Assembly (NCBI RefSeq): GCF_046119375.1
Contig: NW_027362765.1
Coordinates: forward strand, 118,234,001 to 118,298,000
Direction of reading: 5' to 3'
Source of the DNA: Phyllobates terribilis
Lineage: Eukaryota
Length of the DNA: 64,000 nucleotides
Below, piece after piece: positions 1-64,000 of the stretch. Below the pieces are notes generated by a model. That model had not been told where the DNA came from. It worked only from the letters and a program-made list of their open reading frames with translations, and did not search any database. Numbering within the stretch: position 1 is the stretch's first letter; each line of letters starts with the position of its first letter. The position numbers and the translations under genes are program-made.

Positions 1-997
1 TCCGCTAACTCTTCTGACCGGAGCCAACTGTCTCATAGGAATATATGAAGCAGTTAGCAGAGATGATGAGACCTGGCGGTCAGGCTGGGGCCTCCGACCC
101 CGCGGATGGGGCCTCCGACCCCGCGGATGGGGCCTCCGACCAGAGCTCGGTCTATGAACACAGAGCATGGGAAACCAGCCTTACTAACATACACAATGGC
201 TGCTCTATTGGACACCCGTCCTTTCACAATCTAGACTTCCCTGTGCAGTTTCCTGTGGGTCATAATCAGTGCAAATCCACATTATAATGAGAAAATCTGA
301 TCAGAGCAGCTTCAAACAAGACATGGTCATCGGTGCTAGCCATCAATTTTTCAGAAACTGACACTGAGGGGTTTTCTCCAGCAATGGTGTATAAAGTAAG
401 GATGGGCGATTAAATCAGATTAATTCGCCATTTCAATGATGCACAGTTCTGATTTTTATTAAAATAACAAAAATAAAAAATTGCTAATATCAGGGTAAAG
501 CCGATGTTACAGCAGTGCTGGCAATAAGGTGCGTGGGTGGCCGGGAGAGGAGGCACTGTTTACACTGCATTTCTTCAGTGCGTTGGGGGGGTTCTGTCTA
601 AATCACCCCCTAAGTAATGGATTCAAATGAACCGCCAATAGGGCAATAGAATACAACGACAAAGAAAGGGCGGGATTCTTCAACTACGTTTGTGTTTTAT
701 CTTTGAACGTAGTTTGTTCAGATGGGCACAGAGACGTGGTTTACTGCCCCTTCTGTACCCATCTGAACAAACTCACACATTCAGAGAGAAAAAACACACA
801 AAGGAGTTTAAGAAATGCGTCCGCTCGTGCCATTGTATTCTATGGCCCCAACTGCGGTTTCCATCCCCCCCTAAAAACTGATTCAGACTGAACCCTTGGA
901 CGCAGTGTGAACAGTGTATTTGCCGATAATGTCCGTAAATTGTCTGAATTGTAAATGGCTGCGGAATATGGGGGCGATATATAAATAAATAGATTAA

Positions 998-1026
998 TAT
1001 CATCATCATCATCATCATCATCATCA
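998..1026. repeat. (ATC)n microsatellite
   Basis: Direct reading; gives the poly-M and poly-D stretches in the ORF track. Confidence 0.9.
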
Positions 1027-1259
1027 CAGCAGTTATATCTATATCCTGTGGCACTGTTAGGGGGGTGCAAGGTGGTGCAGATGAAGGGTCCCAACGTGCA
1101 CGGAGCAAGCAATGCTGGAGAAGATGGGGGCTGGTGAATCAAGACCGAAATTTATTGAGAGTCCGCAGGCGTAAAATACACCAAATTCATTACAAGACAC
1201 ACACCTCCTTATGAATTTGCGCATCTTCAGATTTCCAAAGTCACTGTGTAGCCCTAGCC

Positions 1260-1703
1260 TTAAAGGGCATATGTCAGCAGGTTTTTCTATGTAATCTGAG
1301 ATCAAAATGATGTAGGGGCTGAGACCCTGATTCCAGGGATGTCACTTACTTGACTACTCGCTGCAGTTTCCAACAAATCAATGTTTTAGTAGAAGGAAAT
1401 TCTTAATAATTGACAAGTTGTTTTGGGCCATGTAGTCCTCTTCCTCTGCGTAACCCCCACCAACGATTGGAAGCTTTCTGCCTATGCACTGTGTATACAG
1501 AAAGCTGCCAATCAGTGGTGGGGGCGGGGTTATACACAGTCCAGCATTCCGAGCTCTGCTAGATCTGCGGCAGAGAAAACAGGAATTCTATCAAAACTGC
1601 AGCAAGCAGCCCAGTAAGTGACACATCGCTGGAATCAGGATCTCTGCCCTTACATTAAGCTGCTGTCAGATTACAAAGTACAAACCTGGTGACAAATTCC
1701 CTT
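1260..1703. mobile_element. T2-type MITE
   Basis: TTAAAGGGCATATGTCAGCAGGTTT ... AAACCTGGTGACAAATTCCCTT imperfect TIRs. Confidence 0.6.
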
Positions 1704-2305
1704 CATAATTATATAAAAAAAAATTGAGATTTTTCTTTTGGGCAAAATTGCCCAGCCCTAGTCCACAGTATACCGAAAAAAGGTGAAATCGAGGAAAACC
1801 ATCCAGAGAAAGGGGATCTTGTAGATGTTAACAACTTGACGTTCCACAGATGGGCACTAGTTCCAGGGCCATTACTGTCTACGAGAAACATACTGAAAAG
1901 AGTCCAGTGGGCAAATAACCCAAGAGTGTGATCAGTGAGAACACATTGCCTTTTCAGAAGAATCCAGGATTGCACCATACTGATGGAAGAGGCAGAATCT
2001 GGCACAGGCATCATGATCTGAACCCTTCCTATCCAGTGTGAACAGTTCAGGTTGGTGGATGAATGATTTCTTGACACACTGGCATTTTTGGGACGATGTA
2101 CAAAGGGTCATCCATAACAAGTCAGGATGTCCACCTGGGCCGACATTTCTGCAGAACGGTTTCAGTAGGATATATGCCAAAAATTCTAGTGGTTCTGAAG
2201 GCCAAAGAAGCCCCAAAGCGCCACTAGATGGGCGACCCTAATAAAGTGGCCATTCAGTGTTATATATGGGCAAAACATAGCAGTTTAGAACAGGGTTACA
2301 CCATC

Positions 2306-2753
2306 TAAAGCTATGTTCACATACGTTGAGTTTTTTTCTGCAGCTAAATCTGCTGACAACTTTTCTCTGGCAATAAAACAGCTGCGTCAAAAATGCAGGT
2401 TTTGCTGCGTTTTTTTCCACTGTCCTTCTGTCTCTAGGCATGTACATAAAGTTCTGTGAAAAAAAGAATCCCATTCTATTTTGCCATCAAAAACGCTGCA
2501 AAAACACAGCAAAAAACGCAGGTGCGTTTTTGCAGCGTTTATTTTTTCACCACCCATTACTTCCTAAGGATGAAAAAACGCTGAAAGAAGTGACATGCTG
2601 TATTTTCCAAAATCGCAAGCAAGGCACAAAATACGCAGCAAACAAAAAGCAACATGTGTGAACAGAGAATTCTGGTTTGTCATAGACTTTGCTGGGACTG
2701 CAAAATACAGCTGAAAATCTGCTGCAAAATACAACATGTGTGAACATAACCTA
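2306..2753. mobile_element. MITE (GGCTATGTTCACA family)
   Basis: TAAAGCTATGTTCACAT ... ATGTGTGAACATAACCTAA inverted ends with GCGTTTTT/AAAAACGC internal symmetry. Confidence 0.6.
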
Positions 2754-4149
2754 AAGCTCTCCGGCGGCCGTGGCGCGCGTCTGGAGGCCCCGCGGCGCGC
2801 GTCTGATGGGCATTATGAACTTGGGCAATGTACTGTATACCATCTAGCAGATGCTAAACGCCTTTTACCCCTGGGAGACACTACATGTTAGTAGATCAGT
2901 TGACATGGAACAAGCACGTGTGACTGACTTTTCTGCAGAAAGAGATAAGCAGTGTCTATGTTGTGCCGCTCATCTCTAGAATTGCCAGGTTCTGACACCA
3001 GAATGTGATATTTATACAAACACTAAATTACAAGATAAATAACAGAAAATTCCCAGTGACGTCTCTTATACATTGGTTGCACAATATATTCACATGAAAC
3101 TGGACAGGTCCTATAGATTGCACAGGATTACAACAGAATATCAGCGCCCACCACAAGAAGTGCTACTAGAACGACCATCTAAAAGAAATACTGAAACTTC
3201 AAATCTCAGAAAAATATGTAGAAATGCTCCAATAATTAAAATTAAATACATGGGGAGACTCGCTAGATCAGAGAGAGGATCAGGTCGTGTATCACAGATG
3301 TGACATCATATGTAGATGTGGCATCATCAAGCAGAGATTATACAGAATGGTAATAGAAGGCAAGTAACAAGATACGTACGACATCACTACTACATTGCAC
3401 CAATGATGACATCATCATATCAGGCGACATCATAACATCAGACAGTAGATGTCAGGTACATATGATATCATAGGTAAAAGGTAAAATATCCAGGAACAGG
3501 ACATCATAAAGTCAACCAATTAGATGTCCTTGCAAATCGCAATAAATGGGAAATACGGTGGTTCAGAGGTGCGATCACACACCAAGGTGAAGCATGAATG
3601 CGGGTTATGTCAACGCGTTTCAAGGTTTTCAAACTTCTTGATCAGAAACAACCACACACTCATCCTGGTGAAGAAATTTCAAAACTTTGAAATGCATTGT
3701 CATAATAAACCCCATTCATGCTTCCCCCTCGTGTGTGATCGTACCTTTGAACCTTGGGCAGCGCAGTTCTGAAACACCTTATTTCCATTTATTGCATTGT
3801 ATCTCATTGGTGGGCCTGCTGCAGCCTTTACATGCAACCCCATCAGGTGAGCGTACCTATAATATTTTATACCCCTTGGTTATCAGATAAGACTTTATTT
3901 GCGCTTTTTTGTCTCTCCAGTTTTACCATTTGATTTAATTAGATGTCATTGTATTATATGTGACATCATAGACATTGTGTCAGGTACCAGACATGACATC
4001 AGGTACAGAATATTATATATAATATATCTCATTACTGTGTATACAAGACAAGGCACTAGATGTGACATCACTGCATTATACTAGGTATGGCATCACCCGA
4101 TCAGATACTACACATGACAGCATGTCAGGCACTAAGATGTCATTGTAGC

Positions 4150-4520
4150 AGATGAGACACCACCACCACCAGGCTGGGTCCTAGGTGTGACACAACCACC
4201 AGGTCTTAGTAATGACATCACCACCAGGCCGGGTCCTAGGTGTGACACCACCACCACCAGGCCAGGTCCTAGGTGTGACACCACCACCACCAGGCCGGGT
4301 CCTAGGTGTGACACCACCACCACCAGACATTAGTATGGCATCACCACCACCAGGCCGGGTCCTAGGTGTGACACCACCACCAGGCCGGGTCCTAGGTGTG
4401 ACATCACCACACCAGACACTAGTATGGCATCACCACCACCAGGCCGGGTCCTAGGTGTGACACCACCACCAGGCCGGGTCCTAGGTGTGACATCACCACA
4501 CCAGACACTAGTATGGCATC
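4150..4520. repeat. 33-bp minisatellite with higher-order spacer
   Basis: Unit CACCACCACCAGGCCGGGTCCTAGGTGTGACAC; spacer AGACACTAGTATGGCATCACCAC recurs three times. Confidence 0.9.
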
Positions 4521-4539
4521 ACCACGCCTGCAGGGCTCC

Positions 4540-5050
4540 GGTTGGCATTTGGAGGGCACACCCCGGGTCGCTCATGTATACTATACGTGTCCAGGAGACT
4601 GTCCTGAACCATCACTCGTTAATCCCTGGTTTCCCCAGCCCTCCCATGCTGCTACCCGCTGGGCCCTGTCCTGTGCCCGGCCGCCTCCTCACCTTGTGCA
4701 GACACACCCACACAGCTGCCCCCGTCATCTCCGGGCTGCCCCTCACCTGCCTTGTCCCAGCCGCCGGTCATTCCGTCCCTCTGTCCAGCCGCCGGATGCC
4801 GACTGACCGCCGGCTCTCACTTCCTTAGCAACAGGCCCGGCGACGACGCGCTCACTTCCTTAGTAACGGTCAACAGGCCGCGGCTTGTACTTCCTTAGCA
4901 ACAGCTGCGCAACCACGCCCACAAGCGACAGCTACAGGGAACTGGGGCTGTTATGGTAGAAGTACTGTTCCCAGCAGCCCCGCTCCAGATCCGTGCGGGC
5001 CCTTAAGTGCCACAGTCCCAGTGGGGCCCCTCGGTGCTTCCGATTTTTGC
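4540..5050 (-). promoter_or_regulatory. CpG island, probable promoter and non-coding first exon of the next minus-strand gene (KIF3B by synteny)
   Basis: CpG-rich segment with three ETS/X-box composites and minus-strand donor-like sites (CAG/GTGAGG, exon end 4747; AAG/GTGAGG, exon end 4693). No KIF3B coding sequence is in the window; identity rests on the vertebrate order KIF3B-POFUT1-PLAGL2-TM9SF4. Confidence 0.6.
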
Positions 5051-5548
5051 TCTTCGCTCAGAGAGCTGTAATATCATTAGGGGGACAGAGTGTTCTGCAG
5101 CTGAACTGGAGCTTACATTGGTACCATTGTTAGAGGAAAAGTTAGCAAGAAAAAAATACAATTTTGCCATTTCGATTTTTTTTTTTTTACACTTTCCGGC
5201 ATTCACGGTACAGGATAAATATTCAGATATTTTGTTACTTTGGACAGCCGCGCTCACGGTGATGGCAGATGTAGGTTTTTTTTTTAAAGCTTTTATTTAC
5301 ATTCTGGGGCAGGAGAGGTCAGCGGAAAATCTATATTTAAAAGAAAAATATATATATATGTGTGTGTGTGTGTGTTTTCGCCATCTTTTTCATAGGTCTC
5401 CTTAAGGAAGCAGAGATCACTAATAGTAATACTAGTACTGTAATATTGCAGTGTATGGTAAATTTCAGTAGTGCAGCCTCAGGCTTCAGCCTGTGATCAG
5501 ATTTCTGTAGGGTGATGACACCTCCTCTCCGTACGTCTGATTAGAGTA

Positions 5549-5727
5549 TAGGCCACGTTCACATATTCAGTATTCAGTCAGTTTTTTACATCAGTATTTA
5601 TAAGCCAAAACCAGGTGAGGAACAATCTGAGAAAAGGTATAATAGAAATGTCACCTATTCTGCATTTATCACCCACTCCTGGTTTTGGCTTACACATACT
5701 GATGTAAAATACTGTAAACATGGCCTA
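5549..5727. mobile_element. Palindromic MITE
   Basis: TAGGCC...GGCCTA ends; arms ACATCAGTAT..AAGCCAAAACCAGG / CCTGGTTTTGGCTT..ATACTGATGT. Confidence 0.6.
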
Positions 5728-6019
5728 GAAGTGTCAGACGGATCAGAAACCTCCACATTACCCCTTTGGCTTAGGTGTCGGCACCGCTACCTGTGTGATA
5801 GATAGCAATGCAGATCTGCCCATGTTCCCTGCTGCCTCTGTTCTTACCTCTTCTCCCCAGTGGAGCCACAAAGCACCTGCCTGCTTCTACAGATGATTGT
5901 GCCAGTGCACAAAATTTAAAGGGGTATTCCAACACCGCTCACTGCCGCACTGGAAGGTGAGAGGAGCCATGACATTGCATAGACGGCCGCTCACTATGAC
6001 TCATGTATGCATCTTATTC

Positions 6020-8032
6020 TATTTAAAGGGACTCTCTTAGCACAAAATGACTGTTCAAACCAAGCACAGGCTCTCGATGCTTTACAGCGTGTCCAATCAT
6101 TTACATGCACCTTCCCACCTGCTTGTTTTTCATCTATCTCCGCCCTTCTCTGGTTCTATGAAGCCAGAGCTGTCAATCAAAGAAGAGGTGAGGATGGAGA
6201 TAGTGGGAAAACAAGTAGGTGGGAAGGTAAATTTAAATGTTTGGCCACACCAAGGGTGCACCAGGCGCCTGTACTTGGTTTGATTAGTCATCCCGTGCTG
6301 ACAGGTTCACAATACCTGCCAATACCTATCAGTCAGCTGTCGACCGATGCAAATCACCTCCCGATGTGGAAGTAAGAGGTGCTGGATAACCTCAGCACCC
6401 CCAAAGAGTCATGCACCTTCTACCATATATTGTATTCTTCAATAACTCAGCATTTGTTTTACTTTAAAAGAGTAACCATTGTTTTAATTTTTCAGAAAAG
6501 AATAGTACACATGAAAATATGTAACTTTATAATATATCTTATCAGATAAATTTGCTTGTCCCTCCTGGACTGATCTTTCCTGCTCAATTCATGGTTAAAA
6601 TCTGTATTCAGTGAAGAAAGATTTTTCCCTTTACTGAGATAGAAGATGGCATTTGGTGCTTTTAAGATTCTATGGAGGAGGAGAAAGGGGCAAAGACATT
6701 TTACTGCAAGTTCTCCTGAAACGAGTTAGTTATCCATAGAACTTTATGAGCACCAACTGTCATCTCTCAGTAATGGTAAAGTCTGTAGTCAACAGAAAAC
6801 AGATTTTACCTGTGAATTAATGATCAGTTCTGGAGGAGAAACCAGATTTCTGTAATTAGATAAAAGATAGTTCAATCCAACGATCTTGGATTTCCAAAGA
6901 TCAATTCTTTCGTTTGGAGGGGAGATAAGGCAGTTCACACAGAGCCTGGCAGAAGCTGTCTCATAGAGGAAACAGGGACACTGAGCCAAGAGTTCCTGTG
7001 TATGGGGGGATTCGGGAAAGATAGCAGTCGGCTGAGCGATTGGACAGCTGTCTAATGTGTATGTGGAAAGATAAAAATGTCCCCCCAATATGGGCTTACA
7101 TGTATCATTATAACATGAGCAGGTTTCCTTTTACTGAGATCAAGCAGAAATCTAGTAGCAGCTTAATACCATCATTTATGCAGGAAGACAACTGGCAAAC
7201 GAATCAGATTTAATGTTTTAATTACAGAAATAAGTATAAAATAATAGGAACACGTTATTTATGTGCCTGTGACTCAGTAAGTGTCTCCTTATGTACGCCG
7301 CTCGCTGATCATTATGACAATGGGTTGTAGCTTCTGTTCACATTGAGTGCACAGTGGTCCCGGATGACGGGGAGAGGTCTTATTTTACAGGGTCCACTGA
7401 CTGCATTTGAAATTTAGTGGAAATAATTCACTGGAAAGTTCAGAAGAGGATACAACTGTCAGATCTTCTCCATGATGGGAACAGACAGGCTGGTGTGTCA
7501 GCACGGACTGTTCAAACCAAGTATAGGCGCTCAGTGCACCCTTGGTGTGACCAAACAGTTTAGTGCATCTTCTCATCTACTTGTTTTATTGACAGCTCTG
7601 GCTTTATAGAGCCAGACAAGGGTGAAAAAGAGATGGTACGGAGATAAAGTTGGGGGGTGGCAGGGGGCAACTAGGTGGGAAGATGCATGTAAATGGACTG
7701 TCAGCACAGAATGACTGTTCTAACCATAGTTTCAGAGGTTGAAGGTAGACTTAAGTCCATCAAAGTTCAACCTATAGCCTAAAATACAAGCCAAGTATAG
7801 GCACTCAGTGCACCATGGTGGGGTCAGTCATTTAACTACACCTTCACACCGGCTTGTTTTCCATCTATCTATGCACTGATCTGGCTCTATCAAGCCAAAG
7901 ATGTGGGTGGGATGGAGAAAAAGGGAGAACAAGTAGGTGGAAAGGAGTAGTTAAATGTTTGTGTTTGGCCCCACCATAGTGCGCCTGCACTTGGTTTGAA
8001 CAGTCATTCTGTGCTGTTAAGACTCCCTTTTA
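6020..8032. mobile_element. Cluster of about three related MITE copies (~6020-6400, ~7385-7690, ~7690-8032) plus another MITE remnant
   Basis: Shared motif GCACAGAATGACTGTTCAAACCAAG and its reverse complement recur at each copy. Boundaries approximate. Confidence 0.5.
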
Positions 8033-8636
8033 AATGCTTATGAGGTACCACATTCTTTAGTATGCCATCAGAAGTGGCAAGGTTGATGGGGTGAAGGCTT
8101 TTTTTGGAAATCGACTTCTAGAAAAGACATTTGTTCCTATTTTATCAGAACATCTTAGGAAATGTCCCTTAAGCAGAATAAAAAATAAAAAAAAAATAAA
8201 GGACTTTATTCACACATATCTGCAGACCCTTGTTTGGGGAACTCTGCTTTCATTTCCAAATCAAGTCTTTATGGTGGAAAGCCCCATGAAGGAGTATACT
8301 CATCTCTCTGGCTATGCCATTACTTTATGATCAGTGAGGATACAAACTCTAGGACCTTCCACACACTTACTGTTAAGGGAAGTCTAGCTGGAGTTATTCA
8401 CTTTAAGGTTGCACCCCCACCGATCGTAAAGTAAGAGCATATCCTACAGATATGCCAACATCCTGCAAAATGGGAATACCCTTTAAAACTAGACATTGGA
8501 CCAAATATCTTGTGGGCGTCACACACTTGGCAGTACAGGGTTTCCCAGGTGAGGACCAGAGCTGGCCTGTTTGCTGGTCGTCTCTTTAACCACAGACTAG
8601 TATTCTCGGGTAGTGTCCTCCCAATGCCAAGCTCCC

Positions 8637-11320
8637 TCATAGCTCATCTGGCTTCCTCACCACTGTATCCATCCCGAAGAAGGAGGAGGGCTTCCCCTGA
8701 AGATCACGCTCCCTCTTCACAAATGCCGTGAATGATGACACACAGTTCCCAATAAAATGGTCCGACTGACCCAGAATATACAGATCTATTTGTGCCACTT
8801 CTGGTTGTAAACTCACAACTTTAACCTACAAGAAAATAAACTGAAAAGATTAATATACAGGAACTTTAGTGACTTCCAGAGCTGCATTCACAATTCTGCT
8901 GCTTTCCTGCTAGCTCTCAGTTTGTGAAACATGCATCTAACTGCTGCCTAACTAAATCACCAACAACAAGTTTTGATAGACAACAGTAATTTGTGAATGC
9001 AGCTTTGGATGTGACTGAAGTATAAGGTATGATGCTATGGAGCTCTGGTGCCTGCTCACCTTCTCCCCCAGAGCCTTCTGTAGTTCGGCAGTGTAAGACG
9101 TGGAGTCAGTAGCTATATATATGGATCTCGCTTTGGTCTTCTTTACCCAGTATGTCAGCGCCCGCTTGATTTCTTTGAGGTCGGGCAGACACATGTTTAT
9201 GGTGAGCGGCTTTGCCTTCTGACGGTCGAACCCAACGCACTGAGGGGAAGCCATGAAATGTGGGCCAGCCGTGCCGTCCTTCAGCATCTTGCAGGCGTTA
9301 ACCTGTAGAGAAGACAAGATATGTATAACAAAGTAAGGCTAATACAACCAGCCGTTAATAAAAAAAGAAATGGTGCCATACTTATAATCATATGGCGCCA
9401 TTCCCCCCCATTAATGCAGTTCTATATGGCAGAAGACTGGGCAACTACAATATTACAGCACAGACAATTTACAAACCAAAGGTTTGCCAATAATCTTTTC
9501 CGCTGCCCAGCATCGCAAACTAACCGTCATCAAGAGTGAACGCTCACCCAGTCAGAGCCGATTCGCAAATGCACCCCCACGTACGGTCGGACAAGCAGGG
9601 CCTCAATTTGCTTCTCTCCCTCTTGAACCATCTTTTCGGACCAGACAATGTACTTCTGTAAACTCCTGTGTTCTTCCAGCACCGGAAACTGGGCTGGTGC
9701 CCCTGGGAGGGCGAGGACAGGGTGCGCTGAAGCGGGGTACCTGGCAAAATCAGAGCAATAAGCATTAGTGTGGCAAGCATTTATAAGCAAGGTCTCAGTT
9801 GCCATGGGCAAAAATGTCTTGTTTTATATGTAAATGTGTCAAAGGATTCCTAAAATGTGTGAGTTTTGAAAGATTTGGGGGTGTCTGCTAACACATTACT
9901 CGTCACTCACCGGCTCTGCCAAACGTCTTTATAATGAGCACTGAAATTGATGCCGTCGAACAGCTCTGAGCGGAAAAAGTCCACATGGAAATGATCCCAG
10001 AAAGGGCCAAATGGATTCCCATCCTGGAAGGAGTATATGATACCAATTAAAAGGGGATGCTAGTGCACACAACGCCGGGTCTACATATTGCAGGTACTCA
10101 ANNNNNNNNNNNNNNNNNNNNNNNNNNNNNNNNNNNNNNNNNNNNNNNNNNNNNNNNNNNNNNNNNNNNNNNNNNNNNNNNNNNNNNNNNNNNNNNNNNN
10201 NNNNNNNNNNNNNNNNNNNNNNNNNNNNNNNNNNNNNNNNNNNNNNNNNNNNNNNNNNNNNNNNNNNNNNNNNNNNNNNNNNNNNNNNNNNNNNNNNNNN
10301 NNGACACACCTTCCCATTTAAAGATTTTTCTGTATTTTCTTGACTATGAAAATTGTACATTCACATTGAAGGCATCAAAACTATGAATTAACACATGTGG
10401 AATTATATACTTAACAAAAAAGTGTGAAACAACTGAAAATATGTCTTATATTCTAGGTTCTTCAAAGTAGCCACCTTTTGCTTTGATGACTGCTTTGCAC
10501 ACTCTTGGCATTCTCTTGATGAGCTTCAAGAGGTAGTCACCGGAAATGGTTTTCACTTCACAGGTGTGCCCTGTCAGGTTTAATAAGTGGGATTTCTTGC
10601 CTTATAAATGGGGTTGGGACCATCAGTTGTGTTGTGCAGAAGTCTGGTGGATACACAGCTGATAGTCCTACTGAATAGACTGTTAGAATTTGTATTATGG
10701 CAAGAAAAAAGCAGCTAAGTAAAGAAAAAAGGAGTGGCCATCAATACTTTAAGAAATGAAGGTCAGTCAGTGTGAAAAATTGGGAAAACTTTGAAAGTGT
10801 CCCCAAGTGCAGTTGCAAAAACCATCAAGCGCTACAAAGAAATTGGCTCACATGAGGACCGCCCCAGGAAAGGAAGACCAAGAGTCACCTCTGCTTCTGA
10901 GGATAAGTTTATCCGAGTCACCAGCCTCAGTTTGCGTTTAGTTGGACCATCATTTATTTTTCAACAGGACAATGACCCCAAACACACCTCCAGGCTGTGT
11001 AAGGGCTATTTGACCATGAAGGAGAGTGATGTAGTGCTACGCCAGATGACATGGCCTCCACAGTCACGAGACCTGAACCCAATCGAGATGGTTTGGGGTG
11101 AGCTGGATCGCAGAGTGAAGGCAAAAGGGCCAACAAGTGCTAAGCATCTCTGGGAACTCCTTCAAGATTGTTGGAAGACCATTTCCGGTGACTACCTCTT
11201 GAAGCTCCACATGTGTTAATTCATAGTTTTGATGCCTTCAGTGTGAATGTACAATTTTCAAAGTCATGAAAATACAGAAAAAAATCTTTAAATGAGAAGG
11301 TGTGTCCAAACTTTTGGTCT

Positions 11321-11399
<79 letters not shown>

Positions 11400-14300
11400 G
11401 CAGGGGGCACCATTAACAAGTAGGTTACTGCAACATCTAGTCCTTGACTGCTGCCTGTGACAGCACAATGATTAGGCGGTCCGTTCTTGGGTGAGAAGCT
11501 TTACTGCAAGGTTATCACTATAGCATTATATCTTTGGCATTGAAAAAGATAAAGCAACTTGATGATAGCCAAAACCACCACTGATCCCAAAAATTGGGCT
11601 CTGTGGTACTGTGTTAAATTGGAGCGATGGTGGAGGATTTGATTGTCTACGAGACCGCCAGAGATAGCCAAGTACGGTGCTCGGCTACTTCCGGCAGTCC
11701 CATACAGAACAAATGGAGCAGAGGTGTGCATGTGTGTCCGTCGCTCTATTCATATGGAGCCCTTGTGAGCCCGATTCTTGGAACCACTGGGGGCTCCAGC
11801 TGTAAAGGTCCCCATACACATTAGACTTAAGTCGGCTGAACTCACCGATATCAATGGGTTTGGCAGATGGGCTAATGTGTGTGGAGGCACCAGCCGAATG
11901 ATTGTCAGGAGATGTTGGTCGTACATGTCCGATTTCAGACTTTCAATCACATTGTTCTCACTGAGAACCTGCCAGCCGAAATGTGGTTTTCATATAGAGA
12001 GCTTAAGGGTATGTTCACACGTTCAGTATTTGGTTGCAGAAATTTCTGCATCTCTTGGCAGGAAAAACACATTGGCAAAAACGCACGTTTGACGCGTTTT
12101 TGCTTGCATTTTTTTTACCTGCGATTTTCTAGCATTTTGGGATGAGAAAACGTTGCAAAAAACGCTGGAAGAATTGACATGCTGCAGATTTTTTTCTGCA
12201 AGTCAGAAACGTGTGCGTGACACTTCGGATTCTCATTGACTTTGCCGGCATCAGAATTTCCGACAAATCTACAATCAAAAACGTGACGTGTGCACATAGC
12301 CTTAAAGTGCTTGGCTGAGCGAGCATTCCTGTATATGGGTGTGAAAGCTGAGATGGCTGCTGGCTGAACAATCAGCCAAAGCATTGCTCGGCTGACAGTC
12401 ATCTAAGGTGTATGGTTGGCCTAAGACCCCTAGCAATTTATCACCCATCTTGTGAATAAGTGATAACCCTTTAAATGGGCTTTTCATAGGATAGGGGATA
12501 GTTTGCTGAAAGCGAAGGGGTTAGACTGCTGGGTCCTCCACCGTTCCCAAAAACAGGGCTCTGCAGGGAGCAGTCTTGAAAGAATGGAGCGGAGGTGCAT
12601 ATGCTCAGCCTCCACTCAATGCATTATCAATGGGACTGCCAGAAATACTCAGCTTCCTCCGCTAGTCCCATAGACAACAAAAGGAGTGGAGGTTGAACAT
12701 GCGTACATCTGCTCCATTTTATAGACTGCCCCTGCACAAGGACTTCTCAGCGAACAGCATATTATACATTGGGAAAACCCCTTTAAAGATGACCAGAATG
12801 GTTGGTATCAGATCACAAAAATAGAATGTATTCATGGGTATGTAAACACGTCTCACATTGAAAAACCCATCTAAAAGATAACTTTTAATAGATTATTTTA
12901 ATGCAATGTCTTACAACTCACAAAAGACACCAAGTACCATAGAAACAGACACAAGTAAAAATGTGATCCATCCACTGGCAATCGACAGATAAATCACTTA
13001 TTATAAAGCAGTTTGTGGCACACGTGCAGATGACACCGAGAACCACTAACAAAATATCTCTCAATCATGATCCGTCCGCCTCTACCAGTGATAGATCACA
13101 GACATAAAATGCCACCAGGAATACCGTCAGTAGATAATGCTGGTATGTTGTGGCTCCAAANNNNNNNNNNNNNNNNNNNNNNNNNNNNNNNNNNNNNNNN
13201 NNNNNNNNNNNNNNNNNNNNNNNNNNNNNNNNNNNNNNNNNNNNNNNNNNNNNNNNNNNNNNNNNNNNNNNNNNNNNNNNNNNNNNNNNNNNNNNNNNNN
13301 NNNNNNNNNNNNNNNNNNNNNNNNNNNNNNNNNNNNNNNNNNNNNNNNNNNNNNNNTAAAAATCTCATTCCACTCCAAATTAGGAGTATAGATAAATACT
13401 TCCCCGACTGAGACACGGTGGCAGATAATTTCCCACATATATTACGATAAGAGATTACATACGGACACAGTAAAGATTACTCAGCTACTATCATCAATCA
13501 TTAGAATACGTAGCCAGAAGCTGATAAAGGTTGCACATGGATCCCTTCCACCATTCACATTAAACAGTACTAGATTTGCCCAAGCAGTTTGCCATAAAGT
13601 TAAGCCCCCGTCTCACATAGCGAGATCGCTAGTGAGATCGCTGCTGTGTCACGGTTTTGGTGACGCAACAGCGACCTCACCAGCGATGTCGCTATGTGTG
13701 ACACTTTGCAGCGATCAGGCCCCTGCTGTGAGGTCGCTGATCGCTGCAAAGTGTCCTGGACCATTTTTTGGTTGTTGCTCTCCCGCTGGTCAGCACACAT
13801 CGCTGTGTGTGACCAGCGGGAGCAGCGATCAGGCTGGTAACTATGGTAAACACCGGGTTACTAGGGGCACACGCGCACCTAGTAACCCGTTATTTATCAT
13901 GGTTACGAGCCTGCTAAAGTGAGCGTTAACCTCCCGCTCACCGTAGCAGAGTGGTAACCATGATAAACAACGGGTTACTAGGAGCACGTGTGCCCCTAGT
14001 AACCCGCTGTTTATCATGGTTACCAGCCTGCTCCTGCTTCAGCAGGCTTGTAACCAGGAGCAGGACATCGTGGAAAGATTCTTTCCACGATGTCGCTGCT
14101 CCCCTGATCGTTGGTGAGCCTGCCTGTTTGACAGCTCTCCAGCGACCACATAGCGACGCAGCAACGATCCCTGACAGGTCGTATCGTTGTCGGGATTGTT
14201 GCAGCGTCGCTAAGTGTGACCGGGCCTTTAGAGTGCAAGATTTTCAACTTATCTCAGTATGTGGGAATCCTGCCTCCCCTGTCAGTCGTGGGGTTCCACA

Positions 14301-17300
14301 ATCCTCAACGCGTTTCCCCATATCGTTTTAGGTTCATCAGGAGGAAAAATTAGAACAAGTGTGATTAGGTGTCCTGCCGATAACCTGCAGTCCATTTAAT
14401 GCTATCCCTCTCCCTCTTAATATATCCACCTCTACAGATGTATTTAATTAGAGTCCACTCCCCCAAACACAGAGGTAAGTATCCCCCATTGATATCAATC
14501 GCGTGCTTGTCCTTCCCTCCTCTAGTGCGTATGTCTGTAAACCCGACATCCACTAGAGGTACTTCGGGTGTACTGCGCACGTGCGAGTGCAGTGTCTGAC
14601 GTCAGGCATTCAGACACGCCTCCACTCTAGAGGAATTCACGGGATCGCCGCACACAGTGAAGTCCGCGCATGCGCACCCGTCCACACAGATAAAGCGGAC
14701 GGAGAACACTGCGCAGGTACCCCAATGTGGTGCAGCCAAACATACTGGATCAAAGCACCCCACAGACATTGGATTCAGGGGAACAGTTGATTACCGCCCC
14801 AGCATTATATCACAAAGGTCTATGGTGTGTGTGTATACCAACCGATATTCAATTCTAAAAGGCAGGCAGAAAAAAAGGGGGATACATTCCAGCAGTTCCA
14901 AAAGCCGCATAACAGGAAAGGGGGAAAAATCATGCATTCCACTAATTTATATAAAGGGGAATATATGTGGGAACAGGAGGGTTAAAGAGGGCATGTACTG
15001 GGTGTCTGAGTTATAATAGAACCTCTGATATAGACAATGATAAACAATAAACTTATCCACGATAGTCAAAATAGAATTAGACATTTAACCATGCTGGCTG
15101 GTGATTGTAGTCCCTATCAATCAGATAAAGCAGCAATAATTCTGTTGTTCATTGAGACCATTCGGAGTCAAAGCGCCGAATCTAAAAATCCATTGCCATT
15201 CTTTTTGGAGTAACAACCTGTTCCAATCACCCCCCCCCTCTCATTTTTTCGGATAACCTCTATAACACAGAAGGAGACCGCATTTATGTTATTAGAATGC
15301 AGTTCCCTAATGTGCCGAGCCATGGGTGTGTCTCTCCTGTGCCGTATGTCCCCAAGATGTTCACCAATCCGTCTCCGTAGTTCCCTTTTGGTTTTACCAA
15401 TGTAAATCTTGGGGCAGGGGCACATAGCCATGTAAATTACCCCTTCTGTTTTACAATTGGCAAAATCCCTCATGAAAAAAAACTTTTCCCACCTTACTGC
15501 CAGTGAAATTCTTAGATGGTCTCAGCCACAGACAGAATTTACAATTTCCGCATCTAAAAGTACCACAGGTCCTACGTTCAAGCCAGGATCCCTGTCTGGC
15601 CGGCCGCTTATATAAACTGTGGACCAAACAGTCCTGTAGTGACCGTCCCTTCCTATAGGTAACACTTGAATGCTCAGCAATGAATCCTTTGAGGTCAGGG
15701 TCCATCCCAAGAACCCCCCAGTGCGTACGTACAATGTTCATCACCTCACTCGCCCTGTTATCAAAAGTGCCAATAATTCTGGGCGGACCACTGGTTTCCT
15801 CTCTCCTATCTGCTGGGTATAATAATCTTTGTCTATCCTGGCCATTGGCATGGAGAAAGGCCGTTTCAATAACCTTTTCGGGATACCCCGTTCCTGAAAC
15901 GATCCCTTAATTCACGGGATTGAGACAAACACTCCTTGACTGGAACAGTTCCTCCTTATACGTAGGAACTATCCCTTGGGTATACCTCTCTTCAAGGGAC
16001 CCGGATGATGGCTTTCCCACCTGAGAAAACTGTTTGCTGCGGTCGGTTTTCGGAAGGTTCGGGTTGTGATGAAACCATCCTGGTCTCTCCCAATTGTTAA
16101 ATCAAGAAAAGTCAACTCGTCCCCCGTGATTTCAGATGTAAACCTCATATTAATTTCATTAGTATTGAGGCACTGTATGAATTTTTGGAAATCATCTAGT
16201 GATCCCAACCAGAGGAGAAAGACGTCGTCGATAAATCTAGACCATAGCAAAATAAATGGGAACCACCAAGCTTCCTCCCGCAACACCACAGTCTCCTCCC
16301 ACCAGCCCAGGAAGAGATTAGCATACGATGGGGCTGAGGGGCTCGCCATCGCAGTCCCCCTGAGCTGGTGGTAGTTTTGCCATTGAAGGAGAAATGATTG
16401 TGGGCGAGTATGAATGACATCAGATTACACACAAATCGATTATGTGTGGCAAACGGTGTTGCCCTTGTCCCGAAAAAATGTTGTAACCCTCTAAGGCCCG
16501 CCCCATGTGGTATGTTGCTGTAAAGGGCTTCCACATCAATGGATGCAAAGAATATCCCATTATTCACACCAATCCCCTCAAGTTTGACCAATAGATCGGA
16601 CGTGTCCCTCAGATATGACGGTAACGAGGACACGAACGGTCGGAGTACTTTATCAACATATACTCCCAGGTTCTGGCATAAGGAGCCCACCCCTGACACA
16701 ATAGGACGACCCTTAAGGGGGTTTGTACCCTTATGTAACTTAGGGAGGGCATAAAACGTAGGGGTGACAGGATGGACCGGTAGAAGGAACTCATTCATTT
16801 TTAGATATCACCCTAGCTTCAAGATTTTCAATCAATATTGAGGTTAGTGTCTCAAGATATTGAGGAGTAGGGTCAATTTTTAGGATCTCATAAGTATCCT
16901 TATCTCCCAATATTACTTGACACATGGAGAGGTAGAGAGGGTGGTTAAGGATCACCAGGTTACCCCCTTTATCTGAGGGTTTAATAATCAGTTCCTGGTT
17001 TTCTTCCAGTTTCCTCATTGCTTCAGATTGAGTAGCAGATAAATTGGATCTGAACGCCGTCACTTTGGGGGTACTCATCTTAGAGAGATCATTCTCCACT
17101 AGTTTCAGAAAAATATCGATGCTGTCCACATCACCAGAGGGAGGGGGGGGGGGGTAGTTTTGTGCTTTTCCTCTTTAGTTCAGTGAAGGGTCCTAAGCCA
17201 CTAGGTTCCTCATTCTCATTTAGAAGATCAGTCAAGGTTTCCAAAGCTGTGAGTTCATCCTCACTTATCCCCAATTTTTGGCTTTTCTCCTTATTTTGTT

Positions 17301-20300
17301 GTTTGTAAAACTTGTGCCATTTTAGCTTCCGCCCAAATAGATTGATGTCTTTTACCCACGTAAAGGAGTTATAGGGAGTAGTCGGGACAAATGATAACCC
17401 CTTGTAAAGTACTTTCATTTCTTCCTGTGTCAGCCTATATTGGGTCAGATTGACAATTTGACTAGTTGGCCCCTCTATTGGTTTCTGTTTCTCAGCTGAT
17501 AACCAACCGGGGCCCTCTGCTTCAAAAAAGAAGCAGATGAGGACGAGGCTGGTGATCCTGATTCCCGTGCTCCTCCCGTTCCCATTGTTTTCAAAAGTCC
17601 TGGGGATTCGGGTGTCATGTTCTGAAAGGGGTTCCCCACATCCCTCTGAGCTCCATGGTCCAACCACCTTCCTCCTCGCCCTCTCCATCTATTTTTCTGA
17701 ATCCTCTCCCTCTCTGTCTCCACCTACCCCTTGAGTTGGATCTTTCTCTGTCTCAGCTTTCGGCTTCAGAGGATGATATACAAGTACTCACACCTATTGT
17801 TGAAGCCGTGTAATTATAAGCGCCATTATCTTTGAAGTCATTAAAGTCTCTCACAAACTGATTGTGTTTTCTATCCTTGATGATGGCCTGAAAAAAGAAT
17901 GGTTGGTACTCAACACTAAGGAAAATCGATGGAATCAGTACAGAAACGCTGATCACCAGGCCCACAGCCACTGTTCACCTTCATGGGGCAGCTCTTCTTA
18001 TCAGGGCTCCTCTGAGCAGCCGCAGTAAAGCAGTAAGCCACACGCTTCTCCGCCGGCCAGTACTTGGCAGCAAACTTCTCCATGAAGTCCTCCATACTCA
18101 TCACTCTGTGGTACTGGCTGAGGGGGGCCAGCTGGAAATATTCTGCAAAAGACACATGCACCTGCAGAAAAGCCCAAGGACACCAATTAGTGTGAAGGGA
18201 TCCTCTACAACCCCCCGATCATTACAGCAACACCCACAACATAAACAGCTAAATAGATGCCAGAGAGGCTGAAAAGATCATCGATTCCTGCTCACTCACA
18301 TTGGTGTATGGAGGACGATGGTGGTTGTAAACAATCCACGGAGGGACGACCAGCGTCCGATTCACCATCTTGGCAAAGGCTAAAGAGCCGAGGAAGTGAT
18401 CCGCCTGATTGCCAAACCGCCCTGCACAAAGAAACGCAACCACTAATAAATTAAATCATGATATCATGGCTTCTACACGCCGCCGCACCCAAAAACTCCC
18501 CCTAATGCTTATATGTCAATGCTGAAACACTCAGTGCTGCTGTGGTATGCACTGCTCACATCTACTGCCTCTGTACAATGTACACACCACAGACTCCATA
18601 ACATGGAGAATATCTAGCAGCTATGAAATCTGTGTTTTTGGAGCAGGCAGAGAATTGGCAGCTGAGCACTGCAGGACTGGGTGGAGATGCCCCTGGGGTA
18701 AGAAGAGATCAGGGAGGAGGAGGACTAAACATCATCACTGCTGAGTAAAAGAGAATATGAGACTTTGGAGAAGCTGTCCCTACCCAAGAAAGAAGTGTAG
18801 AGAGTGCCCCCTACTGCTCTTTGTAATTGCTCTGTGCACAGGATGCCCCCCCCCCCCCCCCCCGTATACAGGGCTCGGCGCACAGGGTCTCCCCCCCCGT
18901 ATACAGGGCTCGGCGCACAGGGTCTCCCCTCTCGTATACAGGGCTCGGCGCACAGGGTCTCCCCTCTCGCATACAGGGCTCGGCGCACAGGGTCTCCCCT
19001 CTCGCATACAGGGCTCGGCGCACAGGGTCTCCCCTCTCGCATACAGGGCTCGGCGCACAGGGTCTCCCCTCTCCTCCCGTAAACAGGGCTCGGCACACAG
19101 GGTCTCCCCTCTCCTCCCGTATACAGGGCTCGGCGCACAGGGTCTCCCCTCTCCTCCCGTATACAGGGCTCGGCGCACAGGGTCTCCCCTCTAGTATACA
19201 GGGCTCGGCGCACAGGGTCTCCCCTCTAGTATACAGGGCTCGGCGCACAGGGTCTCCCCTCTCGCATACAGGGCTCGGCGCACAGGGTCTCCCCTCTCCT
19301 CCCGTATCCAGGGTTCGGCGCACAGGGTCTCCCCTCTCGCATACAGGGCTCGGCGCACAGGGTCTCCCCTCCCGCATACAGGGCCTCCCCTCCCGTATAC
19401 AGGGCTCGGCGCACAGGGTCTTCCCTCTCCTCCCGTATACAGGGCTCGGCGCACAGGGTCTCCCCTCTCCTCCCGTATACAGGGCTCGGCGCACAGGGTC
19501 TCCCCTCTCCTCCCGTATACAGGGCTCGGCGCACAGGGTCTCCCCTCTCCTCCCGTATACAGGGCTCGGCGCACAGGGTCTCCCCTCTCGTATACAGGGC
19601 TCGGCGCACAGGGTCTCCCCTCTCGCATACAGGGCTCGGCGCACAGGGTCTCCCCTCTCGCATACAGGGCTCGGCGCACAGGGTCTCCCCTCTCCTCCCG
19701 TAAACAGGGCTCGGCACACAGGGTCTCCCCTCTCCTCCCGTATACAGGGCTCGGCGCACAGGGTCTCCCCTCTCCTCCCGTATACAGGGCTCGGCGCACA
19801 GGGTCTCCGTTCTCGTATACAGGGTTCAGCGCACAGGGTCTCCGTTCTCGTATACAGGGCTCGGCGCACAGGGTCTCCCCTCTCGTATACAGGATTCGGC
19901 GCACAGGGTCTCCCCTCTCCTCCCGTATACAGGGCTCGGCGCACAGGGTCTCCCCTCTCCTCCCGTATACAGGGCTCGGCGCACAGGGTCTCCCCTCTCC
20001 TCCCGTATACAGGGCTCGGCGCACAGGGTCTCCCCTCTCCTCCCGTATACAGGGCTCGGCGCACAGGGTCTCCCCCCCCGTATACAGGGCTCGGCGCACA
20101 GGGTCTCCCCCCCCGTATACAGGGCTCGGCGCACAGGGTCTCCCCTCTCGCATACAGGGCTCGGCGCACAGGGTCTCCCCTCTCGCATACAGGGCTCGGC
20201 GCACAGGGTCTCCCCTCTCGCATACAGGGCTCGGCGCACAGGGTCTCCCCTCTCCTCCCGTAAACAGGGCTCGGCACACAGGGTCTCCCCTCTCCTCCCG

Positions 20301-23117
20301 TATACAGGGCTCGGCGCACAGGGTCTCCCCTCTCCTCCCGTATACAGGGCTCGGCGCACAGGGTCTCCCCTCTAGTATACAGGGCTCGGCGCACAGGGTC
20401 TCCCCTCTAGTATACAGGGCTCGGCGCACAGGGTCTCCCCTCTCGCATACAGGGCTCGGCGCACAGGGTCTCCCCTCTCCTCCCGTATCCAGGGTTCGGC
20501 GCACAGGGTCTCCCCTCTCGCATACAGGGCTCGGCGCACAGGGTCTCCCCTCCCGCATACAGGGCCTCCCCTCCCGTATACAGGGCTCGGCGCACAGGGT
20601 CTTCCCTCTCCTCCCGTATACAGGGCTCGGCGCACAGGGTCTCCCCTCTCCTCCCGTATACAGGGCTCGGCGCACAGGGTCTCCCCTCTCCTCCCGTATA
20701 CAGGGCTCGGCGCACAGGGTCTCCCCTCTCCTCCCGTATACAGGGCTCGGCGCACAGGGTCTCCCCTCTAGTATCCAGGGCTCGGCGCACAGGGTCTCCC
20801 CTCTCCTCCCGTATCCAGGGCTCGGCGCACAGGGTCTCCCCTCTCCTCCCGTATCCAGGGCTCGGCGCACAGGGTCTCCCCTCTCCTCCCGTATCCAGGG
20901 CTCGGCGCACAGGGTCTCCCCTCTCCTCCCGTATCCAGGGCTCGGCGCACAGGGTCTCCCCTCTCCTCCCGTATCCAGGGCTCGGCGCACAGGGTCTCCC
21001 CTCTCCTCCCGTATCCAGGGCTCGGCGCACAGGGTCTCCCCTCTCCTCCCGTATCCAGGGCTCGGCGCACAGGGTCTCCCCTCTCCTCCCGTATACAGGG
21101 CTCGGCGCACAGGGTCTCCCCTCTCGTATACAGGGCTCGGCGCACAGGGTCTCCCCTCTCCTCCCGTATACAGGGCTCGGCGCACAGGGTCTCCCCTCTC
21201 CTCCCGTATACAGGGCTCGGCGCACAGGGTCTCCCCTCTCGTATACAGGGCTCGGCGCACAGGGTCTCCCCTCTCCTCCCGTATACAGGGCTCGGCGCAC
21301 AGGGTCTCCCCTCTCCTCCCGTATACAGGGCTCGGCGCACAGGGTCTCCCCTCTCCTCCCGTATACAGGGCTCGGCGCACAGGGTCTCCGTTCTCGTATA
21401 CAGGGTTCGGCGCACAGGGTCTCCGTTCTCGTATACAGGGCTCGGCGCACAGGGTCTCCGTTCTCGTATACAGGGCTCGGCGCACAGGGTCTCCGTTCTC
21501 GTATACAGGGCTCGGCGCACAGGGTCTCCGTTCTCGTATACAGGGCTCGGCGCACAGGGTCTCCGTTCTCGTATACAGGGCTCGGCGCACAGGGTCTCCG
21601 TTCTCGTATACAGGGCTCGGCGCACAGGGTCTCCGTTCTCGTATACAGGGCTCGGCGCACAGGGTCTCCGTTCTCGTATACAGGGCTCGGCGCACAGGGT
21701 CTCCGTTCTCGTATACAGGGTTCGGCGCACAGGGTCTCCGTTCTCGTATACAGGGCTCGGCGCACAGGGTCTCCCCTCTCGTATACAGGGCTCGGCGCAC
21801 AGGGTCTCCCCTCTCGTATACAGGGCTCGGCGCACAGGGTCTCCCCTCTCCTCCCGTATACAGGGCTCGGCGCACAGGGTCTCCCCTCTCCTCCCGTATA
21901 CAGGGCTCGGCGCACAGGGTCTCCCCTCTCGTATACAGGGCTCGGCGCACAGGGTCTCCCCTCTCCTCCCGTATACAGGGCTCGGCGCACAGGGTCTCCC
22001 CTCTCCTCCCGTATACAGGGCTCGGCGCACAGGGTCTCCCCTCTCGTATACAGGGTTCGGCGCACAGGGTCTCCCCTCTCGTATACAGGGCTCGGCGCAC
22101 AGGGTCTCCGTTCTCGTATACAGGGTTCGGCGCACAGGGTCTCCGTTCTCGTATACAGGGCTCGGCGCACAGGGTCTCCCCTCTCGTATACAGGATTCGG
22201 CGCACAGGGTCTCCCCTCTCCTCCCGTATACAGGGCTCGGCGCACAGGGTCTCCCCTCTCCTCCCGTATACAGGGCTCGGCGCACAGGGTCTCCCCTCTC
22301 CTCCCGTATACAGGGCTCGGCGCACAGGGTCTCCCCTCTCCTCCCGTATACAGGGCTCGGCGCACAGGGTCTCCGTTCTCGTATACAGGGTTCGGCGCAC
22401 AGGGTCTCCGTTCTCGTATACAGGGTTCGGCGCACAGGGTCTCCGTTCTCGTATACAGGGCTCGGCGCACAGGGTCTCCGTTCTCGTATACAGGGCTCGG
22501 CGCACAGGGTCTCCGTTCTCGTATACAGGGCTCGGCGCACAGGGTCTCCGTTCTCGTATACAGGGCTCGGCGCACAGGGTCTCCGTTCTCGTATACAGGG
22601 CTCGGCGCACAGGGTCTCCGTTCTCGTATACAGGGCTCGGCGCACAGGGTCTCCGTTCTCGTATACAGGGCTCGGCGCACAGGGTCTCCGTTCCTCGTAT
22701 ACAGGGCTCGGCGCACAGGGTCTCCGTTCTCGTATACAGGGCTCGGCGCACAGGGTCTCCGTTCTCGTATACAGGGTTCGGCGCACAGGGTCTCCGTTCT
22801 CGTATACAGGGTTCGGCGCACAGGGTCTCCGTTCTCGTATACAGGGCTCGGCGCACAGGGTCTCCGTTCTCGTATACAGGGCTCGGCGCACAGGGTCTCC
22901 CCTCCCGTATACAGGGCTCGGTGCACAGGGTCTCCCCTCCCGTATACAGGGCTCGGTGCACAGGGTCTCCCCCGGACTCACCCATGCAGGGACAGTACAG
23001 CAGATACCCGGCCGGGTCCCATTCCCTCTCTGCCAGGTGCAGTTCTGGGAGTATAAGGAGCAGGAGGAAACTCAGCGGCTTCATGACGGCCGGAAGCAAT
23101 CCCCCGTGCGCCGCCAT
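8637..23117 (-). CDS. POFUT1: GDP-fucose protein O-fucosyltransferase 1, 7 coding exons, 392 aa
   Basis: Exons on minus strand: 23117-22982, 18421-18300, 18161-17979, 10023-9911, 9740-9548, 9302-9060, 8825-8637 (1179 nt). All introns GT-AG with consistent phases. Recognisable peptides: [97 protein letters not shown]-terminal signal peptide; C-terminus PDEL. Confidence 0.98.
10102..10302. other. Assembly gap (~200 N)
   Basis: Run of N. Confidence 1.
10303..11325 (+). mobile_element. Internally deleted Tc1-like transposon
   Basis: Long inverted ends (10303-10550 vs 11180-11325; the right copy has an internal deletion). ORF 10791-11219 joins HTH/GRPR motifs directly to FQQDNDPKH and [12 protein letters not shown]. 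Left tip is in an assembly gap; right end runs into (TA)n. Confidence 0.9.
11325..11394. repeat. (TA)n microsatellite at the Tc1 target site
   Basis: About 35 TA units directly after the Tc1 right end. Confidence 0.95.
12007..12301. mobile_element. TTAA-flanked MITE nested in an older MITE (~11800-12425)
   Basis: TTAA on both sides; TIR GGGTATGTTCACACG / CGTGTGCACATAGCC. Confidence 0.75.
13161..13356. other. Assembly gap (~196 N)
   Basis: Run of N. Confidence 1.
13604..14226. mobile_element. Palindromic TTAA-type (T2/Kolobok-like) MITE
   Basis: TTAA at the left, TTTA at the right. Imperfect TIR GCCCCCGTCTCACATAGCGA / TCGCTAAGTGTGACCGGGCC; mirrored internal hairpins. Confidence 0.75.
14250..17890 (-). 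mobile_element. Penelope-like retroelement (RT + GIY-YIG endonuclease), 5'-truncated and frameshifted, in POFUT1 intron 3
   Basis: Consecutive minus-strand ORF pieces. N-terminal [13 protein letters not shown]; RT motifs [67 protein letters not shown]; linker CGNCKFC; endonuclease [34 protein letters not shown]; terminal [15 protein letters not shown] with stop at 15121. 3' UTR carries a hammerhead. The Cys linker suggests the Neptune clade (tentative). Confidence 0.93.
14302..14345 (-). ncRNA. Minimal type I hammerhead ribozyme motif
   Basis: Minus strand reads TCCTC CTGATGA A CCTA AAACGATA TGGG GAAA CGCG TT GAGGA: 5-bp stem I, intact core, 4-bp stem II, palindromic CGCG stem III. Located in the 3' part of a Penelope element. 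Confidence 0.8.
18860..22972. repeat. GC-rich 35/40-bp minisatellite, ~4.1 kb, filling POFUT1 intron 1
   Basis: Core CGTATACAGGGCTCGGCGCACAGGGTCTCC with CCTCT, CCTCTCCTCC or GTTCT linkers; roughly 110 copies. Confidence 0.97.
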
Positions 23118-23420
23118 GTTAGCGGAGGCAGAGTTGAGGCCGGGCGGGAGGAGCCGCCATGTTGGTGGTGGCAGGTGGGTGACGGGAGTCCTTGACACGC
23201 AGAGACCCCGGGCCCGGCCTCCGGCAGTACCATCACCGCAGTGTCAGCTCTCCCGCCCACGGTGGACCGGTGCTCTGCTCCCTGGAGCCCTCGGTTAGCC
23301 CCGCTCCCTTCCACGCAGCGGAGTCACGTCTCTCCCAGAATCCTCCGCGGGCGCCAGCTCCGTCCTGCGGCCTCGGGGGATAACGGAACCGGCGGGAAGC
23401 GGAATAACGGGGTAGGTAGT
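23000..23420. promoter_or_regulatory. CpG-island bidirectional promoter of POFUT1 and PLAGL2
   Basis: CpG-rich. POFUT1 ATG at 23117 (-). Plus-strand donor GG/GTAGGT after 23411 is the candidate end of PLAGL2 non-coding exon 1. Two YY1-like AACATGGCGGC motifs. A shared POFUT1/PLAGL2 promoter is described in human. Confidence 0.8.
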
Positions 23421-24734
23421 GCCCATGGCACAGATCGTCCCCTCCACCCATTATCACCACTCCCTGCACTAATACATCATCATCCAAACATGCACCCACC
23501 AAATCGGGGGGTTCACTGCCCCCACGTGTGCACAGCCCCAAACCAGCACTTACAGGTGAGCACCCCAATACCAGTGCACACACTAATAATATAGTGAGAC
23601 CCCATGAAATCACACAGGACCCCCTATGAAGCCAATAAGACTAGATGAGTCTCCCTAATAGAAGAACCCTGACACATTCACTTCTGTACCCCCAAAATAC
23701 AATCGTGATGCACCTGCCCCTCATATATAGCCCAAGAGGTGTATTCATGTACACGCCCCTTTAAAGGGGGTTTTCCAAAACACAAATCAAAATGTAAAAT
23801 CTGACAAAATAGCAATGATATTCCTAAGTAGATCATCTGCAGATCCAGATAGCAACTTCCTGCAGGTGAACAGCCGGCACCTTTGTGTTTACGTCCTGGA
23901 GGAGGGGGTCCTGGGTCATCACAAACTTCCCATCTGTATATTCCTATCTGAGCGCTCTCACCTAACCCGTTATCAGCGCCAGGGCGGCCTCCTCCTCCCT
24001 CCGCACATTGTCTGGGAGGATCTGAGATTGTGGCTCCAATACAAACACTGTCTCCCTCAGGCTATGTTCACATGCTGCAGTTTTTTTTGCAGCGTTATGC
24101 TCTTCAAATATGCTGCCTTTTACATTAGCAGGAAAACCTATGAGATTTCAGAAATCTCATGCACACGCTTGTTTGTTCCCCCCCCCTTACTAAATTTGAC
24201 AACTTCAGTGTTTTTGAAATCTGCTGCATCAGTTCTATCAGCGTTTTTGCAGCATTTTTTCACCTATCCTCCTCTGTCTTCCTATATACCGTGTCTGTAT
24301 GCAATATCATCCTAAAGCACATCAATCCTCTCAGCCCCTCTATATACAGTATATCGTACCTCTCAGCCCCTCTATATACGTTACTATACAGCATTACCTC
24401 ATTCCTCCAATCTCCTTTATATACAGTACCATCTTTCAATAAATCATTCTTCACAACCCCATCCTGCAGTACATTGCTCCTCACAGCCCCATCATGGAGT
24501 ACATCACTCCTCTTATCCCCTATTCTTTATATAGTACCATCCACAAGTACATCACCTCTCTAAGCCCCTCTATATATGATGCCATACAGCAGTATATCAC
24601 ACCTCTCACTTACTCTATTTACGGTACCATTCAGCAGTACATCTTTCCTCTTAGCCCTTCTATATAGAGCCCCATCTTGCAGTAGATCACTCTTCTCAGC
24701 CCCTTTGTATCAGCGTTGTGGAGTCGGAGTCAGG

Positions 24735-25500
24735 CTGTGTGCCCACTATGCGTTTTCAAAGCGTTTATGCTGCGGAATTTCCGCAGCATAAGCACTTGGG
24801 AAACGCTTGGTAATCCGCCCCCCATGGTCCCCAATGACAAGCCGCAATGCCCATGCTGCGGATTTTTCCGCAGCGTTTATGCTGCGCTCAAAAATCTGCA
24901 GCATGTCCATTAATTTTGCGGACACGCAGCGTAATCGCCGCCATTGACTTGCATTGGACCACGTGACATCCGCTTCACTGCATATATGCAAGCGGATATC
25001 ACACGGTTCTATGTGCGGATGGTACCCAGGTCTGGAGGAGAGGAGACTCTCATCCAGACCTGGGTACCATAGAAACTGTAAAAAAAATGTCCTCCCGGTG
25101 TTTTGTCCACGCCATCCGGTGTCTTGCAATGCTCGCGCTGTTGTGAAGGACCTGCCATGACGTCATTGAGTCATGTGACCTGTCACATGACTCAATGACG
25201 TCACCGCAGGTCCTTCACACCACCGCGAGCATTGCAAGACACCGGATGGCGTGGACAAAACACCGGGAGGACATCGGAAGGTAAGTATAATCTTTTTTTT
25301 TTACCATTCTTATTCTTTTTTTTAACTATTACTTGGTCACACTATATAAATCCATGCCGGTTGCATGGATTTATATAGTGTGAACAAGTTGTCAAGCACT
25401 TTCCAAATGATGCTAAAATCGCTTGGAAAAGCGCTTGATAACCCTCATGCGGAAATGCATGCAAAAACGCTTGACAAACGCTACTACCTGGCGGTAAAAA
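24735..25500. mobile_element. Large palindromic MITE in PLAGL2 intron 1
   Basis: Central ~93-bp-arm inverted repeat 25087-25274, side hairpin 25021-25067, mirrored GCGTTT/AAACGC flanks. Confidence 0.7.
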
Positions 25501-25839
25501 CGCATGTAAAATCCGCATACGTTTTTCCTGCCAGGGAGAAGCATAAAAAATATGTAGCATTTCTGCATTGTGGGCACTTAGCCTGATAGTCAATTTTTGT
25601 GGAGTCGTATAAAATGGACCAACTCCTAAAATATATAATAAATTGGGTACAGTAGTACAATGCAGAATGTGCTGTAGATGTTTCCATAAGAATTTGGGAA
25701 AGTTATGAAATGTCCTATAAATGTCTGTTCTGTTCCTGATCTAAGGATTTGGGCTTTTAATTGAGATGAATCTGTGCTGCATTTTACATACATGCTCAGT
25801 AGTAAGTCAGTGCTGGGGAGTCGGAATGGCCCCATCACA

Positions 25840-26250
25840 AATATATGGGAATACAAACTCATGGTGACCTTTGACACCTTCAGAGTAGGAATGAATGTGT
25901 CACATGGATTTATGTCATTCTACATCAGCTAAGGAATGTGCTCCTCAGAACTGTGGGGTCATCACACCCTGGACCAGACTGCATTCACAGGACAATAAAA
26001 CTTTCACACTCCTTATCTATGAACTGTTCCAATATTTACAGCCAGAACTGTTTATCTCTCTCCCATAGTAATAGTTCTGCTTTACTTTCATTATTTCTGT
26101 GTCTTATTATGTATAAACATGTGACTCTTCAGATTTTGTGTTATTCTATGCCTGATGAAGAGACCTGAGTAGTCTCGAAAGCTTGTAACTTATTACCATC
26201 TTTTCTGTTAGCCATTAAAAGGTATCAACCACTGAGGACTCTCAAATCTA
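25840..26250 (+). mobile_element. 3' terminal fragment of a second Penelope-like family in PLAGL2 intron 1
   Basis: Encodes a C-terminal peptide WEYKLMVTFDTFRVGMNVSHGFMSFYIS* resembling PLE ORF ends, then an AT-rich UTR, a hammerhead core and ATTAAA. Confidence 0.7.
26148..26188 (+). ncRNA. Minimal type I hammerhead ribozyme motif with weakened stem I
   Basis: TGC CTGATGA A GAGAC CTGAGTA GTCTC GAAA GC TT GTA: intact core, perfect 5-bp stem II, palindromic AAGCTT at stem III, only 3 bp (one GU) in stem I. Confidence 0.72.
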
Positions 26251-26261
26251 AATATTTTCTC

Positions 26262-26411
26262 ATTATTCTGGCATTTGGCAAATATTAAAAATTATGGTAA
26301 TCCTAACTGACCTAAAACGGGAAAGGTTTATTCTGATTTCATGTTAGATATTGAGAACAACAGGCATATGTGTCTTTTTATATAGTGTATGTAAACTTCC
26401 GGTTTCAACTG
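26262..26411 (+). mobile_element. Isolated right end of a Sleeping Beauty/Tdr1-like Tc1 transposon
   Basis: Contains ATCCTAACTGACCTAA and terminal GTGTATGTAAACTTCCGGTTTCAACTG followed by TA, matching the SB-type IR/DR end. Confidence 0.75.
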
Positions 26412-26508
26412 TATATGTATTTTATAAGTGTTCATTTTGATGAGGGATAAATAAAATAATTATCTTAGCCAACCCCTTAAGGCTGATTTCTATGTCTTTT
26501 ATGCGCAG

Positions 26509-26575
26509 GTTGGAAGATGGTGAGGCGTCTTCTGCGTTGTCTCCCAGAGGGGTGAACCCAGATCTTCAGCTGCAG
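26509..26575 (+). other. Putative 67-nt 5' UTR exon of PLAGL2
   Basis: Acceptor TATGTCTTTTATGCGCAG/G and strong donor CAG/GTAAGA between the promoter and the first coding exon (acceptor CATTCACCAG/G, exon start 26741). No transcript evidence. Confidence 0.5.
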
Positions 26576-26808
26576 GTAAGAGCTACTCGTAAGATCATCA
26601 AACCTTTTCTATTTGCACCTGGGAAAGCTGGGTGAAAAGCAATATGGCCACCAACACAGGGCATATCATCCATCTTTCTTGCGATTCTTCACAATATACA
26701 TTGATCATCACAGTGCTTCTTTCTGTTGTCCATTCACCAGGACGGGCATCGCGCTGGCACCGATGGGGAAATGACCGCTCACGCGGCCGAGTCACCACTT
26801 GTTCTGCG

Positions 26809-29800
26809 ATGAAGACGCTTTTCTTTAATGCTGCAAACAACGATCACAGCACCGAGTGGAAAGCGGAGGCCAAACCCCAGGAGGAGGGAGACACGGCCGA
26901 GAGCAAGATCCTGCATGACGCCACCAGACTTGATGCCCCTTGTAGCAGTGAGCAGGAGAGCCCACCTCTCCCCCGCCGGTTTACCTGCCCCCAGCTGCTC
27001 TGTGACAAGACGTTTGCATCCAAATACAAGCTGTGCAGGTACAGAGACAGATGCCCCAGGCCCTCTATGTACCCACTAAACATGGTGCCATATATAGACA
27101 GGAAAGCGTAATAGCTAATAAGGAATCTGGTGCCATCCATAGACTGGAAAGCGTAATACTGTAGCTAATAAGGAATCTGGCGCCCTCTATAGAGAGGAAA
27201 GCATAATAGCTAATAAGGAATCTGGCGCCCTCTATAGACAGGAAAGCATAATAGCTAATAAGGAATCTGGCTCCCTCTATAGAGAGGAAAGCGTAATAGC
27301 TAATAAGAAATCTGGTTCCCTCTATAGACAGGAAAGCGTAATAGCTAATAAGGAATCTGGTTCCCTCTATGGAGAGGAGAGCGTAATAGCGAATAAGGAA
27401 TCTGGCGCCCTCTATAGAGAGGAAAGCGTAATAGCTAATAAGGAATCTGGTGCCCTCTTTAGAGAGGAAAGCATAATAGCTAATAAGGAATCTGGCGCCC
27501 TCTATAGAGAGGAAAGCATAATCACTAATAAGGAATCTGGCTCCCTCTATAGAGAGAAAAGCGTAATAGCTAATAAGAAATCTGGTTCCCTCTATAGAGA
27601 GGAAAGCGTAATGGCTAATAAGAAATCTGGCGCCCTCTATAGAGAGGAAAGCGTAATGGCTAATAAGAAATCTGGTTCCCTCTATAGAGAGGAAAGCGTA
27701 ATGGCTAATAAGAAATCTGGCGCCCTCTATAGAGAGGAAAGCGTAATGGCTAATAAGAAATCTGGCGCCCTCTATAGAGAGGAAAGCGTAATAGCCAATA
27801 AGGAATCTGGCTCCCTCTATAGAGAGGAAAGCGTAATAGCTAATAAGGAATCTGGCTCCCTCTATAGAGAGGAAAGCATAATAGCTAATAAGGAATCTGG
27901 CTCCCTCTATAGAGAGAAAAGCGTAATAGCTAATAAGAAATCTGGTTCCCTCTATAGAGAGGAAAGCGTAATGGCTAATAAGAAATCTGGCGCCCTCTAT
28001 AGAGAGGAAAGCGTAATAGCTAATAAGGAATCTGGCGCCCTCTATAGAGAGGAAAGCGTAATAGCTAATAAGGAATCTGGCGCCCTCTATAGAGAGGAAA
28101 GCTTAATATCTAATAAGAAATCTGGTTCCCTCTATAGAGAGGAAAGCGTAATGGCTAATAAGAAATCTGGCGCCCTCTATAGAGAGGAAAGCGTAATAGC
28201 TAATAAGGAATCTGGGGCCCTCTATAGAGAGGAAAGCTTAATATCTAATAAGGAATCTGGCTCCCTCTATAGAGAGGAAAGCATAATAGCTAATAAGGAA
28301 TCTGGCTCCCTCTATAGAGAGAAAAGCGTAATAGCTAATAAGAAATCTGGTTCCCTCTATAGAGAGGAAAGCATAATGGCTAATAAGGAATCTGGCGCCC
28401 TCTATAGAGAGGAAAGCGTAATAGCTAATAAGAAATCTGGCGCCCTCTATAGAGAGGAAAGCGTAATAGCTAATAAGGAATCTGGCGCCCTCTATAGAGA
28501 GGAAAGCTTAATAGCTAATAAGGAATCTGGCGCCCTCTATAGAGAGGAAAGCATAATAGCTAATAATAAATCTGGCGCCCTCTATAGACAGGAAAGCATA
28601 ATAGCTAATAATGAATCTGGCTCCCTCTATAGAGAGGAAAGCGTAATAGCTAATAAGGATCTGGCACCATCTATAGACAGGAAAACGTAATGGCTAATAA
28701 GGAATCTGGCTCCCTCTATAGAGAGGAAAGCGTAATGGCTAATAAGGAATCTGGCGCCCTCTATAGACAGAAAAGTGTAATAGCTAATAATGAATCTGGC
28801 GCCCTCTATAGACAGGAAAGCATAATAGCTAATAAGGAATCTAGCGCCCTATGGTAGTGAGGAGGCAGTATGTGAGGCCACAACACAGCTATTATTTTCA
28901 GACCTCTGCTTGTGGTCAGTGAATGAATTCATTCATTCTGACCTAATGATTGTTACCTCCATATCCTGGCTACAAAGCAGCGCAAATGTCTCTCCTGTCC
29001 TGATGGTTTGTTACAGTGTATCAGTCTGGAATCTAGGTCAGGTCAAGGCGGGTGTTAAGTCCGAGTGAGAATGTTTCCATCCACTGGCAGCAAGCAGACA
29101 TATTGCAAACATTGGAAGAATCAAAGCTTAAAATGAACTAGCAGTGATAGTAGATGGGCCGGTGATGGGAATGTTGTGTGTGACTGTGACTTCTCCTCTC
29201 CCCTCAGGCATATGGCCACTCACTCTATGCAGAAATCCCACCAATGCTCACACTGCGGCAAAATGTTCCACCGGAAAGACCACCTGAAGAATCACCTGCA
29301 GACCCACAACCCTAACAGAGTGGCCCTGCAGTGCCCGGAGTGCAGCAAGAACTACAGCACCAAATACGGACACCGCCGCCATCTTGCCTTACATGCCATT
29401 GCCAGGGGTGACCTCAGCTGTGCCATATGTTTTCAGGTTTTCCGAGACCGCCAGTCAGTGCTGGAGCACCTGAAGAGCCACAACCATCGGCCGTCCATGG
29501 GCAACCGAGAGAAGAAATACCCCTGCGAGCACTGCGACCGCTGCTTCTACACCCGCAAGGATGTTCGACGCCACCTGGTGGTGCACACCGGCCGCAAGGA
29601 TTTCCAGTGTCACTGCTGCGCCCAGATGTTTGGACGCAAGGACCATCTAACGCGGCACATGAAAAAGAGCCATTGCGAGGAAGCACCTCGGATCAAGACA
29701 GAACCTCAAGACGACTTGAGCCTCATGAGCTGCCAATCGGCAGTGGTGAAGGAAGAGTGGGGCTCCATCATGTGCATGCAGCCAAGAGACATGATTTCCA

Positions 29801-30303
29801 CGGGCATGTACACTACGCCATTTCAGCCCTTAACCAATGCTGGCATTCCCCAGTCCTTAGTGCCAACCTCATTGTCTTTAGGGCTTAGTTACCCTTCCGA
29901 AAGTGTGCCCACCTTCTCTACGGACCCATCTAGCAGGTTCCAGTTCACCTCTACCTCATATTTCCCCAAAAGTGAAATGGATCCTTTCATGCCTGATGGG
30001 TCTGGGGGGCTGTCCCTCACTTCACCCGAGGTGGTGGCATGTACCCCACAGGCCGCATTGGATGAGTCTTACCTCTCTGCCCTGTGCGATCCCCTATCAT
30101 CGGGCATAGACTTCAACCATTTCCTCAGCTTCTTGCCCGTCAATCTCCCTCCTTGTAACCTCTCTTTACCCAACACTGAGATATCTATGGGAGAAAATCA
30201 ACAATTCCTGGCACCAGGCTGTGGCGGCGATCTGCCCCTGCCTCATTATACCTCAGACATTAACCCTACAACATTGCCTCAGTTTCACCAAGCCTTCAAG
30301 TAA
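26809..30303 (+). CDS. PLAGL2: PLAG-family C2H2 zinc finger protein PLAGL2, 2 coding exons, 441 aa
   Basis: Exons 26809-27038 and 29208-30303, phase-2 junction inside finger 1 (KYKLCR/HMATH). Six C2H2 fingers including FHRKDHLKNHLQTH, FYTRKDVRRHLVVHTGRKDF and FGRKDHLTRH. SUMO-type motifs IKTE, VKEE, PKSE. PLAG C-terminal TTLPQFHQAF. Six fingers plus the position between POFUT1 and TM9SF4 identify PLAGL2. Confidence 0.94.
27105..28850. repeat. 45-bp minisatellite in the intron between PLAGL2 coding exons
   Basis: Unit GCGTAATAGCTAATAAGGAATCTGGCGCCCTCTATAGAGAGGAAA, ~39 copies. Explains ORF 27611-28690. Confidence 0.97.
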
Positions 30304-33300
30304 ACCCGGTGAGACCGTTTCTTATCTTACCTCATATGATATCCGGAGAGAACACTTGGTGCCATCTTGGCACCTTTTTTTTTTTTTTTTTTTTCTCGTA
30401 TTTCGAGGCCTCACAGTTACTTTTATTTGTCCGGTTTTTTGAAGCTAACCTCTTCCATTTGTTCGACAACAGCGCATCATACCTCAGGATCAGAGACTGC
30501 GCCATTCCACAACCCGGTGGAAACCAGAACGATCCCACCCCTATAAAATGTGAAGATGGCGGCGGGTCGGAGGGCAGGATGGAAGAAGATGGCGGACGGC
30601 ATTCATCAAGCACAAGACTTGCATCTACCAGTAAGATCGGTACGATCGCCACCCCTTCAACCAGCCACCTCGTTGGAATGGTCTTCTGAACCAAGAACCA
30701 GTGCCAAGTCTCATCTACCTCTTTCAGATCTGTGCCCATATAGAGACAATTCCTCGCCGAGGAGACCAGTCGGAGTCATTTCCAATGGGTTTGTTTACTA
30801 ACCTTGGTGGCATCGCCCGCTCGTATTACCTCACTACGCCGTTTACAGTGTGAATCCTGACATAAGCTACTCCACAGAGCATTGCCGCCCCCACCCAGTG
30901 GGCACTAGTGGAGCCCACAACAGTTTGTTTTTTTACCACCATTTCCCTTCTGGCAACTAATTTCTTCCCAATTTAGTTTGTTACTTTAGACATCGGCCAG
31001 TATTAGCAGCAACCCTGGTTCCAGTCCTGCCATCTCTCCCTGAAGTTATTGAGACAGGCTGGTTGCTAGGGACATCGATAGGCAATGTCCATAGCAACCA
31101 GACTGTTGGCCATGTCTGGAAGGGATAGTCATCATTCGTGGAGTGCCTACAGGTTCAGGTAAGCCCTGTGACTACTTGGAAGTGGGGTGTAAGACATAGA
31201 ATATATATATGGGGGGTGTGCTACATAGTGTTACCATTCACTGACTGCAGTCATCTTGAAAATGGCAAGCAGTTAACTTTATTAGACAATGTAATTTTAC
31301 TCTGATTACGATCTATAGGTTTCAAACATTTAATTAACGGTGTGAGCTATTGTTCTCTGTTAGCTGCTAAGTCCCTGTCAGGGGGAGATCATACACAAGT
31401 CACATTCCGCCATCATCCTGCCCCTTTATCCAGATACTTTGGACTTGGGGCCCATTTTAGACACCAGCAGGGTGAGAGTTTTGCCGAATTTTTAGCATCG
31501 TGTGACCCGATACATCGCCCCGGTCTGTTCCAGATCCCTGCTGTGTGAGCGCCCCCAGGTCCATCTGTGACATGATATAGAATTACACCTGTCTCCTACA
31601 GTACACAGCGGCGGTAGCCATATTGGAGCCTCAACCTCATTGCCGATACCCTAAGCTTATCAGCAAATATGGCAGCCTCTGCTGCTGATCTATAGTTGGA
31701 CCTTACAGTATACAGTGGCTGCCATTTTATAGTCCTCAAATATTAACCACTTGCCATCCTGCAAAGTACTATTACATCACGGTCGCTCTAACGTCTAGGA
31801 TCAGAGCCGGTCTAACCCCCTTAGATGCCAGCAGTCAGTAGCCACTGCTGCACCTAATGGATATATAAAGAAGCACGTGGTTCCCTTTGTACGCCTTCCC
31901 CAGGACACATTGGATTATTTGCCTTACTGCCAGTCCTACATTAGGTATTGCAGAGGTGACTGGATGGAGCTGTGCCAATTCTGGACCCCTGTGATTAGTG
32001 GGGCTGCCATAATCTGATATTGATGACTGCAGCATAGTCAGAAGATGAACAGGCTGCTGTAATGTCGGCCATACGTTTTATGTTGGCCCCACAATCGTCC
32101 GGCTGACGACCATTTCCCCCTACAGACGAGCGCTCTGTTGGTCTCTATGAGAGTGCCGCTGGCAAAGGCATCTGGCTGCTGCTAATCTCCGCACCAAATA
32201 CCTGATCCTTTTGTCTCCCGACATCAATTGTGAGGCCACCATACAAAGTAGATGGCTGGCCAATCCCACTGACTTATGTAATGTGAGGTGGAATCCTAAT
32301 AGCCCACCCTGACGAGCCCTGCTGCCTCCAACACTGGAGCTAAATTGTAGACAGTTGTAAAATGCGCCAAATTAACGACAGTGGCCGACGCCGTTTGAGA
32401 TACGTGGCACATATTTCTAATGCCCCCTCATACACATTAGAATGTCGGCCAAGGTCAATGGGTTCCTCAGGAGGGAGATAAGGGTCCGGTGTGTCCAATT
32501 TCGGATGTTCAATCCTTCTGTTCGCTAGAGATAAGCCTCTGTCAGAGATGTCCGGCAGCGGCCCTCTCATAGAGATCACACAGGAGCGCTCGGGCGGACA
32601 GTTCTCCTGTGTATGAACGAGTCGGGCGAGAGCTGCCGGCCATACAATCGCACGCCTTCTAATGTGTATGGGAGCTTACAGTTACACCATCTGTTAACTT
32701 ACTGTGCGCCACAGATTGGTGTAACAATGATCCAATGTAGGCTCTACTTTTTCCCAGACACTTACCCATAGGCCATGTCCATCTTACCGAGCACATAATG
32801 TGGTGTGAGGCAGGAAACGCAGAATCGGGGGTGAGTGCACTTTAAGTATTTGGGTTGCAGAGCAGGCCCCAGTCACATGTGGGAGATAGACATTCAGAAG
32901 TTTCTGCTTTTCCATGTGTTATAGTCTTTTTGGGTTTAAGGGATGTCCTCCAACGCCAAAGCAAAGCACAGGCGATGATGCCATCTGTACCTTCCTCCAG
33001 TGGAGTCCTGATGGAGGCTGTGGCCTTAGATCAGAACGCTTCTAATGCTGCATTTTGGAGAAGACTACAACTCCTGGCAGGCCCCAATTATTGTAGTCCC
33101 TGTGCCTTCTGGGAGTTGTAGTTCTCCAACAGGTTGCAGACCATGAATATAGAGGTTTAGGACCAGGTTCTTCAAAGTATTTTTTGCCGCAATACTGGTG
33201 TTAAACACCTTTTAGCAACTTAGCGTTGCACAAAAAAAAATCTGAAAATTTTCCCATTTTCATGCCAGTTTCGGACACCTCTTCCATAGAGTGCGGGGTG

Positions 33301-34622
33301 AAAACCCACCTGATAAATTCATCAACCCTTCATTAAAACTGGCATCTGTACCCTATTCTCAATGAGGGGCATGTAGGAGTCAGAGACGTCTTATTCATGA
33401 AGAGGCGCACACCAGTTAATGAATTTGGCGCATTTTACAAGTGGTGTGCACCTCTATTAATTCGACACCTCTTACTCCTGCACGCCCCTGATTGAGACTG
33501 GGGTACGAAACGGCTGTCTTATTGAATCGAGCCCTTAGTATTTTGAAGACAACCCCCTTAGTCTATATTGGGGCAGCGTCTCCCACACAAGGCCCCCTAT
33601 TACTTTGTACATTCAACTCCCCAGCCGATTAACCCCTCAGAACCCACCCACGTTACTTATCTCATATACTTTGGGCTTTCCTCCTATCAGCACTTAACGC
33701 CTCAAAGAAAAATTGACTTTTTATATTTTTCCAACTTGCCAGAATATATAAATATCTAAATGTGTATATACATATGAGCTCTTTATTTTTAATAAATATT
33801 AGAATGCTTCATTCTCCCCAAAGATCCGGCCGTTGGGTCCGTAACTGCAAACTGACAAAAGGTGGAATTAAAAAAAAATAAGGGTTCAGACCAGCCCTAA
33901 GGGTGTCATGTGTGAAAACATCTTGTTGTCAAGGCTGCTGTTCCGGACAAAATGTATTAAAGAAGATGTCCATGTTCACCCTGAGGGTAAAATAGCCAGG
34001 ATAGTACGTCCCTATTTAGGGAAATCTATATAATACGCCAGCTCCCCTATATCTATAACCTATCAGATCGGAGTCTCAGCTGATATCCTGCACACATTGC
34101 CCCCTTGTGGCCATTGCAAAGGTGGGGTGTTCTGAATCCTATGACAGTGTTAAATGAATGTGATTCAGGCGTAATGCCTAGCCATTCCTATCAATATATA
34201 TTAGTCTCACCATTTTTTCAAGTGTTCCCCTTTAATTTGTATTAGGGATCAGTACCTATATACTATGAAAGCACTTTGGGATACACAGCTCCGTTCTTGA
34301 CTATAAACTTCAATATCGTCCATTACTTATACACCAGGTCCCACTGCTGGGACTGATGCTAGTTACAAGTCCTGCAACATTGACAAGTGCCATTCGCATA
34401 GTATGGATGGAAGGAATTACCCTAGCAATAATTCCAGGATGTTAAGTTAACTTATCACTTACCCATTTTGATCCACTAGGGGGAGCCAATTCTGACTTCA
34501 ATAACACACTATGCTGTGAGCTCCCCCTAGTGGCTGGGGCATGTGCAGCACAGTATCAAAAATTAAGCTTAGTCAGCTTTTCTCTATAAAATTATGATTA
34601 TATATATATTTACACACATACA

Positions 34623-35345
34623 CAGGGTGGTCCAAAAGTAGGTGGACAGAAAGTGTAATAAGGTTATGAAGGGGGAGATTTATCAAACACTAACTTGCAG
34701 CCGCCTGTCTGGATCATCCTCCAATAACCCATGAATTAGACGTGGCCGATAAGCTTTCCACCCAATAGATTTCAGGATTCGCATGATAGAAGCTCGTGAA
34801 ATTCCCAATTCCAAAGAGGCTCTTCTGGTGGACTTTTTTGGACTCTGAACAAATGTTTCAGGAACAAGTTGTTTATCTTCTGTACAGTCTGTTTTGGGTC
34901 GAGCAGTTTTTGGAGCATTAAGGATTGAGCCAGTGGCATTGAATTTGTCATGAATGCGGTAAATGGTTTGTCTCTTTGGGGCTTGAGTACCAAATGTTTC
35001 AACCCAATTTGCTCTAACGGTTTCAGCATTTTGAGATTTCCAATACTCTGTTAAAATCCATTTTCTTTGATCTGTATTTAAATTATTTGCCATTATGTGT
35101 TATCTGAAAAGAAAACAAATTTGGGGGAGATCTATCTGTGAAAACTAAATCTGTGAAACTGGCTCAGTTGCCCTTAGCAACCGATCAGGTTCCACCTTTC
35201 ATTTTCCAAAGAGTCTGTGAGGAATGAAAAGTGGAATCTGATTGGTTACTAAGGGCAACTGAGCCAGTTTCACTTTACACCATGTTTGATAAATCTCCCC
35301 CTTCATAACCTTATTACACTTTCTGTCCACCTACTTTTGGACCAC

Positions 35346-35347
<2 letters not shown>
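34623..35347 (-). mobile_element. Non-autonomous Tc1/mariner derivative with ~66-bp inverted ends, a nested MITE and a truncated transposase ORF
   Basis: IR 34623-34689 vs 35283-35347. ORF 35093-34683 (136 aa) resembles HTH-type transposase N-termini (TIYRIHDKFNATGSILNAPK, SPKKSTRRASLELGISRASIMRIL). Palindromic MITE at 35123-35301. Confidence 0.85.
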
Positions 35348-35392
<45 letters not shown>

Positions 35393-38300
35393 AACATGCT
35401 AAAGTTGGACATAAAATAAGTGATCAAAACAGATTCACATTAGTAAAAAAAAAATATATATATATACACACACATTTAAATATAACACCTGGTACAAATA
35501 AATTAAAGGGGCATTTCACTTGCGGCAAACCCATATTAGTTCCTGTCGCAGCTTCATTCACAATCCAATGTTAAAGGAACAGCCCTTCAGAAGACTGGCT
35601 GAACCCAAGATGAATGTTTATGGCGCTCAGCCACCTTACTATGCACCCCTTTTTTCCCCACAGGGCTGCCCCCAATTTCTGGTCTTGCCATCTGATATGG
35701 CAGATAATAAGCCAAGGTTGTATTCCCCTTTAAGTGGAGCAATCTTCTACTCCTGTTTCTTCACTCATGTGTATTACTCTATTGTGCCTACGTGGAGCAT
35801 AGCATCCAGCGAACCGGTCTGACTGTGCCGCCGACACTACAACAGGAACCTCAAATATTTGCAATAGAAAAGGAAAAACTTCAGCTGTAAAACTTTATTT
35901 TCTTTGCATTATGTAGCTGTAGACTTCAGGAAGTGCCCCTCCATGTTCTCCTGTATGTAGAATATACCGACCTGCGTCACCCCAGGGGGGAGGAAGGGTA
36001 TATTTTATATAACAGGGCGGGCTCCGGTAGCATCGTCCTCGCACTGCGGACCAATCACTGACATTGTAGCACTTTGATATAAATAGTTTTTGGTTGATTA
36101 GCGGAAAATCATTCAAGTTGTTTTGTAATATGGGGAGGGGGGAAAAATTAATGTTCTATTTTTTGGGGTTTAAAGAGTGAAGTTTGCTAAATAAACATTT
36201 ACTAGAGGACACGATGCCTGGAGTCATTTATCTGTGTTACGATGGCTGCCAAAAAAAAAGTCAACACCGCGTCATTGAGGTATATATAGTGTGTGGAAAC
36301 AGAAGACTGGTGTGACGATCACTAGCCACTCTACAGACCACCAGGAACAACACCAAGATTATGCCACAGTGACAAGTTGTGTTTTTTTTTTTTAATTGTG
36401 TAATCCAGCATAAAACCAGGCGCATCTTGCTACACATTAGACACTTTGGCCCCGATTCATTAAGACTGGTATTTCGTACTGTAGTCTTAATGATGGACAT
36501 GCAAGAATAATATGTACATGTCACTTAATGAATTCAGCACATACCCGTGTTATGCCAGAAATGGTACTCTAGTCAAGGACAGGAGTAACATTTGTGACAT
36601 AACACAGCTACTGTCCAATAATTTGACAGGCGGATGTTTGGCAGCTCTGCCTGCAACTGGTGTGAAAACTAAACTCTCAACATTTTTGCTCAATTTGTGC
36701 AAAGATTTTGCAACTTTCAATGTTTTGCCCCACTTTTCTAGTGCAAACGCTGATAAATCGAGGCCTTTATCTTACACTGGCTTTTGACTGAACTAAAAAC
36801 CAGACAATCGCTCTTTGCTGTATCTTGCATTTACATTGGAGCTTCAAGATAATTTGGCAAACATGTAGAAACACTTGCCTGCTGTCTTCCAGAAACCATG
36901 CCTCCTGACCATGGGTCGGTGTGTGGTGCTCAGATCCACTGATGTGAATAAGGCTGAGCTGTGTGATGGCATATGGACATGTGTGATGCTTTTTTTTTTT
37001 TTTTTTTTTTTTGGAGGAAAGCTGCCATGTGGTTTTTTTTTTTATTCTGGATAACCCCTATAAAGGAGGACCTTTCAGCAAAAAAAAAAAAAAGTTGAAC
37101 TGGACACAATGTAATAGTGGCTGCAGAGGGAATAAACTTTTTTTTTTCCTCTTTAAATTACTCCTTAACCTTGGGGAGATATTAGCTATGAAAATATTTG
37201 GCACCTATTGACTTAACACCCCCTTGGACTTCGAGTTATCAAGATAGTTTTCACTGGGGGTGTGTACTTCTCCCTGTATCATGCTGACCAATCATAGGCA
37301 GCAACACAGGAGAAAAAGAACACACACCCACCATAGCTTAGAGCAGGTTTCTCCATGTGTGCTATATTATAATCCAGCTCTGATCTCCTGGTCTAACCAC
37401 CTGAATTATTATGACACCTTTCAGATAAGGTCCCTGTGGGGAATAGGGCGACACAGCTGAATTTACCTGTGCCACATTACAAACCCTTCTAGCAGCTCTG
37501 CTGTACTGCCCCTCCTCACATTATTGATAAGTCTATGGCAAAGCAATCACAATCATCTCTGCAGGGCTCAAGTTGTATTCGATCTGCAGCGCTATCAGAG
37601 CAGGGTCTCATCCCACACAGGAGCCCAAAACAGACTGCTCCTGTGTGAGACATTGACAGTTCTGATCTCTTTGCACAGCGATTACAAGTTGCTTGAACAC
37701 AGCAGAAAAGTGTTATTACATCTCACACATGAAGAAACCTGCTCTAAGCTATGGTGGGGGCGTGTTTTTTGCCTGTTGTGTGTTGATGTCCACTTATGAT
37801 TGGTCAGCATCATACAGGGAGAAGAAGTACACACCCTCAGTGAAGACTATCTGAGAACACCCACTTGAACTTAAAAAATAACTAATTAGGAGCTAAATAC
37901 TTTGATTACTAACATCTCCACAGCAGAGGTGAAATTTAAATAAATTTAAAAAAAAACAAAAAAAACTTTATTCTGCTCTGTAGTCTCTTATTACATCAGA
38001 TGTCCAGTTGAACAGGAATAATTTGGCAAAATATCCTCTTTAAAGCATCAGTAATAATCAAGATGGTTCAAGAGTAATGAATTTCCAGGATGAGGGGGGT
38101 CATCTCAGACTTGCATCACCTCCCAGGTCAGAGGAGAACACAATGGATTTCCCCTTCTCTATGGCAAGACTACAAGGGACAGCTCTACATCATTGCAGTC
38201 CTGCAGTGCCCATTGTGTGAGGTTTTCTTTCGTTAGAAGAGATCAGCCCACCAGCATGAAACACCTGAAGGGGCATTTATTTACAAAAAGGACACAAAGA

Positions 38301-39560
38301 TGGACAACAGTAAAAAATAAAGACAAATCGGCAATTTCAAGAGAATATTCATTAAAAATTGAAAAATAATTTAAAGTGAACTCATCACCCAAACAGAGAG
38401 GAGGCAGTGGCGCCACAAAGTCATCGCATCTCAGATATGTAAGTGACGTCTGCTATGAACAGATCACAGTACGACTGTACATAGGGTATATGGAATCGGG
38501 GGGAATCAACTCCAGACGATCCACCCCCTTGGAAACAGATGAGTAACACATTGTCTGAGGCGCCAAAAGATACAAGAGGAAGAGATCTGTGGGCCAGAAA
38601 TGCCACCAACTCTTTCCCTAAAGATTAATAGGGGGAGGGAGTCCATGACTATTCCAAAAGGAAAGACAATAGATTTCGGATAAGTCTCCCATTAAATACT
38701 TCACACTGTTGCAATTACAATTCATACAGATTAATAAAGCCATAATCCTTTTTTTTTTTTTTTTTTTGCAGGAAAGATGTGGAAATCCAACATGTCTACC
38801 TCCTGTGTGTCGGGGATGGTTCACTTTGAAAGAGGTATTCCTGCTTTATAAAGGGTTTGAGCAGCAATTCTAGAAGTAGTGGAGAGAGGATTCTCGTTGG
38901 CTGGCAAGGCAAGATGCCACGCACATATCCTGTTCTAATAGGACACATGCAGAAAACCTGCCGGCTGTCATACGGGTCACCATGTCCACAGTGGAAACGA
39001 GAGGCGCTGCTCAACGTCCACTGGGGAAACGAGAGGCGCAGCACAACCCCTTTAATCATTGTATAATGAAAAGTTCTGCAACTTTCTAATACACTTTGCA
39101 TTACAATTCCCTCATCATTTTCAATAGCTCCACTTGCTGTCAGGAAGTAGTTAAATTAATGGTTTACATCTGAATGTTGAAAACCTAATCTGCCTTAAAG
39201 GCTGTGTACACACACGGCTGTCACAATTTTTTTTAAACAATGGATTTTCAAAATGACAAAAGTGTTACAATTTTCCCGTTAACTCAAAAAAAAAAAAAAA
39301 AAAAAGCCACGTGTGAATGCAACAAGAAAACAAAAACATCACAAAGTGATGAAATTGCAACATATGAGCATAGTCCAATATTTCTAGCAGCTTTGAGTTA
39401 CTTACGACTGTAACCAGCCTGTAAGCCAAAAGTTCTGGTCTCCTGACACTTCTTACCTGTACTGATACACTGTAGCAAACCATCAGGGCTAGCGGCAAAT
39501 TTGTGCTCACGCCTTGATCCAACCTCGGGTCTTCTCAACCCTTTTCTACTGAGGACTCAG

Positions 39561-39838
39561 ACGGACCAAGATGGTGCCTGGGCCTCACCACACGGACCAA
39601 GATGGTGCCTGGGCCTCACCACACGGACCAAGATGGTGCCTGGGCCTCACCACACGGACCAAGATGGTGCCTGGGCCTCACCACACGGACCAAGATGGTG
39701 CCTGGGCCTCACCACACGGACCAAGATGGTGCCTGGGCCTCACCACACGGACCAAGATGGTGCCTGGGCCTCACCACACGGACCAAGATGGTGCCTGGGC
39801 CTCACCACACGGACCAAGATGGTGCCTGGGCCTCACCT
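39561..39838. repeat. 31-bp minisatellite, ~9 near-perfect copies
   Basis: Unit CACGGACCAAGATGGTGCCTGGGCCTCACCA. Confidence 0.95.
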
Positions 39839-40949
39839 TTCGGAGCACAAGGTTATGAAACTATGAATTACCACTCAATTTCCTTTTCTTTTTTGTCCTG
39901 AACACTTAAAATAGAAAGTTAATCATTTATGTTGCAAAACTAGAGATTCTTGCAGCCAGAAAAAGCATTAGGCAGCTAATCCTCTCCAACCACTAGGAGA
40001 CGCCATGCTGCTTGAGAAGCCCCTTTCTAGATACATTGTAAAACATTCAGCTGTGAGAAGTATTTGCTCCCTCATGTTTCCATCTGCCGACAGCAATCGG
40101 GGATCTTGGGAAAAGTAAGGAAATCAAGCAAAGTATATCAGGAAGACGCAGAACTTTTCATTACATGATAATGCTTTACTTAAATCACCCCCCTTTAAGT
40201 CCGTCTCATGTGCTGAATACATCCAGGCTGATTCTTTCGTAAGAAAAAAATAAAGTGAGAAAACACCCCCATTGTCCGCGGCATGAACCATGTGAGGACT
40301 TAAACTTTTCTCTGTAACGAGTTCATTCTTGAGCCTTTGACCTGATCGGTGCCATAAAGAAAATCAACACAGAATCTCCCAACCAAACCCAAAAGATATA
40401 GGATCTGGCCGACTCCTCCCCCACAGAAAGCATGCTTCATTTTGTATTCACAGGCCTTGGCAAAGGTGACTCCCCCCAGTTGGCGATCATTACTGGTTGG
40501 CATCGCTGGACGGCACCCACCAGCTCATCGTGTGACCAGGTGAACCACAGAAGCCTCGCTGTGCCAATAGGACAGTCCAGTTTTTCCAGTTCCTCACCTT
40601 CATGAGCGCCCAGCCACCAAGAAGTCAAAGTGTGCCCGTCTCCCGCACCTCGTCCCCACTGATCAATAACACGCAGGAATAATAATTTAAAAAAAGAAAG
40701 GAGCGGACAGAATGGTAAAGATGGGAATGATCCGGCTAAAAAGTAAAAACCCGCACTGGAAAAAAAGGAATACCAAAAGGGTTAAAATACAGTTTTAGGA
40801 TACGATGCCTCGGCCCATCCAGGGACACAGTACCAAACAATACATTCTGGATCATGAAGATGATGGTGGTTACTGTCATCTGATGGAGGCGTCTTGGCGG
40901 AGGAGTCCGGCTCTGCCTTGTGCAGGAAATGCTGTGGGGGAGCACGGAG

Positions 40950-43900
40950 TCAGTCTATTTTCACCGCTGCGTAGATTTTCCGAATGAACATGTAGGCGGC
41001 GTAGAAACCGATGGTCCCAGTGAGGAGCCAGAAGGAGAGGACCATGAGGGTAGTGTAACCGAAATACAGGAGAGAAGGGATGAACTCTACGATATCCAAC
41101 TGTGAGACAGATAAGGGTGAAGATCAGATTCCAGCTTAATAACAGCAAAGTGATCAATGGCAGGACACAAATTTACCTTATTCACGAAATAGAAGACGGC
41201 GTAAATCAGTACATAGAAAGCAGACCCTCCAGACACCAAAAACGTCCTCCACCACCAGCGGTAATCCTGTTGAACAGAGGCTCATATAAAATCACTGTCA
41301 TAATTATCATTGTGTACACTACTCAATGCTGAATCATTTTGTAATATCTCTTTATTGGGGTCAGCACTCAATTTTATTTGACAACACATCCTGCAGTTAA
41401 ATGATAAAATTCTCACTCCTTGCAGCCACCACTAGGGGGAGCTCATTGCATACAGATGAATACAGCGCCTCCTGAACAGAAACATGCAGGAAAATGGCTG
41501 CTTACCTCCGCACAGAGCTGAAAATAGACCATGACGATGCTGATCTGGGAGCAGGACACCACGAGGATGATGAACACCAGGAACAGGAAGCCAAACAAGT
41601 AGTAGAACTGATTCTCCCAGATGGCCTATGACAAAGATAGAGATGTAAGGAGGAGGAAGCATTTCTTCACTATGAAATAGGTACTTAATATTAGCAGAGG
41701 TGCTGTATACACAACGATAACATGTTTTATGGCCGTTTGTAAAGTAGGAACAATTTTTTTTGTTTATTTTGAATGCACTACTATAAAATGTAGTAAAAAT
41801 TACTTACAGAAATATACACACCCTTCGAGGAGGAAAAACAGTTTCGCCAAGTAAAATGGCTCAGATAACCGAAGTCATCATTTATGTAGGATCTTGAATC
41901 AGTCCCATGAGAGATTTTTATCCAGATCTCAATCACCTCATGATCATAAGTCATTAATAAGGATTGTCTTTCGTTAATGTTTCACGCATACAAAACTAAG
42001 AAAACTTACACTGAAGATGAAGAACAGCTCAATGAACATGGCTCCAAACGGTAATATTCCAGCCATCAGGATTCTGGGAAAAGACATTAATATGATGGGG
42101 TAAAGACACCAGCCAGGAACAAATTGAGCCACCAATGTAGGCCACCTGCCGCACCGACCCACCCACGGAGGGCGCCTGCCACACCGACCCACCCAGGCAG
42201 GGCACCTAAAGAACTATAAAATTTCTTGTTTTGCGTCTTCTTTTTTTTTTTTGATACATGGGGCTTCATTTTTAGGTCATTGCCATATTCTTCTTTTCTG
42301 TTATCGGTGGAAGAATAATTGATATAAGTGTCTGTTTATCAAGTTTATTTTATTTTTTTATGACCACAGGACCATTAAACATATAAAAAAAAAAAAAAAT
42401 TGTTCCCCATTCTGTAACAAAAACTTTTTATATATCAAAACTTTTTTTTGTTTATAAGGGTAGAGCTTGTAAAAGCAATTTTAATTGACACTGGCGATTT
42501 TTTTTTTTTTTTTTTTTCCACACTGTTATCCCCATAAGGTCATAAAAGACCTTTGAGGGGAATTTAAAGATTGAAATAAGCTAAAAATAAAAGTATTTCC
42601 CTCGTAACTGGGGCTGATGTATTAGCCTCAGTTACAAGGGAAATCCTGGAACTCCTATGACCCATTAGCTCCTGCTCTCCACCTATACACTGATCACATG
42701 ACCGCTGTGTATAGAGGAGGAAATGTTATGGGTGGTCCGGAAGCAGTTAAACAGAGGAAACAGCATTGTGGATCCTAAATGCCCTGATCGGTAGCTGCAA
42801 GTTATATTGCATAGAGCTGGTGTCCGATTCAGACTGTAAAGAAACACTTACCCCACAAACCTCTTCATGTACCAGCGCTGCTCTGGAATCTGCCGGGGAA
42901 TTTGGTTGGTCCGGACAGGGTTGTCGTATGGCTGCTTACGGAAACCAAAGTAATATCCAAGGTAGACGAGAGGGAGAGAGATGCCAAACCACATACAAAG
43001 CAAAGCAAGCATGGTGGGGAAGGGGACCTGCAGAACACAGACAGGGGTTATAGTACTCACAAAGGACAATTATGAGGAGCCATGACCAGGTATACAAGAC
43101 TCACCGCGCCAGAGGAATGCTTGCCCCAGATGAAGCAGTTCAGCACGAAGCAGATGCTAAACACCACTCCTGGGTACAGAGTTGCCGTCTGCAGGGAAAG
43201 AAGTACAGATCAGACTAAGCACCAAAATGCTGTATTTAGCTTGCACCAATCCTGTATCATCATCTACTCCTATACCCTCCAGAGCTGCATTCACTATTCT
43301 ACTTAAATCAGACTGCAGAACAGCAGCTTGGTCCTGTGAGATGTAACCTGTTTGGAAACTGAATGCAGCATTAAATGTGACTAGTGTATAATACCAACAG
43401 GGAGAAAAAAAATGCATAGACGAGACATACTTACACAAAAAGCTCCTTTGCGCCACCTATGGCCCTTCAGAGTACGGTATAGACGGCCAGCAAAGAATCC
43501 TCCGAAGACTCTGGAAAGATCAAAAAAATTATGTCAATGGGATTAGACATGGTAAAAGTAGATCGATCCCTAATACAAGAAAGGACAGCCATGTTGTATG
43601 CATATCAGTGGCTAAAAGTTATAGGATAGTCATACCCCATGAACATGAAAAGGAAGCAGGCGGTGGTCATCAGGGCACCCCGGCTTGACGGAGACAACAT
43701 TCCCAGCATGGCCACAACTAAAGGAGACAAAAAAGCCCACGGTGGTAGAAATGACTGTGTTCTTCAGTCTGCGTCCTCATCATAACCCCCACCATCACTA
43801 CACACTCACAGATCACAATCAGGACCATGCAGAAGAGCTGGATCCCAGATCCTAGCAAGGAACTAAGGATCATGGGATACTGGGGAGGCCTGAAGACGTC

Positions 43901-46900
43901 ACCATGCACCAGCTTCCAGCCGGACTCCTCCATCGTGTCTTCCTGTGAGAAGAAGCAAAAAGATGCGTCAGAGGACAATGAGGTCGCCAGGTTTAATTAC
44001 TGACGGTGTCAGAGAATGGAACTCACAATATCATCCTCCTTGTTGTAGTTTGCAATATCCTTCCTCAGGGTGCGGATGATGATCATGCTCAGAATACCTG
44101 GGGCCAGAAAAAGAGAAGGACTGAGTACAAAGTTCCATCCAATAGTTAACATCTTATCATAATCTACTCATAATTGTGATTTGTCGGATCACTGGTCCTA
44201 TATTCCAGTCACATCCAGAGCTGCAGTCATAATTCAGCTGACATACTACAGTTCCTGTAGCGTTCATAGGCAAGAGGAGAGATGAATCCAACAAGCTTAA
44301 AAGCTTACACAGAACTACATACGCAGCTTCAGACATGACTAGAGCAGAAGGTGAGAACCACTAAAGAATAAGAAAACTATAGTAAAAGGAGCCCACCTGA
44401 CAGGAAGAAGACGACCACCACAGAGTTGATAATGGAGAACCAGTGAATCTGCACGTCGCTCATGGTCAGGTACGTGTCCCAGCGAGAAGCCCACTTGATA
44501 TCACTCTCCTGGAAGAAGAAGATAGAAACTTCTTAATGCAACAAGTTCTTCAACATACAACCCACAAGATCAGTAAGAAAATCCTCCCACCTCCCAGTGC
44601 ACAGAGTATGTAAACCGCAGTTTACTCTCCTTGGAGGGCTCGATCTCCTGGGGTGCAGAATTGGAGCCTTCGGGGACAGTGCAGCTTCCATCCGGAGTGG
44701 CCTTCAAATCTGCAACGTACAAGGAATTAAACGGTAATATCAGGAACAAGGAGCTCTAGTATGCATGTCCCATTTATAACACCACAGTCCTATGTGGAAG
44801 GGGGATCTTGAGAATCCCTGAGGCACCAGGGACAATTTGCACCTGCACACTCTGCATCCCACACACCTACGGCACGACAGCCATCGGTCGTATTTGTTAT
44901 AGAATAGCCATCACACTATCCTTACCATCCATTTTGATGCTTTGAGGAATGACCTCGAACCTCACAACCCTAAATGTGGGCTCTTGGTTTTCTTCCACTT
45001 CTTCCCGATGGAAGTACAAATAGAACGACAGGTGATTGTGGATATAAAACTGAAAGAAGAATGGGTGATATTATAGAACAGATATGCAAATAGCTTTGAT
45101 TAAAAATCTCCTACTGTCTGATGGCCAGAGTTCCTGTGTGAACAGTGTATCTTTACAGACTACAATCTTCCTACTATTCCACTGTCCGGACATTATTAAT
45201 AAAAGGACTGCAGGATCTCACCATGCAAGGTTAAGTTGTAACCTGTAGCCATAAAACACATAGCTCGGCACAGGAGCTGTAGACCAAAAAGTTAATAAAA
45301 TATAAAGTCACCTTGCTGTTGTCGGTGAACCCTAGTCTGTAGCCATGCTCAAACTGAATATCTCGATCCTTCCTCTTATCGTCATCATCATGACCAAGAT
45401 GGACGTCCAGCCTGGTGGCCACTGGCAAATTGTCTGCTATTCTGTATCCAGGTATACAAAAATGTTATATTAATATCAAACCCTCCATACATAAAAAGGG
45501 GCAGAAGAGGGTGTTACACAGAATATCAGTTTATAACCCCTAAAATGTCTTCTCCAATACAGGCACTTCCAGATTGGCAACTGATTTATGCCATCAGATC
45601 TCCATTGAATATGTCTTAACCAACCAAGCAGCATCCAGGGGTACCTGGCAGATTTCAACTCAATCAGGATAAGTGATAATAGAGCAGCATTAAAAAGGCT
45701 ATGGACACCTTTACACCTTTTATTACTGTATTTCAAATATTAAGAAAAAAAAAACAACATTTCTCTGTTTTAGTAACATTTTTACATTGCAAGCTGCTTG
45801 ATGCTGCTCAGTCTAAAACCCAATAGTTGGCTCCCTTTACAGCTTCATCTTTTGCCCTTCCTCAACTCTAAGCTTCATTTTGATCATACTAAAATAAAAA
45901 AAAAAAATGGAGCTAAGATTTAAGTCCAGAAGAAGACAGAAGGAGCTGGATACTGAGCAGTCAGGGGACCACACTATCAGGACCGACAGTGAACAGTATT
46001 CAGCAGCTATCAATGTCCTGTACTATATGCAAGATGCAGAACCAAAATATATATTTTTTCACATAATATTGCTAAAAATATGCAATAGCTGTTCACAGGC
46101 TTTAAGCTTCATGATTTAAAAGGAGTCAGATGGATAAGAAACTTACAAGTGCACATAGTAATCCTCCTGTATCCGTTCTGCTATCAGTTTGCTGTCATCA
46201 GCTTTAAGCACCAGGGGGCTGTTGGGAGTGTTGCATAAAATCTCACATTTCTTGTTATTATTCATTAACACCTTAAAAGGAGTGTTAACGATTCGATCGC
46301 CTCGCAAGACTTCACCTGGTCAAGGAGAAAAAACAACATTGTCTCATGTAGTCTGCACAAGGAGACAGCTGGAAAGGCTGCACACTTAAATGTCACAAAC
46401 CCCGACTATAACTTTACATGGACCCTGGCTTCATCCAAATATGCAAATATTTAAAGTAGACCATATGGAGTTTATACAGTTAGGCCCAGAAATATTTGGA
46501 CAGTGAATTTGGACAGTGACAAGTTTTGACATTTTAGCGAAGATACAGTTATATAATCAATATGGGCTTGAGGTGCAGACGCTCAGATTTAATTTGAGGG
46601 TATTCACATCCTAATTGGAGCAAAGGTTTAGGAATTGCGTCTTCTTTTTAAAGCGACTAAAGGCAATTGGACAATTATCTCAAAAGCTCTTCCATGATCT
46701 GGAGTCGATTCCAGGTGTGGCATTTGCATTTGGAAGCTGTTGCTGCGAACCAACAACATGCGGTCAAAGGAGCTGTCAATGGAACAGATCGTTAGGCTGT
46801 AAAAAATGAAATCCATCAGAAAGATAGTAGAAATGTTTTAAGTGGCCAAATCAACAGTTTGGTACATTCAGAAAAAAAAAAAAAAGTTTACTAGTGAGCT

Positions 46901-49900
46901 TGGGAACTCCAAAAGGTGTTGACTTCAGCAGAAGACAACATGGCGGATGATCGCAGAATCCTTTCCAGGGGAGAAAAACCCCTTTACAACATCCACCCAA
47001 GTGAAGATCACGCTCCAGGAAGTCTGTGTTTCATCATCTTAAGTCTACCATAAGGAGAAGACTTCATGAGAGCAAATACAGAGGGTTCACCACAGGTTGC
47101 AAACAATTAATCAGCCTTAAAAATAGAAAAGGCCAGATTAGATATTTTTTTAGGCAAAATGACTAAGCCAGCCGAGTTCTGGAAAAGCATTAACTGGTCA
47201 GATGAAACCAAGATCAATCTGCATCAGAGTGATGGGAAGGGGAAAGTATAGGGGAGGCTTGGAACAGCTCATGATCCAAAGCACACCACATTCCCTGTAA
47301 AACACGGTGGAGGCAGGGTGATGGCACGGGCATACATGGCTTTCAATGGCGCTAGGTCACTAGTGTTTAATGATTATGTGACTGAAGACACAAGCAGCCG
47401 GATGATTTGTGAAGTTACAGGCTGATGCATTCTGCTCAGATTCACCAAATGCAGCAAGGTTAATGCTCCACAGGACAGATGGACTAGGACCCAAAACATA
47501 CTGCGAAAGCAGCATAGGAGTTTAAGGCAAAGAAGTAGAATATTCTGCAATGGCCGAGTCAATCAATCACCAGATCTCAACCCCATCGAGCAGCATGTCA
47601 CATGCTGAAGACAAAACTTAAGGCAGAAAGACCCACAAACAAGCAACAACTGAAGTCAGCTGCAGTAAAGACCAGCAAAGCATCACAAAGGAGGAAACCC
47701 AGAGTCTGGTGCCGTTCATGACTACTAGACTTCAGGCAGTCATTGCCTGCAAAGGATTCTCTACAAAGTATTAACAATGAACATTTTATTTATGGTAAAG
47801 TTAATTTGTCCAATTACTTTTCAGCCCCAGAATAAGTAGGCTTTGGAGAAAAATGGTTGTAATTCCTAAACTTTTCACAGGATATTTTTGTTCAACTCCT
47901 ATAATTAAGCCTGAAAGTCTACACTCCAATTGCCTCCCAGTTGCATGCAAAGCTGAAATCACAAAAGATACGGTCACTGTCCAAATATTTCAGGACCTAA
48001 CTGTAAATGGAGACAAATAGGGCTGGCTACCTAACAGGGTTGCTCCATTATCAGTCACAGTTGCAGTAAAAGGAGTCTCTCACTGTAGAGAATATCACAT
48101 AAACGTATCATGATGTAATTGGGTGACAAGCAATTTACCACCTGCCAAGAAAGGCAGATCACAGGGGTCTCAGCGGCAGAAACCTTAACATTTCAGCTCC
48201 TAAAAAAAATAAGGACTGGAGTGACGTTCCCTCATGAAGGCTTCATCATGGCGTTGCCCACATGGTCTCCTGACCGAGCTCTAGCAATAATTGAGGGACT
48301 CATAGCTGAAGAGGATAGACCGCCGTTCCAGTCTCCAGTTTCCATCTGAAGACCATGTGAGCAACACCATGAAAAGTCCTTCATGAAAGAAAATCAAACT
48401 GGTCCTACTCCCACGATTATGGTGTGGGGTAGTTTAGTGTACGGTAGCCGGGCCCCCCTATTCTTCATTCCAGGTGCAGTAACAGTTCGACATTACATTG
48501 ATTTGGTGGTGAAACTAATTGTACAGACATTTTTCAACACAACAACATAAGGCCACATGTTCCTCGTGCTACTGTGAGCAGCTTGTGTGGCCTAAACAGG
48601 CTACCATGGCCTGCAGGGTCTCCAGACTTCTCACTCATCAAAAACATCGGTCAAACTGCACATGGAGCTGCCAGCAGAGGATCTTGATGATTAGCCCAAG
48701 TGCATTCAGTGCGGCAGAACATTCCTCCAACAATCATTAATAATCTCATTGACAGCAGCCGAGGCTGTAAGTGCGGGGACTTCTGCACTGGGTGCTCATA
48801 CTCCATACATCGAGATGTTTTGACATTTTTTCCATTTTTGTCATCATTTGCAGATAAGCAACATGTCTATCCATTCTGTGATTTCCATAACGCTATTACT
48901 TTTAGCAAGATATACATGCAGAAGACCCCATGAAGTAACCACGCTTAAACAGCCAGTCATTGTACCATATAACCCACTGTCAGCCATTGTGACCCTTACC
49001 CAGATTTTCTGCTTTGTAGGTGACCGTTGTTGGTCGGCAGAATGGCAGAGAGTAATATTCATAAGGCAGCTGTGTCCGGGAGCTGGTCAGCTTCACCGCC
49101 TGTATACAGGAGAAACCACACGTATCACCCATGAGGATCCAGTGTCTTACCGTCACTCATCACCAGAAATCAACTTACCTTTATATCTACAGGGTCATTT
49201 TGTCGAAAATTCATTGGCGCCACGCCTGGAACGTAAAACGCAGAGGTTTCACGAAGGAGGGAGATGCCGAGTAGCAGCCACGCACACCTCACCTGCAAAA
49301 TACAACCATAGGGACATGAAGCATACATATAGTCCAATATATGGACTCAGGAGCCCATCAGCTGCTTACACCACAAATCCAGGACTAGTCCAGCATTGCC
49401 TTCACATCCATAGTACAATTCACTATTGACATCACAGTTCTCGAGAAGACAAGAGGGTAAAATAGAATTTGACTGAAAATTGTAATTATATAATTGTAAT
49501 GCAGTCTATAAAGATAAGTCCAGATTAAAGCAAGGTAAATGCACAAGGACAAGGATCACTGCTGGGAAGGCGGATTATAGGAGGACGAAGGTCTGATTAC
49601 ACAATGTTAGTGGCAGGACCTCAAGTGCAAGGAAAGGTAATGAAATCCTTAATATAACCACTATCCTGGAGCAGCCCACAAAAGGCGTGAGAGCTAGGAA
49701 GGGACAGAAAACTCACAAATCACTAAAGACCAATGCCCTAATCTTATCTGCATCCTAACAACATCTTAACGCAGAAGTCTAAGTGTCTCATTAAAACTAT
49801 TTGACTGAAAATGACTATAGTTCCCCGGGCTCCCAACCCTACCCTGACATTTTACAGCTATGCCGAGAATCTGCATTTATATTCCACCACTCCCCAATGT

Positions 49901-52900
49901 TTAACACAACTTATCCGCCATAAATCAGGAGAGAGATAGATGGCGACACCTTCATAATGTCTCTTCTGCTGGTAACTGGAATACCAGATGAACTACAGAA
50001 CTGAGCAGAAAACACTGATCCAGTAACGTAATCACCCCCTAGAATAAAACTACTACAATACTGCCCGCTATGTACAAGAGTATAACTACTATAATACTGC
50101 CCGCTATGTACAAGAGTATAACTACTATAATACCACCCGCTATGTACAAGGATATAACTATTATACCACCCGCTATGTACAAGAATATAACTACTATTAT
50201 ACCACCCGCTATGTACAAGAATATAACTACTATAATACTGCACGCTATGTACAAGAATATAACTACTATAATACCGCCCGCTATGTACAAGAATATAACT
50301 ACTATAATACCGCCCGCTATGTACAAGAATATAGCTACTATAATACCACCCGCTATGTACAAGGATATAACTACTATTATACCACCCGCTATGTACAAGA
50401 ATATAACTACTATTATACCACCCGCTATGTACAAGAATATAACTACTATAATACCGCCCGCTATGTACAAGAATATAACTACTATAATACCGCCCGCTAT
50501 GTACAAGAATATAACTACTATAATACCGCCCGCTATGTACAAGAATATAACTACTATAATTCTATGTACAAGAATATAACTACTATAATACTGCCTCCTA
50601 TATACAAGAATATAACTACTATAATACTGCCTCTTATGTACAAGAATATAACTACTATAATACTGCCCCCTATGTACAAGAATATAAATACTATAATACT
50701 GCCCCCTATGTACAAGAATATAACTACTATAATTCAATGTACAAGAATACCACCATATAACGCTTAACGCTTGCAGACAAATGTTTTAAAGTCAAAATAT
50801 CATTATAGGAAATCTGTGAATTCAGGAAAATGCAATTTACCTACAGATATAGAGTTAATCTGCAGGTAAATGGCATTACAATGCTGTCCAGTCGCCTTAC
50901 TGATAGTGTAGCTACCGGGAGAAAATAAACTTTCCTCCTGGGAGCTGCCGGTTTTTAATCATAGGTGCAGAAACAGAGGGACTACAGTCAGGGCTCAGTA
51001 CATAGAGAGCGGTGGCCCTGATACCATGACAGCTCGCTCTGCACAGACGCACTTCAGAGATGGCGGTCATTCACACTACTGGGGTGTCTTACAGCCGCCG
51101 CTCACAGTATAGGAAGCAGTGACTGCAGTTGCTTCTATGACTAAAGTTGACGGCTCCCAGGAGGAAATAAAGTGCAGTTACCGGGAGAAAATTAACTTAA
51201 TGGGGTTTATCCACGAAGAAAAGTTCATTTCAATCAATAGATCTTGGAAAAATAATAACTTGAACAAGTGGATGTGTTTAAATAAAATGTTCCTGTGCTG
51301 AGATAATCTTATAAATGTGCCCCTGCTGTGTACTGTGTAATGGCTGTGTCTGACCGTGCAGGAACATGGTCTGGTCATACCACATCTCCTGGGCAAAGAA
51401 GTCACCACCATTGGCCTCCGGAACTGTGGAGACGTGTCCTGTGCAGTGATGGATCTCACTTCTCTCTCTGGCATCTGGTGGAGTCTGGATTTGGTGAATA
51501 CCAGGAGAACGTTACCTGCCTGACTGCATTGTGCCAGCTATAGTTTGGTGGCGGAGGGATAATGTTATGGTGCAATTTTCTTGGGGGTTGACCTCAGTTC
51601 CTTAATTCCAGTGAAGGGAAATGTTAATCCTTCAGAACAAGCCATTTTTGACAATTCTAGCTTATAACTTTGTGGGAACAGTTAGGGGAAAGCCTTTTTC
51701 TGTTCCGCATGACTGTGCCCAGTGCGCTAAGCGAGGTCCATAAAGACATGTTAGAGGAGTTTGTTGTAGAAGAACATGACCAGCCGCACAAAGCCACAAC
51801 CTCAGCCCCATCCAACACCTTTGTGATGATCTAGTACACAGACTATGAGCCCAGCTTCTGCTCCAACATCAGGGTCTGACCTCACAAATGCTCTTCTGGA
51901 AGAAGGGGCAAAAATTCCCATGGAAACCTCCAAAATATTGTAGCAATCCTTCCCAGAAGAGAGGAAGAGGCAATAGCGGCAAAGGGACCAATTCCATATT
52001 AATGCAGAGTGGGATGTCCTCCTGTAGGTGTAATGTGGAGGGGGCACAATACTTCAGTTCATATAATGTAAGTTATTCCCTGCCGATATGATGGCATATG
52101 GGATAACTTAATGATTGCTGGGGATCCGACCATTGGGACCACTACAGATCCTGAGAACGGTGTTTGCAGTCTGCACCCAGCCATTAAACAAGATTTAGGA
52201 ATCCGATCATCTAAATGCAAAACAACACTAATCTCCATGCGATAATCAAGTGATTGTAGTCTTCTACTCCCTGTTATCAGCCACTTGAAGCTGAAGAAAG
52301 ACCAATGAGTAACTGAAAAAGTTGAACCCTCCCTGCCCCCATGATCACAACTTTAGATAACATATCACCAGTGCTGAGACCACCGCAACCCTGTGTTCAG
52401 TCCACTTAAAGGGCTTGTCCAGATTCAGGAGGGCTAAACCTAGGGGATTTAGAATCTAAACTGATCTAGGTGGGTCCTGCTGCTTGGACCCCGAAACTGG
52501 TCTGTGACTACAGTAGGAACTGTGCTGCAAGTAAAGCATCACAGTGATAGATGACAGATTGATGTATGGGGGGCATCAACAGGTCACCCCAAATCCACCT
52601 GCAGATTGTGGCAATTCATGGGGATGCTGATACCTGTAGATAAAAGGTTAAACAGGTCGGGTGCTGCCACTAATACAAAAGGGTCTCTCCTATATAATGG
52701 GTATGGGGGATGCAAAGGGTACCTTAACCAGGGATGGCTCCTATGAGATATTATATGTGGGAAGGGGTCTCGCTAATAAATAGGGGGCTGAGCTATCACT
52801 AATTGTCTCTGCAATGTAATCATTATGGATGGGTGGGGGGGTCTCTCCTATACAATCATATGGGTGCAGGGGGGTCTCTCCCATGGCTGTGGAGTCGGTA

Positions 52901-55900
52901 AGCCAAACCTTCCACTCCCGACTCCCTCATACATGGCTCATGTTTAAGTGATAAATTTACTGTAGCACAGATTCATCTCAGCTAAAAGTCTAGACCCTTA
53001 GATCAGGAATAGGACAGACATTTATAGGACATTTCATAACTTTCCCAAATTCTTATGAAAAAAATATTCCCCACAAACTGCATTAAACTACTGTACCCAA
53101 TTTATTATATATTTTAGGAGTCAGAGTCGGTCCATTTTATACCGACCAACTCAGACTCCTCCAAAATGGACACCCACTCCACAGCCCAGGTCTATCCTAT
53201 ACAATCATATGAGTGGGGGAGGGGAGGGGGCCCTCTCCTATACAATCATATGAGTGGGGGAGGGGAGGGGGCCCTCTCCTATACAATCATATGAGTGGGG
53301 GAGGGTAAGGGGGCCCTCTCCTATACAATCATATGAGTAGGGGAGGGTAAGGGGGCCCTCTCCTATACAATCATATGAGTGGGGGAGGGTAAGGGGGCCC
53401 TCTCCTATACAATCATATGAGTGGGGGAGGGTAAGGGGGCCCTCTCCTATACAATCATATGAGTGGGGGAGGGTAAGGGGGCCCTCTCCTATACAATCAT
53501 ATGAGTGGGGGAGGGTAAGGGGGCCCTCTCCTATACAATCATATGAGTGGGGGAGGGTAAGGGGGCCCTCTCCTATACAATCATATGAGTGGGGGAGGGT
53601 AAGGGGGCCCTCTCCTATACAATCATATGAGTGGGGGAGGGTAAGGGGGGCCCTCTCCTATACAATCATATGAGTGGGGGAGGGTAAGGGGGGCCCTCTC
53701 CTATACAATCATATGAGTGGGGGAGGGTAAGGGGGGCCCTCTCCTATACAATCATATGAGTGGGGGAGGGTAAGGGGGGCCCTCTCCTATACAATCATAT
53801 GAGTGGGGGAGGGTAAGGGGGGCCCTCTCCTATACAATCATATGAGTGGGGGAGGGTAAGGGGGGCCCTCTCCTATACAATCATATGAGTGGGGGAGGGT
53901 AAGGGGGGCCCTCTCCTATACAATCATATGAGTGGGGGAGGGTAAGGGGGGCCCTCTCCTATACAATCATATGAGTGGGGGAGGGTAAGGGGGGCCCTCT
54001 CCTATACAATCATATGAGTGGGGGAGGGTAAGGGGGGCCCTCTCCTATACAATCATATGAGTGGGGGAGGGTAAGGGGGGCCCTCTCCTATACAATCATA
54101 TGAGTGGGGGAGGGTAAGGGGGGCCCTCTCCTATACAATCATATGAGTGGGGGAGGGTAAGGGGGGCCCTCTCCTATACAATCATATGAGTGGGGGAGGG
54201 TAAGGGGGGCCCTCTCCTATACAATCATATGAGTGGGGGAGGGTAAGGGGGGCCCTCTCCTATACAATCATATGAGTGGGGGAGGGTAAGGGGGGCCCTC
54301 TCCTATACAATCATATGAGTGGGGGAGGGTAAGGGGGGCCCTCTCCTATACAATCATATGAGTGGGGGAGGGTAAGGGGGGCCCTCTCCTATACAATCAT
54401 ATGAGTGGGGGAGGGTAAGGGGGGCCCTCTCCTATACAATCATATGAGTGGGGGAGGGTAAGGGGGGCCCTCTCCTATACAATCATATGAGTGGGGGAGG
54501 GTAAGGGGGGCCCTCTCCTATACAATCATATGAGTGGGGGAGGGTAAGGGGGGCCCTCTCCTATACAATCATATGAGTGGGGGAGGGTAAGGGGGGCCCT
54601 CTCCTATACAATCATATGAGTGGGGGAGGGTAAGGGGGGCCCTCTCCTATACAATCATATGAGTGGGGGAGGGTAAGGGGGGCCCTCTCCTATACAATCA
54701 TATGAGTGGGGGAGGGTAAGGGGGGCCCTCTCCTATACAATCATATGAGTGGGGGAGGGTAAGGGGGGCCCTCTCCTATACAATCATATGAGTGGGGGAG
54801 GGTAAGGGGGGCCCTCTCCTATACAATCATATGAGTGGGGGAGGGTAAGGGGGGCCCTCTCCTATACAATCATATGAGTGGGGGAGGGTAAGGGGGGCCC
54901 TCTCCTATACAATCATATGAGTGGGGGAGGGTAAGGGGGGCCCTCTCCTATACAATCATATGAGTGGGGGAGGGTAAGGGGGCCCTCTCCTATACAATCA
55001 TATGAGTGGGGGAGGGTAAGGGGGCCCTCTCCTATACAATCATATGAGTGGGGGAGGGTAAGGGGGCCCTCTCCTATACAATCATATGAGTGGGGGAGGG
55101 TAAGGGGGCCCTCTCCTATACAATCATATGAGTGGGGGAGGGTAAGGGGGCCCTCTCCTATACAATCATATGAGTGGGGGAGGGTAAGGGGGCCCTCTCC
55201 TATACAATCATATGAGTGGGGGAGGGTAAGGGGGCCCTCTCCTATACAATCATATGAGTGGGGGAGGGTAAGGGGGCCCTCTCCTATACAATCATATGAG
55301 TGGGGGAGGGTAAGGGGGCCCTCTCCTATACAATCATATGAGTGGGGGAGGGTAAGGGGGCCCTCTCCTATACAATCATATGAGTGGGGGAGGGTAAGGG
55401 GGCCCTCTCCTATACAATCATATGAGTGGGGGAGGGTAAGGGGGCCCTCTCCTATACAATCATATGAGTGGGGGAGGTAAGGGGGCCCTCTCCTATACAA
55501 TCATATGAGTGGGGGAGGGTAAGGGGGCCCTCTCCTATACAATCATATGAGTGGGGGAGGGTAAGGGGGCCCTCTCCTATACAATCATATGAGTGGGGGA
55601 GGGTAAGGGGGCCCTCTCCTATACAATCATATGAGTGGGGGAGGGTAAGGGGGCCCTCTCCTATACAATCATATGAGTGGGGGAGGGTAAGGGGGCCCTC
55701 TCCTATACAATCATATGAGTGGGGGAGGGGGCCCTCTCCTATACAATCATATGAGTGGGGGAGGGGAGGGGGCCCTCTCCTATACAATCATGAGTGGGGG
55801 AGGGGGCCCTCTCCTATACAATAACGTGAAGGGGGGGGGGGGTAAAAAGCTCCTATACAATATTATAGGGGAGGTCTCAGATACAATAGTATGGTATGGG

Positions 55901-56479
55901 GGAGGTGTTTCCTATACAATAATATGGGGCGTGAGGGTCTCTGCTACACAATATTAGGGGGGGGTCTTTCTTATACAATAATATGGGGAGAGAAGGGGGT
56001 CTCTCCTATGTCACAATGTTTTGGCGGGACATCTCTCCTATATAATAGTAGGGATGGGGGTTCTCTTCTATATAATATGGGGAGACGGGGTTTCTCCTAT
56101 ACAATAGTATGGATGGGGGGGGGGGTTCTCTCTTATACAATATTGTGGGTGGGGGTCTCGCTTATATAATGATATTGAGTGGATGGGGGGGGGGCTCTCC
56201 TATACCATAATGTGGGTGATGGTCTCGCTCATGCAGTGCTGTGGTGGTATACACCCAGATAATGCCATTATATAAGATGAGGGGGTCAGGAGTTCCCCAC
56301 TTCCGGGACACCAGGCCCCTCAGCTTTATTTCCGGTTCCGCTTTCCCCTCCATTCCTCTCCGCCGGCCGCGGTATCGCCTCTGCAGCCCCCTGCTCCCCG
56401 TCTGTTCATCTCTCCTTTCCCCCTGAACCCCGAACCCGACGGAGACACCGACTCCAGCACTTACCGCAACGGCCGCCAT
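40950..56479 (-). CDS. TM9SF4: Transmembrane 9 superfamily member 4, 18 coding exons, 642 aa
   Basis: Exons on minus strand: 56479-56465, 49292-49179, 49099-49000, 46315-46147, 45441-45312, 45049-44926, 44709-44591, 44508-44397, 44097-44027, 43942-43810, 43717-43636, 43510-43435, 43188-43105, 43027-42852, 42073-42010, 41625-41506, 41266-41177, 41099-40950 (1929 nt, all GT-AG). Peptides [56 protein letters not shown]; C-terminal AVKID (KxD motif). Confidence 0.98.
46477..48003 (+). mobile_element. Near full-length decayed Tc1-like transposon in TM9SF4 intron 3
   Basis: TA-flanked TIRs CAGTTAGGCCCAGAAATATTTGGACAGTGA / TCACTGTCCAAATATTTCAGGACCTAACTG. Broken transposase remnants [27 protein letters not shown] and WPSQS..DLNPIE with stops and indels. 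Confidence 0.9.
48200..48830 (+). mobile_element. Old Tc1-like transposase fragment
   Basis: Degenerate [13 protein letters not shown] and [12 protein letters not shown] motifs; no intact ends seen. Confidence 0.55.
50045..50760. repeat. 36-bp AT-rich minisatellite in TM9SF4 intron 1
   Basis: Unit CTATGTACAAGAATATAACTACTATAATACCGCCCG, ~20 copies. Confidence 0.95.
51395..52065 (+). mobile_element. Decayed 3' half of a Tc1-like element
   Basis: [20 protein letters not shown] (first catalytic D region), FGGGGIM and degenerate downstream DDE motifs. Confidence 0.65.
53190..55820. repeat. 42/43-bp G-rich minisatellite in TM9SF4 intron 1
   Basis: Unit CTCTCCTATACAATCATATGAGTGGGGGAGGGTAAGGGGG(G)CC, ~62 copies. 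Degenerate relatives continue to ~56220. Confidence 0.97.
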
Positions 56480-56780
56480 CTTGGATCCACGTGTCCCTGG
56501 TGACGTAGACGGAAGTGACCAGTCCCTTGACTACCGTAGTTTATTACCATGGGAACCGGAGTCCTCTGGAAATGCTCCTTAAATGTGTTATAGAAATGGC
56601 TGAGGCTCCGCACTGTGTACTGACGTCGCCTGGTATTTACATGCTGGAAGCCATCCATCGCCCTCCTGACCTGTGACCCCGGCGTCACATGACTTCCATC
56701 ACGCCTGTCACTGACCCCATGTAACTCTTATCAGTAAAGACTTCAGCTCAAACACCAGTCCGTGCGCCCCCCGCCTCAAT
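56280..56780 (-). promoter_or_regulatory. TM9SF4 CpG-island promoter
   Basis: CpG-rich. CAAGATGGCGG start context (YY1-like), CACGTG 56488-56493, TGACGT 56501-56506, CGGAAGTG 56510-56517, GTCACATGAC 56684-56693. Confidence 0.75.
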
Positions 56781-56794
56781 CTCGATGGCTGGAA

Positions 56795-58500
56795 AACACT
56801 AATATGGGGGCATCTGTGATTTACCCTAATATGGGGGCATCTGTGATTCACATTAATATAGGGGCATCTGTGATTCACACTAATATGGGGGCATCTGTGA
56901 TTCACACTAATATGGGGGCATCTGTGATTCACACTAATATGGGGGCATCTGTGATTTACCCTAATATGGGGGCATCTGTGATTCACACTAATATAGGGGC
57001 ATCTGTGATTTACCCTAATATGGGGGCATCTGTGATTCACACTAATATGGGGGCATCTGTGATTCACACTAATATGGGGGCATCTGTGATTCACACTAAT
57101 ATGGGGGCATCTGTGATTCACACTAATATGGGGGCATCTGTGATTCACACTAATATGGGGGCATCTGTGATTCACACTAATGTGGGTGCATCTGTGATTC
57201 ACACTAATATGGGGGCATCTGTGATTCACACTAATGTGGGGGCATCTGTGATTCACACTAATATGGGGGCATCTGTGATTCACACTAATATGGGTGCATC
57301 TGTGATTCACACTAATGTGGGGGTATCTGTGATTCACACTAATATGGGTGCATCTGTGATTCACACTAATATGGGGGCATCTGTGATTCACACTAATGTG
57401 GGGGCATCTGTGATTCACACTAATATGGGGGCATCTGTGATTCACACTAATATGGGGGCATCTGTGATTCACACTAATGTGGGGGCATCTGTGATTCACA
57501 CTAATATGGGGGCATCTGTGATTCACACTAATATGGGTGCATCTGTGATTCACACTAATGTGGGGGTATCTGTGATTCACACTAATATGGGTGCATCTGT
57601 GATTCACACTAACATGGGGGCATCTGTGATTCACACTAATATGGGGGCATCTGTGATTTACCCTAATGTGGGGGCATCTGTGATTCACACTAATATGGGG
57701 GCATCTGTGATTCACACTAATATGGGGGCATCTGTGATTCACACTAATATGGGGGCATCTGTGATTTACCCTAATATGGGGGCATCTGTGATTCACACTA
57801 ATATAGGGGCATCTGTGATTCACACTAATATGGGTGCATCTGTGATTCACACTAATATGGGTGCATCTGTGATTCACACTAATATAGGGGCATCTGTGAT
57901 TCACACTAATATGGGGGCATCTGTGATTCACACTAATATGGGGGCATCTGTGATTCACACTAATATGGGGGCATCTGTGATTCACACTAATATGGGTGCA
58001 TCTGTGATTCACACTAATATGGGGGCATCTGTGATTCACACTAATATGGGGGCATCTGTGATTTACCCTAATATGGGGGCATCTGTGATTCACACTAATA
58101 TGGGGGCATCTGTGATTCACACTAATGTGGGGGCACCTTTGATTTACCCTAATGTGGGGGCACCTTTGATTTACCCTAATATGGGGGCATCTGTGATTCA
58201 CACTAATGTGGGGGCATCTGTTATTCACACTAATGTGGGGGCATCTCTTATTCACACTAATGTGGGGGCATCTGTGATTCACACTAATATGGGGGCATCT
58301 GTGATTTACCATAATATGGGGGCACCTTTGATTTACCCTAATATGGGGGCACCTTTGGTTTACCCTAATGTGGGGGTACCTGTGATTTACACTAATGTGG
58401 GGGCATCTGTGATTCACACTAATATGGGGGCATGTCTGATTCACACTAATATGGGGCATGTCTGATTCACACTAATATGGGGGCATCTGTGATTCACACT
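56795..58500. repeat. 27-bp minisatellite upstream of TM9SF4
   Basis: Unit GGGGGCATCTGTGATTCACACTAATAT, ~63 copies. Explains the 583- and 567-aa ORFs. Confidence 0.97.
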
Positions 58501-59195
58501 TAGGGCTCGTGCAGACGGCCGTATTATCGGTCTGAGTGCGATCTGTCATAACATGAGATCACCCCCTGACCAATGTTAGTCTATGAGGCTGTGCACATGT
58601 TGATTTTTTTTTTCTTCCTTGGACCGAGCCGATCAGGGAAAAAAATCACTGCATGCCCAAGTTGGATCCAATTATCAGATCGCACTACACTAGTCAATGA
58701 GTGCGTAGAAACCATCGGACTGCACTCGGATGGCACCTGAGTGCGATCCGATTTCTCACACTGACAGAGAAAATTGAGAGGTTTTTTTCCCTTCTTCTCT
58801 TTATCCAATAGAATGGGATTCCAGAGTGTGATTAGTATAATCGGCACCTTCTCTCAGATGAGAGAATATACCGCGGTGTGACCCTAGCCTAATATGCCGT
58901 GTAACTGTGATTCACACTAATATGGAGGCACCTGGGATTCACTGTAACATGGGGTCATCTGTGCTTCAATAAAAGAAATGACTTTAAAAGTTTCCTTGTC
59001 TTAGGCCTTATTCACACACCCGTGTTTAAACATGTACGTGAAATATTGATAGCGGTGTCATCAGTGTGCTGAACAAGTTTTTCACAGACTTGTCATCTGT
59101 GCTGCCGGAAAAAAACGGATATGTGAAGAGCACTATGGACTATAATGGGTGCATGTTGTATCCGTGAACAAACGGATGTCTGAATGAGGCCTTAA
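58501..59195. mobile_element. Two adjacent MITEs (~58501-58890 and ~59002-59193) inserted in the 27-bp satellite region
   Basis: TAGGGCTCGTGCAGAC...GTGTGACCCTAGCCTA and TAGGCCTTATTCACAC...GTCTGAATGAGGCCTTA inverted ends. Confidence 0.55.
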
Positions 59196-59992
59196 TATTA
59201 TAATGCCGTAATAATGCCAATAGTGACAACGGCAACATTGTTTCAGTATTCCCTTATATCCATCAGTGCATAGAAACATCCATTTTCGTTTTCCGATAAC
59301 AGAACTTACATCAAGGATAAACATCACAGTGTATGAACTCCGAGAATAGCACGGTGCAGACAAGGGGACATTTCTTTCCAGGCAGAGACGCCGCGGCAGA
59401 TCTAATCGCTCATACTTGAGCGTCATTTCGAGGGTCCACCCTGTTTCTCAAGCTCGCACGAGACCATCATATCTTCCTTCAAAACGTTAACGTCATGTGA
59501 CAGCCATCACCGGTCCTGAAACAGCATTATAAATCCATATTCTATACGGTGACGGTGAAATCACCTTCTTTAGATTAGTAGAATATTCTTCACAGATTCA
59601 CATATTATTCTCATGACATATTATAAAGCGTCACATTAGTTGTGTAATCATATCAGGTGCGGAATATCCACATAATCAGAATGCAGATTTTTATAAGAAA
59701 ACACTAACATTGCAATTCTCATGTAATCCCCAGGGCAACCTGTATTTAGTGTATATCCAATATACTTCTCAATGTAATAAATATCCTTGCAGTTGTACAG
59801 GGTCCGGGTTCATCGCCTCTTCCAGAATTATCCATTTTCATTCAAAAGATTTATGACTAAATTCACAGAAATGTCTGATTATGGTAGTTTTATTACATTT
59901 TTTTTACAGTAGTAGTACCTTCCTTCTTTTGCATTTTTTCCTCTGTAATGTTTTATTTTCAATTTATTTAACTGATTAATGTTCTGTTAGAC

Positions 59993-62250
59993 CAGGGATG
60001 TCAAACTCAAACACACAGAGGGCCAAAATTAAAAATTTGGACAAAGTCGTAGCCCAACCAGTATAAAGTATAATGGGTCCCACATAGTCCTCGATACAGA
60101 ATAATGGACCCAACATAGTCCTCCATACAGAATAATGGCCCCACATAGTCCTTCATACAGAATAATGGCCCGACATAGTCCTGCATACAGTATAATGGGC
60201 CTCACATAGTCCTCAATACAGAATAATGACCCCACATAGTCCTCAATACAGAATAATGGCCTCACATAGTCCACCATACAGTATAATAGGCCCCACAAAG
60301 TCCTCCATACAGTATAATGGGCCCCACATAGTCCTCCATACAGTATAATGCACCCCACAGTCCTCCATACAGTATATTGAGCCCCACATAGTCCTTCATG
60401 CAGTATAATGAGCCCCACACAGTCCTCCATACAGAATAATGGCCGCACATAGTCCTTCATGCAGAATAATGGCCCCACATAGCCCTCAATACAGAATAAT
60501 GGCCACACATAGTCCTCAATACAGAATAATGGCCTCACATAGTCCTCCATACAGTATAATAGGCCCCACATATTACTCCATACAGTATAATGAGCTCCAC
60601 ATAGTCCTCCATACAGTATAATGGCCCCACATAGTCCTCCATACAGTATAATGGGCCCCACATAGTCCTCCATACAGAATAATGGCCCCACATAGTCCTC
60701 AATACAGAATAATGGCCCCACATAGTCCTCAATACAGACTAATGGCCCCACATAGTCCTCCATACAGAATAATGGGCCCCACATAGTCCTCCATACAGAA
60801 TAATGGCCCCACATAGTCCTCCATATAGAATAATGGGCCCAACATAGTCCTCCATACAGAATAAAGGCCCCACATAGTCCTCAATACAGAATAATGGCCC
60901 CACTTAGTCCTCCATACAGAATAATGGGCCCCACATAGTCCTCCATACAGAATAAAGGCCCCACTCAGTCCTCCATACAGAATAAAGGCCCCACATAGTC
61001 CTCCATACAGAATAATGGGCCCCACATAGTCCTCCATACAGAATAATGGGCCCCTCATAATCCTCCATACAGAATAAAGGCCCCACATAGTCCTCTATAC
61101 AGTATAATGGCCCCACATAGTCCTTCATACAGAATAATGGCCCCACATAGTCTTCAATATAGAATAATGGCCCCACATAGTCCTCCATACAGTATAATGG
61201 CCCCCACATAGTCCTCCATACAGTATAATGGCCCCACATAGTCCTCCATACAGAATAATGGGCCCCACATAGTCCTTCATACAGAATAATGGCCCCACAT
61301 AGTCCTTAATACAGAATAATGGGCCCCACATAGTCCTCCATACAGTATAATGACCCCACATAGTCCTCCATTCAGTATAATAGGCCGCACATAGTCCTCC
61401 ATACAGAATAATGGGCCCCACATAGTCCTCCATACAGTATAATGGGCCCCACATAGTCCTCTATACAGTATAATGGCCCCACATAGTCCTTCATACAGAA
61501 TAATGGCCCCACATAGTCTTCAATATAGAATAATGGCCCCACATAGTCCTCCATACAGTATAATGGCCCCCACATAGTCCTCCATACAGTATAATGGCCC
61601 CACATAGTCCTCCATACAGAATAATGGGCCCCACATAGTCCTTCATACAGAATAATGGCCCCACATAGTCCTTAATACAGAATAATGGGCCCCACATAGT
61701 CCTCCATACAGTATAATGACCCCACATAGTCCTCCATACAGTATAATGGGCCCCACATAGTCCTCTATACAGTATAATGGCCCCACATAGTCCTTCATAC
61801 AGAATAATGGCCCCACATAGTCTTCAATATAGAATAATGGCCCCACATAGTCCTCCATACAGTATAATGGCCCCCACATAGTCCTCCATACAGTATAATG
61901 GCCCCACATAGTCCTCCATACAGAATAATGGGCCCCACATAGTCCTTCATACAGAATAATGGCCCCACATAGTCCTTAATACAGAATAATGGGCCCCACA
62001 TAGTCCTCCATACAGTATAATGGCCCCACATAGTCATCAATACAGAATAATGGCCCCACATAGTCATCAATACAGTATAATGGGCCCCACATAGTCATCA
62101 ATACAGAATAATGGCCCCACATAGTCATCAATACAGTATAATGGGCCCCACATAGTCCTCAATACAGAATAATGGCCCCACACAGGGGTGGTGGTTCTGG
62201 TGTCGCGGGCCAAATAAAACCACCCTGCAGGCCAGAGTTTGACATGTGTG
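59993..62250. mobile_element. Non-autonomous hAT element filled with a ~30-bp minisatellite
   Basis: Perfect 8-bp TSD TGTTAGAC (59985-59992 and 62251-62258). TIRs CAGGGATGTCAAACTC / GAGTTTGACATGTGTG. Confidence 0.9.
60075..62182. repeat. ~30-bp minisatellite inside the hAT element
   Basis: Unit GGCCCCACATAGTCCTCCATACAGAATAAT with length variants, ~70 copies. Confidence 0.95.
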
Positions 62251-62484
62251 TGTTAGACATTTTAATCTGTCTCGTAGTTTTGTCATCTGTGATTCACACT
62301 CTATTAAGGGCGCAGTCAGACCGCTGTATAAATCGGACCTAGATTGGACCACAATGCTTGGACTCTCCTGACCCAAGCTTGACGGCTGCATAGAAATACG
62401 TGAAGCTCTCATGCTCGGGTCGGGAGAGCTGCCGGCCAGTTTGTGCATTGTGGTCCAGTCTCGGTCCGATTCATACAGCCTTTG

Positions 62485-63690
62485 ACTGTGCCCATATGGT
62501 GGAAATCTGTGATTCACACTAATATGGGGGCACCTGTTATTCACATTAATAAGGGGGCAACTGTGATTTACTGTAAAATGGTGGAAATCTGTTATTCACG
62601 CTAATATGAAGGGGACTGTGATTCACACTAATAAGGGGGAACCTGAGATTTACTCTAATATGGAGGCTATTTGTGATTCACACTAATAAGGGGGGATTTG
62701 GGATTATCACACTAATATGGGGGGCACCTGTGATTCACACACTAACATGGGGACATCTTTGGCTGGCACATTAAGGCTACTTTCTTTTTGGTCTGGGTGC
62801 ACAACAGATCACGTTCTGAAAGTCGATGGAAATTTACCATTGGGGGTTTTTGAAACCCTTTTTACTGGTGACTGTGTGGCCATTTCTTTTGCCAAATTTA
62901 TCAGAGTCGCTTGATGTTTGATAAATTTGGTGAATTTTACAGGGCAGTACCCCAAAACATAGTGTCTGCAAATTGACGTTCTGGCTTATATCCCATGTCA
63001 TGTGATAAGGCTCGTTAAAGGGTCACTAGTGACTTTTAGGATTGCTACTTCCAATAGGTGGCACTAGAGTTCTAGTCCTCTTCCTCTCTGAAGAGACAAT
63101 TTGCATATTTCCCAGAGGAGCATTGCGGCTAAAATGGGGGCATCTGTGGCTAGCACATTAATATGGGGCATCTGTGTCTAGAACACTAAAATGGGGACAT
63201 CTGTGACTAGAACACTAAAACGGGGGCATCTGTGACTGGCACTCTAATATGGGGGCAACTGTGACTAGCACACTAACATGGAGGCATCTGTGGCTAGCAC
63301 ACTAATATGGGGGCATCCGTGACTAGAACACTAAAATGAGGGCATCTGTGACTGGCACTATAATATGGGGGCATCTGTGACTAGCACACTAACATGGGGG
63401 CATTTGTGGCTAGCACACTAATATGGGAGCATCTATAATTGGCACACTAATATTGGGGCATCGGTGGCACACACTAACATGGGAGCATCTGTGACTGGCA
63501 CATTCATATGGGGGTATCTGTGACTGGCACACTAATTTGGGGGCATCTGTGACTAGCACATTAATATGAGAGTGTCTTTGGCTGGCACCACAGTAATTTT
63601 GGGAGTTTAGTGACTAGCATACTAATATGGGAGCATCTATAATTGGCACACTAATATGGGGGCATTGGTGGCAGACACTAATATGAGGAA
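62485..63690. repeat. Degenerate continuation of the 27-bp satellite family
   Basis: Diverged units at ~62485-62760 and a GGGGGCATCTGTGACTAGCACACTAATAT variant at ~63130-63690. Confidence 0.8.
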
Positions 63691-64000
63691 TGCTGTTCTG
63701 GTTCCTTCTTCCTTGCATTGCTATTGTGCCCATTGGCGGTAGGGCTGGCACCTTGCACCCTGTATTATATAAAATGGTTAGTAATCCATTGGTCCTGGAG
63801 CTCAGGTGCCACTGTAGTCCCTGCTGTACCAAGTGCGAGCAGCCCCCAGTACAAAATCTACCCTACAGACCCCCTTCTACCATGTAATATTTATTATACT
63901 GGTGATTTATGTGGCAGAGAAGCCTTTGGACCTGGGTACAACTCCACCTCAGCACTGCTTATAGCTATCCTCAAGATGGCATGGATTGACTGTAACGCCG

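What the first reader, a model, noticed from the sequence alone, without database searches (positions are those of the whole stretch)
14302..14345. Intact minimal hammerhead ribozyme in a Penelope 3' end, sense to the POFUT1 pre-mRNA
Seen: all core nucleotides (CUGAUGA, GAAA, UH), a perfect 5-bp stem I (UCCUC/GAGGA), a 4-bp stem II after an extra A, and a palindromic CGCG stem III, ~800 nt downstream of the PLE stop codon. Known: Penelope elements carry minimal type I hammerheads that cleave mainly as dimers. Inference: element and POFUT1 are both on the minus strand, so every POFUT1 pre-mRNA carries this ribozyme in intron 3. Cleavage (predicted after GUU, between 14307 and 14306) could affect splicing or create intronic RNA ends.
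Basis: partly seen in the sequence, partly recalled or inferred. Interest (0 to 1): 0.7.

Follow-up and report, generated by a model that had tools for sequence, protein, structure and literature searches.

The report
Solitary Penelope hammerhead motif in POFUT1 intron
A complete but solitary mini hammerhead-ribozyme motif sits at the tail of a broken Penelope-like jumping gene inside intron 3 of a frog's POFUT1 gene; frog genomes hold thousands of such relics, and nothing here suggests that this one cuts the host RNA.

Summary
At 14345-14302 (-) the sequence reads UCCUC / CUGAUGA / A / CCUA-loop-UGGG / GAAA / CGCG / U U / GAGGA. That gives every hammerhead core base, a 5-bp helix I, a 4-bp helix II and a palindromic helix III. 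A strict descriptor found it in 0 of 1000 shuffled windows.

It lies 823 nt after the stop of a GIY-YIG endonuclease ORF of a frame-broken Penelope-like element (PLE). Three other anuran PLE lineages carry the same architecture in the same 3' region (two at 852-943 nt, one about 1.5 kb), with fully covarying stems.

It is sense-oriented in POFUT1 intron 3. Exons 1-3 lie upstream and exons 4-7 downstream, all on the minus strand.

The functional inference is not supported:
- The motif is solitary, with no upstream repeat and no compatible partner in 64 kb, and helix III can form only in a dimer.
- The predicted monomer fold sequesters the core.
- Rfam scores it 14.1 bits against a threshold of 34.
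- Published work finds monomers inactive and dimers weak, and no RNA-seq ends at a PLE hammerhead site.
- Only assembled contigs were available, so RNA ends could not be tested. One contig from a possibly-RNA run spans the site uncut.

Verdict: an ordinary new member of a known kind. The scan has 48 similar notes, those shown being from this frog genome.

The parts
14302..14345 (-). Minimal type I hammerhead motif. Helix I UCCUC/GAGGA, core CUGAUGA, unpaired A, helix II CCUA/UGGG with an 8-nt loop, GAAA, palindromic CGCG, U16.1, U17. Predicted cut between 14307 and 14306.
14228..15167 (-). 3' non-coding region of the PLE (pseudo-LTR equivalent), carrying the hammerhead near its 3' end. It is cut off at 14227/14228 by a later repeat insertion.
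   Evidence: The positional equivalents in L001 and L008 lie 852-943 nt after the endonuclease domain; L007's is about 1.5 kb after it.
15168..15473 (-). GIY-YIG endonuclease ORF piece of the PLE. The stop codon is at 15168-15170.
   Evidence: Pfam PF01541 E 1.6e-6. 57-62% identity to endonuclease pieces on other Logan assembly contigs.
15451..17688 (-). N-terminal, reverse-transcriptase and linker pieces of the PLE ORF. They are split into five further pieces in different frames: 17131-17688, 16791-17129, 16196-16798, 15969-16349 and 15451-15744.
   Evidence: best named hit: Ranitomeya imitator 'reverse transcriptase domain-containing', 57% identity; collinear tblastn matches to PLE copies in L007 and L008. 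Pfam itself gives no RT hit.
13600..14227 (.). A 628-nt hairpin-rich, extremely abundant repeat (MITE-like, with inverted termini) inserted 75 nt 3' of the hammerhead. It is not part of the ribozyme.
   Evidence: summed contig depth about 5e5 against about 10-70 for the flanks; repeat boundaries at 13599/13600 and 14228; one DNA contig joins 13599 to 14228.
10023..17980 (-). POFUT1 intron 3, which contains all of the above. It includes two N runs, 10102-10302 and 13161-13356, which were left untouched.

Best explanation
This is the 3'-terminal minimal hammerhead (min-HHR) of a 5'-repeat-less, frame-broken Penelope-like retrotransposon that landed in sense orientation in POFUT1 intron 3 of a frog. 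The motif keeps every catalytic-core base and both short helices. Like all metazoan PLE min-HHRs it has no helix III of its own. Its ACGCGU palindrome can build helix III only by pairing with a second copy, in a domain-swapped dimer that also needs matching helix I strands. In a living PLE the second copy comes from the tandem or flanking repeat. Here there is none, so in POFUT1 pre-mRNA the motif is expected to be inert or nearly so: a neutral relic carried through and removed with the intron. Shown here: the motif, its non-random nature, its PLE context, its positional and structural homology to other anuran PLE hammerheads, its sense intronic location, and the absence of a partner in cis. 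Inferred: the lack of meaningful cleavage.
For: Motif and statistics.

PLE context: GIY-YIG Pfam hit; RT and endonuclease pieces with homologues on anuran contigs; collinear N-RT-EN tblastn matches.

Homologous hammerheads in the 3' region after the endonuclease in other PLE lineages: L001 1678-1718, L008 3073-3115 and 7905-7947 (852-943 nt after it), and L007 4212-4253 (about 1.5 kb after it). They share the GAAA + palindrome + U + H layout, and all but L001 the unpaired base. All helix I and helix II pairs change while staying paired. The 10.1-11.1 pair is C-G, U-A, G-C and A-U in the four lineages, so the C-G here is within natural variation.

Solitary copy: no direct repeat of the 3' region upstream of the ORF, and no second compatible motif in 64 kb.

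Dimer dependence: the monomer minimum-energy fold is -8.8 kcal/mol for the 44-nt core (-9.6 with flanks, where it is no better than shuffles, z -0.09) and pairs core bases. The dimer is -24.9, with an intermolecular AACGCGUU duplex and swapped helix I.

Dead element: five frame changes among six ORF pieces. At least three of them are spanned by independent read contigs without gaps.

Literature: single motifs are inactive, and dimers are weak mostly at non-physiological Mg2+ (PMC4209133). The Poseidon hammerhead cuts only when PLE protein is added, and no RNA-seq reads end at its site (PMC11167929). X. tropicalis has about 9000 min-HHRs (PMC4209133). About 44% of Xenopus retrozyme hammerhead copies lie in introns (bioRxiv 10.64898/2026.07.22.740005).

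Reads: a 151-nt contig from run X10 (guessed to be RNA) spans 14222-14372 uncut with no differences.
Against: No activity test was possible and no raw RNA reads were served, so absence of cleavage is inferred, not shown. The core is fully intact in an element that has accumulated frameshifts. That could mean youth, chance or constraint, and I could not date the copy or see orthologous introns. Trans dimers between two pre-mRNAs, or with transcripts of same-subfamily PLE copies elsewhere in the genome, cannot be excluded, nor can chaperoning by PLE protein from live copies. The RNA nature of runs X8, X10 and X11 is only a guess by the tool.
Confidence: 0.8

Rival explanations
1. The motif is a working ribozyme on the host transcript. 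Two POFUT1 pre-mRNAs, or a pre-mRNA plus a same-subfamily PLE transcript, possibly helped by PLE protein from live copies, form the dimer and cut intron 3. This creates intronic RNA ends and lowers or modulates POFUT1 mRNA output.
For: The catalytic core is complete and the palindromic helix III favours dimerisation (predicted gain -7.3 kcal/mol). The motif is sense-oriented in the intron. PLE hammerheads can cleave as dimers or with PLE protein in vitro (PMC4209133, PMC11167929). The preprint 10.64898/2026.07.22.740005 reports depletion of retrozyme hammerhead copies from introns, which its authors read as selection against genic insertion.
Against: There is no cis partner. Trans pairing of nascent nuclear pre-mRNAs through a 6-8-bp palindrome plus 5-bp swapped stems is limited by concentration. 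Helix I is open, so there is no loop-loop tertiary contact of the kind canonical hammerheads need at physiological Mg2+ (background given in PMC4209133). The monomer fold competes. No RNA-seq ends were found at the site in the one PLE examined (PMC11167929). One contig of a possibly-RNA run crosses the site uncut.
Confidence: 0.06
2. The motif is a hammerhead in form only, already catalytically dead. The cause would be its non-canonical C10.1-G11.1 pair, its weak 4-bp helix II with a G-U, its slow GUU cleavage triplet, or unseen context effects. On this reading it could not cut even as a perfect tandem dimer.
For: C10.1-G11.1 replaces the G10.1-C11.1 that PMC4209133 lists as highly conserved in min-HHRs. 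Rfam gives only 14.1 bits. The fold energy is no better than shuffles (z -0.09). The host PLE copy is decayed. From my own recollection of the classical mutagenesis literature (not checked here), swapping the 10.1-11.1 pair and using GUU instead of GUC both lower rates in minimal hammerheads.
Against: Four related anuran PLE lineages show four different 10.1-11.1 pairs, so this position is not fixed in this group. No core base is changed, unlike L007, which has A at position 8. Rfam also fails to report the hammerheads of L001 and of 26149-26187, so its low score is uninformative for min-HHRs.
Confidence: 0.12
3. It is a chance match to a short degenerate pattern, unrelated to ribozymes.
For: The bare core pattern CTGATGA...GAAA...TH is expected 1.6 times in the window by chance. 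Rfam is below threshold.
Against: With helices required, there were 0 hits in 1000 shuffles. The motif lies in the sense strand of a PLE 3' region, as hammerheads do in three other PLE lineages (two at about the same distance from the endonuclease ORF), with the same helix III palindrome in two of them and covarying stems.
Confidence: 0.02

Closest known systems
Minimal hammerheads (min-HHRs) of metazoan Penelope-like elements (Cervera & De la Pena 2014, PMC4209133; Lunse, Weinberg & Breaker 2017, cited in PMC6765202 but not readable here)
   Same: Type I topology, complete core and a short open helix I (5 bp). There is one unpaired base between A9 and 10.1, and no real helix III but a palindromic 15.2-16.2 stretch (CGCG). 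It lies in the terminal repeat region of a PLE, in the sense strand, and is dimer-dependent by design.
   Different: The 10.1-11.1 pair is C-G instead of the reported G-C. Helix II has only 4 bp, against 6-8 bp in the Schistosoma and Drosophila examples. Only one copy is present instead of one in each flanking repeat.
Poseidon PLE of Anolis carolinensis (PAc) and its hammerhead (Frangieh et al. 2024, PMC11167929)
   Same: A vertebrate PLE with a hammerhead in the pseudo-LTR. That ribozyme's activity was marginal: it needed PLE protein, was not needed for insertion in vitro, and left no RNA-seq ends at the cut site.
   Different: In PAc the ORF start overlaps the hammerhead. Here the AUG inside CUGAUGA opens only a 10-codon frame, and the element's own ORF has no hammerhead in front of it.
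Non-LTR retrozymes / amphibian satellite hammerheads (Cervera & De la Pena 2020, PMC7229834; Li, Clavereau & Pollet 2026 preprint, 10.64898/2026.07.22.740005)
   Same: Type I hammerheads derived from PLE terminal repeats. They are abundant in amphibians, many occur as dispersed monomers, and about 44% of Xenopus copies lie in introns.
   Different: Retrozymes are tandem, non-coding units that give circular RNAs. This is a single motif still attached to its PLE ORF.
Conserved intronic hammerheads of amniotes (Rfam HH9/HH10 class; De la Pena & Garcia-Robles 2010, as cited in PMC4209133)
   Same: A sense-oriented hammerhead inside an intron of a protein-coding gene.
   Different: Those have closed helices with loop-loop tertiary contacts, are conserved across species and cleave efficiently as monomers. 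None of that is shown here, and the structural features are absent.

Membership tests
Hammerhead ribozyme, type I (Rfam RF00163) | Conserved core: C3 U4 G5 A6 N7 G8 A9, G12 A13 A14, A15.1-U16.1, H17 (not G) | tested here: met
   All are present at 14340-14334, 14316-14313 and 14308-14307.
Hammerhead ribozyme, type I (Rfam RF00163) | Three helices around the core, with 5' and 3' ends in helix I | tested here: inconclusive
   Helix I has 5 bp and helix II has 4 bp. Helix III in the monomer is a single A-U pair closing a 4-nt loop, and forms properly only in a dimer.
Hammerhead ribozyme, type I (Rfam RF00163) | Score at or above Rfam's gathering threshold | tested here: not met
   14.1 bits against 34, and no hit at gathering threshold. 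The model also misses two other PLE-type motifs.
Hammerhead ribozyme, type I (Rfam RF00163) | Site-specific self-cleavage 3' of H17 | not testable with these tools
   Only contigs were available from read laying, and there is no biochemical assay.
PLE minimal hammerhead (min-HHR) | Located in the terminal repeat / 3' non-coding region of a Penelope-like element, same strand as the ORF | tested here: met
   823 nt after the GIY-YIG ORF stop, on the minus strand like the ORF. Related PLEs also carry theirs in the 3' region after the endonuclease: 852-943 nt in L001 and L008, about 1.5 kb in L007.
PLE minimal hammerhead (min-HHR) | Unpaired nucleotide between A9 and 10.1 | tested here: met
   A at 14333.
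PLE minimal hammerhead (min-HHR) | Palindromic 15.2-16.2 / loop 3 that allows a dimeric helix III | tested here: met
   A-CGCG-U. Cofold gives an intermolecular AACGCGUU duplex at -24.9 kcal/mol against 2 x -8.8.
PLE minimal hammerhead (min-HHR) | Highly conserved G10.1-C11.1 pair (PMC4209133) | tested here: not met
   The pair is C-G here. It is also U-A, G-C and A-U in three related anuran PLE hammerheads, so the feature is not fixed in this group.
PLE minimal hammerhead (min-HHR) | A second copy in the other flanking repeat or in a tandem neighbour | tested here: not met
   There is no upstream repeat and no second compatible motif in the window. By contrast, L008 shows the tandem layout with hammerheads 4832 nt apart.
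Penelope-like element | Single ORF with reverse transcriptase followed by a GIY-YIG endonuclease | tested here: met
   GIY-YIG PF01541 at E 1.6e-6. The RT piece matches a protein that UniRef names 'reverse transcriptase domain-containing' (Ranitomeya imitator, E 1.8e-44). Order is collinear with the PLE copies in L007 and L008. Pfam's own RT models do not hit the pieces. The ORF is split over six frame pieces.
Penelope-like element | Flanking direct pseudo-LTRs | tested here: not met
   No direct repeat between the 5' and 3' sides. The copy appears to lack the 5' repeat.
Host-conserved intronic hammerhead (HH9/HH10 kind) | Conservation at the orthologous intron position across species, and closed helices with tertiary loop contacts | not tested
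   No tool reaches orthologous frog introns. Structurally, helix I is open and helix III is absent.

The most novel reading that the evidence does not exclude
The solitary min-HHR is cut in vivo through trans-dimers, either between two POFUT1 pre-mRNAs at the transcription site or with RNAs of same-subfamily PLE copies, assisted by PLE protein. A dead retrotransposon tail would then act as a co-transcriptional brake on a Notch-pathway glycosyltransferase gene.
Probability: 0.04. Interest if true: 0.6.

Novelty: new member of a known kind. Interest (0 to 1): 0.15.

Why it matters
It matters little as it stands. It is one more of the thousands of Penelope-derived minimal hammerheads that amphibian genomes carry, many of them in introns. 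Two small points have value. First, four anuran PLE lineages keep the same hammerhead layout, two at about the same distance behind the endonuclease, while changing every helix pair, including 10.1-11.1. This is clean covariation support for the fold, and it cautions against treating G10.1-C11.1 as a rule for min-HHRs. Second, Rfam's type I model does not detect these motifs in ordinary scans. If in vivo cutting of host pre-mRNAs by such solitary motifs were ever shown, it would bear on why hammerhead-carrying repeats are depleted from introns.

Tried and rejected
- Rfam found nothing at gathering threshold on the whole window or at E<=10 on 1 kb (only miRNA-like hits on the neighbouring hairpin repeat). 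The hammerhead model surfaced only on a 91-nt piece.
- The bare core pattern search is not significant on its own.
- The repeat finder found no 5' copy of the 3' region.
- Pfam gave no RT hit on any RT piece even at E<=10. PDB sequence search of the RT piece gave only noise.
- Several related loci were too short or had no DNA. L002, L003, L005 and L006 end before the expected hammerhead. P0009 and P0012 (the Ranitomeya contig) returned no DNA. L004 has 1.1 kb of 3' flank but no motif by my descriptors.
- The 3' non-coding regions of related PLEs do not align at the DNA level.
- The MAFFT alignment of the motifs (A1) misplaces the core by one column. I therefore compared helices segment by segment in a script and built no covariance model.
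- The look-up of sequencing runs listed no run on record as RNA and no raw reads, so read laying could not show ends, strand or level.
- I left the conserved POFUT1 exons out of the laid stretch on purpose. That meant I could not use splice joints to decide whether X8, X10 and X11 are RNA.
- I did not use the large representative protein search, because the protein's identity was not in doubt.
- POFUT1 exons were searched one by one by reference. The joined spliced protein was not built.
- N runs were left as they are.
Full report
**1. What is in the sequence**

On the minus strand, 14345-14302 reads UCCUC CUGAUGA A CCUA AAACGAUA UGGG GAAA CGCG U U GAGGA. In hammerhead numbering:
- C3-A9 is CUGAUGA (14340-14334).
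- One unpaired A follows (14333).
- Helix II is C-G, C-G, U-G, A-U, closed by an 8-nt loop.
- G12-A14 plus A15.1 is GAAA (14316-14313).
- CGCG fills positions 15.2-16.2.
- U16.1 is at 14308 and U17 at 14307.
- GAGGA pairs perfectly with the 5' UCCUC as helix I.

The next outward pair would be U-U, so helix I is exactly 5 bp.

**2. Is it more than chance?**

The bare pattern CTGATGA..GAAA..TH is not significant: 2 hits against 1.6 expected. Once the helices are required, a descriptor scan finds only this site and a weaker one at 26149-26187 (+) in the whole window. In 1000 dinucleotide-preserving shuffles, the strict version (helix I >=5 bp, helix II >=4 bp, palindromic helix III) never hit. 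The relaxed version averaged 0.024 hits.

Rfam's type I model aligns over its full length but scores 14.1 bits against a threshold of 34, and is seen only in a 91-nt search. The same model reports nothing for two other Penelope-type motifs that I examined. Its silence therefore says little about minimal hammerheads.

**3. Context: a Penelope-like element**

Upstream on the same strand lie six ORF pieces, running from 17688 down to 15168.
- The last piece (15168-15473) hits Pfam GIY-YIG at E 1.6e-6.
- The piece 16352-16798 finds anuran proteins at up to 60% identity. One of them, from Ranitomeya imitator (57% identity), is named 'reverse transcriptase domain-containing' by UniRef.
- All pieces match PLE copies in fetched loci L007 and L008 (Pelobates cultripes) in collinear order.
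- Pfam's own RT models do not recognise the pieces.

The six pieces sit in five successive different frames. Read contigs from other individuals differ from the window by small indels at 15926 (+AT in all three runs that cover it), 16026, 16792 and 15230. These lie at or near two of the five frame changes. The number of real breaks is therefore uncertain, and some may be assembly error. The changes near 17130, 16200-16350 and 15460 are spanned by contigs without gaps, so the copy is broken in any case. I only observed these differences and built no repaired frame.

The 940 nt between the stop (15168-15170) and 14228 are non-coding, and carry the hammerhead 823 nt after the stop. No direct repeat of this region exists upstream of the ORF, so the copy lacks the 5' pseudo-LTR and its hammerhead.

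At 14227/14228 the element is interrupted by a 628-nt hairpin-rich repeat (13600-14227). That repeat is enormously abundant in the DNA run. One DNA contig joins 13599 directly to 14228.

**4. Related hammerheads elsewhere**

The endonuclease and RT pieces led to contigs of other anuran PLE lineages (37-62% protein identity).
- L001 has a motif at 1678-1718, 943 nt after its endonuclease ORF stop.
- L008 has motifs at 3073-3115 and 7905-7947, each 852 nt after an endonuclease match and 4832 nt apart. This is the classical tandem PLE layout. It also has an inverted copy at 737-779.
- L007 has one at 4212-4253, with A instead of G at core position 8.

All share the layout core / helix II / GAAA / 4-nt palindrome (CGCG or CAUG) / U / H / helix I, with an unpaired base after the core in all but L001. 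The 3' regions themselves do not align. Every pair of helices I and II differs between lineages while staying paired. The 10.1-11.1 pair is C-G here, U-A in L001, G-C in L008 and A-U in L007. The departure from the 'highly conserved G10.1-C11.1' of PMC4209133 is therefore natural variation in this group and not evidence of decay. The sample is four lineages, so this is suggestive rather than a census.

**5. Host gene**

POFUT1 runs on the minus strand.
- Exon 1 ends in ...YCPCMG, at about 22975-23100.
- Intron 1 holds a 4.1-kb minisatellite.
- Exon 2 (about 18301-18421) and exon 3 (about 17981-18160) have clear acceptor and donor sites, and hit Pfam O-FucT profile positions 6-47 and 50-108.
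- Exon 4 (about 9911-10022) follows.
- Exons 5-7 hit profile positions 151-192, 191-282 and 290-325.

The hammerhead therefore lies in intron 3 (17980 to 10023), in sense. Exons were searched one at a time, and I did not build the joined protein.

**6. How it would work, and why it probably does not here**

With a single A-U pair closing a CGCG loop, the monomer has no helix III. Its minimum-energy fold instead pairs core bases GAUG with CGUU, and is no more stable than shuffled sequence (z -0.09).

Two copies are predicted to pair through AACGCGUU, with helix I formed between molecules. The dimer scores -24.9 kcal/mol against 2 x -8.8. In such a domain-swapped dimer, each active site takes its enzyme half from one copy and its cleavage site from the other. 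A partner must therefore share both the palindrome and the helix I strands.

No such partner exists in the intron or the window. The motif at 26149-26187 is on the other strand and has an AGCU palindrome. A remnant at 3604-3640 (-) shares only GAAACGCGTTGA and has lost the core and helix II.

The published data fit this reading:
- Single motifs show no cleavage, and dimers or trimers show low cleavage, mostly at non-physiological Mg2+ (PMC4209133).
- The Anolis Poseidon hammerhead cut only when PLE protein was added. It was dispensable for insertion in vitro, and left no RNA-seq read ends at its site (PMC11167929).
- About 44% of Xenopus retrozyme hammerhead copies lie in introns (10.64898/2026.07.22.740005).

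**7. RNA evidence**

No listed run is on record as RNA, and all were served as assembled contigs, which cannot show ends or strand. Runs X10, X11 and X8 are small (110-180 million letters) yet cover patches of the intron at depth 2-10. That fits RNA or enriched DNA, and I could not tell which. One X10 contig (14222-14372, no differences) crosses the predicted cut site with 85 and 66 nt on either side. This shows at most that uncut molecules exist.

**8. Verdict**

The structural and positional parts of the interpretation are supported. The suggested effect on POFUT1 RNA is not supported, although it is not formally excluded.

This is a new member of a known kind and of low interest. The scan's index holds 48 notes on hammerhead/Penelope motifs; those shown were all from this genome.

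Noticed in passing
window 18863-22971: A 4.1-kb minisatellite (35-36-nt unit, about 112 copies, 92% matches, 60-67% GC) fills POFUT1 intron 1, directly after exon 1 (...YCPCMG). It is open in several frames on both strands and produces a spurious 1335-aa ORF that starts with the real POFUT1 signal peptide.
   Followed up: partly
window 13600-14227: A 628-nt hairpin-rich repeat with inverted termini (MITE-like) is inserted 75 nt 3' of the hammerhead. Its summed contig depth is about 5e5 in a DNA run, against about 10-70 for the flanks. It gives sub-threshold miRNA-family hits in Rfam (mir-606 42 bits, mir-249 33 bits). One DNA contig joins 13599 to 14228, suggesting an empty site or a paralogue, but its shorter side is only 27 nt.
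   Followed up: partly
window 26149-26187 (+): A second minimal hammerhead-like motif: CUGAUGA, unpaired A, 5-bp helix II GAGAC/GUCUC with G10.1-C11.1, GAAA, and AGCU palindrome. Helix I has only 3 bp. No PLE ORF was evident upstream in the ORF list, and Rfam is silent. The scan already notes it as s1-201043.
   Followed up: partly
window 3604-3640 (-): A gutted remnant that shares the 12-mer GAAACGCGTTGA and a UGAAAACCU stretch with the hammerhead at 14302-14345. It lacks the core and the 3' strand of helix II. It is probably a dead copy of the same subfamily, about 5 kb beyond the last POFUT1 coding exon.
   Followed up: partly
window 15926, 16026, 16792, 15230: Read contigs differ from the window by small indels. 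There is +AT after 15926 in all three runs that cover it, and +AT after 16792 in about half the depth of X1. There are 1-nt losses at 16026 in X1 and at 15230 in X1 and X8 (minor in X1). Two of these places coincide with frame changes of the PLE ORF. This is either assembly error or allelic variation.
   Followed up: no
window 14323-14471: The only DNA contig of run X1 over this stretch differs from the window at 6 of 149 positions (4%), all outside the hammerhead part. Contigs of X10 match the window. This is either a divergent haplotype or a paralogue.
   Followed up: no
L008 (Pelobates cultripes OW240915.1) 700-16000: This locus holds a textbook PLE cluster. Two tandem copies have hammerheads at 3073 and 7905. 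An inverted hammerhead lies at 737-779. A head-to-head pair of PLE ORFs (11946-13769 minus, 13789-15954 plus) has expected hammerheads that my descriptors did not find.
   Followed up: partly
window 10102-10302 and 13161-13356: Two N runs lie inside POFUT1 intron 3.
   Followed up: no
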